A stretch of DNA of 64,000 nt, taken from positions 186,001 through 250,000 of the forward strand of contig NW_020846801.1 in assembly GCF_003704095.1 (NCBI RefSeq), read 5' to 3'. Origin of the DNA: Pocillopora damicornis (lineage: Eukaryota). Shown piece by piece: positions 1 to 64,000 of the stretch. The notes below the pieces were generated by a model, which worked only from the letters and a program-made list of their open reading frames with translations, did not search any database and had not been told where the DNA came from. The position numbers and the translations under genes were made by a program. The stretch's first letter is position 1; the number at the start of each line of letters is the position of its first letter.

Positions 1-1
1 T

Positions 2-103
2 GCATATTTGACAACGAATGTTCAACAACTACGCTGTTCGACTTCATTGGATAATTTAAAGGCTGGTGTAAAAGATGAAGAGCTTCTTTACTCAGTAAAC
101 TGA
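2..103 (+). CDS. 3' end of D-2-hydroxyacid dehydrogenase paralogue (copy A, runs in from before the window)
   Basis: Reads [33 protein letters not shown], nearly identical to the C-terminus of the copies at 6393-6793 (-) and 9157-9552 (+). The downstream non-coding sequence also matches. Confidence 0.85.
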   Translation, partial: AYLTTNVQQLRCSTSLDNLKAGVKDEELLYSVN

Positions 104-736
104 AAGAGGAAATTACGTGAATGCGTGGATGCAAACTCTAATGATTGTTTGATTGATCGATAACTATATTCATGCATGGTTAAAAATTTCAATCCTCTAG
201 ACTCTGAAAACAGCAAATTATCATTCAGTTTTGGAAATGCAAAGCAGTTGAACTTGTTTACACTATATTGATAATAATTGTCCTGAAGGCTTGCACAACA
301 AATAACAAACTGGGAGTTAAAGGGTTAAAAAATTTCCTTGCTTTTTCAGTTTAAGTGCTCATGATAAGTTACAGCGGATTTCATGATTTGAAAATATGTA
401 TTATAGAATCGAAATTATGAAATTTTAGGAGCCCCATCCTAAATTCTTGCAAGTTTGTAATCTGCTTTTTCAAAGAATACTGCGGTGTGAACACTATTGT
501 TCTATATATTAGACACCGGTGTCAGATTCTAAACACAAGTGTTCTATTTCTAGACACTAGTGTAAAATTGTTTACCATATAGTGTCTGATTTTAGACATT
601 AGCATGCTATTTTAAACACCTATCTAAGGTCTTAGATAATGGCTCTGTTATCATTGATGTTGATCATGTGAATTTTTTACATTTCGTCATTGAAAATCAT
701 TGTAACCATTTACAACATAGGGCTGTAGCTGAGAGA

Positions 737-970
737 TATGGGGAGCCATTTGTGCCAAAAATATCATTGAATTGCCAGCGATAAAACTCAGTCGTAAGTG
801 CTAAAATATCAATCGTTAGTGGTTAAACTCGATCTTTAGTGCTAAAATATCAATCGCTAGTTGTAAAACTCAATCGTTAGTGCTAAAGTATCAATAGCTA
901 GTGGTAAAACTCAATCGTTGGTGCTAAGGTATCAATCGCTAGTGATAAAACTCAATCGTCAGTGCTAATA
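737..970. repeat. 41-bp tandem repeat (AAAACTCAATCGTTAGTGCTAAAATATCAATCGCTAGTGGT-like), probably transposon subterminal repeats
   Basis: TAAAACT recurs at 864, 905 and 946. The same leader TATGGRGAGCCATTTGTGCCAAAAATATC occurs at about 737 and 2231, and inverted at about 4169-4197. Confidence 0.7.
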
Positions 971-1099
971 TGGATTTGTTCTCGATTTAAACTTGAACCA
1001 GTCTCCCGCCTGATGAACAAAGATGAACCAATCAAATCTTGTTTACTTTCTTGAAATCTATTGATAAGGGACATTGAAATTAGTATAAAGAAAAAGATA

Positions 1100-1990
1100 G
1101 ACCGGCTCGACCTCCCCATGTAACTTTTGTGGTCGCGTCGCATTATCGCCTTCTAATTATATTTTTGCCCTCACAAGGGATTTTCCCTTTTTGTAAGAGA
1201 TGATCGGAGGTTTTGNNNNNNNNNNNNNNNNCAATTTTTAAATGCCGGGTGGTACGTTGTGACAAAAGGAAATAAACGATCGTGACCTTTTGGCTTTTGT
1301 GTATATGTAAAGAGCCGATTGTCTAGAGGTAAATTTGACACCTGGCAGAGACATTTCTATGATGTTTTCTGGGCACCTTCTTTTCTTGAGGTGTTGTTTA
1401 AAGTTCAAGAGTCCCACTTCAAATGTTTCTTTTGAAGAGTTAGCTCTACGCAATCTTATTGCTTCACCTTTAATGAAACCATATTTTACGCCTAGTGGTT
1501 AGTCTCGGTCGGCTTGAAATGGGTTGTGGTGTCCAAGATGGAATCTTTTGCGAATCTTTTTCCATTTGGTTCTCTGATATTTCGGCCATGAATTTGATAG
1601 TAAGGTGGAAATAGTTAGCTCGTTTAATAAACCGATCTAACTCTTTTCTGTCGCAATCCCAAAGGGAGAAAACCTAATCAATGTAACGTTTCCATTCTCA
1701 GTGGCTTTGTTTCGCTTTGTTGGATTAATTTCGTTCCAATTTGCGCCATGAAAATATTGGCGAGTGACACTGCCATTTTTGTACCCATAGCGGTTCCATG
1801 TGTTTGGAGGGATCGGTGCGTTATGGTTGTGGAACTTTTAGTATGCTACACACTCTACATTCGTTCCTTCTTCTGGACGTATATTTGTGTACAAGCTAGA
1901 AACGTCCATTGATACCACAATAGTATCTTTGCCTATCTTTGTTTTTTCTAAGAAATTGAAAAAAGCAGTGGTATACTTTATATAGGTTGT
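1100..1990 (-). mobile_element. Decayed Penelope-like retroelement reverse transcriptase fragment
   Basis: The minus strand gives YTNIRPEEG, LQTHGTAMGTKMAVSLANIFMAQ, WKRYID*VFSLW (YIDD motif broken by a stop) and FIKGEAIRLRRANSSKETFE. These are typical Penelope RT and thumb motifs. Confidence 0.8.
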
Positions 1991-4419
1991 TGCAATTGCG
2001 CAATAGGCTGGAGCAGTGTCTCCACAAAATATGACATTCTCGCAGTAGGGTCGTCACAACCTGCGATGATAGGTCTACCGACCGGTGTAGGTTTGTGTAT
2101 TTTCGTGAGGCGGATTTGNNNNNNNNNNAAGCCATTTGTTAGTCATGTCATCAATATGTTTGCGTCGATGCATTTGGTCAATGATCCCATTAACCCTTAC
2201 CTGCGTATTTCTTACTATCGGTGCACTGAGTATGGAGAGCCATTTGTGCCAAAAATATCAATCGTCAGTGCTAAAATATCTATCGCTGATGATAAAACTC
2301 AATCGTTAGTGCTAAAATAGCGGAGTGGTTTCCAGCTTATCGAGTGTTCTCCCAACCTCCCAAGTGTTTCATCGGCAGAAATATTGGACAAGATGGCGGC
2401 CGCGCTTACGCATTTCGTCCATAATGGCGTCCAAATAATATAAGAAACTGTATGGAAATTTGNNNNNNNNNNNNNNNNNNNNNNNNNNNNNNNNNNNNNN
2501 NNNNNNNNNNNNNNNNNNNNNNNNNNNNNNNNNNNNNNNNNNNNNNNNNNNNNNNNNNNNNNNNNNNNNNNNNNNNNNNNNNNNNNNNNNNNNNNNNNNN
2601 NNNNNNNNNNNNNNNNNNNNNNNNNNNNNNNNNNNNNNNNNNNNNNNNNNNNNNNNNNNNNNNNNNNNNNNNNNNNNNNNNNNNNNNNNNNNNNNNNNNN
2701 NNNNNNNNNNNNNCTCCATCCCAAACACTCGCCTATTACAGGAAAGTGCATCAATAAAGTCAACTGCGCTCGATCGAATTGATTGCTACAGAGTTCGAAG
2801 CGTCCAAATATCCTGTAAAATTGCCATTTCCTCCCATNNNNNNNNNNNNNNNNNNNNNNNNNNNNNNNNNNNNNNNNNNNNNNNNNNNNNNNNNNNNNNN
2901 NNNNNNNNNNNNNNNNNNNNNNNNNNNNNNNNNNNNNGATTGGTGCGAGCAACATACCACTTTCTGTACGCTAACATAGATGTAATTATTATTTTTTTTG
3001 ATAAAAAAAATAATAACTCAACAAAGCGTAGCAAAGCAATGATCTCTGACGATCGAAAGTTTAGAACGAACGGAATCCGGTCCAAGATCCGGGCTTGAAA
3101 AATGGATAAAACTGCGTTCCTCTGCAATTACAGAATCCACTTGTCCGGTGGCATCCAGTTTGATCTAACATGAAATGAATGTGGTTCTTTGCATTGTCCG
3201 TGAAAGGTGTATAACGCACCGATCCCAGCTCACTACCTCAGGGAAGTGCTTGGCTTGTAAAGCCATATTGGGAGTAGTCGTACGATCTTTAAATTTTTCC
3301 ACCGGAAGACTCAACACAAGATTGAACGCGGCAGGTCACCGCCGGCCGATCGTAATGTACTTACTGTAACACTGTTTGGTAAAAACTGTGAATAAATTTG
3401 CAACTGAACAAAGCTAAATTGGATAAGTTTACTACATCAAATTATGCCTAGTGAAAATAAATCAGTTTTCAATCGAGGATAAAATATTTGCGTTGACTTG
3501 AGTTAGGCTAGTTCTCTGTATCGCCAATGTGGTGAGAAGAAGTAAATTCAGACATAGCCAACGCGCTCGTCCACATCTGCATGATTGGCTCATTTTCTTG
3601 TTTAAACCTGTTCCTACTGACTATAATAATCGCTTGGCTTTGTTTCTATTTGAACCGTCACAAAACTGCTTTACTGTTAACGTCTCCACCAAAGCCTATT
3701 GCACATAAAATTAGGACAAAATGACATTCAATCTTAAGGTAAACATTTGTAGGCACTGTTGAATAACAGACCAGAGAAAGTAATCCAGAAAGTTAAAGTC
3801 GTCTTGGAAAGTTAAATTCGTGCAAGAAAGTTGAAGTCGTGCCGGAAAGATGAGGTCGTGAAAGAAAACTTGATGAGAAATAAGAGATGTATCTCAACAG
3901 ATTTCAAGGAAGTGAACAAGATTTGATTGACAAGTGGGAGACTGGTTCAAGTTAGAATCGATAACAAATCGATACTAGCACTGACGATTGAGTTTTATCA
4001 CTAACGACTGATATGTTAGCAATATTTGATTAGTTCATCTTTGCTTAACAAGCGGGAGACTGATTCAAGTTGAAATCGATAACAAATCGATACTAGCACT
4101 AACGATTGAGTTTTATCATCAGCGATAGTTATTTTAGCACTAACGATTGCGTTTTATCACTAACGATTGATATTTTTGGCACAAATGGCCCTCCATACTC
4201 AGAGTACCGATAGTAAGAAATACGCAGGCAAGGGTTCATGGGATCATTGACCAAATGCATCGACGCAAACACATTGATGACATGACTAACAAATGGCTTT
4301 CACAAACTCCAAATCCGCCTCGCGAAAATACACAAACTTACACCGGTCGGTAGACCTATCATCGCAGTTTGTGACGACCCAACTGCGAGAATGTCATATT
4401 TTGTGGAGACACTACTCCA

Positions 4420-4949
4420 GCCTATTGCGCAATTGCATATATAAGGGATACCACTGCTTTTTTTAATTTCTTAGAAAGAACAAAGATAAGCAAAGATTCT
4501 ATTGTGGTATCAATAGGCGTTTCTAGCTTAATTGTACACAAATATACCTCCAGAAGAAGGAACGAATATAGTATGCGAAGCATACTAAAAAGTCCCACAA
4601 CCACATCGCACCGATCCCAACGTACTACCTCAGGGCAATGCTTGGCTTAATCCTTAAAGAAATTCGTTTCAATTCAATGAGGAGAACTTCCTCCAAACAT
4701 ATGGAACCGCTATGGGTACGAAAATGGTAGTATCACGATCGTTTATTTCCTTTTGTCACAACGTACCACCCGGCATTTAAAAATTGAAAACAAATACTGG
4801 TGGGGCATCGGGGTCTGATACACAGTTAGCTCTTGTTTACAAAACCTCCGATCATCTCTTACAAAAAGGGAAAATCCCTTGTGAGGGCAAAAACATAATT
4901 AGAAGGCGATAATGCGACGCGACCACAAAAGCCACATGGGGAGGTCGAG
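4420..4949 (+). mobile_element. Inverted, internally deleted copy of the same Penelope-like RT fragment
   Basis: Contains YTNIPPEEGTNIVCEAY and LQTYGTAMGTKM. It is the reverse complement of about 1100-1285 and 1770-2000. Confidence 0.75.
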
Positions 4950-5388
4950 ACCTCCGCCGTTTCAGAGCATGCCCACAACACCGGACACAAGCCAGTCTGG
5001 AACGAAGTAAAGTTTATTGATCGTGACCCATATTACTACACGCGCAGGGCCAAAGAGGCAATTCAAATAAGACTTCACCCTAACAACATCAACAGGGATA
5101 GTGGAATAGAAATTCCAGAAGCGTGGATGCCCACGATCAAAAAACACAACAACAGGAGAGCCGTGCGACAGCGGACCGCCGAGGGAGCAAATCATTGATC
5201 AGCAAGGATCGAAATGCACCAATCAGAGCTGTTGAAAAACAACTAATCACAGCAGAGCATCATGCTTTATAAGATCACGCATGACCAGTCGACCTCATCG
5301 CCTGAAGAAGACTAGCAGTATGCAGTCGAAACGTCGCGATCTACATCACACGTGACTACATCGTGAGACAAACGAAAAACTTAGCTTT
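4950..5388 (+). mobile_element. 3' end of a Penelope-like element: C-terminal part of GIY-YIG endonuclease plus 3' region with hammerhead
   Basis: 4950-5198 reads TSAVSEHAHNTGHKPVWNEVKFIDRDPYYYTRRAKEAIQIRLHPNNINRDSGIEIPEAW...*, the SAVxEH...EAIxI...NRDxG signature of PLE GIY-YIG domains. Confidence 0.8.
5297..5340 (+). ncRNA. Minimal type I hammerhead ribozyme
   Basis: ATCGC-CTGAAGA-A-GACT(agcagtatgc)AGTC-GAAA-C-GTC-GCGAT. Stem I is ATCGC/GCGAT, both conserved core boxes are present, stem II is GACT/AGTC, stem III is the palindrome ACGT, and the cleavage triplet is GUC. Confidence 0.8.
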
Positions 5389-5564
5389 TATAGAACAATA
5401 GTGTTCACACTGCAGTATTCTTTGAAAAAGCAGATTACAAACTTGCAAGAATTTAGGATGGGGCTCCTAAAACTTGATAATTTCAATTCTATAATACATA
5501 TTTTCAAATCATGAAATCCGCTGTAACTTATCATGAGCACTAAAACTGAAAAAGAAAGGAAATG

Positions 5565-5744
5565 TTTAACTAAGACAGAATTTCTCCTTACAATATCAAT
5601 ACAATATCAAGCAGATAACTAATGAGAATAAAGAAAAATATCAATTTGGGTATAATTAATTGATCCAATGCTAAATTCTCTGAATTAACATATAAGTTAA
5701 CAGTAAGAAGAATTACAAATTTGATCTGGGAGTTAAAGGGTTAA
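5565..5744. mobile_element. Short non-autonomous element ending AAAGGGTTAA (piggyBac-like MITE family)
   Basis: Shares the core AAGACAGAATTTCTCCTTACAATATCAA...GATCTGGGAGTTAAAGGGTTAA with copies at 13708-14086, 25044-25234 and 26341-26544. Confidence 0.6.
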
Positions 5745-6392
5745 CACAGTGAAAAGACAGGTCAGAACATTCAGCACATAAATGGTATGCTGAGGTTTAT
5801 TAATTCCTAACTGTAGTTACCAGGAGTAGAGTTTTATGCACTGAAGACAAACTTGAGCACTTGCTAAAGCATCTTTTGCAAGTTTAGCCAGTCATTGTAA
5901 CATCTCTGAAAGTATTTTGGGAATAGTAATCTCCAGTAACTTTTTTGCATGTGTTTGAAAATGTTCCTGATAACTGGTCGGGAATAAGATAAATTCATGA
6001 ATCACTTGCAATAGCATCTGCTCTTGTGCATATAATAATAAAAACTGTTAAAATATCTGGGGATTTCAAATCACAATTTAAATGAACCCAAGGAGACCTG
6101 CAGTGAAATCAACAGCCATACACCCTGTCAAAAAATTACATACTGGCTAAATGATAAATTCCAAGGAGTTAAATCAAATTCTATTATTTTGTATTTGTTT
6201 TGCAAGCCTTCAGGACAATTATTATCATTATAGTGTAAACAAGTTCAACTCCTTAGCATTTCCAAAACTGAATGATAATTAGCTGTTTTCAGAGTCTAGT
6301 GGATGGGAATTTTTAACAATGCATGAATACAGTTATCAATCAATCAAACAATCATTAGAGTTTGCATCCATGTATTCACTTAATTTCCTCTT

Positions 6393-8521
6393 TCAGTTTA
6401 CTGAGTAAAGAAGCTCTTCATCTTTTACACCAGCCTTTAAATTATCCAGTGAAGTCCAACAGTGTAGTTGTTGAACATTGGTTGTCAAATATGCAATATG
6501 AGGGGTAATAATTACATTTGACATGTTTAATAGTGGGTGGTCCCTAGGAAGAACTGGTGGGTCTGTGACATCTAATGCTGCAGCTTTTATAACACCCTTC
6601 TGTAATGCCACAGTAAGATCGTCATGATTGACAGTTCCTCCACGACCTACATTAATAAGTGTTGCTGTAGACTTCATAATACTAAGTTCCTCTGCCGAAA
6701 TGAAATTGGTTGTTTCAGACGTCAATGGTAAGCTCAGAACAACAAAGTCAGACTCTGTCAAGAGTTCCTTTAATTCCAAACAGAATGTAGCACCTGAATT
6801 TTATGGAGGAAAGAAACAAAAATAGGTGAGAAATACCATAGTGTACCCATCTTGTGATGATGTTCCTCAATTGGGGTTTATGACAATATGTAGGTTCAAT
6901 TGAGGCCTGTAACTACATACAGCCTCTATCTCCATTATAAGACATGGAATAAGAAGCCAAAAAAATAACAATTCAGGCTTACATTGTACATGAGGTTTAA
7001 ACCCAACTTACAATTACAGAAACCGTAACTTATTCTCACAAAAATTCAGATTTAAGTAAAAAAAAGAAGTTTAGGGATGTGGCCATTTCTTTCTCAAGGA
7101 CCCTTCCCACTGTCTTTCAGTTTAATTCACTCACCCACTTCATAAATCATAAACATTTATGGTTACCAATTATCCTGAAACAAGTGGGGGAGGGGGGGGT
7201 ATCTTATGGGATCAAACATTACCTCTTAGATATAAAAAGGGGACTGATTTGAGACAATCCTTTTAAGGAATATCACCATTGAGCCCTCACAGCCACAATT
7301 GTGTGAACTTGGCTTAGTTTAAGTTGTTGTAGACTATTAGAGAGTACAAAGTTACTCTGAAAATCACCTTGATCCGCATCAATTGTTACCTGAATATATT
7401 TCCAGCTCTTCTTTCCTCGTCCGACAATGATATAAAATGTTCATTTTGAATCCTTTAGCTCTCTCAGCAATTGCTCTTCCAATGTTCCCAAAACCAACAA
7501 GGCCAAGAGTTGAACCAGTCACTTGTGATGGGGGTATTGAGCAAGAAATATTCTAGTAAAATAAAGTTAGCCTCTCATCAATTATTCTAGTGTAATACTT
7601 AGGGATCAATTTAATACCAAATAGCCGAAATTACCTTATAGACTGCTGTTTATGTAACAGACACTCAAAAACTCAATGATTTCATTAAAGTTAAACTCCT
7701 CCCCCCCAACCAAAATGGGCTAACTCACTGACACTAGATTAGACTTCAAACAAAAAATGCCACACAAGTTATTTAGCTGTGTATCATATATCTGTTTCAG
7801 GAGACTCGTGATTCTACATCAATCTGCTCTTCAAATACTAGTCCCACCACATTAGTGTCAACAAGAATGACCATTCATTGGTACATGCAAACTGGACAAT
7901 TTCAAGTGCTTGACTTATAAATACACCCAATTTAAATTATTCCTCTTCATCTGTGCATTTTGGGAAAAATTACATCAATCAATACAATTTTGAAAATTGT
8001 CCAGAAATTTCTGTCAACCCTCAGAAGTCTTTCAGAAATTTCTGTAAGCCGTCAGAGTCTTTTTGAGATGGAGGATACAATCTTACCGCTGATTGTGCTG
8101 CATCAGATGACTTTGCTATTTCATTTGCAAGTAAAATTGACCTCGCAGATGCCAACAGCAAACCGAAAGCAAACTCTGCAACGGAATCGCTCGTAAAATG
8201 GCCTGGAACATAACCTACACGAATTCCACGTGCAGTAGCTTCCTCTACATCAATGTGATCCACACCTGCGCTTGAAGTACTGATCACTTTTAAATTCGGC
8301 AGCAGGTCCATAATTTCTCTGTTCACTCTCATTTTTGAATGTTTAAACTTACTGCATAGTAGTCCTTTCACATTTTCCCGCTTGTTTTGGCTCAAATCAG
8401 CAAGTTTCACTCCATGGATGAGAATAAAGTTGTCCTTAAACGAACGCTCGGCGAGTTCTAACATCATAGTCGATGGAGAAGTTAAGGGAACCCAACACCA
8501 CACAAGTGGATGTGAAGACAT
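6393..8521 (-). CDS. D-2-hydroxyacid dehydrogenase, glyoxylate/hydroxypyruvate reductase-like (complete copy B, about 332 aa)
   Basis: Exons 8521-8087, 7552-7390 and 6793-6393, all GT-AG and in phase. Motifs [32 protein letters not shown] (Rossmann), INVGRG, AALDV and TPHIA. Confidence 0.9.
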
Positions 8522-9156
8522 TGTAAAAGATTTCCAAAGATAGTAAACACCAGCCCGCACTGTGATTATATTATAAAGTGATATGAAAGGGCTCCATTTA
8601 CGTAAAATATGTTAAAAATTACACCCCCTCTGCAGGTTATAACTTATGACTAAAGGTCTGGTCTCCAATAAGTATGTGTGACACCAGGTGAGTCTGATCC
8701 GTGACAAAAAACAAAAACATAGGCTTGCTGTGCATGCAAGAGTTATTTTTTATAAAATAATTCAAATAGTACGCGTGCTCTGATTGGCCATAAAACTATT
8801 TTACATGAGCGTATGTAAACACAGTTTTCGTTCCTCTTTCATTAGTCATTTTATAAAAGAAATGTAAAATGGTTTCCGTGTTTATATAGCCTGATGTACA
8901 TCGCCAGAAATCAAGGACATTTCGAGCCCGCTAACAATTATCAGCGGTATATCGTATTACACTCCGGGATCACGAGAATTCAATATGCCGGCGATCACGG
9001 CCCGATCTGCAAAGAAGAGTGTTTCGTACCACGACTTATACAATTTGAGCACCGCANNNNNNNNNNNNNNNNNNNNNNNNNNNNNNNNNNNNNNNNNNNN
9101 NNNNNNNNNNNNNNNNNNNNNNNNNNNNNNNNNNNNNNNNNNNNNNNNNNNNNNNN

Positions 9157-9552
9157 ACATTCTGTTTGGAATTAAAGGAGCTCTTGACAGCATCTGACTT
9201 TGTTGTTCTGAGCTTACCATTGACCCCTGAAACAACCAATTTCATTTCGGCAGAGGAACTTAGTATTATGAAGTCTACAGCAACACTTATTAATGTAGGT
9301 CGTGGAGAAACTGTCAATCATGCTGATCTTACTGTGGCATTACAGAAGGGTGTTATAAAAGCTGCAGCATTAGATGTCACAGACCCACCAGTTCTTCCTA
9401 GGGACCACCCACTATTAAACATGTCAAACGTAATTATTACCCCTCATATTGCATATTTGACAACCAGTGTTCAACAACTACGCTGTTCGACTTCATTGGA
9501 TAATTTGAGGGCTGGTGTCAAAGGTGAAGAGCTTCTTTACTCAGTAAACTGA
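9157..9552 (+). CDS. Last exon of dehydrogenase paralogue (copy C; 5' part not visible, follows a 100-N gap)
   Basis: Differs from exon 3 of copy B at about ten residues. Its 3' flank 9553-10330 matches the reverse complement of 5390-6392. Confidence 0.8.
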   Translation, partial: TFCLELKELLTASDFVVLSLPLTPETTNFISAEELSIMKSTATLINVGRGETVNHADLTVALQKGVIKAAALDVTDPPVLPRDHPLLNMSNVIITPHIAYLTTSVQQLRCSTSLDNLRAGVKGEELLYSVN

Positions 9553-10327
9553 AAGAGGAAACTGAGTGAATATGTGGATGCAAACTCTAATGAATGTTTG
9601 ATTGAATGATAACTGTATTCATGCACGGTTAAAAATTCCCATCCACTTAAGACTCTGAAAACAGCTAATTATCATTCAGTTTTGAAATAGCATTTGAACT
9701 TGTTTTCTCTATAATGATAATAATTGGCTTGCAAAAAAAATAATAGAATTTGATTTAACTTATTGGATTATTTATCATTTCACCTGTGTGTAATTTTTTT
9801 ATTTCACTGCAAGGCTCATTGGGTTTATTTAATTTAATTTGTGACTTGAAATCCCCAGATATTTTAACAGTCTGTATTATTATATGCACAACAGCAAATG
9901 CTACTGCAAGTGATTCATGAATTTATTTTATTCCAGTTATCAGAAACATTTTCCAAAAAATGCAAAACAGCTATTGGAGATTAATATTCCCAAAATACTT
10001 TCAGAGATATTTCAGTGACTGGCAAGACTTGTCAAAGATGCTTTAGCAAGTACACAAGTTTGTGTCTTTAGTCTGTGTAACTCTACTTCTGGTAACTACA
10101 GGTAAGAATTAATAAACCTCAGCATACCATTTATGTGCTGACTTTTCTTTTCACTGTGTTAAAAATTTCCATGCTTTTTCAGTGTAAGTGCTCATGACAA
10201 GTTAAAGCAGATTACATGATATGAAAATATGTATTATAGAACTGAAATTAAGAAATTTCAGGAGCCCCATCCTAAATTCTTGCAAGTCTGTAATCTGCTT
10301 TTTTCAAAGAATACAGCACTGTAACCA

Positions 10328-10880
10328 CTATTTTAGACACTATTGTTAGATTCTAGACACTAGTGTTCTATGTCAGATATTAGTGTCCTATTCTAGACAC
10401 TATTGTTCTATTTTAGACACCAGTGTCAGATTCTAGACACTACTATTCTATTTTTGGACACTAGTGTCAGATTTTAGGCACTATTGTTCTATTCACGACA
10501 CTTGTGTCAGATTCTAGGGCCCAGCGTTCTAATTTAGATACTAGTGTCAGATTCTAGATACTAGTCAGTTCTATTTTAGACACTAGGGTCATATTCTAGA
10601 CTCTGCTGTACTATTTTAGACTCTAGTGTCAGATTCTAGACACTAGTTTCAATTTCTAGACATTTCTGTTTTAGACACTTGTGTCAGATTCTAGACTAGT
10701 GTTCTATTTTAGACACTAATGTCAGATTCTAGACTAGTGTTCTCTTTTAGACTCTAGTGTCAGATTCTAGACACTGTGCTATTTTAGGCTCTAGTGTACG
10801 ATTGTTTACGATAGTGCCTGATTTTAGACGTTAGCATGCAATTTTAGACACTAGTGTCCATTTTTAGAAACTATAGTGTT
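10328..10880. repeat. Minisatellite of about 18-bp units (TTCTAGACACTAGTGTCAGA / TTTTAGACACTATTGTTCTA)
   Basis: Dozens of degenerate units visible directly. A shorter array lies at about 495-620. Confidence 0.85.
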
Positions 10881-10889
10881 CAATTTTGG

Positions 10890-11310
10890 ACTAAAAGTTG
10901 TGCAGACCAAATGAGCTCTTGAAAGGATAAAAGTGAAAAACAGGTCCCGAGAGATATTGCCAGCTGACTGTTGGTTAACTGTTGGCCAACTGTCAACCGA
11001 CAGCTTTCATTATGTTTCAGGCCAAGGTTTTGGCCTACTGTCAGCCACCAGTTGGCTGACAGAGGGCGACTTGTTGGCAACCTGTTCTGACCCGTTGGTA
11101 ACTAAAAGTTGTGCTGACCAAAAGAGCTCTTGAAAGGGTAAAAGTGAAGAACAGTTCCCGAAAGATAATGTCGGCCGTCTGTTAGCTGATTGTTAGCCGT
11201 CTGTCGACTGACAGCTTTCGTTATGTTTCAGGCCAAAGTTTTGGCCTACTGACGGCCAACAGTCGGCCGACAGTCGGCGACCTGTTGGCAACCTCAGTCG
11301 GTAACCTGTA
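10890..11310. repeat. Two-copy direct repeat, period about 210 bp
   Basis: ACTAAAAGTTGTGCWGACCAAA..GAGCTCTTGAAAGG at about 10891 and 11102. GACAGCTTTCRTTATGTTTCAGGCCAA also occurs in both units. Confidence 0.75.
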
Positions 11311-11599
11311 GGTGGGTCGTAAACTGAAATTATCGTCAACATATTTACTTACCTATTGCTTCTAAAACTACATAAACAGGGGAAAAGTCATTTCAAAAAG
11401 ATACCTTGTACTGTGCTCTCAATAGCTACCACGGCTTTTGCTCACTTTTTTGCGTTGGTTGGCGAAACTTGGCCAAATTGGTTCGATTTCATTTATTAGC
11501 CATATTAAAAAGGTTTTCTAATTCCCAATCCCCGAAATGCCCTGCCTCCGAAACCCTTTTAAAGTTGGTGGCACCATAAAGAAGCCGTCTTTTTTTTTT

Positions 11600-12290
11600 T
11601 TCATTTCTGAGCCGGATGACATTCCTGCTCGTGGAGGCGCGGATTCAACGTCAGTGGGAGTGCTCTTCTTTCCTCCGCATGGCAGTCATCATTGGTAGAT
11701 AACGTCGCAAACGTTTGCGACATGCCTGTACTAGTTGTTTCACTGAACCAGTGTGGTAGTTGATGCTCCTTGGCATCGACAGTCTTTAACTCAGCGATCC
11801 CGACGAAATCCCTGACGGTGCTGCGGGGGCATCTCGCCAGCCGAAAGGCATTGGCCATTCTGCATTGTTCTTCTTGGAGGATGGCAAGCACTCTGCTGTA
11901 TATAGTGATGGGCTTTCTGCTTCCCATGTTCCTTATCTGCTGCTGCTGCATTAGTAGCCTGGAAACTACGTATCTCCCCTGCGTTACCGAAATGCGGGTT
12001 TTTGCCTCGACCAGGGATTTCTTAAGATCTTCGATCACTTTTTCCTTGGTTTTCACAAGGTCGGCATATTTCCTGGCCGTCGCTGTTCAGCTCCTCGATT
12101 TCTCGATTTTTTCTCAATAAATCAGCTGTCAGATCCTCGTTCTGCGTTTGCAGTGCCTGGAAAGACTTTCTGACTCGTTTATGGCGTTGAACAAGCTTCG
12201 AATACAGCTTCTCGTAGTCTGTCTCTGGATCTTTCTGGGTCTTTTTCTTATGCGGAGGAGGCCGAGATTGGCAATCGCATCTTCATTTGC
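11600..12290 (-). pseudogene. Frameshifted intronless coiled-coil plus CCDC106-like coding relic, probably transposon-borne
   Basis: YSRVLAILQEEQCRMANAFRLARCPRSTVRDFVGIAELKTV, then in another frame GSVKQLVQACRKRLRRYLPMMTAMRRKEE. From memory this resembles the CCDC106 C-terminal pattern YxxVL...MxxAF...RxTV...IAEL. Confidence 0.5.
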
Positions 12291-12439
12291 CGCCACTGCA
12301 GCTGTTACAAAGAACTAAACAGTGCAGTCTGGAGTGGTCGCCTCCAGATACAGTACACTTGAGAACTCTGTGATGAACTCATGGTGTGTTTGCCTAAGTG
12401 CAAGAGTGCAAGAGTTAATCATTAACAACAGGAGCATTA

Positions 12440-12755
12440 CAATTTATGTTAAGTGTCTGACGTTATGGTTCTATGCTAGCCACTGTCATCCGAAACATCT
12501 GCTTAGGAACTTAGAATCATGAAGTCTACAGAACCATGATAATCTTACAGTGGCATAACAGAATGGTTTTAAAAAAGCTGCGGCATTAGATGTCACAAAC
12601 CCACCAATTCTTCAAATGTGATTAGTACTGCTCGTATTGATTGTCATGTGCCAAACACTACACAGAGGCTGTATAGAAGAAACTGCTCTCAACCCCACTA
12701 GATAATTTAAAGGCTGAGGTGAAAGGTGAAGAGTTTCTATTTCCAATAAACCGAG
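12440..12755 (+). pseudogene. Decayed last exon of dehydrogenase (copy D)
   Basis: GAACTTAGAATCATGAAGTCTACAG, AAAGCTGCGGCATTAGATGTCACAAACCCACCAATTCTT and GATAATTTAAAGGCTGAGGTGAAAGGTGAAGAG align to exon 3 of the other copies, with deletions and a stop. Confidence 0.8.
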
Positions 12756-13412
12756 ATAAGAAATGATTATGACATGAATCAAACTATACATATGTTGGGG
12801 GGTGGACAAGGGGTCAGAATCTCCCGCTTCCCGTGCCACGTTCTCCCGTCTCCCGTACTTTTGTGCCCCTTTGCCTCCCAACTCCCACCCTTCATTGTGT
12901 TGCTCCCGTTTTCAGGTTAATCAAGAGGATCAGAAACCTGTAAAGTTTTCTGTATATTTGTTTTAAGTGATAAAACGCTCACATGGCTCCAAAGTATGTT
13001 GGTTTTCAAACCTTTGCTAGATAAGTATTTTTGACTGATTAATACCAGTGATAAACAACAAACTATCGCCTTCTTTATTTCTGCTCCCACTTTTCCCCCG
13101 TCCCCTGTTCTCCCACTTCCCGCCCTCTCCCACCCCCTGTTCTCCTGGGCTCCTGCCCCCCTCCACATATCTCAATTACACTGGAAACCCAAGCTAACTC
13201 ACTAGAGATAATGATTCAGTACCGGTAAACTTGTTAATTCTTGTTTATTACCATTTGTTTGCATTTATGGTAACATTTATAAATACAATTATAATAAGCA
13301 TTTTTGATTAAAAAAAATATCCTTAAAGTTTTCTTATAAATGTAATAGATTTCTTATTTTCATAAATTAATCATCTGATGTTGATTATATCAAAATTACT
13401 ATTAACAAGTTA

Positions 13413-13612
13413 AGAGTTGTGATATCTACTAGGTAACAATCACATCAACATCATATCTATTAAATAAAACTGATTCAGTCCATTGCATTTGAAAGAAATT
13501 CTTAATTTAAGAAGTTATGAGTTGTGATATCTATTATGTAACAATCACATCAACATCACATCTATTAAATAAAACTGATTCAGTCCATTGCATTTGAAAG
13601 AAACTCTTAATT
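13413..13612. repeat. Two-copy tandem duplication, period about 105 bp
   Basis: GAGTTGTGATATCTA...AACAATCACATCAACATCA...CATTGCATTTGAAAGAAA is repeated twice almost exactly. Confidence 0.8.
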
Positions 13613-13707
13613 TCAACGATCAGTAATTGCAGCTGTTTCTCTTCATTGTGATAGAGGCTGGTGTCATAGCCTTTAAGTGGGCCTTCATCATTAGTGCTGC
13701 AGCAAGT

Positions 13708-14086
13708 TTAACCCTTTGACTCCCAAGATTATTCTTCTTACTGTCTGCCATACAATTTATGTGATGTTAGTTTGGAGAATTTAGAATTGGATCAACCAAT
13801 AATCCCCCAAGTGATATTTTTCTTTATTCTCATTACTTGTCTGCTTGATATCATATTGATAGTGTAAGGAGAAATTCTGTCTAGGTCACAAGTATGACTT
13901 AAACGGTTAACTCCCATGAATGACCAAGACAGAATATCTCCTTACAATATCAAGCAGACAAGTGATGAGAATAAAGAAAAATATCAGTTAGGGGATTATA
14001 AGTTCATCCAATACCAACTTTTCCAACCTAACATCACAAGAACTGTATTAGAATTACTAATGAGATCTTGGGAAATAAAGGGTTAA
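13708..14086. mobile_element. Two adjacent, oppositely oriented TTAA-flanked MITE copies
   Basis: TTAACCCTTT at 13708, shared TTAA at 13907-13910, AAAGGGTTAA at 14077-14086. The two halves are largely reverse complements. Confidence 0.65.
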
Positions 14087-14119
14087 GGCCTTGAATAAAG
14101 CAAGTAGGCACAAAATATT

Positions 14120-14368
14120 TGGGCCAGGTTGTTCAAAGCTGGGTTAAGAAAACCCAGGGTTTGGTAGTGTGAAATCTGATTTCAGATTTGAAAGCTTTAT
14201 CAGAAAACTCAGAAACATTCCTTTTGTCTACAAGTTATTGATCCATGGATGCCCTGAAAAGGATGGAGAAAATTATCCAAAAAAGGCTTTTGAACAAAGG
14301 AATAAAGAAACCCAGATTAAAATCTAACCCTGGAGTAGTGCTGATTGGACTTCAAACAACTAGGCCCA
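14120..14368. mobile_element. MITE with terminal inverted repeats TGGGCCAGGTTGTTCAAAG / CTTCAAACAACTAGGCCCA
   Basis: Imperfect TIRs of about 19 bp around a non-coding interior. Confidence 0.55.
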
Positions 14369-14471
14369 GACCTCTCGCAGGCAAGCATTGCTCAAAGGCG
14401 AAGAAACACCCTTACTGAAACACTAACAATGAGAGCATGCTGGCAGGCTTGTGATGTCAGGTCAAAAGGAC

Positions 14472-17400
14472 CTACTCCACACCCTTAAAATGGGTCATAA
14501 CAACTAAGTGCACAATATTGTGCCCTCTCAGAATCTCCTGAGACACTTGTCTGTGGTTCCAATGGAGGACATCTTTGCCATTTACTGATTTTAAAAACAT
14601 TCGTACCTACAAGAGGAAAGTCTTCATATAATCAAAGTGTTACACAATCATTCTTGGGTTGGAAAAGGTTGAAAAAAACAGTTGTTAAAACCCTCAGCAA
14701 TGAATTGAGAGGCCAAGTCCAATTTTAAAGGCATTACTGGGTGTCTTGTGGTTCCCAAGGTGAAGAAAAAAGAAAAAATTTGAAATAAATTTTCTGCATA
14801 AGAGAACAATTGGCTATCTGAGTTCAGCAGTTGGATAGCAAGGTAAAACATCACAATTACTTAAAGTGCTCATTGTCCAAAGTGAAAGTGAGATAAACAA
14901 CTGCATAACACATAGTGTAACATTTCAGACCATGTTCTTTTCCATTTTTTAACCTTTTACGATTTATTAAGATTACCAAATGGTGACTTTGAAATAAGTT
15001 CAGCTTGTTCAAAACAAACTGAAATTTAACTCAAATAAAACTTGGAAGTCATCTGAGAAGTTACTTTTGACTGCCTCCATAATTGAAGTACATTGTGGCA
15101 AATAACTGGTTACCAATACAATAAGTTGGTTAGCTTGGTTGAAACTGAACTAAACAACTGAACCAGATAACGTGTCTTTAATTAAACTTTTTACATGACA
15201 ATCACTGTGATAATTATTGCAATATATGAATTTAAGTGGAGTGCACCACCCTATGCATCATTATAAGCAGCACTTGCAATTAATAATTATAATAAAATGA
15301 AAGTTCAGCACAAAAACACATACCCCTTCCTAACCAAACATGAAACCTCACTAATTATCAGTTGACTGTTGTTAGGTTAAGGAAGGGTCAGGTGTCCAGT
15401 TGCTTAGATACTGACATTGACCCCAACAGCAACACTCCTTATCCTTTTTACAACAAAAGCAGAGACAGGTTCTGGACAAAACAACCTGATTTAAGTCATG
15501 TTCAGTTGTGACCAGTGTAAATAGAAAAGATGGACATCTCACACAGAACAAAGGAAGGGGCAGTGGATGGAAAGATATTACAACAACAAACAAGTCATAC
15601 TGTTCTGACCTTTAACCCAGCAGCGGCTCCAGGACCTTTAGGATCAACTGTTTGGACATAGACAGGACTAGACCCCCGCACAACAAATCCAAAACCAACT
15701 GCATCACTCTTAACCTATAATGCAAAAAGAAAAAGCTTGCTGCTCTGGGATCAATTTTAGTATCTGAGCAACTACACACCTACCCCTCCCCTATCCCAAC
15801 ATTAACCCTGACTTGTTATCAGTTGATTGTTGTTAGGTTAGGGGAGGGGTTGTTGAGTAGTTGCTGAGAAACTGAGGTTGCTCCATGTTCTACAAGTATT
15901 AATTGGCCAACAAAATACATTTCTCTATTCTGCACTTTGAGAAGGGATGGAGTACTTACACTTATATTTTTCATGACATAAGGTCCATTTGGATCCATTA
16001 ACTCTCCTGTGGTAATTTCTCTGACAATAACTAAAAAAAATGAAGAGAGAGAGAAAAGAAAACAAAAAATTAATTAATACCTTAAAAAAGGCTACTTCTG
16101 AGTAACATTTGCGCCAGTGAACAAAAGTACAATACAAAATTAATGCATAGGTCACATCCCTTAGTTTGGTGTTCTCTCAACCCAGGATCTGATCATCAAT
16201 TCTCCCTTCTAGCTGCTACACATTTCCTTGTAAATAAGTCACATGAATTTAGTGATAGATCAGAACCACCAACCTCTACTTGATAAGTTTGAATATCCTC
16301 ATTACATGTTGGCTGGATAATGTGTGGATATCTTAGGGAGAAGTTACATGTTAATCACTTCTGGGAGTTAAAGGGTTTAACTGTCCAGTCACATCCTGTA
16401 CCTGGTCTGGGTGACTGGCTTGAACTACCACTTGAGGGGAAAAAAACTGGACTGTCTGGAGATCTTTCATAATCTGCAATTAGTTAAAGTTACTTGTAAG
16501 GTTAAACAATTCAGGAAAAATTTTAGGATATTAATATCATGTTTGTCTAAAACTGAATAAGTAACTTCAAAGAAAAACCAACCCTACCAAAGCTTTAAGA
16601 ACCTGAGCCAATCAATTCTAGATGGTAGAGCAAATATGTTTCAAAAAAACAAAACAACTCAAAATACTGGTGCAACAGTGACATGGTTGTTAAATTGGAG
16701 TGGGAAATGCACCCTTCCCTCATTCAAACATTTATTTCATTACTTTGGACAACTCTGCTACAAAGGAACTAAAAATTAGAAGAAATGTCTAGGTTCAACA
16801 GTTGCCCTGACGGAATTATTCCCTTCTCCTCACCAAATTGTTCATCCAATTCTGGTCTTTCTTTTGCAAAAGGAACTGGGCTGGACCTTTGTGTGTTCAG
16901 AGGAGGTAGATTCCTCCGCCTGAAATTTCTTGGTGAGCCTGGCTGCTTATTATCAACAATTCCCAGTGCGTCCACCATTTTCTTGTTTACTACTTTGTCA
17001 ATCATAAACTGATAAAAGATATTTTCATCACGGAAGTGAAATTCATCCGTAACTGAAAGAGAAAGAATACTAAAGTTTAGAGGTTGCCCTGTAAAGGAAG
17101 CAGAGGACTCTCTAAATAGGCAAAAAGCTTACTCTTTTTCCAAAGAGGTAATATATCCTTTTAAACCCAAACCTCAGTATCCATATTCTCCAAACTGCTC
17201 TCTATACTGACAAGGAGAATTTGTTACATAATTGTAGCTTCTTAGGTTGATGATCATTTCCTCTATTCTTGTGATCTTCATGAATGATTGAGCAGTATTA
17301 ATGTACGGAGAAATGAGATGCTGGTCACTCTGTGCAATATTTACATATCCCACTTTAACTTAAGATCACATACAACATGCAAACACTAAGTAATAAAAAC

Positions 17401-19989
17401 ATTACAGCTTCAGTGCCACATAGCCACCAAACACAGGCTGTCACCCTTTACATTCTATCATCAGCATGCATATTCTCCATAATGTTCTCTATACATTCCC
17501 TAAATATAAAATTTAAAAGACTATTGCATAGACAGCTGCTGAACATTTTGATGTAAGAGGATAGTTAGTTGACGTCCATACTTTAATTGATAAATTTAGA
17601 AAATTAAAATCTTTTTGGTTTCATTTCTTGTTGTTGTTTTTTGCATGTAATTTTATTCTACTTGTAATATGTAATACCTAATTGGCTTATCTACAATTTA
17701 TTGTACTGTTTTTCATCGTTTGTGTATATGCATGCTCTCCTAGTCATTTCCTCTGTTCAGTCAAACTTGTTATTGAAGAATTAATTTTAATGTTTGTTTT
17801 AGTTTCTCTCCCACCTTGATCAGCTTTTCTATTTTGTGGGTAGGGATTGTTAATAATAATACGCCTATAGCCCGAACATGGGTATATCCACAGTTTTCCT
17901 CTGTTCAGCTCTACATTGAGCCCTTCTCTTTTCATAATCCTGGACCCTCTTAGAGTTGTATGCGTCACAGACTACCCTTAGGGATTGTTAGATATGTATT
18001 TTAATTGCTAAAATAAATAAAGTTTGTTGTTGCTGTTGTTGTTGGTGGTACTGACAAAGTAAATTTGTTTATAAATCAGGAGCTTCTTTAGTTGGTGATC
18101 ATTTCCCTTATTCTCCTGACCTTAATTGTTGATTCAGGGGTGATATTGTAAGGAGAAATTAGATGCTACAGTGTAGTCAAAAGGATCAAAGGCCTAAAAT
18201 GTACATTTTGTCTCAAGTGCTTAATGAACTGCTAGCATTCTGGGTCTTTTTAAAGTACCATGCTTAATAATTCCCTGGTCTAACAGCTCTCTTCCAAGTA
18301 CAACTCCATGTGCTCTGTCAGGAACTTCACTCTTTTGTATTAACCAGTCTACCAGCTCATATCCTGTGAAACAGTTCCTAAAGACAAAGTCATGACAAGG
18401 GCGTAACTTGATTAAATGGCTGTCCTCGTTCTTTGCCCTGCAACAGAAAAAGAAGTAAAGAGTCAGTTACCACGAGACTCAGAAAATCAGAGACCTGAGT
18501 TGTTGGCAAATTGAAATGATAAGCATAAAAATAAATAAGACTTCCTTCGTTAAATTCACCTGTAGTAAATATCACAACCCTTATATATTACATCAAGGTC
18601 AGAGTTTTTCACAACTGTATTATCATCTCTTCGAAATCTGTAAAACAACATCTCATCTTTGAAGTGATGGTCATCAACAACTGTCAAAGAAAGAAGAAAA
18701 AAAAGGAGAGGAGTTGGATGATAGAAGAGTCTTTACAAATAAAATCTTATTAAGACTGCAGGAGACAATTGTTGGTTGGTGGTCAGCATCCTTGAAGTAG
18801 CGTCAAAAGACATGGGAACTTGGTGCCCCAAATCCACCCATCAAGTGTTAACCAACTAGATTACATATTGCCGTGGGTCTCTTCAGTAAAATAATTATCA
18901 TAGATAACCTGAAAATGTGGTAAGAACAAGAAAGTGGTGCATGAGACGCAGCCAAGTATTTATTCCAATTTCCACATTTTGATGTCTTCTGCAATCTATT
19001 ACTGAACAGACTTCATTACTTTGTGATAAAAAGAAAAATTTTTAACAGTTATGTTTTTTTACGACTAATGGTTGAAACTTGTCGCTTTTTACGACTAAAC
19101 GGTGAACTCGATTGGAACCCTCTTAAAGATGATCGTTGCAGAATCTTAACCAACCTTGTGAATGCAGTATTAGTAAGTATCATGTCAAATTGCTACTTGG
19201 CAAAGATTAAGTTCAACACGAACGTTACCGCCAAATGACAAAATGACAACCGGAGCCAGGCTTGTGTCAGGCATATCAATTAAGTCAGACTTAAGTTTAG
19301 CTGAAGTGCTCTATAAATACATAGAGCGTTAATCAACCAAGATATGGTAAAAACAGCAAACCTCCTGTTCCATAACGACTTTGTATGAAATTATGCAAAG
19401 GTGAAAACATTGAAAAAGACGCTCATCCGAAACTCGTTGCATTGTTCTGGCAGATAGCTGGATTTAAGCCACTCAGCGCGATACGTCACTAAAGAGCTTT
19501 CTCTATCAACAGAGAGCGTTTACAGCCGCCCTAACTAATCGCTAACATAGCGATAATAGCGTGAATAGATTCTTCCCTCAGACAAAATGCAATAAATAAT
19601 GTAAGTACAAGTACTGTGTTGTTGTAGAAAAAGGAAAGGTGTGAAAGTATAGGATTAATTAGCAGCTTAACCTTTAATTATCAATTCGTCATGGGCTGGT
19701 GCGCTTGAGCGTACCGAGGCAGCTTTTTTTTTTTAGACCTACCGTGATGAATTACTCCATTTTCCAAAAGAATATCCATACATTGTACAGCTCCTGCACG
19801 GCTGTTAGCGTCGCTATTTTTCATCAACCAGTCAACAACGTCTCGACCTATAAAACAGCAAGGATACATACGGAGGTGATATCGCCTGTCTCGAATCATT
19901 GGAGGCTCTTGCTCGCTGTGCAACCGGCTCCTCAAGTGCTCTCCAACCAAAATGATATGCAAAGCTTTAAGAGAGAGTTGTTCGTTCAT
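14472..19989 (-). CDS. DEPTOR: DEP domain-containing mTOR-interacting protein (DEP-DEP-linker-PDZ, about 382 aa)
   Basis: Exons 19989-19743, 18680-18560, 18437-18259, 17052-16834, 16473-16402, 16030-15960, 15714-15610 and 14606-14472, all in phase. DEP1 GEHLRSRLH...IRDRRYHLRMYPCCF...HFKDEMLFYRFRRDD; DEP2 NCFTGYELVDWL; PDZ SDAVGFGFVVRGSSPVYVQTVDPKGPGAAAGLK...SVNG. Confidence 0.92.
15748..15884. mobile_element. Short fold-back MITE in DEPTOR intron
   Basis: The arms CTGAGCAACTACACACCTACCCCTCCCCTATCCCAACA and TGTTAGGTTAGGGGAGGGGTTGTTGAGTAGTTGCTGAG are imperfect reverse complements. A partial relative lies at about 15320-15420. Confidence 0.55.
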
Positions 19990-20184
19990 TTTCAATAATG
20001 AAAATATCAAATATGTGCCTCATAGCCAAAAGAACTGTGCAAAATCCACACAGCTGTGCAAAATCCTCACAGCTGTTACATGATCTCGTCGTGAGGAATC
20101 CGAAACCTTGAAGTGGAAGGGAAGGAGGAGGGTGGACTGGGGTGGAGTTGCCCCTTGCCTACCGACTGGGTGACAAGGTGAGGG

Positions 20185-20410
20185 ACTGAGCGCTTGACTG
20201 AGTGACTGACTCACTGTCTGACTGACAAAGAGACTGCCTACCTGAGCACTTGATAGACTGGGTGACCAAGTGACTGACTGACTGGCAGACTGAATGACTT
20301 GCAGATATAGTGGGTCACAAACTGCCTAAATGACTGAGTTATTGAATGTTTAATTACTGACTGACTATATTCTGTATCAACAAAGCAATGTCCCACTGAC
20401 TGACAGACAA
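20185..20410. repeat. Degenerate (GACT)n simple repeat
   Basis: Many GACT/CTGA units. Confidence 0.65.
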
Positions 20411-21372
20411 GTTGTTGCACTATAATTTCTCCTGAATCAGTAAGTTGATTTACCCCATGTTTCACTGGTCAAGCTGTTATAATGTAAGTCTTTCCTGAAT
20501 AGCTACTTCTTGAGTTGTTTGTTTCATTTCACCCCCTCACAAGGTTGATGCTGCTTTTAGAGAAAAGGCTGTTCTTTTTTGTAAAAAATGTTCCAGCCTT
20601 TGAAAAAAATCTGTCATATTACTCCCTTCCCTTCCCATTTTCTTCAATGGTCACTCTCCTTTATAGAGAAGAGGTTTAAATATAGAACATGTGCTACATA
20701 ACATGCTGTTTAACTCTTGACAAAACATTTTTGCAGCATCTTATATCATGTGATTTAAACCAAAGAGACAACAACGCAAGAAACATTCCAGTGACATTCA
20801 ATCAATATATGCTTCATCAAACTGCAGCTCCTTTAGATTAAAGAAAGGTCTTGCACCACCCCTTTATTTTTCACTCAAACAAACATCTTATTACTTTAAT
20901 ACTAATTGCATACCTTGAGGGATTGATCATGACACATTTAACCAAGAAAAATTCATTTATTTTCATTATGACATACGAATGAATAAGAAACGTTTAATAA
21001 CACTATGTAAAAAATGGTTCACATTTGTAGTTGACTGGGTTCAACTAGCCATGGTTCATTTATGCTTTAAATACCTCTAATGAGCTCTATACAAAATCGC
21101 CCTCATATTAAAAGATGGCAAGTTTCAAATGTTACTATATCTTTTTTCTATTATCATTTGGATCAAGAGAGTGCAACTAGAAACTGAAAACTTTCAAAAT
21201 AAAAGCACAACTTCGCATAGCCAATGAAAGAACAATTGTAATATAAATAATTAATTCACAATTAATTAAGCTAAATGTACCATGTCATCTACATTTTTTA
21301 TACACTTAAATTAATAAGTTCATCTTATCCTTTTATTTGTAATGCCAAATAATTTTTAGGGAGATTCCAACT

Positions 21373-24300
21373 TCAGCAAAAATCCAGAGATTGATCAAAG
21401 GAATGTTTCTCCTCTTGTGTTAGGGTTGTGTTAAGGGTGCAGGCACTATCATCATGGGAACGTCCACTCATCATGCGGCAGAGCGTGTACTTACGACAAC
21501 TATCATCGCATGAATCGTGTCGTGCAGATTTTGTGTAATATCTAAACAAATATTAAAAAATATTAACAAAAGTCCAGAATATAAATCACTTATAAGGATC
21601 CTANNNNNNNNNNNNNNNNNNNNNNNNNNNNNNNNNNNNNNNNNNNNNNNNNNNNNNNNNNNNNNNNNNNNNNNNNNNNNNNNNNNNNNNNNNNNNNNNN
21701 NNNAGGACATCAGTACTGTACCTAATTGATGTAGAGACATAAGAAACACCAACACATCAAGTTCCTACATATTATATGCACAATAAATCTTTCATATGGT
21801 GCCCAGGGTACATACCGTATTCTCTGACTAAGCACCCACGCCCTGATAAGCAACCTCCTCCAAATAGGTGCCCACTCCCTTGGTCATTATAACAAACTGG
21901 TAGCCCTCTTGAATTAGTCCTCCCCCCCTCCTCTCTCACCTTAAATAATATAGCTACAAGGAAAACCTGTTTCTACTGGCACTTTACTTCATTTATCACT
22001 TTTTAGGCTTCAAATAAAGCAGAATCAGTACAAGAGAATAATAACCACCCTCCTCAGCAACCTCTTTCCAATCAGCACCCCTCCTTTTAGCCAAAATTTG
22101 CTCTTAATCAAGGAAGTACAGTACTTTCAGATTTAGGTAACAAGCCAGCGCTTATTGAAGGGGGTGCCTTATTAAGGGATAGCACTTGTTAAATTTTTTC
22201 AAACTTATAGCCAATTACATATCACTCATTAAATGTTTTAACATAGACTGATTCTTTTACTTTAAATGATGACTGATAAGGGGGGAGGGGAAACCTCATT
22301 TACAGGGTGGTGCTAATTATGGCACACACACACACACAAAAAGTAATAAAAAATGGAGAGTTCATTTTACCCTAGAACTGTTTACATAATCACCATCCAC
22401 TTCATAAATCCTGTATCCAGGGTTAAGTTGTTGGTAAGTTGTAACACTTGGTCCAATATAGGCAATGCTGTCGAGAATAATCAACATATTATGAATCAGC
22501 CAAACAGGCACAACCATTAACTGTCTCTGTCTCAAGTCGCACTTCCATGAAATGTCCATTATATCTGTTGTCATGGTTTGATAAACATACCAACAGAGTT
22601 TCACTACAGCTTGCATATCTGGAAAAATTTGGCCTGAATGCCCAGAGTTCAGTAGTTGAAATCTGGGTTAATCAGCAGAGCATGGTGGGGCAGGTGGGTA
22701 GTGAAATCTGTATAAAGACACAGGACTGGTAGACTGGCAGTTACTCATGATGGGATTGGTATGTTCACAGTTACAACAATTGGAGCAGGAACGACAAATG
22801 TTCACAAACAGATGTTTCTTGTCTGCAGTGATTTGTTACTGACAGTTCTATCACCTTAGATTTAAACATAGGTGTTGTTGTAGTTCAGATAAGCAACGTA
22901 ACAGACATTTTATTCGAACTCTAACATCCGAAGGACATGCCTCATGCACATGCGCCAATACATTTGTGTTGCGTAAGAAACTATGACAGGTGTACTCCTG
23001 GTAAAACATTAATGAATACCTCTCCAATTTCTAATACATTTTTCTGGACATTATACTTTCAAGTATTTATCAAACTTTTGTTCCTCTGCACCATTACATG
23101 TATTTAAAAAAAGGCAGGCAATTGCTTAAAAGTAATAATAATAACTCTTACTTTGTGGGTCTTTTCCTAGTCTTTTCATCATAAAAGATTTCAAACTCAT
23201 CAAGGTGTGTATGAGCAAAGAACTGGGCTGTGACCGTACTCTCATAACGATTTATAATCCTGTAGTAATTCCAGCTCCAAGGCGTCAGACAGTCACCACT
23301 GCCAGGAGGAATATGGCCAATAATGTGAACCTGAAATCAAATATAAGCAGCTTTATACCCATATCTATTCAGCTCCTTCAAAGTAGCAGACATCTGCATG
23401 CTTGTTAAATCTTGTTAAAGTACAGCTTAAAAGGTTAAATTAAAATTTAAACAGACAAATATAATTTCAAAAGTTGCTTCACAACTTTTCCATTCACACC
23501 AATCTATTTTTTCCCAGCTGAATGGTGCTCTCATCACAAGAGTTTTGATTCTCACCTTTATAATTTATTTCAGATCGCTACTAACCTATTTTTGTATTCT
23601 ACAAATATTCTTGTTAAACCCATTATCAACAATTATAACCAATCTGAAAAGATCAGCTTGGATTTCAGATTATTTCCAAGCCCCAGAGTGGTCCCTTTTA
23701 ACCCTACTGGTTGTCATCAAGATCTACAAATAAGAAATGTGACAATCAACATAACATCCTCTGGTTGATAAGTCATAAATACTCATCACTAAACTGGTGA
23801 ATATGACGTATTACAAGAAGAAGGTGTGGTGCAGTACATGTCACTCACGTCTTAAAAGCTGAACTCTCTCTCTAAGATAAAACCAACCTTTTCACCATTG
23901 TCTTCAGCTTCTTGTAGAGTGTCTATCAACCACTGCAGTTGATGAGCAGGATCATAGTTATCGATTAAAAGCCACCTAGAAGAGGTAAATATAGAATTTA
24001 AAATAACAAAAAACAAGGTCTTTCATGCATGGCATACAAGACTGAGTGTGTATAAAACAAAATCAAATGACACAGCAAATAAATACCACATAAAAATAAA
24101 TGGTTTGAGCAGATAAACAGTTGACATACCAGTTCATATTGTTACAGTAGTTCATGTTGATTGAAATTATCCTAAATCCTTTTGACATATAGACTGTGTA
24201 GAAGATTCCTCTATGGGTAGAGAACAATAAGAAGCAATTACAGTTATGGCAAAAGTAATTAACCTTGCCAAGATTAAACTATGTTTTGAGGGTATCTGCC

Positions 24301-27300
24301 TTTGCGTAGAGATAGCCAGTTTGCTTTATTAGTTGCTTAACATTCTAAATGCTTATGGTTCCAGAGATCTGAGTTTGAGACCTGGTTATGTAGTTGGTAG
24401 TTGTACTGTGATCTTGGGCAATATACTTGACGAATTAACTTGCTGCCTCTCACAACCAAAGAGTATAAATTGCAAAGGGCATAGCTAAGATGGGGGGGGG
24501 AAGGGGAATAAGGGTCCTGGGGTGCTGTGACCCTCCCTTTGTAAGCCTTTCTTTTGTCACATTAATTAAAACAGAGTGTGAAGGTCAACATGACAATCTG
24601 GGGAGTACCCTCTGTTTGACACAGTGTGACCCCTCCTTTGAAAATCCTGGCTGACTCCTGTAAATGGGTACAGGTGAACTGTCAGGAAAACTTGACAAAA
24701 TTTTGGAGGGTAACTTTTCATGGACTTTCATCTGAGGGCAGTAGCAATACACCTAGTCACTTCATGCCACAAAAACCTAACCAAGCTCTTATGACATTGG
24801 CCATATAGCTTAACTGCTCTCTTTCCTATCATCCTAAGCAAAAGTATCCATCTTCCTCTTGAGTGTTTTTCTTTCAAAGTTTAAAGTGTGGACATTGACT
24901 CACTTGTGAATTGTAGGAATTGTATCATTTGGAAGCCATTGGATCCAGTCATTAGCTAAAGCATCTCTGAGCCACTGATTTGAGTTATCACCAGTAATAA
25001 ATGGTGGAGGGAAGCTGTAAACATTATACAAACCAATGAATAATAAACCCTTAAACTACCATGAGTAACCAAGACAGAATTTCTCCTTACAATATCAATA
25101 CAATATCTACCAGATAAGTGATGAGATAATGAACTGATCCAATACTAAATTCCCTGAACCAACATAAGAATAATATTATTGTATGGTTAACAGTAAGGAG
25201 AATTGCATATTTGATCTGGGACTTTAAGGGTTAAACACTCAAAATTTTACTCTATAGAGTCATGAATTGATACCAAGTAATCCTAACAGAACCAGAGACA
25301 AATATATTTTTTTTCATTTTCAAAAACTGTGTGTAATAATAAGTTATTATTTTTGAACTGATGAAATCGATCTTTTACCTGTGCACTCTAAAATTCACAG
25401 TTTTTATTCCTAAATTCCTTTCAAGTTGGTAGTTAAAAAAAAAAAGTTATTTATATATTTTTAACACACCTATTCACTGGTGCACCCTCATGGTTGCCAA
25501 CAGCAGGAAATATTGTCACTCCTGGCATATATTTCTCTAAAAGTTGACTGGCATAGTTAATTGCCTCTTTCTGTACAAAAAATAATTATTATCCATGGTC
25601 AATATTTTTTCTCATTTCATGTGATGATAATTGACCTTGTGCAATTGATTATTATAGAGCTTGTGTAATACCTCTTCATCATCATTATCATCAATATCAT
25701 CATTATTATTACTGAATGAGCATTATGTAAACATCACCTGATCTGAACGTGACTGGTTCCAAATGTTGTGTGGAGGAATGTCTCCTGTCCAAATTGCATA
25801 ATCAATGTCCTGTAAAATGCACAACAACAAAGATAGGTGAACAAACATATAAAATGTAAAATTTAAATACTATATCAATTCATTCTTTTTATCAAAGCCT
25901 TCTTTCCACAAAAAGGAAGCAATTGTTTACTGCATGCCGACAATGTACATCCCAGCAAAAAAACAGATAAAACACTAATAAGAACTCCGTATATCTGCAC
26001 CTGATGTGTACTGCTGATGTGCTGCAACATACTTTCAAAAGTTATTGCAGGAATATCACACTGATAGTCTCCATATTTTCCTGCTTTGGGCTTCCCAGGT
26101 GCTGTAATCAAAACAAAGTGATAATAATCACAGACCATCTTGCAATTTAAGGTTTCATAGGTCTTTTTCGACACAAGAGCTTTTAGAAGACAAAAAATTT
26201 CCATTCAAAGTTGGCAATTCCATTGTATTCTGGCTCAATTTTGCCATTTTTGAACAGATGTGTGAATTTCCTCAAATTACATTATAAGAAGCCCTTTGAG
26301 ACCAATGGTGCCAAATCACATAATCAACTATTAATAATATCCCTTTAACTCCCATGAGTGACCAAGACAGAATTTCTCCTAAAAATATCAATGCAATATC
26401 AACCAGATAAATGATGAGAATAAAGAAAAATGTCAATTTGAGGATAAGTTGATCCAGTACTAAATCCTCTGAATTAACATTAAAAGAATTGTATGGTTGA
26501 CAGTAAGGAGAATTACAAATTTGATATGGGAGTTGAAGGGTTAAATTTCATGTAGGTTATGCTACAAGTAAAATTGATTTTCATATTATAAGAAATGGTA
26601 AACTTACTCAGCTTTCACTTATCTCATCTTTAAGAGATTGTTTGGAACTTAGCTGTATCAATCATGAGTATAAGAAATACCACAACATACCTGGAGGCTT
26701 ATCATTTTTGCGACAACACAGAGGCTCGCCACAATCAGGGTCACTCCCTTCTTGATACAGGTGATCAAGATGAACATCAGAAAAGTGTAACACACGGGAA
26801 ACTGGTGAGCCAGGCTGAAAACAAACAATAACCTTTCACTCAGCAATCTCTCCCATCATATTTCTAACTAAAATAAGCTTTTCATTCTTGAGTGATCAGA
26901 AGTTGATTTCCCTTCACAAACTGAAGAACTGTAAAAAACTGTATTTAATACATAATAAAAATTACATATATTAAAGGTGGCTTCTTTCAATAACCACCAA
27001 CAGCCAACCTTCTCTTGTTACTTGAAAGAGAAACAATGCAAGACAGGGTTTCGAAGCTTCACCCTGGTGAAAAACCTCACAGGATCTTTGAGGATCTTCA
27101 AGGATTGACAAAGNNNNNNNNNNNNNNNNNNNNNNNNNNNNNNNNNNNNNNNNNNNNNNNNNNNNNNNNNNNNNNNNNNNNNNNNNNNNNNNNNNNNNNN
27201 NNNNNNNNNNNNNGAGGCTTTCGGGAAACTTTGTGACTACTTACATGACAACAAATAGGGTTTTGCAGTATGGCATAGGAATTTATACGCGCCGAGATTT

Positions 27301-30243
27301 TTAACGGTCGCATAAAAACATAAGAAGCTCGTTGTTACGGCAAATATCATCGACAATGGTCGGAACTAAAGGGAAAATGTACACAGAAATAAAAGTAAAG
27401 GAAAGGCGTTTCCTGGAGTTCAGAAACAAGCGAAAAGAGAGACAGAAACAACCGAAATCGTCAATCAAACTCCAAGCAGGTCTCGCGATTGCTCTGACTC
27501 TGGGGCTGAATGAAAAGAATTCATTGGTACTTCTGGAAAGAAAATGAAGATGTCATCCTCGCCTAATGATTCTTACTCTGAGCTCTTGGAGAGTGAGGAT
27601 GCAAATGATGTGTTACAGGGACAAGGATACAGGCTTATCGATCTAGAGAGATTCTCCTCGACACTCACTGAAGGACATATTTCTGAAGAAGGTGTGAATT
27701 TACTTGGTTCTGTGTAACCAACTTAAAAAGCTCTTTTAGAGGTTGTCATATGAATTCCCGAAAACACTTATTTTGTACCTCAGGATGTATTAGTTCAATT
27801 AATCTGAAGTTTTCAGGGCTGTATCCTCTTACTGAGTTGAGTTGGATAAGCTGACAGTTTCTCTATAAGCTGAATTTTAAGTAAGATATTGTGGAATAAC
27901 TCACCAAATAATCTCGGTGAACTTTGAACGGGCACTATGCCCATAATATAAACAACTCCAAAAGTTCCTCAGCTCATCCAAAAGAACGACCCTAGTACTT
28001 TGTTTTGACACTAAAAACACTTGATTTCATGCAATCTTTGTGCAGTTATCTTTTCTCAAGTATACCTAGGTTTTTAACACCATGTGGTGGACAAATTGAT
28101 CTGATGTCAAATAACAAATTAGTTTAGGGCAACATATTAGTTATATTCAGTATGTGTGATTCCTAAGCTTTCCTTTGGTATATAGGTTAATATGGTTCAG
28201 AAATATAGTCATTGAAGTACTCTTGTTTGCCTTTTTTTCATGTTTACCCCCTCTGTAAGAGTAATCTGAGTCTGGTCATAGTCTGGTCCTAGACAAGTTT
28301 AACACCTATATTTTGGTCTTCTTATCTTTGAGCTGGACTGTTGCCAGATTTTTTGGAAAATGAAAATCTTAGTACTAACCTAAAGTCTGAACAGAAATAG
28401 TGTAGAAGTAGTCCTACTAGAAGAGGATGGGTAATTCTCGTTTAGCAATAAAAAAAAGTTTTATCTTCATTTTTTTATGTTTGGTTCAATTTTTCTTTTT
28501 AACTTAGTATAAGGATTTAAGTATGCTTATTTTCTTGTCAAAATTTCGAAGGTTCTATAACATTCTTGCTAAGATCTTCAAAAGATCTTTCAATTTATTG
28601 CCAAGATCTTTAAGGGTCTTTATTTTCTTTCCAAGATCTTTAAGGATCTTCAAAATTTTCAAAAAGATCCTTGAAGATCTTGGCAAGAAAATGAGAGATC
28701 CTCGAAGATCTTAACAAGAATTTGGAAGATCCTCAAAGAATTTTCAAAGATCTTTAAAGGATCTTCAAAGTTCATGTAAAGATCTTTGAAGATCCAGACA
28801 AGATCTTCAAGGATCTTGACAGGAAAATGAAAGATCCTTAAAGATCTTGTCAAGAAAGTCAAAGATCCTCAAAGATCTTGGCAAGAAAATGAAAGATCCT
28901 TGAAGATCTTGGCAAGAAAATGAAAGATCCTTGAAGATCTTGGCAAGAAAATGAAGGATCCTTGAAGATCTTAACAAGAATTTTGAAGATCCTCATGAAG
29001 ATCCTCAAGAGGATCCTCAAAGGTCCTCATGAAGATCTTGTGAGATCCTTAAAGATCCTTGAAAGATTTTCACCAGGGCTGACACACTGTATGTGTTAGA
29101 GCCTCTGAGGCCAGTCACTGCATAGCATGTTTAGTTACATCAGACAAAATTTTTAAGATGTATTTTGACCTTGTTTGACTAAAATCTCAGTCTTGAGTAT
29201 ACAGTTAAATGAAATCTCACAAAAAATTGAATCAATTTTCACAATGTCTGTTCAAAGGGTCGGTATCTCTAGCTAATTATAAATCCATCATAAATCCATG
29301 ATATTAATTTCAGTGTGACAATTCTCTTTGTTTTCTGAGGATCAGGCCATTTTACGTACGAAACTTTCAGGGTTTCTAATGTTACCCGAAGTCGTATAGT
29401 TATTGTATGTAGTACAGAATAAATTTTGTAACGCTAAATTTCAACAAGTAGCTGAATCTTGTTTTGAACGATGCGTTATGTAAGCGGCGCATCTGAACAA
29501 GTCACAAGACGAAGATTTGTTTGTCACATGACCAACATATCAGTTTGCTTGTTTGAACATTTACTTGCCTGTTCAGCCTTGCAAAATCAAACAAAGGCAA
29601 GGTTTGGGAAAAAGTTTAAGGCTTTCATACCCCTAACCTTTATTAAAATTTAGCGGGAAATAGAAATTGTGAGACGTAATTCTTAATCACGACGAGACCA
29701 AAGTTAGGAGAGTGTAAACAGAAACCGTCACAGAGAAATATTTCACAACTTAAGAAATTAGGAGGTAGAAAAACCAACCTTTGGAGGAGGAACAGGTTTA
29801 ACTGGCGGCTTATTTCCAGGCACGGTTAAATTCCAAAATTCCCCAAGATCTCTGGCATGAGCGCACGAAGGACCTAACAGACTTCCACAAAGTTCAATGG
29901 GATCGAGAAACGCTTTGTCGGCGACTGTCAATATTTCGTTTCGAAACTCTGAGATAACATCGGTACAAACTCGTGAATCCTCTATCTTCAGTTCCTTACA
30001 TAACAAACGTCCTTCATATACCACGTCTGCCTCGATTTTGTTTGTTAAGAGCGCAATTTGAGCGACAAACGCCAATAGTTTACAAACTGAACAAAGACCA
30101 GTTGACAATATTCTGTTTCGTACGTCGCTTTCTAAACGCATCACCCAAGATGTGAAACCATTTTCTTCATGAGCCGGTTTTGAAAACGAATTCAACACGA
30201 AACAAATAAGAAGAATAAAAACTAGACATGATTTCGACGCCAT
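21373..30243 (-). CDS. SMPD1: Acid sphingomyelinase (signal peptide, saposin B, Pro-rich linker, metallophosphoesterase); penultimate exon not seen
   Basis: Exons 30243-29779, 26814-26691, 26101-26001, 25809-25738, 25570-25470, 25014-24904, 24210-24130, 23975-23888, 23330-23152, 22467-22371, [missing], 21541-21373. Motifs [48 protein letters not shown] and C-terminal FC*. Confidence 0.92.
24350..24800 (+). mobile_element. Decayed SINE-like repeat, interrupted by a second insertion
   Basis: A B-box-like GAGTTTGAGACC is followed by TCTTGGGCAA...TGCCTCTC...GTATAAAT...GGGTAC...GTAGCAATAC..CTAGTCACTTCATGC, which resembles Nin/Deu-type SINE cores (from memory). Confidence 0.4.
25044..25234. mobile_element. 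TTAA-type MITE copy in SMPD1 intron
   Basis: Same family core as the other copies; ends AAGGGTTAA. Confidence 0.6.
26341..26544. mobile_element. TTAA-type MITE copy in SMPD1 intron
   Basis: CCCTTTAACTCCCA...TGGGAGTTGAAGGGTTAA terminal inverted repeats. Confidence 0.65.
27062..29078. mobile_element. About 2-kb non-autonomous DNA transposon with CCC...GGG termini in SMPD1 intron 1
   Basis: Left end CCCTGGTGAAAAACCTCACAGGATCTTTGAGGATCT and right end AGATCCTTAAAGATCCTTGAAAGATTTTCACCAGGG form an imperfect TIR of about 36 bp. No clear TSD, and there is a gap inside. Confidence 0.7.
28570..29066. repeat. Subterminal AAGATCTT/AAGATCCT repeat array including 31-bp tandem units
   Basis: GATCCTTGAAGATCTTGGCAAGAAAATGAAA is repeated in tandem at about 28864-28975, within dozens of GATC-centred motifs. 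Confidence 0.85.
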
Positions 30244-30355
30244 CACCGTCCGAGAAAGCGAAAGAAAAATGATAATACTCCTTCCCTATGTACAATTGAA
30301 ATGATATGACGTTTATAACGTGGGAGTGGCGGAGGTGCGGTGATCGTATGATTGA

Positions 30356-30364
30356 GCACGTGAC
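30356..30364 (-). promoter_or_regulatory. CLEAR-like E-box (GTCACGTGC) upstream of SMPD1
   Basis: Near match to the TFEB/MiT consensus GTCACGTGAC, about 115 bp upstream of the ATG of a lysosomal enzyme, in a CpG-richer segment. Confidence 0.45.
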
Positions 30365-31095
30365 TCTTGCAATTATGCGCCCGCACTAAGGTACTCTCTG
30401 CGCATTGCTCCATAAGGAAGCTGCAACAAATTACTTAATGAAATTAATGCTTCCTCTTGGGAAACAACAAATTAATGTTTCGAAAATATCGCTCTCTTTA
30501 CTTTGAAAGTGAAAAAGTGCAAGAAAAAAGTGGCAGAAAATCCTGTGGAAAGAATTTCCAAGTTCCGCTTTGATGAATTTCAAATATCTAGCTTTGTTTC
30601 AGCTGAAATATGGCGTTTGTGACCTGGTGTCTGTTGTTATTCCCCGTGCCTTCCTTCATAACCCTGTCTAGCAGGGAAAGGTGCGGCTTCGGAGGACTGG
30701 GACTCGGAATTGATTCCGATGCAAAGTTTCTCTATCAAATCAGTCATGGTGATGTTGAGAGTGCGGGCAATTCTTGGAAACGATTTCAAAACGATACCGG
30801 GGACAGAAAGCATTTTCAAATTTAAGATGATTGGCGTAAACGAGGCTTATTTCGTTTAATCAGATGCACCACGTTAACGACCTCATTAGCGAATGATAAA
30901 TAAGCTGCCTCTACCTGATTCCTTATTAGGCATACAGCACCTGTCAAAGGGTAAAATAAGATATCCCTTACCAATTTTTTTATTTTTACAGAAAACAAAC
31001 AATTTTGAAAGCCGCATCTTCCACGACGCAGGAAAACAGCAGTCATGAACGCATCCCTTCATTTTTAATACTGAAGCTATAAATACAACAAGATC

Positions 31096-33294
31096 ATGAT
31101 GAATTTTAAGAATATCGTTGGAATTGCTATAATACTGCATGCAGCAGGGATATTTTGCTCAAACAAGCAACTAGGTAAGTAAGTTGCTTTATTCAGATAC
31201 CTGCTTATACCTCAGCTTATGCGTATTGCTTCACGTGAGATCAGTAAAGAAACGGAATGTTCCTGTCGACAGGTACCCGTCATTGATAAACGCATGCATA
31301 TTTTTTGTTTAAAACAAGGTCTACTTTAGCAAATGCCTGTCAACAGAATGTCGTTTCTGTAAGTTTTGATCGTTTCCTCGATGCTAGAACGCGAATAACT
31401 AAGTGTCATTAGGCTTAAAATCCTTCTTAAATTTGACGGACCGGCAAGATAAATTGGGATCCATAGTCGTGTTAGAAGGCGCATATCCGAAACATTTTTA
31501 ATTCCAACAGGTCGAACGTTCTTCAACAGCTGGTAAAATGATTTTACTATTATCCCAACAAAAACATGAGGTATATAAAAGAACCGCTACATTGGGGCAT
31601 AAGTGCGGACGGTTGAGTTTATTGACAAAATGTAGAAACGCAACACGTGCTAATTCTCAGGTCTTCGAAAGTAAGGTGTCGAACTAGAGGGAAAACAGCA
31701 ACAAGAAGCAATAATGTGCTTCCGAAAGAAACAAGTTTCTTTAATATGGCCCTTCCATTTGATTAGACGTTCATGGACATAAATTGAGTCATTTTAACAA
31801 AATATAAAAGGAATCTTCGTTCGACTTAACTGAAATCGGTAAGAAATAAAGTAGCTTCTCCAGCCGTATGAGCACGCTGTCAATACGACCAGCCCTTTAT
31901 CTTTTAAATCTGGGTTTCTCAAGAGCGTTGCATCTATCTGCGATGCTCACTTATTACCCCCACGTTCTCCAAATACTGATCACGGTTTTCTTCGAATAAT
32001 TCCAAAAGGTTGTCCGAAAAACTGGAAAAGATTCGAGAAGTCGTGTTACCTATCACCAAAGTTATCCCTCAACTGGCGCGCTGCTGTTTTCAACTGCAGT
32101 GAATATAATGCTCACCTGGTCACAGTCTCCAATGCAAGAGAAAACTCTTTCCTGATTCGAGAATTCGTCATTACACAACAGCACAGCAGGCATTTTTGGC
32201 TCGGCTTACACAGAGCACCTTCCGATCCTTCGAAGTGGTTGTGGGTCGACGCATCCCCTGTGACATTCCGGGACTGGTACTCAGGGCAGCCTGACAATTA
32301 TCGCCAAGAAGAGTTTTGTGGAGAGATGTATGTTCTTGAAGTTCGCAACGGTGTGGTGAAATGGAATGACTTAAACTGTTCCCGGAGTTCAACTTTTATT
32401 TGTGAGAAAGGTGAAGATGTAAACTTCTCTATTTAAGTAATAGCCCATCTCTATGATAGCAGTCGACAGTCGTTTAACTAAAATGAGTTTTAATCTCTTG
32501 CTTCGTTGAATGCCTACAAGAAAGCTTACTCGGTCGGTTATCCAACCTTATTATATACTCAACAAAATATCGCGTTTCTGATTGGTCAATGATGAATGCA
32601 TAAATAGGTTATAGAGTGCAATACGGAGAAGTTGCCATGGAAACACCGGGGAAGCGCCAAATTTGAACACCAAATTTTAAAAAAATGGCTGACAAGATTT
32701 GTTTATTCTTGCACTTTTCATGGAGCCAGTCACGCATGTCAAAGGCCGAGTTCACATGCAAGACTCTCGCCTTAGACATAACCAAATAAATGAATACTTA
32801 ACAAAACAATATCTTGATAACCTTCCAAAGTAAAAGGAAAATGTTATTTCCAAGGAGGGTCAACTCCTTTCCTTTTTTTTTTTTCGCAACAGAACTACTC
32901 GCTTTGCCTTCGTGTACAGAGGACAACGGTGGCTGTCAACATTTTTGTTCCTCATCGAATGATCGTATAGTTTGTACGTGTAAAGATGGATTCATCTCTG
33001 AAAAGAATGGAGTGGTATGTGTTGGTGAGTGCTCATGTAGATAGCCTCGATCCGTCACTATCTAAAGTTCTTAGTAAGCCATATCTATAAAGAAGAGTTG
33101 GCTCTAATGAAATTGTCATTTGTCTTGCTATACGCAATATTTTAGATGATTATACACCCCTTTCCGTATTAAGATCTTCTGTGTAAAAGAGTTCAGAAAG
33201 CACACTGTAGGTCTCAGGGATGTCGGCCTCTAGAACGTTAAATTTTAAAACAATTTGCACTCCGCGATAAGAACGTTCAGTCTTCTCAGAGCCC

Positions 33295-33353
<59 letters not shown>

Positions 33354-33775
33354 AACGAACAGCGACGTGCATGACCCCGCACGTAGGCGACGCGAGAGTC
33401 AAGAAGAGCGTGTTTATGACAACAGAGGGTAAAGGAATATCGCAACTTTCCTCTAGAAACGTTTACTTTTTTTTCCAAAAATTTCCTGCAGATCCTAAGA
33501 TTTATTGGTCACAAGAAATTCAACACAAAGCCAACAGCTCGTTTAATGTGGCTCTACTGGTCATGCAGCTGGTATCACTTATTCTTCTCCTTCCAATGGC
33601 GCTGGTTCTAGTGTCGTTCTACAGAATAGTTTCAAAGCAAAGAAGACGAGCAAACACCCAATTTCATTCCGCAGTGGTAAATTCATCACTGTCTCAAGAT
33701 GAAAGCTTCAGAAACCAGAATACCCGGCTTACTAACGCAACATATGAAAACAGTGGCATCGGTGATAATGTTTAG
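31096..33775 (+). CDS. Type I membrane protein: signal peptide, C-type lectin domain (QPD/WND), EGF-like, TM, short tail
   Basis: Exons 31096-31174, 32009-32410, 32893-33024 and 33492-33775, all phase 1. Reads CPKNWKRFEKSCY...FWLGL...WYSGQPDN...EFC...KWNDLNC...FICEK, then CTEDNGGCQHFC...CTCKDGF, then hydrophobic VALLVMQLVSLILLLPMALVLVSFY. Confidence 0.85.
33296..33349. repeat. (GA)n microsatellite
   Basis: Uninterrupted GA run. Confidence 0.95.
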
Positions 33776-34553
33776 TTAGTTGAAAGATTAACACATCTTG
33801 AATGATAATGAATCTTAATGATATGTTTGTATGGTTATCCAAAGCTATAAGTCACCTCATACGATATTTAGGGAATATTTTAGGTGTATGATGTAGTTCA
33901 ATTCTTTCGAGTTTCAATTCATGTGGGAAATAAAATGGGAAGACTACTCGTTTTTTTTTCTTTTTCCATCGCCAAAATTTTGACTACCACCCGTTTTCGA
34001 TGCTCAGGGGATCATTCACAGTTCATCTGATTTTGTCGATTTTACGACCATTTGCATACTATACATTACGATATAATAGAAACGCGATCGATTCACTCAC
34101 CACTTCCTCCAAAGCTGCCGAGCTCCACACCGTGTTGTAGTCCAAGCTGATCCCATATTTTTGCCCCACAGACCTCTCTCACGAATGTCTTCGCCTTACG
34201 CGTCCAACCATTCCCGAAGATTAGAGATTTCTAGCTCATTATCTGCTGAACGAAAAATAAACGCACTTGCTGGTTGCACAAGGCGTTTTCCTCTCGTGTT
34301 GGGCCATCACCTCAGAGGTAGCGCACTTTAACCTGATATAAAATCATCGCATCGGTAGCGAGACTTAATTCAAACGTACTTCATTCGCACAAAACACATT
34401 AAATGCTTATTTTAAAGGAGCTCTGTCCTTTTCAGTTTATTTTTCTCATTCGGTGGATTTACCTTTCTACATATGTGAGGCAATTTTGCATGTCACAAAG
34501 TATCATAGACACTTCTTTATAAGCGAACGCGAACTACGTTCTGTGCCTTTGCA

Positions 34554-36085
34554 CTACACCTGACTTTCAATATCGCAAAGTTTCTGTCCTTCCTCTTCAC
34601 CGGTGTTGACTTTTTTCGACCCTGCCTTTGATTTCTTGGGTCCAGGCTTCTTGCAGCAATAAATCTTGTAGTCCTCAGGCCAGGCCTCCGCCTGTTCCAC
34701 GGTTTGGGGCATGGGGCTGAAAAGCGTCTCTGGCAGCCATAGACCCACTATGCCAGCGGTTACTCCAAGTATTCCGAAGATGACCAGCGGAAGCGTTTTA
34801 TTAAGATTGGGGAGGTCCGCCTTGAGGAAGAAGTGATATAATTTTAGCAATTAAAACCCCGAAAATTGGGATTGCTATCCTTGTTGTTAAAAGGCTACGG
34901 ATGATAGATATCTTACCAGTAGAACTATGTAAGGTGCCAATATTGCTCCAATACGGGCCATCATGGAGGAAACACCCACCGCTGTGTTCCTAAAGATATA
35001 GATTTGACAAATAGAAAACTGAAAGAATAATCAATTGGTGCAAATGCGTATCGCAAAGAAAAATACTTGTAGGGACGAAATTTCAGTTTTCACAAATAGC
35101 TTATTTCATTTGTTGCAATTAGATTTCATTTGTCGCATGAAAAGGTTAGGTGTTGTATTCACTTGTCACGTACCTGATAACTGTCGGGAAAAGCTCGGCA
35201 GTGAAAACATAGATGGTCAGAAAAGTGGATAAGATACAGAACTTGCCGATCATGGCCAGAGTTGTGATCACTGCTTGATATTCTGAGAATAACACGACTA
35301 GGAGTTAAGTTTTGATAGTCATAAACTGTCTGACTGACTAGCTGTTTGACAAGCTGACTGACTGGCTGTCCGAGTGATTAACTGACTGACTTTCTGGCTG
35401 ATTGATTGTCTGAATGATTAACTGACTGTCTGATTGACGGACGGACTGACTGTCTGACTGACGTACTGACTGACTGACTAACTGAACGAGTATTGACTGA
35501 CTGGCTGACTGACTGTCTGGCTGACTGACCAACTGACTGTCTGACTGACAGAATGTTTGTCTAACTGACTGACTATCTGACTTTCTGCTCGATTAACTGA
35601 TTTTCTGAATGATTGACTGACTGACTGTCTGACCGACTGTGTGGCTGATTGACCGACTGACTGGCTGAATAAGTGTCATGACTGTCTAAATTTCTCACTG
35701 ACTGACTGATTGTCTGAATGATTGACTGACTGACTGACTGACTTACTGTCTGACTGACTGCGACTGACAGACTGACCGAATGACTGACTGTCTGGCTGAC
35801 TGACTGATTAATTGCCTGACTGACTGTCTGACTAACTGAATGACTGTCTTACAGTCTAATTGACTGAATGATTAACTGATTGACGGACTGAATGAGTGTC
35901 TGACTGACTGTGTGACGGACTGTGTAGCTGACTGACTGACTGAGTGTCTGACTCATTGACTGAATGACCAAGTGTCTGCCTGACTACCTTTTTCCGCTCG
36001 ACTGACAGTCTGTCTGTCTAATTGACTGACAGACCGATTGACGAACGAACGATGGAACGAACGAACGGAAAGATGGATGAATAAA

Positions 36086-36130
<45 letters not shown>

Positions 36131-39100
36131 TATAGCAGGTAATTTAGTGTTAACAACTAGGTTGAAAAAGTAAATTGGCCACCGTAAAGGGTAAAAAAGC
36201 TGACGTTTCGAGCGTTAGCCCTTCGTCAGAGCGATAGATGGATAGACTAATAAACGAGAATGACTGTCTAACTGGCTGACTGATTCAACTAATTTTTTGC
36301 TAAGGAAACTCATACTGACACTGCGGGCAGTGAAGTGAAGAAGATTAATTTAGTGGTTTTTAGATCAATATTCTCGTCTACAGGAAACTCAACAACCTAC
36401 AATTCACCCCTCTTACCAGCTTTACTTGGAACAGCTAACACCAGCATGCCGGCAACTCCACCAATTAGCATGAAGGCACAATACGGAATGCGGCGACCAA
36501 ACCTATCAAAACATTGAGTTATATAACACAACTGAACCATCTCTAAACGCTTCAAGGACTTTTCTTTTTTGGGCACGTCGATAATTGCCACCAAGGCACA
36601 CATTAACGATAGAGTCAGTTTGTTTCCGGATCGTCTTTTCCCATTACTACTGATCGGAAAGCTTTCCTGAACAGTTTGTTGACCCTTGTCCGAAAGAAAG
36701 ATCTGAGAAGTGTATTAAGGTTTAGTTGATTATTCTTAAAAACGGCAAGAAAAACCAAAATATATTGTTCTAGGACATCATTGCACCTTATTATTTTCAA
36801 AACATTTTATTTTGCAACCTCTAGAGTCCTTTTCTTTTATCAAATGTTCTTACCTCTGAAGACAAAACCAGGCCAACAATGCACTGGGTAACTCGATGAT
36901 AATCAATATGAAAAAGTTCAGGTACATGTCTCCTGCGAGATTCTTCACATTCAAACTCAGTCCAAAGTACACCAGAGCGTTAACAAACCTAAACGTCAAA
37001 ACAAAACACAGAATGAATTGATTTAAGCGTATAAACACACCAAACAACCGAAACACACCTAAAAGAATCGACAAAACAAATTATCTTTCTATCGTCTTTT
37101 CTCACCAATTGAAACAGCAGATGATAATTCTCTTTCTCAGTTTTGGTGTCCTAACCAAATCGAAAGTCCCATATTTTCGGGTGTCATTTTTCCTGACATC
37201 AGCTTTCCTTACTTCCGAGATCATGTGCCTCAGCTGTTTAGGGTCAACGGGGACGCCATTTTTGGTAGCGTACTTCATGAGCAGGCCATGAGCCTCATCC
37301 AGACGATTGTGAGCAACAAGCCAGCGCGGAGATTCAGGAATCCACCTTTTTCGCATTAAGACAAAGTGATACGGTTTTAGTTGGCTTACAAAATGACAGT
37401 TAAAGTTCACAACTTGATTGATTTCCTATGTTCACTTTGAAGGAATAAGAGACTTACCACCAGAAAAGGAGCAATAGGACCCCTGGTACCGACACTGCTA
37501 GCATCAGATGTCTCCAGTCTCTCATGAGGTATGCCAGTAAAGCTAAAATGGCGTAACCCACAGTCATGAAGATGTTGCTGACAAACCCTGCAGCAGTCCT
37601 ATTTGACGTAACTGACAGCTCCATGCAGTAAACGAAGCGGGAGAGTAGACAACCAGCGGCAGCGGCTCCCGCACCGACTCGGAACAAGGCGAAAAGAGAG
37701 AGGCAGTCTGCAACTGCAGAGACGGTGCCACATACGGCCTGAAATTGGGATAAGCGTAAATTATTTCCTTTTTTTTTATGATAGATGGTGAAACGAGTAA
37801 CCACGTAGTCATTGCGCGATGCACTCACCAGGATGGCGATACTGAGGAAAACAGCGACCCTTCGTCCCAAATGATCAGATATGCTGCTAAAAGCATAGGA
37901 GCCAACGAGAAGTCCTGCCAAGTATGCTGCTTGAGTCAACGCTTTGAGATGATTTTTATCACAAATCAACCCCCACTGAAAAAAAAAAAAACAAAAAATA
38001 AATAAATAAATAAAAGCGATCTTTTTTCAAAAGCAAGTCTTTCTTTTGTCGTGTCTCATTTTCAGTAGGACGGACTTGCAATATGATATCAAGACATTAT
38101 TCAGCAAACAGAATAGACACATCAGGAGCCTATGGGCTCCTGACATATCCATCGGTCTGAAGGCGAAAATCCAAATTCTTTAATATAATTTCAGAGGAAA
38201 GGTGCGGCTAGAATGGGAAATTAGGTAATAATAACAATAACAGTTCTTCAGAGAAATTCCACAAGTCTAAATGCGTTTGCAAATTAAGCAATAATTGGAC
38301 ATGAACATTGTAAATAGACTAAAACATAGCGTTTAAAAGCCCCAACTGGCAGGAGCCAGGAGGAAGACCAGTTGGTTAAATACAAAAGTGCAAGCCAAGG
38401 AGTTGAATTCTTAATTCAGAGCAATCGAGAACAAATCCAGAGAGTAGCAGGGCGGAGGGCTTGAATATGGGACGACAAGCTACAAGACCAGCGGGCTTAC
38501 CCCACTGCCTAAAAAATTTGACCATGGAGACCATGGAGGTCAAACGCTTAATTATTCTTGGGATTTCTGACTGTCTGTATATCATCTATGCGTCTTTTAT
38601 TGTTTCGTGCACTCAGACTTGCAAACGTTAATGCTAGATACATACACTCACATAGATACACATAGATACACTCAACACTTTACAACGGTACTCCAAAAAA
38701 GGTGTTTAGTGGGGAAAAGTCGTGTGAAATGAATATAACCAATTATTTTATCAAAAGTGGCTTTTTCAAAACATTGCTGTTATAGAGGGTGTGTCTGTGT
38801 GTGTGTGTGTGTTAATTAAAACCGATATTATATAGGTAAATATTGGATAACACCCAGTTAGAGTCTATGAGGGAATATCAAATCACGGGGTAAAAATCTA
38901 GCTTCCTTTACTGTTACAAGGTGTTATAAATATTTCTTTAGCATACAATCTCACCAAAAGACTATATTTTCAAGGGTAGTAATTGTTATAATCTTCTTTA
39001 AACTCAAACTAACCTCAGAGACGGCACTTGTGTATTTACCCTTGAATTCATATTCGGTGCAATTAGCACAACATTTGTCGATCTCGCAATTAGAACTGTT

Positions 39101-39367
39101 CATCGTAGTGCTCGAGGCGACACACTGGAAAGGCGGAGACGCGCCATAAAATACAAGCACTAGTTGTTGAAGGCCGATAGGTACCGTCATCAAGCACATA
39201 AAGGCGTACAACAGCATCGGATAACGACCGAATCCGCCGACCAGACGAAGCAAATCGTCAAATTCGTAATTCTCCTTTGACGATGAATTTGCATCGGCTT
39301 GGAAGTCATTCGTATCGCAACTCGTGTCAAGGCTGCTGCTATTCTTTTTGTCACCAGTCGTTTCCAT
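34554..39367 (-). CDS. SLC22-family organic cation transporter-like MFS protein (about 563 aa)
   Basis: Exons 39367-39014, 37975-37829, 37738-37458, 37345-37106, 36988-36854, 36502-36417, 35282-35174, 34989-34917 and 34820-34554, all in phase. Motifs GGFGRY, SEWGLIC, SDHLGRR, PESPRWL, RFGRR, ELFPTVIR and LPET. Confidence 0.9.
35322..36075. repeat. Long degenerate (GACT)n simple repeat in SLC22 intron
   Basis: About 750 bp of GACT-derived tetramers, ending in (GAAC)n. Confidence 0.9.
36082..36234 (-). mobile_element. Short hammerhead-bearing interspersed element (retrozyme/PLE-like)
   Basis: About 150 bp of complex sequence interrupting the GACT array, starting with a hammerhead core on the minus strand. 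Confidence 0.6.
36199..36232 (-). ncRNA. Minimal type I hammerhead ribozyme
   Basis: Minus strand GCT-CTGACGA-A-GGGC(taac)GCTC-GAAA-C-GTC-AGC. Stem I is GCT/AGC, stem II is GGGC/GCTC with one G-U pair, stem III is the palindrome ACGT, and the triplet is GUC. Confidence 0.8.
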
Positions 39368-42300
39368 TGTATTACGAATCACAGAGGGCTTACTCACATC
39401 GACATGTAACGAGTTTCAGGAAAATTGCCAAAGAAAGAGACAACTCTGAAAACTGAAGATTTGGATGTCACGTCAGACAGTCTTATATTAGTGACAAGTG
39501 TAACCTAAAACTGAACGTGCCAGAGAGTTGAATCAAGAAACTATACTTATGTCAGCATAGCAAACATTACATGTCATCGTAAAATTAACAAAGAAAATTA
39601 AAATGTGGTACACTGTTGATTTTGCCTCTGCAGTTGAATCTATCAGTCACGCAATGCAAATTAAAATCAGACTTTCCTATGATGTCACGCGACATGGTAT
39701 AGTGTCAGGGTTATCAAGAGCAAGCATGGTTAAACGCAACTCACAACTTCCTTAAAGTGCTAGCCTGTTCAGACGTTCAATCAGTGAAACGAAGCGCGAG
39801 AGTAGCGGAGGAGTGACAAAAAAAAAAAAACAACAACAAAAAACCGCGAGGATTGGGTCGAGTCGTGCAATGAATAACTTTTCATGGAATGACTTGAATT
39901 GTATAATTTATGCGTGTAGAGCATAAAACACGCTGTTCAACACGTTTTCATGGCTTTTATAAAGGCACAGCCATTTTAATTTTTCACCTTTGTTTAATAA
40001 TGCGTTATCCTGAATATGGCATGAAGAAATAAACTGCCAGCCGTTTCCATAAGTCATAATAATTTTAACATGGTACCGAAACGGGCTATAAGACAATGGT
40101 TCGTAATGCGTGTAAGAGTTTTGTATTGACTGCTGTTCAAAGGTTCAAAGGCTATTCTTTCACGCATTACTGGAAAAACGAAGATTATTGAAAGGAAAGA
40201 CACATTGGAAACGTTTAATCTAAGAACTAATTTGCAGAAAAGTTTCTGAGTTAGATCTTACACTGTTTTATTTTATACATCATTCACTGCAATAAAAGTT
40301 TTGAAAATTATTTCTTATCTGGTAGAAGATAACATTCCTTTGGAATTTCCTTTATCTTTGTTCCTTTTTGGAAGAGATTTTTCAGCGAGTGAATACAATG
40401 CCCCGGATAAGTTCTGTCTACCTTCGCCGGAAACTAAAGCGCTGTTTCGGACCTTAAGAAATGAATTAAATCAATTTAAATATATGTTAATGAGGTCATT
40501 TGGTGGTTTGAAGGTGTCAGGGTCAGAATCAAAGGTTTTAAAAGGTGATTTTCATAAAAAAAACTTCGTGATAATAAGCCCAATTTATTGACGCTTCATA
40601 TTCAAATATCGTAAGTGGTTTCACATTCAAGAGGAACTGATAAAAATTAACTTGGGGCTTTCCGTGTTATTTCGTTCAAGGCTGGTACTAAAATAAACCA
40701 CCAAAAACAAAATGATAGTTTTTATAAACAACACAACGATGTCTGAAGAAGAAGAGGCCTGTTTGATACCAAATTAGCAAAATACTGTCCAGCCGCTTCT
40801 CATTTTTGTCTTTCACCTCTTTGTGCACAGATGAAGACAATAAAGGCGTAACCATCACCAAGTTGATAATACGAAATCGTTTCTCAACATACCAGTTATT
40901 TTATAAAAACTATTTTATAACAGTGAAATCCAAGGCATGAGCAGTGCTTACAGACTGGTGACGTGACCATAACATGATCGACATGAATTTTTCAGTTGTC
41001 GTTTTGTAAATCTTGTATTACACTTAACATCAAGGATCTCTCTACGAAAGAGCACAGCCCCCCAAACTGGCACATTAATGAAAGACAAGGGTAAGAAGCT
41101 TTTTGCTCATTTAAGTAAAGAATTTAAAATGATTTAGCTTGGCTGATTACAGAGTTCGAATATGAAGGTAGAATAGTCCTCCTCGACTGTAATTTTAACG
41201 AGTTATATTCATCAAAGCTATTGTGCTATTGAGGTTCAACATCCTCAAGATCCTCGCTTCTTTTGTTTCGTCTCCACGCATAAATTTTAATAAGATCAGC
41301 GATCAAGAAAGAAGCAAAAGTCAATCGGCTGAATATTCTACAAATCCCTATTAAACTGTGGGTTTTCTTTTCTTAACAAGGAAACAGGAAAATTATCATA
41401 AATATGGCAATAAAAACACTGCTTTGACTTTTTGACAACGGATGACCTTGAACCCTTTGACAAGTTTACGTTATCAGGCCAAAGACAAAAAATAAAGAAA
41501 AAAAAGGAAAATAGAAACATCCTCTGTTGAACAGTTCATTGTTAGTCTTATAGAGCTTGTTTTATACTCGTGTGTAGAGTTTTCCCATTATAAAGCGTAT
41601 TTGATAGGATAAGAAATGAGATGACCCTAACGATGTCTAACTGCCATTGTAGTCTGTTTTCATTCTACCCATGGGCGGTTATTCAGGTCGACCAGCCGTG
41701 TTTAGACTTTAAAAAGCCGGACTCCTATTCTGAGCTACTCCGAAGCCTCAGATACCCAAAGGATATGACGAGGATAATTGAATACATTTTCTCCGATCTG
41801 TTTCAGTTGGTGTTTGACACAGAATTGATCCGTAAGCTCTCTACTGTTATTGACTCTGAAAAATTAAGGATTTTTAAGTCTATTCAACCTGGATCAGTTT
41901 TGAAATGATTATTTTGCATGAAATTCAATGCATGAAAGGTTCTATCTTAGACACAATTTCTTTTTTAACTGTATCTTGGGATTTAACCCTGTGACCTATA
42001 AAGTCAATGATAGAACTGAGAAATGTTGTCTGAACTCTTGCGTCTGTGGAGGAAATCCTACAGTACTTAAATGTGGTACCTTTTATCATTTTCTTTTTTT
42101 ACAAAGTGAATTTTTGGATTTTTCTGGTAGCTGATAGTGAAAGGATGAAGTTAATTTTCACTGGTGACATAATTCTGTGAGGATTCGAGATAATTACCTG
42201 TTTTAACCTTGACGTTTATAAGATTGTATCGTTTTTCTCCTAACTGAGAACCTGTGTGTTAATGTCAAAAAAGATATCTACATTAACACAAACAAACAAA

Positions 42301-43173
42301 AACCTATCAGCGTTTTATGCTGTAATGATGATTTACTTTAAGTTTACCGATATAGAAAGATGACAAAAATTAGCCATCGCAAACCTTGAGTCTGCCGGGA
42401 AGTGATCATACTTATTTAAAAATAGAAATAAAGTTGACTCCAAAGCTCAGCCACGAAAGACCTATAGGTCAGTCAGGGTCTTTCTACTTGAAGCAAGTTG
42501 GTTTCTTGAATTCAAAGGGAAATCTTAACAGGTGGAACAACCTGAGGTGTTATATTCCACAAGTAAGGAGACAAGTTTGATGTACTACAAAGTGACGCAA
42601 TTGGCACACTGTAAGAAGTGTTGTGTATAAAAATATTAAAGAATCCTAAACAGCTGTTGAGTAATTGATGGTGATTGATACGTTTGGCAAAGTACAAAAA
42701 AAAACAAAGTTTGGAGTTAGATTTTTACCTTGAATGAAAAACTTTGACACCTTTCCATCGAGAATAAAGAATGCCATGTCTTTTTACCTCGTGTTTTGTT
42801 GCTATGCTAAGATTGATAATTATCTTAATGGGCGGCATGTAGTGGCAAGAGGACTCACCTTGCCGCATGGAGGGCGTGAGTACGGTTTGAGTCAGGACCG
42901 AGACATAACTTTCAAAAGAAAGAAATAATAAGAAGAGACGTGTTTGAAATGGTTTAGAGGAGAGGATTTTCGATTTATAGAAGTCACATTTGAAACACAG
43001 CGATATTAAAAGGTTATCATTAACGCTTCGTTCATTGGTCGTCTCGATCCAAAGACATAAACTTTAGACACAACATGTGTCCCTGTGTTTAGCTTGTATT
43101 TTCTGAGCTAAAGAGATAGAATGGAAAAATCGTAAGATGTTCATTAATACGTTTTTTTTTTTGCAGGGTTGAG

Positions 43174-46100
43174 ATGATTATTTTATTACTGCTACGAAGC
43201 ACGCTGTTGCTTCTCGTAGCAAACTATTCTTTTGCCCAAGAATGGTACAGCCAAGACAATTATGGACCCATGTATTACGAGCCAAACACAGTGGAGGAAT
43301 TAAAACCTTCATTTGTGGAAAAGCGGCAGGCAGAGAGCTTAGCCACTGAATCAAAGTCTTTTTATTTGTCGGAGCACTCCGCGTCTAACGTCCGTGAAAA
43401 ACGAGACATAGGTGACGTGGACGCTAAAAAAAACAGTAGTGACGTCACGGAGTATACCACAAATGAAGGTGTTAATCACGTGGCTGACATGCCCGAGGAA
43501 AATGACCAATCATTTAACCCAGATAGCTCTCTAGAAGCGACCTCGCACAGTCCGACCAATGACAGCTATGAATATATGCAAAGTCCGACCAACAGCAGCT
43601 CTGAGTACGTGGAAAGTACTAACAACAGCAGCAATGAGTACATGGAAAGTCCTAACAACAGCAGCACTGAGTATGTGGAAAGTCCTAACATCAATGGCTA
43701 CGAAAACGCACAAGACGTTGCCAGTGATAGCTACGAATTCACACAAAGTGTTGCAAATAATAGCGTTGAATATGCTGCCGAAGATAGCCACGACAAAGCT
43801 CAAACCGTTGCCAATGATAGCTACGAATTCACTCAACGCATTGCAAATAATAGCGTCCAGTTCGCACCAAATGTTGGCAAAGACAGCTACGAAAACGCAC
43901 AAAACGTTTCCAACAGTAGCTACAGTATAACTGATTCCAACCAAGTGAATGAAATGCCGAATGAAACAATGAAAACCGGACCTGAAGGGACTGAAATGTC
44001 TCCATTAACACCCGACGTCATGCACAAAGGCTCGGCCGAGGGCAGCGCGAACGACGGTCGTATGGACGTGACAGAGGAACCAAAGGATGATGGCGCAGGA
44101 GACCTAGAAACCAAACCTGTCGATACAGCCCCTAGCCATGAGACCTCTGGAACACCTGACTTCATGGAGGAGGTCGACGAAAGCTCTGGCTCTGGAAATT
44201 CAAATGATCGAGAAAATGATGATGAGGAGAACAAAGCGAAAAATGGAAATAAAGACGATAGGAATAGGAATAGGAATAAAAGTGATGATAGTGCTAACGC
44301 CAGGAAAGAAACTAACGGAAGGAAAATGACGCCCACATCGGCAAGCCGGGGTGAAGATAGCAGTGGAAATTTCAATAACAGAGAAGTCGATGATTTGTTT
44401 ACAGACTACGACGAGGATGAGTATGAGGATGAACAACCGGTGAAGAGGCAAAATTTGGGTACGAAAATTATTAGATGAGTAAACTGTATCATTTTATACT
44501 TAACTTCCATTGAATTAGAGGATATATGAAAAGCAAACATCTGAACCACGGAAAAAGAGAGAGGTCTTTGAGGTTAGAAATCACAATTGACAAGCTAAAA
44601 TAGAGCCTAAACTTAGCTCAGTTAGTTTCAGTCAGTCAGTTAGTTTCTGTGCTACACCAGTATCGCAGAATAGTCCTTGGTTCGGATCCCATTCGAGCCT
44701 GACTTTTCCCAGGCTTAATTTTTACCACCATCAGCTTTGCGATGATCTGCATTTAATTGGTCAGAAGAACACTATGTGAATAAGAAGTGGCTAACTCTAA
44801 AGCTTCCTTCGTTTCAATTTGTAGCCTGGGGTGCTCCAAGACAGCAATATGCGTATTCCTCAATGCCATGTTGTCCATCAAACATGGTTTGTCCAGGTTA
44901 GTTATAAAATAAACCAGTTTACATTGCATTAATTTTTCATATTCCCCACCTCAACTCACTCTATTCACATTTCGCAATAGAAACATACTTTGCCTCGTAC
45001 ACATATCATCATCCAGTTATCGTATGCCACGAGAAGATGAGTTAAGAATCTCGTCACATATTCTAATCAAATACTATATTTCCGTCTTCCTTTTTCAGAT
45101 AAACCACCGTGTGTCCCTGACACTGGTGGTTATAAGGGTTTCCAAGGTTACATTAACTATCCAGGGTACCCACCTAATTACCAGTCCCAAGCTGTACCGA
45201 GCTTTCAGCCTCAAGTGGCTCCAACTTCGCCGCATTACGCGAATCCCGGACCTGCTGCCAAGAATAGCAAGGCAAACCCAGTCAAGGCACGTCCTACATC
45301 AGAAAAAGCTTCCACTAGAAAAGTCTCTTCTTGGGACCAACTGGGATCTGACAGGAATGCTTCACCACAAACGAAGGGTTTTATTTCAGACGCAGATGAC
45401 TACCATGAATTCAACGGGACGGAACAGAGCTTTGCCGGGTACGATTTTAAACAGAACGAAGACAAATTCTACAACAGCACTGGAAAACATGATGACGAAA
45501 ATAAAGAGTTTTTAGAAAAAAATGACTCGAATCCGCTGACAACGCAGTTGATATTAGAGAACGAAAATGACCATGTTCGAGAGAATAATTCTATTACACC
45601 AACTAAAGAGAACGATAAGGAAAATGTGAAACAACAGAAGTCCTCCGAAGAGCCAAATTACAAGGATGAAATCGAGAAAGAAGCCGTGGAACAAGAGAAA
45701 GAAGCTGATCGGATGGCTGAAAATGAAGAACATAAAGACGACGAGGACGACGACGACGACGATGATGATGATGATGACGACGACAACGAAGACGAAGACG
45801 ATGAAGATGATGATGAACGAAATAACAACGATGATGACCATCAGGGACAACACGCACCTGATAACAAAGGACAAAAGGATGACATATACAATCCTACAAA
45901 TCAATCATTTGCAGTCTCTCCAACAGTGCTTCCAGGAATGTGTCCACCTTGTCGTAAGTAATACCAAAGTGTTAATGTCATGGAATGTATAATCACGACA
46001 TCTCTACTGCTGTCATATCATAGATAAACAAGATAGGATTAGTGGGAAAATCATTTAGTAGTCGGATCACACTGTAATATTAAATCAAATTAAATTAAAC

Positions 46101-49100
46101 TGTCTACACGTGAGATTATATTAAAATGACTAATTCTTTTTTTTTTGTTTCCATTTTGCAGCAAAGCCAACAAAAGCGCAAGGTAAAGAAATCCAAAATA
46201 TTAACACAACATCTGTCATGTATTTATATTTACGAAATATTCCTTCAAGAAATCGCTAAGTGCTATTTTAGTCATAAACATTTGTGACATATAACTCATA
46301 GTCAGCAATAGTGTTTTCTTAAGGAAGACTTAGCAGTTAAAACACCAGGTCAATCTGTGCATATCGTTCAATTTTGTACTGATCCACTGCGTGATCGATG
46401 TTTTCGCTCAATACAAATTCACTCTTACCTTGGCCTTACAATGGAGAAGGGTTCTATTTAGATCATTGAAATCACTCCCAGCTTTGGGTTGACACTTTAC
46501 TTCTCATAATTAAATAAAGACAATTCAGTTTACACACACTTATGTTACGACATCGCTTAATCTAACCAGCGTTATGTTGCATTAACATCCTCTCAGCTTG
46601 TAGCGCCAAAATAGATCTGGCTTTCCTAATCGATGGTTCTTCAAGCGTTGAAAGATACGGTGTCGGAAACTTCCGAAAACTAATCGAATTTGTCCGAGGA
46701 CTGACGATGGGATTCGCCATTTCCAAAAGAAATACCCGAGTGTCCTTAACTGTGTATGGAACAAGACCGAAGATGATATTTAATTTCCGAAGGTTGGTTG
46801 TCTCATGAAAAAGTACTGTTATCATCTGTAGGAAATAGTTTAAAACTAGTGTAGGAAATACTTTAAAGCTAGTGTGAAATATATCCTTAAATCAATGATG
46901 TATTCGCTGTTGTAACTGTGATCAAGCTGCTCTTCAGTATAAGATGGGAAATCTGAACTCACTGGTCGCGATATCCAAATTAAATGACTTTTTTTGAAAT
47001 ATTCGTTGATGTTCAGTTCAATCACTCCACGGAAAACTGAAACGTTTAGAATGATTGTTTCGAACGAAAGTGGTATGACAGATTCCCCTTACAATGGAAA
47101 TAGTGATCATCTTTGACCTCCTTGTTAAAGTTAACATATCTGGTTTCCCATCTTTGAATTTCGAAGGGTGGATAATACTTATCCATCAGACAGCAGTGGA
47201 AGTTATCTGATGCCTGCTCTGGCTCTCGTATTTCCAAAAAATTTTTTCTATGAAAAAATTAAAGTAAATTGACAGATGTAGAATTTGATCATTGACTTTC
47301 GGTAATTTCAGATATCAGAGTAACTCATTGTTATTCACGGCTCTCAACCGGCCAATCTACTATCCACGGACGGGAGCGAGAACAGGTCGGGCTCTCAGCT
47401 TTGCCAACAGAAGGCTTTTCACGAGAAGCCGACGTGTTCGAGCTCGTAAAGTACTGGTGGTTATTACTGATGGTGGCTCAATCGATGACGTACATGGAAT
47501 CTCTAAGAGACTACGAGCCAACGGTATCACAATCTATTCAGTAGGAGTGGGAAGGTACTTCAACGCAAAGGAATTGGACTCGATGGCAACTGATCCTGAC
47601 AAGACGCACGTTTTCACGTCGGATTTTAAGCAGATACAGTACATCACAAACGATCTTAAGAAAGCGATCTGTTTGAGTAAGTATTCAACGAGCTTAAGCA
47701 CCAAACGAACTCACCGTGCGAGAAAAAATTGATTGGAGTCAAAGTCTCAACTCAGTCGATATTTTTTACATATTTGCTCACAGACGTACATCATCTAGCG
47801 GAGTGCAACATTGAGGTCATCTGTAGATCTATGAATGAAATGTTCAATCTGGATAACAATTATATTCATTGAATCACACTGCACAATACCTGTCGACTTT
47901 GTGCTTCCTTAGTAAAAAATATCTAGAAATAATTTTAAAACTAACCAATGTTCTATAAGGGTCCTATACCGTTAGATGTGTTGACCTATTATAAGCTTCC
48001 AAAAATTTGAGCTCCCGATTACCTCTCCTACTTTTCTCCAAAACACGTTCATCACACAAAGTCTTACGTGGACAGAAAAAAGCAAAAAACACGGATTTAC
48101 TCATCGACAGCATGTACTTGCCCACGGCGGAGAAAGAGAAGAGGATGTTGTCCTTCAACCTCTTTCTGATTCTGTAATTTGAACATTATGTAACGTATCT
48201 AATCTGTCATATACCCTGTTTAATGGTTAACCTTTTGCTGTTTAGGTGCGGGTGGTACTCTGTCAGTTTCAAAGCTTCAGCCATGTGTTTGCGGACCAAC
48301 TAAACCAGTAGGTCCTACAAAACCGGGTTAGTATGAAGATGTTAAGCTAAATGGTACCCTTCAAAATGTCAAATAGTAGTCTACAATTCTTCTAATATTT
48401 ACACTTGTTAGTCCCTTGATATGCGATAGTGGATTCGTTTCAAAACCTACAGCTTTAAACCTGTAGAGGTTACTCATATCATGTGATCGATCTCTTGGAT
48501 AGAATATATGACGCACAAACCTCAACTGTCCTTCTTTCTGGCGAAAGATAGTAGAGCGGAAAGCGTTCATTGGAAAGGATACTCTTGAGTAATAAATCCT
48601 ATGCATCTGAAGATTGACTGATGGACTTCTAACAATTCGCATGTTGTTATTGCAGTACCTAAGACAACACCGAAAAGAGGCGGCCCAGGTAAACCTGGAA
48701 AACCAGGTGGTCCAGGTGGTCCTGGTGGTCCCGGGGGTCCTGGTGGGCCTGGAGGACCGGGTGGACCAGGCGGCCCAGGAGGTCCTGGAGGGCCCAAACC
48801 TGGTACAACCACAAAGCCAACGAAAAATCCTCCAGGTGAGGAATTCACAACCCATCTTTCTATTACACAGTTTGATCATAGCACCGCCTGATGCTATCTC
48901 ATTCACGCTTTTAAAGGTAAACCAGGTGGACCTGGAGGACCTGGAGGACCCGGCGGACCCGGAGGACCTAGTGGCCCAGGTGGCCCTGGAGGTCCCGGAG
49001 GACCAGGTGGTCCTGGAGGTCCAGGTGGGCCCGGTGGACCTGGAGGACCAAAGACAACCCCAAGACCAGGGAAAACAACAAAGCCTCCAGGTAAGCCTGG

Positions 49101-52100
49101 AGGCCCTGGGGGACCTGGAGGTCCAGGAGGGCCTGGCGGCCCAGGAGGCCCAGGTGGTCCCGGTGGACCAGGCGGACCAACAACCAAGAAACCAGGTACG
49201 ACTTGAGCTTACTATGGAAGCTTTGAAAAAAATAATTCAAGGATTAGGACAAATAGTGTCAGTGAATAATACATTTTCTATTGACATGCACCTAAGCTGC
49301 CAATTGATGTTAGTGCCAAATTATGATATATTATGATCGTTATAGTTTTGAGCGAGATGCTAATTTACCAACTGATGGTAAAGGAGACCGGCAACTTCGT
49401 TGTATCATAACAATTATTACAACTATTGTTTTATACCAAATTTTTCTTGACGATATCAATGTGAGTCGTTTAGATACGAAAATAAAATGGATATCGTAGT
49501 TACAAAAGAAGGAAGCACCATTGTAGCCGTTGCACAACATTTCTTCCATAAATATCGAATGTGTTCATGCGGTGAAGACGCCTATGTAAAATTACTTCCT
49601 AGGAAAGTCTACAAGACCAACAAAACCAACAAAGAGACCTGGTAAACCTGGAGGACCCGGAGGACCTGGAGGCCCTGGAGGGCCTGGAGGTCCTGGAGGT
49701 CCAGGAGGTCCTGGAGGCCCTGGAGGTCCCGGAGGGCCTGGTGGAAAGACAACGCCCGTCCCAGGAAAATCTACCAAACCTACTAAGCCAACAAAGAAGC
49801 CAGGGAAACCTGGAGGGCCTGGTGGACCTGGAGGTCCTGGAGGCCCAGGTGGACCAGGTGGGCCCGGAGGACCCGGAGGGCCAGGAGGACCCAAAACAAG
49901 CCGTCCGGGAACACCAACAAAGCCAACTAAACCAACAAAGAAACCAGGTACACCAGGAGGTCCGGGTGGCCCGAAAGGTCCTGGTGGTCCTGGAGGCCCT
50001 GGGGGACCTGGTGGCCCTGGAGGGCCTGGGGGTCCAGGAGGTCCTGGAGGACCTGGAGGGCCAGGTGGTCCAGGAGGACCAGGTGGACCTGGTGGTCCTA
50101 CAACAGCATCTCCAAGAGCACCAACCAAGAAGACGACACCAACTCCTTATGCCCCAGGGAAACCCAATGGCCCTGGAGGACCAGGGGGACCTGGGGGACC
50201 CGGAGGACCCGGTGGCCCAGGAGGACCTGGAGGACCTGGTGGACCAGGAGGGCCGGGAGGTAATGTGTCAATGATATCGTCTTAATTGACTTATGAATAA
50301 TATCTTAATCAATAAAATCATACTGTAACAGAGGTTTTGATCTTGATATTAATTGTTAAACGTTAATTTGCTACTTAAAGAGGGCGATAGTGTCCTGGGT
50401 TCACGCCCTCCACCTTGGTTATTAAACACTCGGTTGTCCGTATTTAATTACTTTTAACTCTCTGTACGTTCACAATGTTTGTTCCTAATTATTTTTTTTC
50501 TTATGTGTCACTTAAAATGTAACGTGCATTTGAATATATCTTCATGTTGATTTGCCCCATAGAAATATTGATTATTGCTATACGCCTGCGGTTTCCCTTG
50601 CTCGAAAGAAGATTGTGATTGGTTGATTGGTAATCACGTGAGCCTGGATTAATCAAAATGTATCCCGCTCAAATTAAATTTTGACAGAATGTCAAAATTG
50701 TATCCTGATTCGAATACGTTTATTAAATGCGATCATTTTTTCAGGTTTTTTCACGTAATCAGAGCGTCGCTTAGGCCGGTGGTGTGATTGTAGCGAGATA
50801 TTTTTTAAACTTTGTTATCTTAACTCCTCGGGGATTCCAGAAAATTTTGATTTGTCGCTAGCTCTCCGCCAATTCTTAAAATTACGATGGACTAACCTGT
50901 GACGAAAAAGCAGCGCTCGTCTGCTTTATCGAAAGACGAAATCGAATACTGGTTTAGCAGAAGGACTACGAAAATACGGTTTTTTTAAAGGTACATTTGC
51001 GGTGTTTACAAAAAGTTGTACTATTATAAACGCTCCTTTTTTGCTAATCCACAATGTTCATCCTAAAAAAATTTTAAATGTATAACAGAGCACTTAGTGT
51101 CTGCTCCCTCGGGAAACAGTAAGTTTCTTCTCCAGAGAGTTGGAAGACTTCGTCTCAGGAAACATTGAGACTCTCGGGAAGACAAAACAAACTGATCTTA
51201 TCAGCAGCAGACATCAATTGCATTTTATCAATCGTTATCAAAAGCTCCTCGTGTTTACTGTCTCATGGTTTGTTTACATAGGTCCGGGTGGCCCAGGTGG
51301 TCCCGGGGGACCTGGCGGTCCGTACGGTCCCACAACAAAGAAACCAGGAAAACCAGGAGGACCTGGTGGTCCTGGAGGTCCAGGAGGACCTGGAGGACCT
51401 ACTACAAAGCCTCCTGGAAAACCAGGAGGCCCTGGAACCCCAGGCGGTCCAGGAGGCCCAGGAGGTCCGGGTGGGCCCGGTGGTCCTGGAGGTCCAAGTG
51501 GACCTGGAGGTCCAAATGGTCCCAAGACTACAACTCCAAGGCCAGGTGTGCCGACGAAAAAGCCAACCACAAGGAAACCGGGCACTCCAGGCGGACCAGG
51601 AGGCCCTAAGGGGCCTGGTGGACCCGGTGGCCCAGGAGGACCAGGTTTGTGATACGGAACGAGTCTTCTTATATGTTAAACGAACAAAATATAAGGAAAT
51701 CAAAGTTAAATGATAGTATTAAAAAGATCCTAGACGAGTGTTTGAACTCAATTTCAGCAGTCATGTCATACCAAGTTTGATGAATATAGGGTGACGCTTA
51801 CCTAAAGGGTTTTTTTGCCTTTTAAGAATCCTTACTTAAACTTGCTGTTTTGCTGGCAAATTGTGGTACAGGAAAGTAACAAAATTGTTAATTATGTGAT
51901 TCAATTAATTGACATCTGCGTTCCGTTTGATTGGCCGTGGTGCAGCTGCCACAATTTCCAAATATAGATAATGTAACGTTAAACCAGCTGGAAACCAGCC
52001 AAATAGTAAACCTTTATAACAGTACCGCTTAAGAAACCTGAAGCTCACATCATGTTACGGACGTTAAGAATGTAAGGGTCGTAATGAATTAAATAATTAA

Positions 52101-55100
52101 TGAATAATATTTATGAGAATATGTCAAGTAAAAAGATATTGCTCTATTTTCAACAGGCGGACCTGGAGGCCCGGGGGGTCCTGGAGGCCCAGGTGGTCCA
52201 ACAACTGCACGACCAGGTGTGCCTACCAAACCCACCAAACCAACAAAACGCCCAGGACGCCCAGGTGGACCAGGGGGTCCAGGAGGACCCGGAGGACCAG
52301 GAGGTCCTGGCGGACCTGGAGGACCTGGAGGACCCGGTGGACCTGGGGGTCCAGGAGGACCAACAACCGCCAGACCTGGGGTGCCAACAAAACCAACCAA
52401 ACCAACACAACGCCCGGGTAAACCAGGTGGACCAGGAGGGCCGAGTGGACCCGGAGGACCTGGAGGGCCTGGGGGTCCTGGTGGACCAGGTGGACCTGGG
52501 GGACCTGGAGGTCCGGGAGGACCAACAACTACTAGACCTGGTGTACCAACTAAACCAACCAAACCAACAAAACGCCCAGGTACGCCAGGTGGACCAGGGG
52601 GGCCAAAAGGGCCAGGAGGACCTGGAGGTCCAGGAGGTCCTGGAGGACCAGGAGGACCAGGTGGGCCTGGAGGACCTGGAGGACCAGGAGGGCCAGGTAC
52701 AGTGAGAGCTTTGTGCAATCCACAACACTATCTGCAATCCATAACACATTTTTAACTTTTATCAACGAGCCAGCAAATTTTAAAATGTTGCGATATATTA
52801 TATGCTCCTCTCAGAATGAATTCTTCGTCTTTGTCGTTAATGTTCGAATATTATGCGACTGTTAACAACTTTAAATTCATATTTGTTATACTACTTGGCG
52901 AATTGCGTTAATTTTGCAAAGTTCTGACCAACTAAACCCGGAGCACTCGTTATCAAGACAGTATTAGAGTATCAACATTTTTCAAAAGCGAACAATTTAG
53001 TCCTGATACAGTTGTTTAGATATCTCGTAAGTTTCTTCTGAAGTATCGCAACGAACATCACATGTCGAACACAACCTCCTGAACATGATATAATTTCCAA
53101 GAACTTAACCTACCTAACAAACTCAGATCTGAGTCAGAAGGATCCATTTACAACCCTGTGATAGGAAACGTGAATCTTAAACATCAAGTATTTTTTTCGA
53201 TAAATCTAGGTGGACCTGGAGGGCCGCCAGCAGGACAGCCTACAACACCCGTCACAAAACCACCCGGTACTCCAGGAGGTCCAGGAGGTCCAGGAGGACC
53301 TGGTGGGCCTGGTGGACCTGGAGGACCTGGAGGACCAGGTGGACCAACAGGACCAACAAAGCCAACAAAGCCACCTGGCAAGCCTGGAGGACCTGGGGGA
53401 CCAGGAGGGCCTGGAGGTCCAGGAGGTCCTGGAGGACCCACAACGAAACGTCCAGGAAAACCAGGGGGACCCGGGGGTCCAGGAGGCCCTGGAGGACCCG
53501 GTGGCCCTGGTGGGCCAGGAGGACCAACAACTAAACGACCAGGAACACCAGGTAAAAATTAAACCGTAACGGTGAAGCCAGCAGGAGTAATGCAATTGCA
53601 AAGCTGCCACTTTAATATGTTTTCGATAGAACAAGTAGTCATTCATCTATGGGAATTACTGTGTTTTAAATCTTTTGCTAAAGCTAGTAAACATTAATTG
53701 AAAGCTGAGAAAAATCGAGATTGAATTACGATGGCCAATGTTTTGAAAAATGCATCGAAACACTATCAAGATATTAGATTATGAAGAGATGAGCAATGAA
53801 AGCGAAAGTATGTCTCAAATATTATTCATTACTTTCCTAGAAACTGGAGAGGTTTTAATGTGTTTTCCTTTGCTGATATCGGTAGTTCATGTCTCTTCTA
53901 TTCAATTTGGCTTTTAAGATGCGATACATTATACAGCACAAAATATTCACTAGATTATTCTGAACTTTAGGTGGCCCTGGAGGGCCAGGCGGCCCCGGAG
54001 GACCAGGTGGTCCTGGCGGTCCAGGAGGTCCTGGAGGACCTGGAGGTCCCACTACAAAACGTCCAGGTTCCCCAGGAGGACCAGGAGGTCCTGGTGGGCC
54101 TACAACAAAACCGCCACCTGGGAAGCCTGGAGGTCCTGGGGGCCCAGGGGGACCAGGAGGTCCTGGAGGACCTGGAGGACCAGGAGGACCAGGAGGCCCA
54201 GGAGGACCAAAGACAAAGTCACCAAAACCAGGAGTACCTAAAACAACACCCACGACTAAACCACCAGGAAAACCAGGCGGTCCTGGAGGCCCAGGGGGCC
54301 CTGGTGGACCAGGAGGACCAGGAGGTCCTGGAGGCCCTGGGGGTCCTGGAGGTCCCGGGGGACCCGGAGGTCCAAAAACAACAAAACCAGTTCCTACGAA
54401 GAAACCAACGAAACGCCCGGGATCTCCCGGTGGGCCAGGAGGGCCAGGAGGACCAGGAGGGCCCGGTGGACCTGGAGGACCTGGAGGACCAGGGGGCCCT
54501 GGTGGACCAAAGACGAAACCTCCTGGTACTAAAACCAAACCTACCAAGTATGCACCAGGAAACCCTGGAGGTCCTGGTGGTCCTGGAGGACCTGGTGGAC
54601 CCGGCGGGCCAGGAGGACCGGGTGGGCCTGGAGGGCCACCAGCGAAGACCACGCCAAAAACACCCAAGACAAAAGCTCCAGGTCAGATCACAGAATATTG
54701 AGAAAAAAAAATAAAGGGCTGCTAATAATCATAAAAGTGTTACTGACTATTATCATAATCATAATGGTAAAATTAATGATAATGACAGTGGAATAGGTAA
54801 TTTGATAAATGGTAAATACACATCTGAGGGTTCCAACAGCGGCGGCACGTTGCACATTACTTTCAGAGTTAGCTTACTCAAAACGACTCGTTTATACTAA
54901 GAGAAGCAAAGATGCATACCTCGAAATCGCATACCGCGAAGAAGACAAAAGAAAAACTTATTATGGCAAAACTTAGAGAAATTATCACTTTGTGATTTTT
55001 CTTTAACAATACACCTTTGACAACGACAATGACGGGAAGTGAACTATAAATACTATCATACTTCGTTCCCCTTTTTCAGGCAAACCTGGGGGACCTGGTG

Positions 55101-58100
55101 GACCTGGAGGTCCGGGAGGACCTGGGGGACCAACAACAAAGCGACCAGGATCTCCGGGCGGACCTGGGGGACCTGGAGGTCCCGGTGGTCCTGGTGGACC
55201 TGGTGGTCCTGGTGGTCCAGGAGGCCCAGGTGGTCCAACAAAGAAACCTGGAAAGCCTGCAAAAACCACAACCAAACCCCCAGGAACACCTGGTGGTCCT
55301 GGCGGTCCGGGGGGCCCTGGGGGACCAGGGGGTCCAGGAGGACCAGGAGGCCCTGGGGGTCCAGGAGGTCCAGGAGGTCCAAATGGTCCTACAACTGCTC
55401 CTCCAGGAAAACCCGGAGGACCTGGAGGCCCCGGGGGACCAGGAGGACCAGGAGGTCCAGGCGGTCCTGGAGGCCCGAAAACGGCTCCACCTGGTCAACC
55501 AGGAGGCCCTGGAGGACCGGGTGGTCCTGGAGGCCCAGGAGGCCCTGGAGGACCGGGTGGACCTGGAGGTCCAGGATGTGTCATGCGCCCAGGAGCGAAA
55601 ACAACGCCAAAAAGCGGCCCAACAAAGCCTGGAGGTGCAAAGCCAACAACCGGAAAGCCTTGTATCACTATTCCACCAGGTAACGTGATAATCCAGCATT
55701 TCAAGGGAACGTTCCACGATCTTTAACCTTTTCTATCTTTGCTTTGCATCAACTTTTATTGTCATTTAACAGCTGTGTCCTTATATCTCAAAAAACTAAA
55801 ATGCTTGCATTTGTTCTGTTCCTACGTCTTGTTTGTGTCAAAACGATAACCTCGTGAAAGAACTAGTTTATCAAATTGTAACGCAGAATATAAAAACGAC
55901 TTTCTACGTGAAATAACTGCTTTCATTTTTATATTTGAGGCTTTACTGTCGTGAAGAAACCAACAACTATTCCTACGCGGCCAGTCGGACCATCTGGCCC
56001 CACAACAGGACCTGCTGCCACAACAGCGCCTAACAAAGGTATTATTGTTTTCCTTTTTCTCTTCAGTTGTGATTTAACTTTTAAGTTCAGCTTCATTTAC
56101 AAAAATTAATTTCGTCGCATTCCCTTGCTTTCGTAGCCTTCTCCTCTTACAGTAGTATAGTTACCAAAGATCCTGCTTTGTTTATGTCTCTAATCATACC
56201 AACATATTGTTCGCACATGGTTTTTGTGGAAAAAAGCCAGGACAAGTAAAACCAAGCAGACTAAACGTTAATATCATTTAACGACAAATTTTGCTGAGAC
56301 GTAATTATGAAATTATTTAAACAATGCTATGAATTAAAAAAACCATCGATTGTTCTACAGTGTGCAAAGTAAAGATGGACATTGGCTTCGTAATCGACGC
56401 AGCCGGCGGCCTTAAGAAAGTATTCCACTACATAAAGAAATTCGTCTTGGAATTGGTGGATTCCTTTACTGTCTCCAGTCAGAATGTCCGGATTGGTTTA
56501 ATTACGAACTCTTATCGCCCTGCAGTCAAGATAAGCTTTGGTCAGTTTAACAAGCCGACCCAAATAAAACGCATCACCCGCCTGCTACAGCCCGACGGTG
56601 GAGCACGCCTATCAGGAAAAGCGCTAACCCTTGCATTAAAGCGGCTCTTTCCCGCTAGCAAGGGCAAGAAAACGTTGGTTTACCTAACTGCGGGTAAATC
56701 GTCCGACCGAGTGCTTGGCCCAGTACAACAGCTTGTTGCTATGGGAGTAAATATCTTCAGTATCGGCGTTGGAACTAATGCTGATCTCAGTGAGATTCTC
56801 ACGGTAGCTAAAGATCCTCAGCACTCGTACAAGACCAACTTTAGAGGCCTGGGAACTATAGTGAAACGCATTAAAGACAAAGCGTGTGCAGGTTGGTATG
56901 CCTTTCCTGATTTGAGAGGCAATTTTGAAGGAGAAATTAAGGAGTGTCAGCAGACAGTCTATCAAAAATGGGAAAACCTGTAGCCTAATGACGTGACGTA
57001 ACATTTGTCATTGGTAAATTAGTGGAAGAAGTAAGTACAATGCAAACTAAAAGTGAGTCTCCTAATATTAGCAACAAAGAGTGTTACCAAACGACTGTCG
57101 TTTCATAAATACATGTTGGATTCTAATCATCACCATAAAAACGCACATTACTTTTAGTAAGATGAATAGAGTCAGATTTTTATATGACTCTCTTGTTTTC
57201 CCCCGCAGAGGCAGGAGGCAGTGAACAGGGACCGAAAAAACCCACTAAGAAACCAAGTAAGTACATGAGCAATTAACATGATTCCAGGGTTCACGTTTAA
57301 CCCCATTTCGAATTTATTAAATTTCTCTATCAACAGAACCACCGAAGGCTGTCGCTATTTTCCCACTGAACCAAAAGACTCGAGGAAAAGACATTGGTCC
57401 CCTGAGGAACAGCCCAGGACTAATATATGGTGTTCGACCCGCTCGTGGACCTAATGGTCAGCCTGGTGGAGCCATCAAATTCCCGAAATTTAAGACCGGC
57501 TATGTGGAGTTTCCGAACAGTGGGAAACTGGACACCAAGAATTCCATAACAGTGACTGCTTGGGTCAAACCGGATGCGCCAGGGAAAATAATTGAGTTCA
57601 GACCGAGAGGGGTGACTTTCGGCATTCGATCGCCTGATATTTTGTACGCTCGTTTTGTCCGCCGTAACGGTCGACCAACCAAAACTGTAAAAACAAAACG
57701 GCGGGGAGTTACCTTGCGACAGTGGAGTTACTTAGCCATTACCTATGACCAGCGAACGGGAATGGGAACTATTTGGCGGAACTCTCGACCCATTGCTTTT
57801 CAGAAGCTCGGCTGGATCAGGCTTGCTACAAAGAAACCTCTTAGGCTTGGAGGGTTGACCCGTGGTCGGCGACCATTCAGTGGCAGTATCACGTGTCTTC
57901 AAGTTTACAGCGATGCTTTGACTGGGCCCCAGATAAAGAATGTACAGAATGTTTGCTTTAAACCAGGTACTAATCACCAACCTCGACGTAAGATATACAC
58001 TTAAACCAATTGAATATTGAACAACAATCAACCTGACATTTTGTCCTGATGCTGCTCATTCCAAGCTGCAATTAAACCATTATTTTCAGCTCACCCACCC

Positions 58101-61100
58101 TCATAGTCTTGGATTTGAGAAAGGCCATATTACGCTAAATTCAAAAATATTTTATCTCTGTCAGTCTTAACAGTGAAGACTTAGGACACACGCTTTAATT
58201 CAAATTCTTAAGTTCTTCATCAAAGTAGAATGGGAATGTAGATATGTGGGCTAAGTTATAGAATATAAAGTAACCAGACACATTTTTTTGGTACAATAGC
58301 TTTTAAAGATACGGTGTGCTGCCATACTCCAGAATATTTTAGGAGTACGAGACACGCGTAGTGTACTTTTAAAAATATACCGGCGGAGTATTCGAGCATA
58401 GTCAAGACGAATACTCTAGGTGTGCGCGGGGTATTGTGCGCGACTTGAATACCCTAGGATTCTAAAGCACCACGATCACGTATTCCATACTCGAATACCA
58501 GAGATTACTTTGATTTTTGCGCAGTGTTAGCCACAGAAATGCATTTGGTTGTTTTATACCATACATATCGCGGGTTAATGTTTTTTATTCTGTTTCCAGG
58601 GCAGCCGACTCCCACCAGACCACCAACAGCCCCTGTTCCAGGTAGGAGAGCAATCGACGGATACCACCCAGGAGTTCTTATTTGAACTGATCTATTTTGA
58701 AGTCTAGATTTTATAAAATTTAATCCAAACATAATGTCTTCATCTGGCAAGAGAAGGTTTTTATCTTGGTATAAACACGGTATGACCAATTTAGAAGCGT
58801 TCCAACCTCCTGCACTCCGTCCGCATTTCAGACTGTTAAGCATTTTATCTTCTTGTTTTAAAGTTTTTGTACTCTGAAAATGATCCTGTTGTTGTTGCAT
58901 GTTACCAGCTCTACCTCCTGCGATGGCATTCTTCCCCTTGAAGTCTAAATATGGTGCCCGTGATATAAGCCCAACGAAAAACCGCCCGGGAAAAATCGTG
59001 GGTGCCTTACCAGCCCGAGGTCCTGACGGCCAGCGTGGTAGTGCTTATAAGTTCCGAGGCCGTCCCGATAGCTTCATCGAGTTTCCGAACAACGGACGAT
59101 TGGATGCAAAGGATTCTATAACCATTCTTGCATATGTAAACCCGGAGAGCGCTGGACCGATCTTCAATTTTAATCCCAAAGGATTTGGAGTGCATTTCTG
59201 GATGGTTCGAAAGAATGTTCTCTTCGCACGCTTTGTGAAAAGGTCCAAGAAGTTTACACGGCCTGTGGCTACGAACAGAGTGAAACCGGGCACTTGGAAC
59301 TGGCTTGCAGCTTCATACGATAAGAACACTGGGTACGCACGTTTGTTCGTGGATTCCAAAATCTCAGCTGAAAGAAATCTCGGCAGAATAAAGCTTGCCA
59401 CCAATTATCCCGTTAGAATGGGTGCACGAAAGGGAGATCGTCGCTTCTTCCGGGGGAAAATAACTTGTGTTCAAGTTTACAATGAAGCCCTGACAAGCCG
59501 GCAAATCCGAGCTGCTAGAAAGAGCTGCTTCAGACCAGGTTTGTCGCAGACCTATTTAATCTGATTTTAAATTTTATTCAAGGAAAATAGAGTTACTTTC
59601 ACTCTCTCTACAATGTTTTTCAGAAAATCGTACCTCTAATGAGTCTGAATGAGTCGCCAGTCAACATTTTAAGAGCAATAGAGTGTCTCTCTTTTCCGGT
59701 GCAGTCGATTTTACTGCAAGTGTTATTACTCCTAGCGCCTCATTATGGTCTTGAAGAGAGTTCCTTCGTAAAGAAAATGCTTAAAATGTTTGAATTAAAA
59801 CAAAATTATTTGAAACAATGTTAGTGTAAATGTTCATTTTAGACAAGTTCTTATCGAGTGTATTTTCTGTTTCAGGTAAAGTCAAGCCCACAAAGCCAAT
59901 TTCACCTGTTACCAAACCTACACCGGGTAAGTCTCGTTTCCTTTTTTTTTTCTACATCATAAAACTTAACAGTTGTAAGAGTCTTAAAAAACCGTTTCTT
60001 TAAGAAAATGTGTAAGATATTTTTTTCCTCTGTTCAAACAGCTATCCGTAACTTGGTGGCCGTGTACCCACTGGACGCTACTTCTGGTGCACGTGACCTC
60101 AGCCCTACCAAGAATCTTCCAGGAAAGCTTTCGAGTGTAAATATCGCTCCAGGCCCTGACGGCAAACCGGACACTGCATTGCGATTCTCTGGCAGTCCTA
60201 ACAGTTACATAGAGTTCCCAAATAATGGAAGACTGGACACCAGACGTTCAATCACTTGCATAGCATGGGTGTACAATGAAGGAAGGGGAGGGCCGGTGTT
60301 CCAATACGATCCACGGGGAGTGGGGGTTGGGTTAAGAATCATCGGCTTGGATCGAATTGAAGCGCTCATTGTCAGCCGAAACAGACGAAAGAAAATTCCT
60401 GTCGTGACTCGAAAGAGGTTCTTTAAGCCCAGGACTTGGACTTACGTAGGATTCTCGTACGATTTCCTTTCTGGTATTGTCACATTGTACGTTAATGCCA
60501 GGCCAGTCTTACGTAGGATCATTGGTCGAGTTCAGCTTCTTACTAACAAACCAGCCCGCGCGGGCTCAACCAGGCGTGGAAAACGATTCTTCCGCGGTCG
60601 CTTGTCGTGTATACAGGTGTACAGCAGAGCTCTGACCAGGCGCGAGATCATTGCAGTGAGAAAAAGGTGCTTCAAAGGAGGTATGATAGGTGAAACAGAA
60701 ATTAATTGAAAATGTAAGCCAGATTACCAGCGGGTTAACTTGTATGATAAATCCATGGCCAGTCTGTAGTCTCGTGTTTTTCAAATTGTTTCCTTAAGAA
60801 AATTTAATGAGTGTAATAACATTAATCGTATGCCTTTATTTTACCTTTTTATTGTGTATAGCATCGAAATGATGTTCAGAGAAATTCAACTCAGAAATCA
60901 GATCCAGTAACTTAGCAAAATTACGGTAGGAATAAGAAAGAGGCAAAGGAAAAACTGAGTGCAACAAACTTACTTGCACGGATTGATCTTACAATACTGT
61001 TTAAGTCATTTTGTATCATTTGTTTCTCATTTGCAGCCGGAATAATTCCAGGAAAACCTTCTACAGGTAAGAAGTGAATGTCATTGTTGCATAAATCACT

Positions 61101-63898
61101 CTTCGTTGTTCAGCGATATTTAGATGCGTTAATGTACCTATGATGATTTCAGATACCCCGACGCCTGTGGCTACATTCCCACTCAGTGGTGTACTCAGTG
61201 GACGGGATATCTCTCCAAATAAGAACCCACGAGCAAAACTCCGTAATGTGCGGCCAGACAACGGACCCGATGGTCTCCCTTCAGGTGCCATTAAGTTGAG
61301 AGGTAGTCGAGATAGCTATGTGGTGTTTCCAAACTACGGAAAACTGGACACAACGGACGAAATAACGATCACTGTGTGGGTGAAGCCCAAAAGCGCTGGA
61401 CCAATCTTCCATTATAAGCCCCAATCCTGGGGTGGAGTACATGTCTGGGTTGTAGGACGACCTGGTAATCGAAAGTTTTTCGTCCGATTCTCCACGCGTA
61501 ACGGCAAAACTGTTCCAGCACTAAGAAGTAGGAAAATCAAAATGGGACGATGGTATTATGTGGCTGTTACTTACGATAAAAAGAAGGGAGTTGGAACCAT
61601 TTGGAGAAATGGCTTCATTGATGCTCAGGTATTACAGACATAACAATAGACTGTTTTTACCAATTTAACACATTTGGACCCATTGTCAGCAATTAAGGAA
61701 AGCGATATGTTCACAGTGGTGATTACAACAGTATCCAGAAAAAAGTCTCGCACACAGAGTTCAATTTCCAACTAAACCTAATTTCTTTGCTTTTTTTTGC
61801 TGATAGTCGCAGTCTTACGTTTTAGTTTGTTTGTGTTGTTATCTTCGGCTGACTTTTAACCTTCTTTCCAGTACCCTTTCTCATGGAGAGTAACAGACGC
61901 AATAGGTTAATGAACAAAGCAGAGTATCAGTCATTAACAATATCATTTGTTCGCCATTTAGCGCCGTGTTGGAATTTACAAACTCGCCACTAACTACCCA
62001 GCTATTATGGGGCGAAAACCAGGGGATCGCCGCGTACTGAGAGGAAGCATTTCGTGTTTGCAAATCTTCAAGAAAGCTTTGATTGGACCACAGATTCGAG
62101 CACAGAAAAGGAAATGTTTCAGACGAAGTAAGAGCTGCTTGCTTACTCTTTTTATATAAGACTAATTTAAGTCAAACAGAGACAGACAGATGAACAGGAA
62201 GGGAAAGGAAAACAGACTAACTGACAAACGTACCTACAAACTTACAGACAAATGTGCTTAAAGAAAGATAAAAAGACAGACAGAAAGATCAGTGTATTAG
62301 TTTTCTTACATTTTACAACGTAAATTATCTGATACTGAACTTTTGTTTTCTCTGTATTTTCTCTTCCAAGAACCAAATCCTAAAAGGCCCAAGCCGAAGC
62401 CAGGTGGGTTGTTGCAATATATGTTTGTAAGTCTTAGGAGTGATATCAAAGAACTGCAAAGAGTCGACCACAAACATTTTGCGCCTAGTAAAGAAGGCTA
62501 AGGTTAAAGAGTTGATGATGACTCATTGATGAGTTGATTCACTTACACGGTGGGATCCGAGATAAGTACGAGATCATTTATTAGCTTGAGGCCTGGCAAC
62601 GATGACATAAACGAACCAAATGAACAGTTCCTAATTTCTGTTGCTCATACATGTGGTTTCTTTCCTTTATTATTTTGTCATTTGTTTTCAGTACGGCTTC
62701 ATCCTCTTAGTTTGTACAAAAGCGCTTCATGGGATATTTTTTTGTCTTTATTCTGCAGCTCAGCCGATGCTCATGGGGCTCTATCCGTTTGATCCAATCA
62801 GTAGAGGCCGAGACAGAAGCCCCAATAAAGCACCTAAAGCTTTGTTCAGCAACGTCGCTTTGACCAGTGGTCCCGATGGCCGCCCAAAATCTGCCGTTAA
62901 ACTGCGTGGCCTCCCAAACAGCTACATTGAAATACCCAATAATGGAAAATTGCGCACGACCAATTCCATCTCCATGTTTGCCTGGGTCAAACCTACAGGG
63001 ACAGCAGGACCAATTATCAACTACGGCAGAGGACCCGCCTGGGAGACACACCTGTGGCAGACAGACCCCAAAACGCTCTTTGTTCGATATGTGAAGATAG
63101 GAGGTGCCCCCACTCCGGCCGTTACTAAGGCAGCGCTGACGCGAGGCGTTTGGAATTTCGTCGGTACAACTTACGATGGAACTTATGCCACACTTTGGGT
63201 GAATGGTAAAAAGGTCGCTTCGCGTAAAATCAACAGCATTCGTTTGTCAACAATTGGACCAATAAGGATCGGAGTGAAGAACGGCGATAAGCGTTACTTC
63301 AAAGGCGCCGTAGCTTGTGTGCAGCTCTATCGAGTTGCTTTACAGAAAAAACAGATACGGAGAGCCATGAAAAGATGTATGAGACGTGAGTATCTCAAAA
63401 ATGGAATTGGTTTATGTGTTCTAGGTATTTCAGATTTAGCGCTGAGAAATATTTCAGTAAGAGAGGAAACATATTAAACTTCACCTTTTGGTGAATAAGT
63501 CGACTTGCATTTAACTTAAACGGATATAACCATATGAGAGCAGTTTTCCCATAATTCTTCTGGCAAAGAAATCGGATAAAATCTTGCTTTAGTCAATTAA
63601 ATTATTGTTAGCATAAGCAGATATATTATGACATTCCTGGAGAAACATTTAAAGATCAGAGAAGCCATCACTTTCTTCCTATTCAAAAGGGCGCGGCCCA
63701 AACTGTAATTGAACTTGGTAATCGCGCGAATTTCATATAGTTCTTGCTGATAAAATAAATAGAGAGATAAATGTTTCACACTTGAGGCTCTATACTTTTA
63801 CGTTTAGCAAAGTTGACCATTGATAACTATTTATTTAGGACGCCCGTCTGTTCCCCGTACCACTCCACCCCCACCGCCACCAACTCAGGCACCAGCAT
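43174..63898 (+). CDS. Giant secreted modular protein (acidic pro-region, VWA, (GGP)n/PTK rod, VWA, tandem LamG/ConA-like domains); 3' end beyond window
   Basis: Phase-consistent GT-AG exons: 43174-44458, 44825-44896, 45099-45953, 46162-46182, 46597-46792, 47312-47676, 48246-48326, 48656-48835, 48917-49195, 49603-50259, 51282-51644, 52157-52696, 53210-53551, 53971-54681, 55080-55679, 55940-56038, 56361-56891, 57209-57256, 57337-57966, 58600-58641, 58909-59538, 59876-59926, 60042-60680, 61037-61066, 61153-61628, 61962-62127, 62371-62403, 62759-63385, 63839-63898. That is about 10.6 kb of coding sequence with no stop reached. Signal peptide [21 protein letters not shown]. Confidence 0.82.
43549..43935 (+). 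repeat. Coding 33-bp (11-aa) tandem repeat, about 12 units
   Basis: [77 protein letters not shown] ... Confidence 0.8.
44610..44760 (+). mobile_element. tRNA-derived SINE-like repeat in intron
   Basis: A-box-like TAGCTCAGTTAG, then CACCAGTATCGCAGA, and B-box-like GGTTCGGATCCC. No intact cloverleaf. Confidence 0.45.
45737..45840 (+). repeat. Coding (GAY)n poly-Asp/Glu tract
   Basis: [33 protein letters not shown]. Confidence 0.9.
46597..47676 (+). other. VWA domain 1 of the giant protein (two exons)
   Basis: [17 protein letters not shown]...TRVSLTVY...RTGRAL...[11 protein letters not shown]...IYSVGVG...ELDSMATDP...IC. Confidence 0.9.
48656..55679 (+). repeat. Coding (Gly-Gly-Pro)n blocks with Pro/Thr/Lys linkers, eight exons, about 1,224 aa
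   Basis: GGN-GGN-CCN codon arrays confined to phase-1 exons bounded by plus-strand AG/GT sites. Confidence 0.92.
56361..56891 (+). other. VWA domain 2 of the giant protein (degenerate MIDAS)
   Basis: [16 protein letters not shown]...VRIGLI...SGKAL...[11 protein letters not shown]...IFSIGVG...AC. Confidence 0.85.
57337..63385 (+). other. Five tandem about 210-aa LamG/ConA-like (pentraxin-like) domains
   Basis: Units at 57337-57966, 58909-59538, 60042-60680, 61153-62127 and 62759-63385. Each has FPL...RDxSP...GPDG...SY(I/V)EFPNNGxLD...SITxxAWV...WxYxxxxYD...LxxNG...FxGxxxCxQxYxxAL...C. Confidence 0.8.
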
Positions 63899-64000
63899 GT
63901 AAGTACAAAGGATTACTAATCCTGATTTAACAAACATGAAGGAATAACTGAAGCAGCTCAGAACTAAAATCAAAATCTCTGTCGCGAAGCCTATACGGAG

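What the first reader, a model, noticed from the sequence alone, without database searches (positions are those of the whole stretch)
43174..45953. Convertase sites and strong charge segregation suggest a cleavage-triggered assembly switch
Seen: the dibasic sites [15 protein letters not shown] (furin-type RxKR) and PVKR/QNL punctuate a D/E-rich N-terminus. Two of the products would begin with Gln, a possible pyroglutamate. From VWA1 onward the protein is very K/R-rich ([31 protein letters not shown]). Known: cnidarian minicollagens and toxins carry KR-ended propeptides. Inference: the polyanionic part neutralises or coacervates with the polycationic body in the vesicle and is released at secretion.
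Basis: partly seen in the sequence, partly recalled or inferred. Interest (0 to 1): 0.7.

Follow-up and report, generated by a model that had tools for sequence, protein, structure and literature searches.

The report
Giant positively charged coral matrix protein
This stony-coral gene encodes a predicted 6,200-residue secreted protein whose conserved cut sites likely remove an acidic leader, but that leader has only about 6% of the charge needed to neutralise the strongly positive body, so the protein more likely forms a glue-like matrix by binding negative polymers made elsewhere.

Summary
All three KR sites are present and kept in 15, 16 and 16 of 16 informative coral homologues, while three other dibasic pairs are lost. 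The LamG-type domains are strongly basic (net +26 to +40, against -7 to +13 for 16 relatives elsewhere in the genome). The gene runs past the window to a predicted 6,229 residues: VWA, Gly-Gly-Pro arrays, nine tandem LamG3 domains, WSC-like repeats and an Arg/Lys helix. Against the switch: the removable leader is net -55, the remainder +899; the most acidic block (poly-Asp, -48) lies after the last KR and would stay attached; and a paralogue with at least 26 equally basic LamG domains has a 20-residue, net +4 propeptide ending in the same KR/QN. Best reading: ordinary propeptide maturation of a giant polycationic matrix or adhesive protein, neutralised by an outside polyanion. Cleavage, cell type and partner are untested. 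I found no description of it in print.

The parts
41036..41090 (+). 5' exon, likely untranslated (start approximate)
   Evidence: RNA joint 41089 to 43166, GT..AG, in 2 of 4 runs
43174..43236 (+). Predicted signal peptide, residues 1-21; the next residue is Gln22
   Evidence: Hydrophobic stretch read from the sequence, similar in homologues and the paralogue; no signal-peptide predictor was available
43237..44448 (+). Acidic propeptide, residues 22-425: net -55, 14 N-glycosylation sequons, no Pfam domain; 270-447 residues and net -44 to -79 in homologues
43321..43326 (+). KR site 1 (VEKR/QAE)
   Evidence: KR in 15 of 16 homologues that cover it; next residue Gln in 5, Glu in 11
43393..43404 (+). 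KR site 2, furin-type REKR/D
   Evidence: KR/D in 16 of 16; the P4 Arg is Leu in the full Stylophora record P0169
44443..44457 (+). KR site 3 with QNL, end of coding exon 1; predicted start of the mature chain at Gln426
   Evidence: KRQNL in 16 of 16 homologues that cover it; KRQNI before the same phase-1 intron in the paralogue
44825..44896 (+).
   Evidence: RNA joints on both sides in 2 and 3 of 4 runs; module aligned in the paralogue
45386..45883 (+). Second acidic block, residues 549-714, net -48, with the poly-Asp/Glu run at 45737-45817; lies after the last KR
45941..45952 (+). CPPC motif (CPVC in the paralogue), possible interchain disulfide hinge (inferred)
46597..47676 (+). VWA1 on two exons, intact metal-binding motif (DxSxS, TDG), net +19
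   Evidence: Pfam PF00092; RNA joint in 4 of 4 runs
48656..55679 (+). Gly-Gly-Pro arrays: 28 blocks of 3-14 triplets with Thr/Lys/Pro spacers; 1,224 residues, no Asp or Glu, 119 Lys+Arg
   Evidence: no Pfam match, collagen included, on the one exon scanned
56361..56891 (+). VWA2, metal-binding motif degenerate, net +19
57337..63385 (+). LamG3 (concanavalin A-like) domains 1-5 with Pro/Thr/Lys linker exons; net +28 to +33 each
   Evidence: Pfam PF13385 on the 4 single-exon domains; model pLDDT 95.8 and ConA-like fold matches; all joints in RNA
63839..63898 (+). Last exon inside the window; the gene continues about 19 kb beyond (LamG 6-9, VWA3-4, six WSC-like repeats, a 344-residue Arg/Lys helix of net +146, a final LamG)
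   Evidence: RNA loose ends in 3 of 4 runs read the next exon in L001; open frame over 60 GT-AG exons

Best explanation
The gene encodes a predicted 6,229-residue secreted coral protein whose acidic 404-residue leader is likely cut off by a proprotein convertase at conserved KR sites, leaving a chain of net charge about +900 that would be held compact, and later cross-linked into a cohesive matrix, by an outside polyanion rather than by its own leader. Shown: the spliced reading frame in the window (apart from five joints inside the Gly-Gly-Pro arrays), the charges, the conservation of the three sites, and the paralogue's short non-acidic propeptide. Inferred: cleavage at KR/QNL gives an N-terminal Gln (likely pyroglutamate) followed by a four-Cys module that, with CPPC, would form disulfide links between chains; the basic lectin-fold and VWA domains and the Arg/Lys helix bind sulfated or carboxylated glycans or poly-glutamate; the Gly-Gly-Pro arrays act as a flexible spacer; the leader is a glycosylated, disordered solubility or sorting aid specific to this gene. 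The place of use (stinging-capsule matrix, gland-cell glue or tissue-to-skeleton anchor) is untested.
For: Conservation: KR kept in 15/16, 16/16, 16/16 homologues; among the 12 most distant (34-57% identity, mean column identity 0.31) the other dibasic pairs KK85, RK377 and RK383 are kept in 0, 0 and 1. Paralogue on C3313: signal peptide, 20-residue net +4 propeptide, KR/QNI, same intron phase, same Cys module, VWA1 52% identical, 26 LamG domains of +23 to +37. Charge: -55 against +899. Basicity is specific: 16 LamG-family domains from 12 other contigs are -7 to +13, and VWA matches in three other genes are -14 to +11. One 9,999-nt RNA contig spans VWA2 to beyond the window. The domain fold matches carbohydrate-binding ConA-like modules (best Z 21.1, rmsd 2.5, 186 aligned; pentraxin Z 16.6).
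Against: No cleavage, partner or cell type was observed. Sites 1 and 2 lie in the conserved N-terminal block that drove the search, and the homologues are related, not independent; several loci repeat proteins. No homologue was linked to its own downstream body, so the body charge of orthologues rests on three unlinked VWA2-like fragments (+19, +23, +21). The long acidic leader, the poly-Asp block, the Gly-Gly-Pro arrays and the Arg/Lys helix are all missing from the paralogue, which fits a local shielding role for the acidic parts. The body holds 42 KR and 27 furin-type motifs not followed by Pro, so further cuts are possible. Exons beyond the window, the helix among them, and the paralogue's model were not checked with RNA. 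A shared fold shows no function.
Confidence: 0.55

Rival explanations
1. Local shielding switch (a narrower form of the first reader's idea): the leader (-55) and the poly-Asp block (-48) together shield one hot spot, most likely the Arg/Lys helix (+146), during transport; cutting off the leader would unmask it.
For: The acidic leader, the strong acidic block and the helix occur together in this gene and are absent from the paralogue; -103 against +146 is the right order, and 11 SxE and 4 acidic-context Tyr sites could add charge. Leader charge is kept at -44 to -79 while its sequence drifts.
Against: About half of that negative charge lies after the last KR and would not leave; about 750 further positive charges stay unshielded; the helix exon was not checked with RNA; the paralogue stretch has assembly gaps.
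Confidence: 0.2
2. Whole-chain neutralisation switch: the acidic N-terminus neutralises or coacervates the basic body in the vesicle and its release triggers assembly.
For: KR sites conserved and LamG domains strongly basic.
Against: 6% charge balance, at most about a quarter under an unrealistic modification ceiling; poly-Asp not released; paralogue without an acidic leader.
Confidence: 0.07
3. Polyprotein: the pieces between the KR sites are products in their own right, such as a 348-residue acidic glycoprotein that binds calcium or mineral, and two short N-terminal peptides.
For: Three sites rather than one; residues 22-95 are the best-conserved part of exon 1, more than a disposable spacer would need; Gln22 could be capped as pyroglutamate.
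Against: The large piece varies greatly in length and sequence; no Gly-Lys-Arg amidation signal is conserved; no product has been observed.
Confidence: 0.1
4. No processing: the KR sites are conserved for another reason and the whole chain works as a polar molecule, acidic end on mineral or calcium and basic end on tissue glycans.
For: KR count alone is weak (P 0.13 over residues 22-744); cleavage has not been observed.
Against: KR is kept where neighbouring basic pairs are lost, and KR/QN is kept across paralogues that share nothing else in the propeptide.
Confidence: 0.08

Closest known systems
Cnidarian minicollagens, including the long NvNCol-7 (PMC12549020, section 7 read)
   Same: Signal peptide, propeptide ending in KR (the KR motif is recalled), a Cys-bearing module right after it, and Gly/Pro triplet blocks.
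   Different: Four Cys (CC-x5-C-x5-C) instead of canonical terminal CRDs; Gly-Gly-Pro blocks without a Pfam collagen match; over 5,000 residues of VWA, LamG3 and basic modules; cnidocyte expression untested.
Flatworm adhesive protein Mlig-ap1 (PMC6410801, search listing and start of abstract only; details recalled)
   Same: Very large secreted multidomain protein with Lys/Arg-rich regions thought to give cohesion by binding a negatively charged partner.
   Different: Different domain set (recalled: C-type lectin and VWD there; VWA, LamG3 and WSC-like here); no sequence comparison was made; adhesive role here untested.
Cationic proteins with neutralising acidic propieces, such as eosinophil proMBP and defensin propieces (recalled)
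   Same: Acidic pro-part before a cationic mature part, removed by proteolysis.
   Different: There the charges are of similar size (recalled); here the pro-part covers 6%, and a paralogue lacks it.
Collagen VI, matrilin and other multi-VWA matrix proteins; Nematostella NvvWFAGGP (NV2.8259)
   Same: VWA domains. NvvWFAGGP is a Gly-rich VWA protein marking nematocyte state nem.1, 29.3% against 0.2% of cells (supplement rows).
   Different: General VWA hits are 22-37% identical and mostly neutral. A Montipora all-VWA record (XP_068757174.1) is also polycationic (+147) but has no LamG or Gly-Gly-Pro.

Membership tests
Proprotein convertase substrate | KR or RxKR site not followed by Pro, in an unfolded region of a secreted protein | tested here: met
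   signal peptide read by eye
Proprotein convertase substrate | Sites conserved above background | tested here: met
   15/16, 16/16, 16/16 against 0, 0, 1 of 12 for other dibasic pairs; paralogue
Proprotein convertase substrate | Cleavage observed | not testable with these tools
   needs N-terminomics or in vitro digestion
Neutralising acidic propiece (proMBP/defensin type, recalled) | Removable negative charge comparable to the mature positive charge | tested here: not met
   -55 against +899; ceiling -238
Neutralising acidic propiece (proMBP/defensin type, recalled) | Acidic propiece present wherever the basic body is | tested here: not met
   paralogue: propeptide 20 residues, net +4; 26 LamG domains sum +779
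Minicollagen | Signal peptide plus propeptide ending in KR | tested here: met
   the specific conserved pro-motif is recalled and was not scored
Minicollagen | Canonical cysteine-rich domains at both ends (six Cys, recalled) | tested here: not met
   four Cys at 444, 445, 451, 457; no Cys cluster at the modelled C-terminus
Minicollagen | Short Gly-X-Y domain of about 15 repeats flanked by Pro-rich regions (PMC12549020) | tested here: not met
   28 Gly-Gly-Pro blocks over 1,224 residues; no Pfam collagen match on 1 of 8 array exons scanned
Minicollagen | Cnidocyte-specific expression | not testable with these tools
   RNA runs are bulk contigs; the atlas supplement could not be read
LamG3 / concanavalin A-like lectin domain (PF13385) | Profile match above the curated cut-off and beta-sandwich fold | tested here: met
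   59-78 bits against 27.6; model and fold matches
VWA domain (PF00092) | Profile match; metal-binding MIDAS motif | tested here: met
   all four domains match (for the exons scanned); MIDAS intact only in VWA1
WSC domain (PF01822) | Profile match for the small basic repeats | tested here: inconclusive
   3 of 8 aligned members match, first member 14.8 bits against a cut-off of 27.8; Kremen1 at E 0.92
Mlig-ap1-type temporary adhesive | Giant secreted protein with long Lys/Arg-rich region | tested here: met
   344-residue helix, 43% Lys+Arg
Mlig-ap1-type temporary adhesive | Homology, and expression in adhesive gland cells | not tested
   sequence not fetched; expression not available

The most novel reading that the evidence does not exclude
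A two-gene family of giant, convertase-matured polycations (net about +900) is a structural half of an undescribed coral complex-coacervate glue or capsule matrix: in this member the cut at KR/QNL exposes a disulfide-linking head, a retained poly-Asp block grips aragonite or calcium, silk-like Gly-Gly-Pro arrays give stretch, and basic lectin-fold domains and a 344-residue Arg helix bind tissue glycans, making it a candidate tissue-to-skeleton or larval attachment tether.
Probability: 0.2. Interest if true: 0.8.

Novelty: new variant of a known kind. Interest (0 to 1): 0.48.

Why it matters
The molecules that glue coral tissue to skeleton or substrate, and those that build anthozoan sticky capsules, are poorly known (recalled). 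This gene gives a concrete candidate with unusual physical properties, hidden in databases as partial records with misleading automatic names (beta-mannosyltransferase 4-like, dentin sialophosphoprotein-like). It also gives a sharp, cheap test: a predicted pyroglutamate N-terminus at Gln426 and single-exon basic domains that can be expressed and titrated with polyanions. The propeptide processing itself is ordinary.

Tried and rejected
Search for full-length homologues: exon 1 against 750-2,140-residue proteins found none among 4,426 candidates; a LamG domain against 367-2,000-residue proteins found 1 of 772, an unrelated neutral architecture; the HMMER scan with VWA2 was filled by generic multi-VWA proteins, with three short probable orthologue fragments. 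These blanks are weak because the protein exceeds the searched lengths. Metagenome scan: 8 loci, 6 reach KRQNL with the same donor, 2 end before it, none reaches the next exon. Other VWA genes (C3843, C1472, C241) were checked as possible family members: near neutral and no KR/QN or Cys head found in the 11 stretches fetched. C4207 LamG genes are a different, neutral architecture. A search of the genome for further copies of the Cys head returned only this gene and missed the known paralogue, so it is uninformative. Fold hits to the ConA-like subdomain of clostridial neurotoxin binding domains (8-14% identity) were rejected as a sign of toxin function: it is the common lectin-type sandwich, over-represented in the PDB. 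The protein atlas gave only generic VWA clusters for a stored VWA protein. Earlier findings of this scan: none. No complex was predicted, since a diffuse charge interaction with a disordered chain is not what that tool scores. Expression level and tissue could not be read from contigs.

Full report
Setting. The finding covers the first coding exons of a large spliced gene on the + strand of G000 contig C3436. Named homologues of exon 1 come from Pocillopora meandrina, Stylophora pistillata and Orbicella faveolata, all partial records with automatic names, so this is a stony-coral gene.

Gene model. I placed 60 GT-AG coding exons by hand, 29 in the window and 31 in the next 19 kb; they give one open frame of 6,229 residues. 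All 14 joints from 55677 to 63839 appear in 3 or 4 of 4 runs, one 9,999-nt contig spans them, and loose ends in 3 runs read the first exon beyond the window.

Anatomy. Predicted signal peptide (1-21); acidic leader (22-425, net -55, 14 sequons, no Pfam domain); a basic stretch with four Cys (426-548, +7); a second acidic block (549-714, -48); CPPC; VWA1 with an intact metal motif; 28 Gly-Gly-Pro blocks without any Asp or Glu; VWA2; nine LamG3 domains; VWA3 and VWA4; six small WSC-like repeats; a 344-residue stretch with 147 Lys+Arg and one acidic residue, modelled from the single sequence as near-continuous helix (pLDDT 78.6, pTM 0.27); a final LamG. A LamG model (pLDDT 95.8) matches concanavalin A-like sandwiches: an arabinanase accessory domain (Z 21.1, rmsd 2.5, 186 aligned), the lectin-like subdomain of clostridial neurotoxin binding domains, pappalysin, pentraxins and CBM40. 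This names the fold, not the function.

The KR sites. All three are present and are the only KR pairs before VWA1. Shuffling gives weak support (P 0.022 over exon 1, P 0.13 over residues 22-744). Conservation is stronger: of 17 homologues, 16 cover each site (P0005 lacks the N-terminus, P0003 is frameshifted before site 3); KR is kept in 15, 16 and 16. In the 12 most distant, mean column identity is 0.31, 30 of 406 dipeptides are kept in at least 11, all three KR among them, while KK85, RK377 and RK383 are kept in 0, 0 and 1. Sites 1 and 2 sit in a generally conserved block and the rows are related, so this is not 16 independent tests. Gln follows site 1 in only 5 of 16 but site 3 in 16 of 16. 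The furin P4 Arg of site 2 is Leu in the full Stylophora record.

Charge. The body is strongly and specifically basic: LamG domains +26 to +40, pI 10.6-11.9, against -7 to +13 for 16 family domains that I picked from 12 other contigs among the 86 matches. But the removable leader is -55 against +899 for the rest; the RNA-supported in-window part alone (745-3536) is +335. Giving every Ser and Thr a phosphate and every Tyr a sulfate reaches -238. The poly-Asp block follows the last KR with no KR, RR or RxxR before VWA1, so it would stay on the mature chain.

The paralogue. Contig C3313 holds a related giant gene. Its first exon encodes a similar signal peptide and a 20-residue, net +4 propeptide ending KR/QNI before a phase-1 intron of about 490 bases; then come the same Cys module, a mildly acidic stretch (-13 over 381 residues), CPVC and a VWA 52% identical to VWA1. 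It has 26 LamG domains wholly inside the fetched stretches (sum +779) and 23 full VWA matches, but no Gly-Gly-Pro arrays and no match to the Arg/Lys helix in 95 kb that include some gaps. This model was not checked with RNA. So KR/QN is the old, shared feature, and a basic body is made without an acidic leader.

Mechanism. Most likely (0.55) a convertase removes the leader, leaving Gln426 as a capped N-terminus before a Cys head that would link chains, as the propeptide and Cys domain do in minicollagens (recalled). The mature chain would need an outside polyanion both in the vesicle and in the finished material, as recalled for the flatworm adhesive Mlig-ap1. Frame, charges and conservation are shown; cleavage, disulfides, partner and site of use are inferred.

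Literature. PMC12549020: I read the abstract and outline, ten passages, section 7 in full and matching supplement rows. PMC6410801, PMC8162421, PMC13581030 and the coral skeletal proteome papers were seen as search listings with the start of the abstract only. The paper reader closed, so the Stylophora atlas and other supplements, which may hold the cell type, were not seen. Ten searches turned up no description of this protein, and five homologue accessions had 0 hits in main texts; subscription papers and supplements are not covered.

Verdict. What remains is an apparently undescribed giant polycationic matrix protein with ordinary propeptide processing: a new variant of a known kind, interest 0.48.

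Noticed in passing
L001:546-618 and L001:1774-1848: Two tRNA-Lys(CTT) genes lie inside introns of this lysine-rich gene; the model uses 206 AAG and 295 AAA codons. Probably coincidence.
   Followed up: partly
G000:C3313:156000-240422 (L003, L004, L006, L011-L017), minus strand: Giant paralogue with at least 26 basic LamG3 domains and about 23 VWA domains, short basic propeptide, no Gly-Gly-Pro arrays; deserves its own entry.
   Followed up: partly
L002:6576-7610: Single exon encoding 344 residues with 106 Arg, 41 Lys, one acidic residue and no Pro, modelled as a long helix.
   Followed up: partly
P0043, P0085, P0160 (one search hits): Other polycationic multi-VWA proteins exist (net +147, +727, +163); P0043 is from Montipora capricornis, the other two were not looked up; P0085 has dozens of identical basic EGF repeats. 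Basic VWA arrays may be a recurring design.
   Followed up: no
window 43558-43920: Short internal repeats in the leader (NDSYEY/NDSYEF, SSxEYxES), each pairing a glycosylation sequon with Tyr-Glu; their number varies among homologues.
   Followed up: partly
L019:3176-3967: Downstream open frame that looks by eye like two galactose/rhamnose-binding lectin domains; whether it belongs to this gene or the next was not tested.
   Followed up: no
window 6393-9552 (both strands), 22362-30285 (-), 31855-33775 (+), 36397-39415 (-): Neighbouring genes recognised by eye only: an inverted pair of 2-hydroxyacid dehydrogenase-like genes, an acid sphingomyelinase-like gene, a C-type lectin membrane protein and an organic cation transporter-like gene.
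   Followed up: no
G000, 86 matches: This LamG3 subtype is widely expanded in the genome, mostly as one domain per phase-1 exon; only two genes examined carry the strongly basic form.
   Followed up: partly

Follow-up and report, generated by a model that had tools for sequence, protein, structure and literature searches.

A putative giant secreted matrix protein of stony corals with an acidic head, a Gly-Gly-Pro rod between VWA domains and cationic LamG domains

Do the acidic, Gly-Gly-Pro-rich and lectin-like stretches that follow one another in this part of the Pocillopora damicornis genome belong to a single protein and, if so, what kind of protein would it be? The first-pass annotation of the window, i.e., the whole stretch of 64,000 nucleotides analysed here, had proposed that 29 exons splice in phase into at least 3,500 amino acids without a stop, in the order signal peptide, acidic region, VWA, Gly-Gly-Pro/Pro-Thr-Lys region, VWA, and five or more LamG-like domains. 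The same order emerges from the stop-free stretches of the plus strand and from Pfam searches, and our exon model contains 28 coding exons between positions 43174 and 63898 of the plus strand (10,531 nt, 3,510 codons, without a stop in complete codons), encoding successively a signal peptide, an acidic region, VWA1, a (GGP)n/Pro-Thr-Lys rod, VWA2, and five Laminin_G_3 domains. The warning that the ORF track is misleading at this locus was also justified, with long antisense and off-frame ORFs overlapping the rod. Intron phase is 1 throughout, except for the introns that split VWA1 and LamG4. Searches were carried out exon by exon, and the totals given below are sums over exons rather than values for one joined spliced protein. 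We consider it probable that the locus is one transcription unit and that its product is a giant secreted modular matrix protein, a tether or fibre similar to the VWA-collagens.

The beginning of the gene can be read from polyA RNA of adult colonies. The 3′ end of a non-coding 5′ UTR exon (41060–41089, donor gtaaga) matches exactly the loose 5′ ends of RNA contigs in runs X1 and X3; since the loose end in X3 measures 79 nt, this exon must start at or before about 41011. It is followed by E1 (43166–44458, acceptor tttgcag; 428 aa, net charge −54), in which a signal peptide (21 residues) begins at the ATG at 43174 and precedes an acidic Ser/Asn/Glu/Asp-rich sequence, by E2 (44825–44896), a 72-nt phase 1-1 mini-exon with three Cys in 23 residues, and by E3 (45099–45953; 284 aa, net charge −41), which carries a DKPPC motif, Tyr/Pro-rich sequence, a conserved stretch of 18 residues, and poly-Asp, and ends in GMCPPCR. 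The joints from the 5′ UTR to 43166, from 44458 to 44825, and from 44896 to 45099 occur in three RNA runs (X1, X3, and X8) from three studies, with GT and AG on both sides of E2 in all three. Run X1 alone goes on from 45953 through a micro-exon to 46597, then from 46792 to 47312 and from 47676 to 48246. The micro-exon, E4 (46162–46182, 21 nt, KPTKAQ, between cag and gtaaag), is based on the 21 letters that one X1 contig holds between 45951 and 46595, located in the genome with 2 mismatches; both E2 and E4 had been missed by ORF scanning and were revealed by the RNA. VWA1 occupies two exons (46597–46792 and 47312–47676), and an X1 contig joins 47676 to 48246–48324 in E7 (48246–48326), a linker exon with two Cys in 26 residues that is conserved in the coral loci L008 and L009. 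GT-AG joints backed by RNA extend in this way from the 5′ UTR exon via the acidic exons and VWA1 up to the linker preceding the rod, and the predicted joints were seen for all of the first seven exons.

Beyond 48326 we infer the joints from phase-1 splice sites and from an exon order shared with distant corals. The rod (48656–55679) would consist of eight phase 1-1 exons (48656–48835, 48917–49195, 49603–50259, 51282–51644, 52157–52696, 53210–53551, 53971–54681, and 55080–55679 in the splice-site model), followed by the short linker exon E16 (56009–56038, PAATTAPNK), placed by the same model with an uncertain acceptor (55985 or 56009). Next come VWA2 in one exon (56361–56891), LamG1 (57337–57966), LamG2 (58909–59538), LamG3 (60042–60680), LamG4 in two exons (61114–61628 and 61962–62127), and LamG5 (62759–63385), with Pro-rich linker exons between the LamG domains (58600–58641, 59876–59926, 61037–61066, and 62371–62403). 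The last exon of the window, E28 (63839–63898), is a further Pro-rich linker (19 residues), whose donor gtaagt points to a sixth LamG domain outside the window. In the VWA2/LamG1 stretch (55900–58100), 45–49% of the words are present in the RNA runs, the exon share being estimated at about 55%. The N runs of the window all lie before position 27,214.

The gene map of a distant coral reads acidic, VWA, ORFs without Pfam match, VWA, and LamG, in that order. Loci L008 and L009 contain the signal peptide/acidic exons, VWA1, the linker, and GGP exons, and the distant locus L023 contains GGP exons, VWA2, LamG1, the same linker exon, and LamG2. The idea of a single large secreted modular protein thus draws on RNA joints for its N-terminal third and on the conserved coral exon order (rod, VWA2, LamG1, linker, LamG2) for the remainder. 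The end assigned to it at 63898 did not stand, as the gene is cut by the window and in-phase exons appear to continue the gene in locus L002, where four more LamG domains (nine in total), two VWA domains (VWA3 and VWA4, both matched by the PF00092 profile), seven degenerate WSC-like domains, and an Arg/Lys-rich exon are found. The protein is therefore larger than initially proposed and probably exceeds 6,000 aa. Its coding sequence may finish at a stop at 81,028 (window numbering), unless splicing continues from 81,010. The WSC profile (PF01822) matches five of ten repeat copies (best E value 4e-7); the first-scanned copy of this gene reaches 14.5 bits, under the cut-off of 27.8, and several Cys have been lost from the copies of this gene. 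A model of the WSC-like repeat (pLDDT 70) has the WSC domains of Wsc1 and Kremen as its top fold matches (E values 0.01–0.06).

The locus might instead make several products, namely an acidic secreted protein composed of E1–E3 alone, isoforms without VWA1 or blocks of the rod or, at the extreme, the proteins of two adjacent genes. In X3 and X8, E1–E3 lie under contigs and VWA1 and E7 under none, X12 yields a single contig on part of E1, and two X1 contigs diverge at the E3 donor, one of them going on for 47 letters that match nothing in 42800–48400. The uncovered VWA1 in these three runs, together with the branch in X1, would leave room for a shorter isoform or for alternative splicing. The intron after E3 has a stop codon 5 nt from its start, so that its retention would terminate the protein there, and, as nearly all exons are phase 1-1, exon skipping would preserve the reading frame. 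Yet gaps in contig cover are no proof of absence, X1 does link E3 via the micro-exon to VWA1 and E7, and orthologous ORFs continue past the end of E3 with no conserved stop. The introns are just 0.1–1 kb long, the exon order is kept in distant corals, and none of the stop-free stretches downstream of E1 offers a candidate ATG with a signal-peptide exon. We consequently regard a split into several products as quite improbable and favour one transcription unit for the whole series of domains.

The domains themselves are well defined. VWA1 scores 40.8 and 72.5 bits in its two exons (E values 3e-10 and 6e-20) and VWA2 89.8 bits (3e-25), for a PF00092 cut-off of 23.8. The MIDAS motif is intact in VWA1 (DGSSS, RTGARTG, and ITDG) and lost in VWA2 (DAAGG, and LTAG, i.e., TAG in place of TDG), a loss common to most orthologues, a DTSSS-like motif being kept in a few. 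We retrieved twenty-six coral orthologues of VWA2 (58–97% identity), whose exon ends in KACAG in nearly all of them, with KACGG-type variants in the most distant ones, and no conserved stop lies behind this exon end. The five Laminin_G_3 domains of the window (PF13385), which agree with the five or more LamG-like domains originally announced, are strongly cationic and score 48–77 bits versus a cut-off of 27.6 (E values 1e-12 to 3e-21). The AlphaFold model of LamG2 (pLDDT 96) is a ConA-like jelly roll, matching in fold an arabinan-binding module (Z 21), pentraxin (16.9), the NC4 domain of collagen IX (14.6), and laminin LG (13). The structures closest to it belong to carbohydrate-binding modules, pentraxins, collagen IX NC4, and the heparin-binding N-domain of thrombospondin-1; resemblance to the lectin-like subdomain in the binding domains of clostridial neurotoxins, which recurs in many matches, is limited to the fold, with about 10% identity. 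Searches of PDB sequences with phmmer gave no useful match for LamG2 or for the WSC-like repeat.

Between the two VWA domains, where about 1,200 aa of Gly-Gly-Pro/PTK had been anticipated, the eight rod exons encode 1,216 aa with 45% Gly, 32% Pro, 9% Thr, and 8% Lys, these four residues making up 94% of the total, and only 2 Cys. Perfect (GGP) runs of at least three triplets number 30, each of 3–13 triplets, for a total of 231 triplets; the Gly-every-third register holds inside each (GGP)n block and is lost at every Thr/Lys/Pro linker. Such a sequence might be a DNA microsatellite misread as an ORF, an explanation that we could rule out: the full sets of four codons occur for both Gly and Pro, the length of a rod exon is kept among corals (218 versus 219 aa), and comparison of rod exons with two other coral genera yields 115–124 synonymous codon differences and just 13–20 amino-acid differences. 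Judged from these codon differences, the rod is under strong purifying selection. Orthologous rods exist in L008, L009, and L023, and a genome search with a rod exon found the (GGP)n rod to be unique in its own genome. The Pfam Collagen family (PF01391) gave no match at E ≤ 0.01 for three rod exons, for which the composition filters of HMMER are a possible cause. A protein search with a rod exon recovered only spurious Gly/Pro-rich ORFs and missed the known orthologous rods too, being thus uninformative on novelty, and literature searches on Gly-Gly-Pro repeats brought up no protein from corals or other cnidarians.

Charge is sharply segregated along the polypeptide. The acidic part, foreseen as about 700 aa, measures 741 aa with a net charge of −92; the rod and linkers (1,251 aa) carry +123 and not a single Asp or Glu, and LamG1–5 with their linkers (1,131 aa) carry +166. 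No Pfam family was matched by the acidic exons. In E1, a conserved SF[VL]EKR about 30 residues past the signal peptide is followed by RxKR, and three dibasic sites (EKR51, R74-E-K-R77, and K424-R425) show no change in the alignment of this gene with three orthologues. For E3 we found fifteen orthologous genomic ORFs (34–96% identity), of which those inspected all end in CPPCR[KE], followed by an intron without conserved stop; the poly-Asp part evolves fast, with 34–59% identity.

This gene does not stand alone in its genome, which contains at least 84 LamG matches. A paralogous locus of about 87 kb on the minus strand of contig C3313 (about 158–245 kb) begins with the same N-terminal cassette (signal peptide, KRQN site, DKPPC exon, an acidic exon KDEVEEDAV..EAD ending in C.PVCRE, and a VWA1-like domain with a stretch of 19 residues) and has in common with this gene its cationic LamG_3 domains (45–57% identical), its WSC domains, and its linkers rich in Pro or in Arg-Pro. 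It differs in having about 25 VWA domains alternating with about 30 LamG domains, no (GGP)n rod, and a short acidic head. The domain combination, which the first-pass annotation did not recognise, is hence only in part particular to this gene: VWA, cationic LamG_3, and WSC domains define a gene family in this genome, and only the acidic expansion, together with the (GGP)n rod, sets the gene studied here apart. In the literature searched, no description of such giant VWA/LamG/WSC proteins turned up. Both major stony-coral lineages, represented by Pocillopora-like corals and Porites evermanni, have orthologues. In the annotation of the latter a single exon is listed as a 182-aa “unnamed protein product, partial”, so that the gene is fragmented in at least one public annotation. 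Searching a representative library with VWA2, we found no full-length orthologue model among the best 150 of 2,708 matched proteins, which were dominated by multi-VWA proteins and included orthologues only as exon-sized fragments; swamped in this way, the search has no bearing on whether full-length models exist. Word-indexed searches with an acidic exon and with VWA2 returned only genomic exon-sized ORFs, none spliced across rod–VWA2 or VWA2–LamG1, and the cluster members of the orthologue matches were likewise all genomic.

How might such a protein work? As a structural fibre or tether akin to the VWA-collagens, it would have in its rod an extended spacer some 350 nm long, whose flexible joints are probably O-glycosylated. 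In the (GGP)n blocks every third residue is Gly and Pro precedes Gly, which makes hydroxylation and short collagen-like or polyproline-II segments possible. Gly in the X position destabilises triple helices, as known from work with host-guest peptides. The VWA caps could serve assembly or the binding of partners, and the basic lectin-fold arrays could bind polyanionic glycans or polymers. The acidic head might bind calcium or mineral, or might mask the basic domains until a convertase cuts at the conserved KR sites. In a more speculative version, which we consider doubtful, the (Gly-Gly-Pro)n/Pro-Thr-Lys block copolymer would represent an undescribed class of animal structural polymer, folded either as a triple helix of Gly-Gly-Hyp or as a bundle of the polyglycine-II/polyproline-II type, with a block pattern conserved among stony corals. 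Embedded in one polypeptide of more than 6,000 aa, it would connect polycationic lectin arrays with an Asp-rich head able to bind calcium or mineral; cutting of this head by a convertase would be the charge switch for extracellular assembly.

The tether or fibre that we favour may act in the cnidocyst, at the skeleton interface or in the mesoglea; the first-pass annotation had proposed a fibre, adhesive or skeletal-anchoring protein, for example of spirocysts, desmocytes, larval settlement glue or mucus sheets. As a structural protein of nematocysts or spirocysts, a possible but rather unlikely role, its Lys-Arg-ended acidic propeptide would target the capsule vesicle, the rod would build wall, tubule or adhesive threads, and the polycationic lectin arrays would bind capsule polyanions such as poly-gamma-glutamate or chondroitin. 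The conserved SF[VL]EKR and RxKR sites would suit such processing, but dibasic propeptides are common among secreted proteins. The extreme basic charge and the approximately 30 short Gly-every-third blocks, reminiscent of the cnidocyte-specific NvNCol-7, also point this way, as do the vWFA-domain proteins found among the cnidocyte-specific matrix genes of Nematostella (PMC12549020). The rod lacks, however, the Cys-rich domains of minicollagens, having the two Cys already mentioned, and, a weak objection, no match could be assigned outside stony corals.

A role in the skeleton-interface matrix of calicoblastic cells or desmocytes can likewise be entertained only tentatively. In this case the poly-Asp head would attach to calcium carbonate and the rod would bridge the gap, with the basic arrays gripping either the cell coat or the acidic, sulphated organic matrix. 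Such a role is consistent with a poly-Asp tract and a net charge of −92 that resemble coral acid-rich proteins in composition, with the presence of orthologues in both stony-coral lineages, and with expression in adult calcifying colonies. As general context from a different gene, one that bears the annotation Collagen alpha-1(VI) chain ranks with the most strongly upregulated matrix genes of the aboral tissue of Pocillopora acuta (PMC13581030). Against it, no Pfam family links the acidic region to known skeletal matrix proteins, its poly-Asp part changes rapidly among corals, and the C3313 paralogue, which has the cassette too, is far less acidic at its head. In addition, published work on the coral skeletal proteome describes other LamG/VWA proteins, its LamG proteins being unrelated and neurexin-like (PMC4890752).

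Wherever it acts, the gene deserves attention, as the matrices with which corals build reefs are still poorly catalogued and this one is large, expressed in adults, conserved in both main stony-coral lineages, and a member of a family of giant VWA/LamG/WSC proteins. Since it is fragmented in at least one public annotation, proteome and expression studies that use such models would miss or misassign it. The rod also bears on collagen evolution and biomaterials: with 94% Gly, Pro, Thr, and Lys and a block pattern maintained by selection, it offers a clean natural test of Gly-Gly-Pro as a collagen-like or other extended fibre.

Among known systems, the comparison with collagen VI made at the outset is apt, given the VWA domains on either side of a Gly-every-third region. 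VWA-collagens (vertebrate VI and XXVIII, the FACIT collagens XII, XIV, and XX–XXII, and Hydra Hcol6) likewise place VWA around a long, interrupted Gly-every-third region within large secreted matrix proteins made of phase-1 module exons, and FACIT collagens possess a LamG-like TSPN domain, in line with the match of the LamG2 model to collagen IX NC4. In Hydra Hcol6, vWFA domains interrupt the triple helices (PMC12549020). By contrast, the triplet is here almost exclusively Gly-Gly-Pro, without diversity at X and Y, and is arranged in short blocks between Thr/Lys/Pro linkers; Pfam Collagen is unmatched, a trimerisation domain was not found, and nine LamG and seven WSC-like domains lie downstream in a protein with a 740-aa acidic head. 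NvNCol-7 of Nematostella, which is cnidocyte-specific, has about 1,000 collagen-like residues broken up into about 25 short Gly-X-Y blocks and a propeptide after its signal peptide (PMC12549020). The resemblance lies in the discontinuous, block-wise organisation, whereas the coral protein has no N- or C-terminal Cys-rich domains (the minicollagen CRD pattern was not found flanking the rod exons) and no minicollagen-type polyproline flanks, uses GGP instead of varied Gly-X-Y, and possesses VWA, LamG, and WSC domains. With coral acid-rich proteins (CARPs/SAARPs) it shares secretion and a long Asp-rich tract in E3, but here the acidic part, unmatched in Pfam, heads an otherwise strongly basic protein. 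Load-bearing Gly/Pro repeat blocks and VWA domains also occur in mussel byssus proteins (preCols and PTMP1) and silk- or elastin-like elastomers. These belong to other lineages, show no sequence homology, and are characterised by His/DOPA-rich termini and by GPGGX or VPGVG repeats, and the likeness is one of analogy only.

The gene at 43174-63898 on the plus strand, which runs past the window end, encodes a secreted matrix protein of giant size and modular build, a member of a coral VWA/LamG_3/WSC family. Stop-free plus-strand stretches between 43,120 and 63,927 open with a signal peptide and two long acidic exons, followed in turn by VWA1 (a VWA domain split between exons), eight Gly/Pro-rich exons, a single-exon VWA domain (VWA2) and five domains of ~210 aa (LamG1-5) spaced by short Pro-rich exons, with all VWA and Laminin_G_3 matches exceeding the curated Pfam cut-offs. 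A splice-site search found a GT-AG solution for every junction; introns are short (0.1-1 kb) and all of phase 1, save those within VWA1 and LamG4. The 28 coding exons in the window total 10,531 nt and 3,510 codons (complete codons counted per exon, exons unjoined) with zero stops, in agreement with the at least 3,500 aa proposed in the first-pass annotation, whose start at 43174 and end at 63898 are accurate in this model. Its acidic region of ~700 aa corresponds to the first 741 aa, with a net charge of -92, and its rod of ~1,200 aa to eight exons (48656-55679) encoding 1,216 aa; rod and linkers together (1,251 aa) carry +123 and zero acidic residues, and LamG1-5 carry +166. ORF tracks shred the locus, as that annotation also held: long antisense and off-frame ORFs overlie the rod, and on orthologous contigs gene callers placed it on the wrong strand. 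The window belongs to a contig of 588 kb, one of 4,393 that make up an assembly of 234 Mb, and N runs in the window all lie before 27,214. Upstream, on the minus strand (8021-8560), an ORF of an unrelated gene encodes the catalytic domain of a D-isomer-specific 2-hydroxyacid dehydrogenase (Pfam E 6e-16).

RNA contigs from four runs of three studies were examined over 42,800-48,400; the RNA and DNA runs containing the stretch are labeled as coral or marine metagenome. In contigs of runs X1, X3 and X8, the ATG exon begins at 43166 and is preceded by letters exactly matching 41060-41089, a 5'UTR exon with donor gtaaga. The same three runs contain the joints 44458|44825 and 44896|45099, revealing a 72-nt mini-exon with three Cys that had been missed in ORF scanning. 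Three further joints occur in X1 only: from the end of the second long acidic exon (E3, 45953) through 21 extra letters into VWA1a, these letters corresponding to a micro-exon (46162-46182) whose splice sites are good; between VWA1a and VWA1b (46792|47312); and from VWA1b to a linker exon (47676|48246). Since X1 joins E3 to VWA1a via the micro-exon, acidic region and VWA1 lie on one mRNA in at least one sample, which for that sample answers the first refuting condition of the first-pass annotation (transcripts that end between the two), although the bridging contig covers just 28 nt on the VWA1 side. VWA1 is without any contig in X3, X8 and X12, where holes in contig cover prove nothing. Two X1 contigs share 45856-45953 and then part at the E3 donor, one entering the micro-exon and VWA1 and the other continuing into a 47-letter sequence without a match in 42,800-48,400; this divergence may reflect alternative splicing to a distant phase-1 exon. 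Isoforms by exon skipping are possible because nearly all exons are phase 1-1, such that skipping preserves the frame.

These RNA joints cover 42,800-48,400, and rod, VWA2 and LamG array are joined on indirect but consistent support. Between 45 and 49% of the sampled words of 55,900-58,100 are present in the RNA runs, for an exon share there estimated at ~55%, implying that VWA2 and LamG1 are both transcribed in the same samples. Downstream of the first acidic exon (E1), none of the stop-free stretches stood out as a candidate exon combining start codon and signal peptide. All inspected orthologues of the acidic exon end in ...GMCPPCR[KE] followed by non-conserved sequence without a conserved stop, and nearly all of 26 VWA2 orthologues have ...KACAG as exon end. 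In two other genera, whose acidic exon is 59% and 49% identical to its P. damicornis counterpart, a signal peptide/acidic exon is followed by acidic, VWA1, linker and GGP exons. The most distant species (34% identical over the acidic exon, 62% over VWA2) has a gene map of acidic, VWA, no-Pfam ORFs, VWA and Laminin_G_3, and one of its contigs, of 9.7 kb, bears GGP/linker exons, including a clear orthologue of rod exon E10 with the same linker order, and goes on with VWA2, a LamG1 orthologue, a linker exon with a stretch of 15 residues and a LamG2 orthologue. The P. damicornis gene has a counterpart linker exon, with its own stretch of 15 residues, between LamG1 and LamG2. In these other corals, the order is kept exon by exon.

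The rod consists of 30 perfect (GGP) runs, 3-13 triplets long, with linkers in between (TTKRPGK, for example, or one of 21 residues); its 1,216 aa include 548 Gly, 388 Pro, 110 Thr, 98 Lys and 21 Arg, and neither Asp nor Glu. A mere DNA repeat is ruled out by the use of all four Gly and all four Pro codons, by the 115-124 synonymous codon differences against only 13-20 amino-acid differences that separate exons E10 and E14 from those of two other genera, and by conserved exon length (218 vs 219 aa); the rod is a protein sequence under selection. In a whole-genome search, matches of >80% identity to a rod exon fell in its own gene only.

VWA1 retains its metal-ion site (DGSSS...T...TDG), and that of VWA2 is lost (DAAGG, TAG), likewise in most of its orthologues, a few retaining a DTSSS-like motif. 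LamG copies share two invariant Cys across 25 aligned sequences. The predicted LamG2 model, of high confidence (pLDDT 96), is a ConA-like jelly roll. Its best matches comprise a bacterial arabinan-binding module (Z 21), lectin-like subdomains found in clostridial neurotoxin binding domains and in their non-toxic partners (Z 18-21), pentraxins (Z 15-17), sialic-acid-binding modules, the NC4 domain of collagen IX (Z 14.6) and, at Z 14.1, the heparin-binding N-domain of thrombospondin-1. Nothing points to a toxin, the clostridial likeness being one of general lectin fold at ~10% identity. Across the four aligned sequences, which represent three genera, the invariant parts of the acidic head are the signal peptide and the motifs QEWY.Q..GP..Y.PN, SF[VL]EKR, NVR[EQ]KRD and EQPVKRQNL; its middle is variable in length. 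The first acidic exon (43174-44457) encodes 428 aa versus ~270-300 aa in the loci of the two other genera, its middle being lengthened by imperfect repeats, such as one of 12 residues and NDSYEFTQ, a lineage-specific expansion between invariant dibasic sites, which are consistent with processing there as putative cleavage sites.

A genome search with this LamG type gave at least 84 matches, and the window gene is a family member, not a singleton. A paralogous locus of ~87 kb (G000:C3313:158000-245000, minus strand), with assembly gaps inside, alternates ~25 VWA with ~30 cationic LamG_3 domains, together with WSC repeats and Pro/Arg linkers. It starts with the same 5' cassette, namely signal peptide, KRQN site, DKPPC exon, acidic exon (KDEVEEDAV..EAD, ending C.PVCRE|) and a VWA domain closely resembling VWA1. 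The (GGP)n rod is absent from this paralogue. Two features set the window gene apart, its enlarged acidic head and a rod that interrupts the series between two VWA domains. Just upstream of the paralogue (G000:C3313:244000-246056, minus strand), a signal-peptide exon ending ...LPGCLPCRK and VWA exons may represent a third, smaller family member with the same C.PCR[KE]|VWA junction.

Past the window end, in-phase exons continue over 64,335-81,027 in window coordinates (L002:1335-9188 and L003:30-8027), encoding LamG6-9, a split VWA3, VWA4, seven basic repeats of ~100 aa, most after an (Arg-Pro)n stretch (in some cases as a separate linker exon), and an Arg/Lys/Leu-rich exon of 350 aa with a stop at 81,028 and an alternative phase-1 donor 18 nt earlier (81,010). 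As one gene, this whole run would encode a protein of more than 6,000 aa. The basic repeats appear to be degenerate WSC domains: paralogue copies retain the GC[YFW].D...C...C pattern, 5 of 10 copies score as WSC in Pfam (best E 4e-7), and Wsc1 and Kremen WSC rank first among fold matches. The next plus-strand coding stretches (~81,760-101,200; L003:8762-9734, L004, L005), with a LamG-like exon first, SUEL/rhamnose-binding lectin domains in three pairs (Pfam E 1e-30) and an open exon of 1,620 aa rich in Ser and Lys, probably constitute a separate large gene.

How such a protein works we can only infer. Pro before Gly, with Gly at each third residue, is the minimal collagen prolyl 4-hydroxylase site, and (GGP)n has this arrangement, making plausible short Gly-Gly-Hyp helical or polyproline-II segments hinged by Thr/Lys/Pro; at ~0.29 nm per residue the rod would span ~350 nm. 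Counting against a true collagen, the rod is not matched by the Pfam Collagen model, no trimerisation domain was found, and Gly at the X position destabilises the triple helix in host-guest peptides. The basic lectin-fold arrays would probably bind polyanionic glycans or polymers, and the acidic head may serve to bind calcium or mineral, or else to shield the basic domains until it is cleaved. Circumstantial evidence lends some support to each of two possible sites of action, the cnidocyst and the skeleton interface.

We found no description of this gene or protein in the searchable literature, and no full-length model among the best 150 of 2,708 matches in a representative-library search. Public coral annotations appear to fragment the locus, the VWA2 exon of the Porites evermanni orthologue being deposited as a 182-aa 'unnamed protein product, partial' (CAH3178371.1). 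We class the protein as a VWA-flanked collagen-like matrix protein that has an unusual rod of Gly-Gly-Pro blocks and strongly segregated charge. Among known designs, the VWA-collagens come nearest, including collagens VI and XXVIII, the FACIT collagens, which have an extra LamG-like TSPN domain, and Hydra Hcol6 (PMC12549020), and the block-wise rod resembles Nematostella NvNCol-7, with its 25 blocks of 12-15 triplets within ~1,000 residues (PMC12549020).

Follow-up and report, generated by a model that had tools for sequence, protein, structure and literature searches.

Poly(Gly-Pro-Gly) and poly(Pro-Gly-Gly) are one and the same polymer, which is a classic synthetic model for collagen. Synthetic poly(Pro-Gly-Gly) is reportedly not triple-helical; in the solid state, it has been described as PPII/polyglycine-II-type helices with side-by-side hydrogen bonds, not as collagen. 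Host-guest peptide studies are reported to show that Gly in the Y position destabilises the collagen helix. A composition rich in Pro, Thr and Lys, as in the lubricin-type KEPAPTT mucin repeats, is typical of O-glycosylated extended hinge regions. Among natural proteins, Hydra Hcol6 has vWFA domains that interrupt its triple helices, and Nematostella NvNCol-7 is a collagen of ~1,000 residues with ~25 blocks (PMC12549020). Flagelliform spidroin contains GPGGX and GGX motifs together with a conserved spacer; polyglycine-II nanocrystals have been reported for it, and its Pro in a Gly-Pro-Gly context was found to be hydroxylated (PMC6168590). Cnidoin, an elastomer of the Hydra nematocyst, has a Gly/Gln/Met/Cys-rich repeat, QMQGCGQQXP, flanked by minicollagen cysteine-rich domains (PMC4321713).

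The window, the whole stretch of 64,000 nucleotides of stony-coral DNA that was analysed, contains eight exons encoding blocks of Gly-Gly-Pro (GGP) triplets. Like VWA-bearing and block-type collagens (collagen VI, FACIT type, Hcol6, NvNCol-7), the encoded region is proline-rich, carries Gly at each third position of its blocks and is split by non-collagenous interruptions, and its size and block number are near those of NvNCol-7. VWA domains flank it, the protein also has LamG-like domains, phase-1 introns split glycine codons, and cysteines are found at the ends of the repeat region. Unlike in collagens, Gly nearly always fills the second variable position, charged X/Y pairs are absent, and the blocks are separated by long linkers of cationic, mucin-like character. 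Pfam Collagen does not match the sense frame, and neither an NC1 nor a coiled-coil or minicollagen cysteine-rich domain was detected. Like flagelliform spidroin, the coral protein is very long and iterated, with Gly/Pro-rich blocks and conserved charged spacers in alternation. The unit is a strict triplet, however, not a pentapeptide; GPGGX arrays and spidroin N- and C-terminal domains are absent, the flanks are VWA and Laminin_G_3 domains, and identity as a spidroin was rejected. The preliminary description was right to set the region apart from flagelliform silk in that spidroin termini and pentapeptides are lacking, but this silk is a closer analogue than it had allowed because of the GGX motifs, conserved spacer and reported polyglycine-II nanocrystals (PMC6168590).

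The coral blocks have the same chemical repeat as synthetic poly(Pro-Gly-Gly). Unlike that polymer and the snow flea antifreeze protein, they are short and of fixed length, with cationic linkers between them, and no compact bundle was predicted. The linkers resemble the lubricin-type repeats in composition (P 29%, T 23%, K 19%) and in their period-3 Pro, but they have no acidic residues, are 8-25 residues each, and their glycosylation is putative. Cnidoin is likewise a cnidarian, Gly-rich structural protein and is disordered and elastic; it has no sequence in common with the GGP region.

The GGP exons are expressed and spliced to a VWA domain

All exons described here are on the + strand. The gene would start with a putative first coding exon at 43174..44458, an open frame with Met and a hydrophobic leader that encodes a predicted signal peptide, Lys-Arg sites and an acidic Ser/Asn/Glu/Asp-rich region (net charge -54) and has a phase-1 GT donor read from the sequence. 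This may be followed by a 72-nt exon with Cys-Cys (44825..44896, phase 1-1, AG..GT sites and frame), an acidic exon of net charge -41 with a long poly-Asp run and Cys-Pro-Pro-Cys at its end (45099..45953, phase-1 GTAAGT donor), and a 21-nt mini-exon of the Lys-Pro-Thr-Lys type (46163..46183, AG..GT sites, phase 1-1). VWA domain 1 is encoded by two exons, the first at 46597..46792 with the DxSxS metal-site motif (Pfam VWA, 40.8 bits) and the second at 47312..47676 (Pfam VWA E 6e-20, 72.5 bits), which is covered by RNA contigs from 4 runs. At 47310, a loose RNA end corresponds in sequence to the 3' end of the first VWA1 exon, and the contig from run X10 extends ~1.7 kb further 5' of this position. 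RNA contigs of 4 runs join 47676 to 48246, the start of an 81-nt exon (48246..48326) that lies directly before the GGP region and has GT..AG at both RNA joints in the 4 runs. This exon encodes a Cys-Val-Cys motif that is identical in an orthologue and is a possible interchain staple.

The GGP region runs from 48656, the first base of exon A, to 55679, the last base of exon H, exactly as had been described. It consists of eight exons, each with AG..GT sites, a length that is a multiple of 3 and both of its ends in phase 1. Sequence and RNA joints define exon A (48656..48835), exon B with blocks 5-x-8 and 9 (48917..49195), exon C with blocks 10, 9, 2-K-13 and N-9 (49603..50259), exon D (51282..51644) and exon E, which holds 3.3 copies of a 162-bp block-plus-linker unit (52157..52696). 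Exon F (53210..53551) was read from the sequence, with the E-to-F joint found in 2 RNA runs, and the splice sites of exon G (53971..54681) and exon H (55080..55679) were identified by sequence. RNA contigs from four studies connect VWA1 through exons A-F by canonical GT..AG joints in + orientation, and an 18-nt in-frame deletion variant was present at 49096 in exon B in RNA run X2.

Exon H ends in a Cys-containing Thr/Lys/Pro tail and is followed in the sequence by the 99-nt, Thr/Pro-rich exon I (55940..56038), whose homologue is fused to the last GGP exon in orthologues. Two Cys are located C-terminal of the GGP region within the window. VWA domain 2 is a single exon without the DxSxS motif (56361..56891, Pfam VWA E 3e-25, 89.8 bits). 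Since all exon lengths are divisible by 3, the GGP frame is continuous from the VWA1 frame to the VWA2 frame. Five Laminin_G_3 exons follow at 57321..63474 (PF13385, ConA-like lectin, 48-77 bits on five open frames), with the same array in orthologues, and locus L016, past the window, has four more Laminin_G_3 domains and further VWA domains. The VWA domains (PF00092) and the signal-peptide-like leader from 43174 fit a secreted multidomain protein. From 5' to 3', the gene would then encode a signal peptide with a poly-Asp acidic region, a first VWA domain, the short Cys-x-Cys segment, the GGP blocks, a second VWA domain, at least nine Laminin_G_3 domains and further VWA domains.

Composition, triplet register and conservation

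The eight exons encode 1,216 residues, with Gly at 45.3%, Pro at 31.7%, Thr at 9% and Lys at 8%. Gly plus Pro account for 77% of the region, and hydrophobic core residues are absent. There are 0 Asp and 0 Glu versus 98 Lys and 21 Arg, giving a net charge of +119. Strict GGP triplets number 243, in 35 runs of 2-13, and 80% of successive prolines are three residues apart. Merging across SGP/KGP/NGP variants and exon junctions gave ~27 blocks by hand count; the longest reach ~16-17 triplets when variants are included, and neighbouring blocks are similar, at ~8-10 triplets. The linkers also contain 13% G and 4.5% R, with ~24% Lys plus Arg, and Pro is often at every third residue. The preliminary description had counted about 30 blocks of mostly 4-13 triplets, which was a fair estimate, and the linker type it quoted is present, for example, as three near-identical 21-residue linkers in exon E. 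Its statements that acidic residues are absent and that the linkers are cationic both agree with these counts. Because the linkers are cationic and Thr- and Pro-rich, it is plausible that they are cationic, mucin-like hinges.

Third codon positions had been said to vary freely, and this was borne out: wobble identity between neighbouring triplets was 0.40/0.32/0.37, versus 0.39/0.31/0.35 expected at random from codon usage. The 54-codon units of exon E differ at 51 synonymous versus 10 non-synonymous positions, and TRF reported a 9-bp period with a match of only 67-86%. Genome-wide, the 234-Mb assembly contains 161 (GGP)x4 matches, 146 of them on the forward strand. Among the matches listed, every forward-strand match is at this locus, and the 13 elsewhere are all on the reverse strand. 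This distribution rules out chance as the source of the GGP blocks.

The two glycines of the triplet behave differently. In-block substitutions, counted with copies inherited via unit duplication, hit the Gly after Pro 26 times, the Gly before Pro twice and Pro 7 times. In exon C, the variable columns among four taxa were 6 for the Gly after Pro, 0 for the Gly before Pro and 5 for Pro, of 43. One Gly per triplet is nearly invariant, and the register is therefore Gly-Pro-Yaa. Gly recurs at every third residue over many triplets within blocks, as in collagen, and this register is broken at every linker.

GGP exons are present at the orthologous loci of four other assemblies. Two of these loci have VWA2 and then LamG_3, one has VWA2 only, and one also has a homologue of the poly-Asp exon directly upstream of VWA1; the L014 contig is of 3x coverage only. 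Exon C, the best conserved exon, has zero indels inside blocks in the alignment of four taxa and 84-92% amino-acid identity across taxa, with fourfold sites near saturation. Relative to L017, the one orthologue in which GGP exons and VWA domains were compared, identity is 97% in exon B and 92% in exon C, versus 83% for VWA1 and 67% for VWA2, and 56-62% of fourfold sites differ. VWA2 identity in three orthologues is 67%, 51% and 48%. By this comparison, exons B and C appear to be under stronger constraint than the flanking folded VWA domains. Block lengths, which the preliminary description had proposed comparing, are fixed in exon C and partly variable in exon B, where the first two are kept in orthologues and L018 has 7 triplets instead of 9. 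The block arrangement of exons D-H is rearranged and duplicated between species. The repeat was neither absent nor unconstrained in the orthologues, and since it is retained at near-saturated synonymous divergence, the alignments demonstrate protein-level selection on it, as had been proposed.

Structural readings of the blocks

We tentatively prefer a reading in which the blocks are length-constrained PPII rods that pack via their glycine edge, in a collagen-type or polyglycine-II-type manner, with cationic mucin-like hinges between them. That several run lengths are kept between corals suggests an undescribed collagen-like or polyglycine-II-like structural rod. The stretch would form the middle part of a single, very large coral protein that is secreted into the extracellular matrix. 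Each block would be a Gly-Pro-Yaa run, with Yaa mostly Gly, in a PPII helix with three residues per turn, and the invariant glycine edge of this helix would pack against other chains. The most likely packing would be a collagen-type triple helix of low stability, held together by the cysteines on either side; alternatively, the chains may form polyglycine-II-type sheets like those of synthetic poly(Pro-Gly-Gly). The Thr/Lys/Pro linkers would serve as cationic hinges, probably O-glycosylated. Adhesive VWA and LamG modules would thereby be connected by a segmented and semi-flexible tether of ~0.35 micrometres at full extension, whose +119 charge could bind polyanions, the protein's own acidic N-terminus included.

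The preliminary description had called the repeat neither collagen nor flagelliform silk. Its dismissal of collagen agrees with the Pfam result: PF01391 matched none of the eight exons in the sense frame, even with E allowed up to 1, a miss to which the HMMER bias filter may contribute. It was overstated, however, because the Gly-Pro-Yaa register, the Cys-x-Cys motif and the VWA flanks make a collagen-type triple helix a serious candidate. In the exons scanned, Pfam found no domain for trimerisation or chain registration such as NC1, a coiled coil or a cysteine knot. Against an ordered rod, the AlphaFold2 monomer models described below show no structure, the blocks are short, at 2-13 strict triplets, and the strongly cationic linkers would oppose self-association unless counter-ions were present. 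The 18-nt deletion in X2, the shorter block in L018 and the rearranged exons D-H speak against fixed block length.

A strong rival reading is that the GGP blocks are never ordered and that the region serves as a disordered entropic spring or spacer, a hydrated elastic tether between adhesive domains. Such a spring would be comparable to elastin, resilin, flagelliform silk or titin PEVK, with the Thr/Lys/Pro linkers as mucin-like stiffeners. Because of the 77% Gly plus Pro and the high net charge, the chain would be hydrated and expanded, and it has no hydrophobic core residues. With G at 45% and P at 32%, its composition is elastomer-like, which is a heuristic and not proof of elasticity. The combined Pro and Gly content reportedly lies above the elastomer threshold of Rauscher et al. 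(2006), deep within the elastomeric part of their proline/glycine plot. Two AlphaFold2 monomer runs, exon E alone (pLDDT 52) and exon C with a 3-sequence alignment (pLDDT 49), gave low-confidence models without secondary structure, and the variable arrangement of exons D-H and the block-length variant are also consistent with a spring. However, a random coil leaves unexplained why the Gly before Pro is invariant and the Gly after Pro variable, and an elastin-type Pro-Gly turn predicts the opposite pattern. Nor does it account for the absence of in-block indels in exon C in four taxa at near-saturated synonymous divergence, or for conservation higher than that of the flanking VWA domains.

The same models bear on the polyglycine-II bundle that the preliminary description had put forward. 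In a monomeric, self-folding bundle of the snow flea antifreeze type, the blocks would fold back on one another with the linkers as turns, which suits the GGX periodicity and the similar lengths of adjacent blocks. We consider this very improbable: AlphaFold2, in its low-confidence models, did not predict it with or without the small alignment, no related solved structure was found by sequence, and Pro at every third position costs 1/3 of the backbone NH donors. The linkers are poor turns because they are long, PPII-prone and ~24% Lys plus Arg. An annotation artefact, either a minus-strand (GPP)n collagen or a neutral simple-sequence expansion without a constrained product, can practically be dismissed. 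The minus strand does read (GPP)n, its ORFs score 70-87 bits on Pfam Collagen versus a cut-off of 27.2, and ORF callers chose such antisense ORFs on orthologous contigs. Nevertheless, every RNA joint is GT..AG in + orientation and runs on into + strand VWA exons, which refutes a minus-strand collagen product; only the GGP frame connects both VWA frames; and, within the gene as well as between species, wobble positions are randomised but the protein is conserved. The minus-strand (GPP)n is the antisense of the GGP exons. Because this antisense strand passes Pfam Collagen, ORF-based pipelines will mislabel the locus.

Implications for coral matrix proteins

We know of no natural protein built from poly(Gly-Pro-Gly), and none was found in the searchable literature on corals. 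Here, ~1,200 residues of a Gly-Pro-Gly-type repeat occur in an expressed coral matrix protein, with constraint down to the lengths of single blocks. A natural, constrained sequence makes an old question testable, namely whether Gly-Pro-Gly triplets are able to build a triple helix or polyglycine-II sheets, or yield no more than a coil. The locus also draws attention to a giant, unstudied matrix protein of reef-building corals in which a poly-Asp region would be combined with a cationic rod and a large number of adhesion domains. A more speculative proposal, which we regard as unlikely, is a type of structural motif new to animal proteins: natural fixed-length (Gly-Pro-Gly)n rods that form non-collagen polyglycine-II-type arrays or a triple helix with an exceptional glycine content. 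The rods would be the cationic, scaffolding half of a single coral protein, and its poly-Asp N-terminus the half that binds mineral or polyanions. If this were true, one product would unite acid-rich, collagen-like and adhesive functions where aragonite forms, or in the cnidocyst wall.

Exon structure and coding strand

In this window of animal DNA, eight open segments coding for runs of the Gly-Gly-Pro (GGP) triplet were read from the DNA of the plus strand, with a script as a check: exons A (48656-48835), B (48917-49195), C (49603-50259), D (51282-51644), E (52157-52696), F (53210-53551), G (53971-54681), and H (55080-55679). The limits assigned to the repeat in the preliminary description, 48656 and 55679, coincide to the base with the start of exon A and the end of exon H. 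All eight exons are bounded by AG..GT sites, contain a multiple of three bases, and begin and end in phase 1. Each junction thus interrupts a codon, usually for Gly, between its first and second bases. RNA contigs from four studies over 47250-53249, in runs labeled as coral or marine metagenome, join the second exon of the first VWA domain, VWA1 (46597-46792 and 47312-47676), to an 81-nt exon (48246-48326) and then to A-B-C-D-E-F. Every joint between VWA1 exon 2 and exon F is GT..AG in the plus orientation and, therefore, exons A-F belong to a real mRNA and the plus strand is coding. The intron between A and B (48836-48916) is only 81 nt, as confirmed by the RNA joints of three runs. A single reading frame, the GGP frame, is maintained by the exon lengths from VWA1 through to the second VWA domain, VWA2 (56361-56891).

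On the minus strand, antisense ORFs over 48567-55275 read (GPP)n and match Pfam Collagen at 70-87 bits. This match is an artifact of complementarity because Gly-Pro-Pro codons, when reverse-complemented, read Gly-Gly-Pro. A minus-strand collagen as the true product was ruled out by the splice orientation of the RNA joints. The locus is an annotation trap, since its antisense frame passes Pfam Collagen. Equivalent antisense ORFs were predicted by ORF callers on the orthologous contigs. RNA contigs with a depth of up to about 13,000 match the GGP exons for ~23 nt and then diverge (49136, 49680-49720, 51466-51495, and 52655-52671); these were taken as abundant ordinary collagen mRNAs matching antisense, not as transcripts of this gene. 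When the genome (234,350,878 bases in 4,393 contigs) was searched for (GGP)x4, the other matches were short, with 3-5 triplets, and lay inside ordinary Gly/Pro-rich collagen-like frames. These few matches are explained by the same complementarity effect; regarded as normal collagens read in antisense, they were rejected as paralogues.

Exons A-H encode 1,216-1,224 residues, depending on how the split boundary codons are counted. Summed over the single exons, which were also the units used in all searches and folds, the composition is Gly 45.3%, Pro 31.7%, Thr 9.0%, Lys 8.0%, and Arg 1.7%, with a net charge of +119. There is no His, and the counts of zero Asp and zero Glu bear out the earlier remark that acidic residues are essentially absent. 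The 243 strict GGP triplets fall into 35 runs of 2-13. By hand, reading through single-residue variants and exon junctions, about 27 blocks were counted, in agreement with the roughly 30 proposed before. Linkers of at least 8 residues contain P 29%, T 23%, K 19%, and G 13%. The spacing from one Pro to the next is three residues in 80% of cases overall and in 51% within linkers. The underlying DNA has a 9-bp period with a match of only 67-86%, and its higher-order units of 144, 162, and 87 bp show that the array grew by duplication of blocks together with their linkers.

Conservation of the repeat in orthologues

Third codon positions had been described as varying freely with GGP preserved. This was upheld within the gene, where the wobble bases of neighboring triplets are statistically independent and the 54-codon units of exon E show 51 synonymous versus 10 non-synonymous differences.

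Three exon-sized orthologues (67, 51, and 48% BLAST identity) were recovered when 1.84 billion representative proteins were searched with the VWA2 exon. The matches were mostly unrelated multi-VWA proteins, and none of the 150 best had GGP runs longer than 2. GGP exons lie upstream of VWA2 on all three orthologue contigs and Laminin_G_3 exons lie downstream of it on two; the third contig is not long enough to include them. The best orthologue contig (L017) has the order poly-Asp exon, VWA1, Cys-Val-Cys exon, about nine GGP exons over 16 kb, and VWA2. A fourth orthologue was recovered from a JGI metagenome (L018) via a degenerate DNA pattern. A word-index protein search with exon E, which reached its ceiling of 8,000 candidates, gave, among the matches listed, only spurious Gly/Pro-rich or antisense-collagen ORFs; it missed even the orthologous exon fragments and, thus, is uninformative on the absence of relatives.

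The preliminary description would have been refuted by orthologues with an unconstrained or missing repeat, and this was checked. Exons B and C are one-to-one orthologous. At the amino-acid level, exon B matches the best orthologue at 97% identity and exon C at 92%, versus 83% for VWA1 and 67% for VWA2, and 56-62% of fourfold-degenerate sites differ, which is close to saturation. With four taxa aligned, exon C has no indels within blocks at pairwise fourfold differences of 0.42-0.64. Constraint is therefore favored. The constraint on blocks is not absolute, as seen in the length variants of exon B and the rearrangement of exons D-H between species. An RNA contig of one run (X2) carries an in-frame 18-nt deletion of two GGP triplets at 49096 in exon B, and L018 has 7 triplets versus 9 in the same block; the length of this one block varies naturally. 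Two GGP exons of L017 have been copied by an internal segmental duplication (10137-10643 / 14294-15061 and 11483-11686 / 15429-15851, in reverse-complement coordinates); the distal half of the array therefore evolves by exon duplication with B and C fixed.

Glycine asymmetry and proposed packing of the blocks

Substitutions with perfect GGP on both sides were counted in the window and two orthologues. Twenty-six fell on the Gly after Pro, 2 on the Gly before Pro, and 7 on Pro; some of these are copies arising from duplicated units, and the coverage of one orthologous contig is only 3x. Across the four taxa of exon C, the variable columns were 6/43, 0/43, and 5/43, respectively. This asymmetry points to Gly-Pro-Yaa as the natural register, where Yaa is mostly Gly and sometimes Ser, Lys, Asn, Ala, Arg, or Thr. 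The pattern fits a polyproline-II-type (PPII) helix of three residues per turn with one edge obligatorily Gly, compatible with polyglycine-II packing as well as with a collagen-type triple helix.

Our best reading, which we hold tentatively, takes each block as a PPII rod whose length is constrained and which associates through its invariant glycine edge. Both the VWA flanks and the conservation of the Cys-x-Cys motif favor a collagen-type, multi-chain arrangement of the rods. Another possible packing is polyglycine-II-type sheets, which are favored by work on synthetic poly(Pro-Gly-Gly). The Thr/Lys/Pro linkers would serve as cationic hinges, probably glycosylated.

The main rival explanation is a disordered entropic spring, which we consider only somewhat less likely. 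A spring fits the Gly/Pro-rich composition, and it also fits the AlphaFold2 monomers, which had no secondary structure for exon E alone (mean pLDDT 52) or for exon C with a three-sequence alignment (mean pLDDT 49). However, it fails to fit the conservation of block length and the glycine asymmetry, for which an elastin-type Pro-Gly turn predicts the opposite pattern. The monomer models, which are predictions of single chains only, are uninformative, and a self-folding polyglycine-II bundle found no support in them. A PDB sequence search gave no related solved structure, only marginal low-complexity and collagen-peptide matches.

Relation to known proteins and gene architecture

The GGP protein is a demonstrated member of neither the collagens nor the spidroins. 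A Pfam scan of the eight sense-frame exons gave no Collagen match, its sole result being a sub-threshold PGRS match, and spidroin termini are absent. The "neither collagen" part of the earlier verdict is too strong, since the Gly-Pro-Yaa stripe fits a collagen-type helix. In motif logic, the nearest known system is flagelliform silk, with its GGX and GPGGX blocks and conserved spacer (PMC6168590). That silk contains polyglycine-II nanocrystals and hydroxylated Gly-Pro-Gly (PMC6168590). Closest in architecture are the VWA-bearing and block-type cnidarian collagens (Hcol6, NvNCol-7; PMC12549020). Literature searches on Gly-Gly-Pro/GGP repeats in coral, the string GGPGGPGGP, and coral skeletal proteomes gave no account of this protein or of any natural (GGP)n block protein, and skeleton proteomes and cell atlases gave no link to this gene.

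Pfam places VWA domains on both sides of the GGP region and five Laminin_G_3 exons (57321-63474) downstream in the window. The gene apparently continues into the next 10 kb (contig positions 250001-260000), where four further Laminin_G_3 exons are accompanied by at least two more VWA domains; the length of the protein is likely to exceed 4,000 residues by a good margin. Other genes in the window were named by eye from translations only: a 2-hydroxyacid dehydrogenase (6396-8611, minus), a DEP-domain protein (18224-20019, minus), an acid-sphingomyelinase-like gene with a saposin-like exon (22365-30285, minus), a C-type lectin plus EGF gene (31855-33041, plus), and an SLC22-like transporter (34557-39415, minus).

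Upstream of VWA1, junctions read from the sequence suggest a plus-strand chain of phase-1 exons with canonical sites. It would consist of a signal-peptide-like leader with an acidic Ser/Asn/Glu/Asp-rich exon (43174-44458, net charge -54), a 72-nt exon, a second acidic exon with a long poly-Asp run (45099-45953, net charge -41), and a 21-nt mini-exon before VWA1. In support of these junctions, one RNA contig extends ~1.7 kb beyond 47310, and the orthologue has a homologous poly-Asp exon immediately upstream of VWA1. Because of the chain of phase-1 splice sites to VWA1, 43174-45953 probably encodes the N-terminal part of the protein to which the GGP exons belong. Lys-Arg sites follow the leader within this region and recall cnidocyst propeptides (PMC4321713); the poly-Asp N-terminus recalls the acid-rich skeletal proteins of corals. 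If 43174-45953 does belong to it, the protein would be a strongly charge-segregated polyampholyte.
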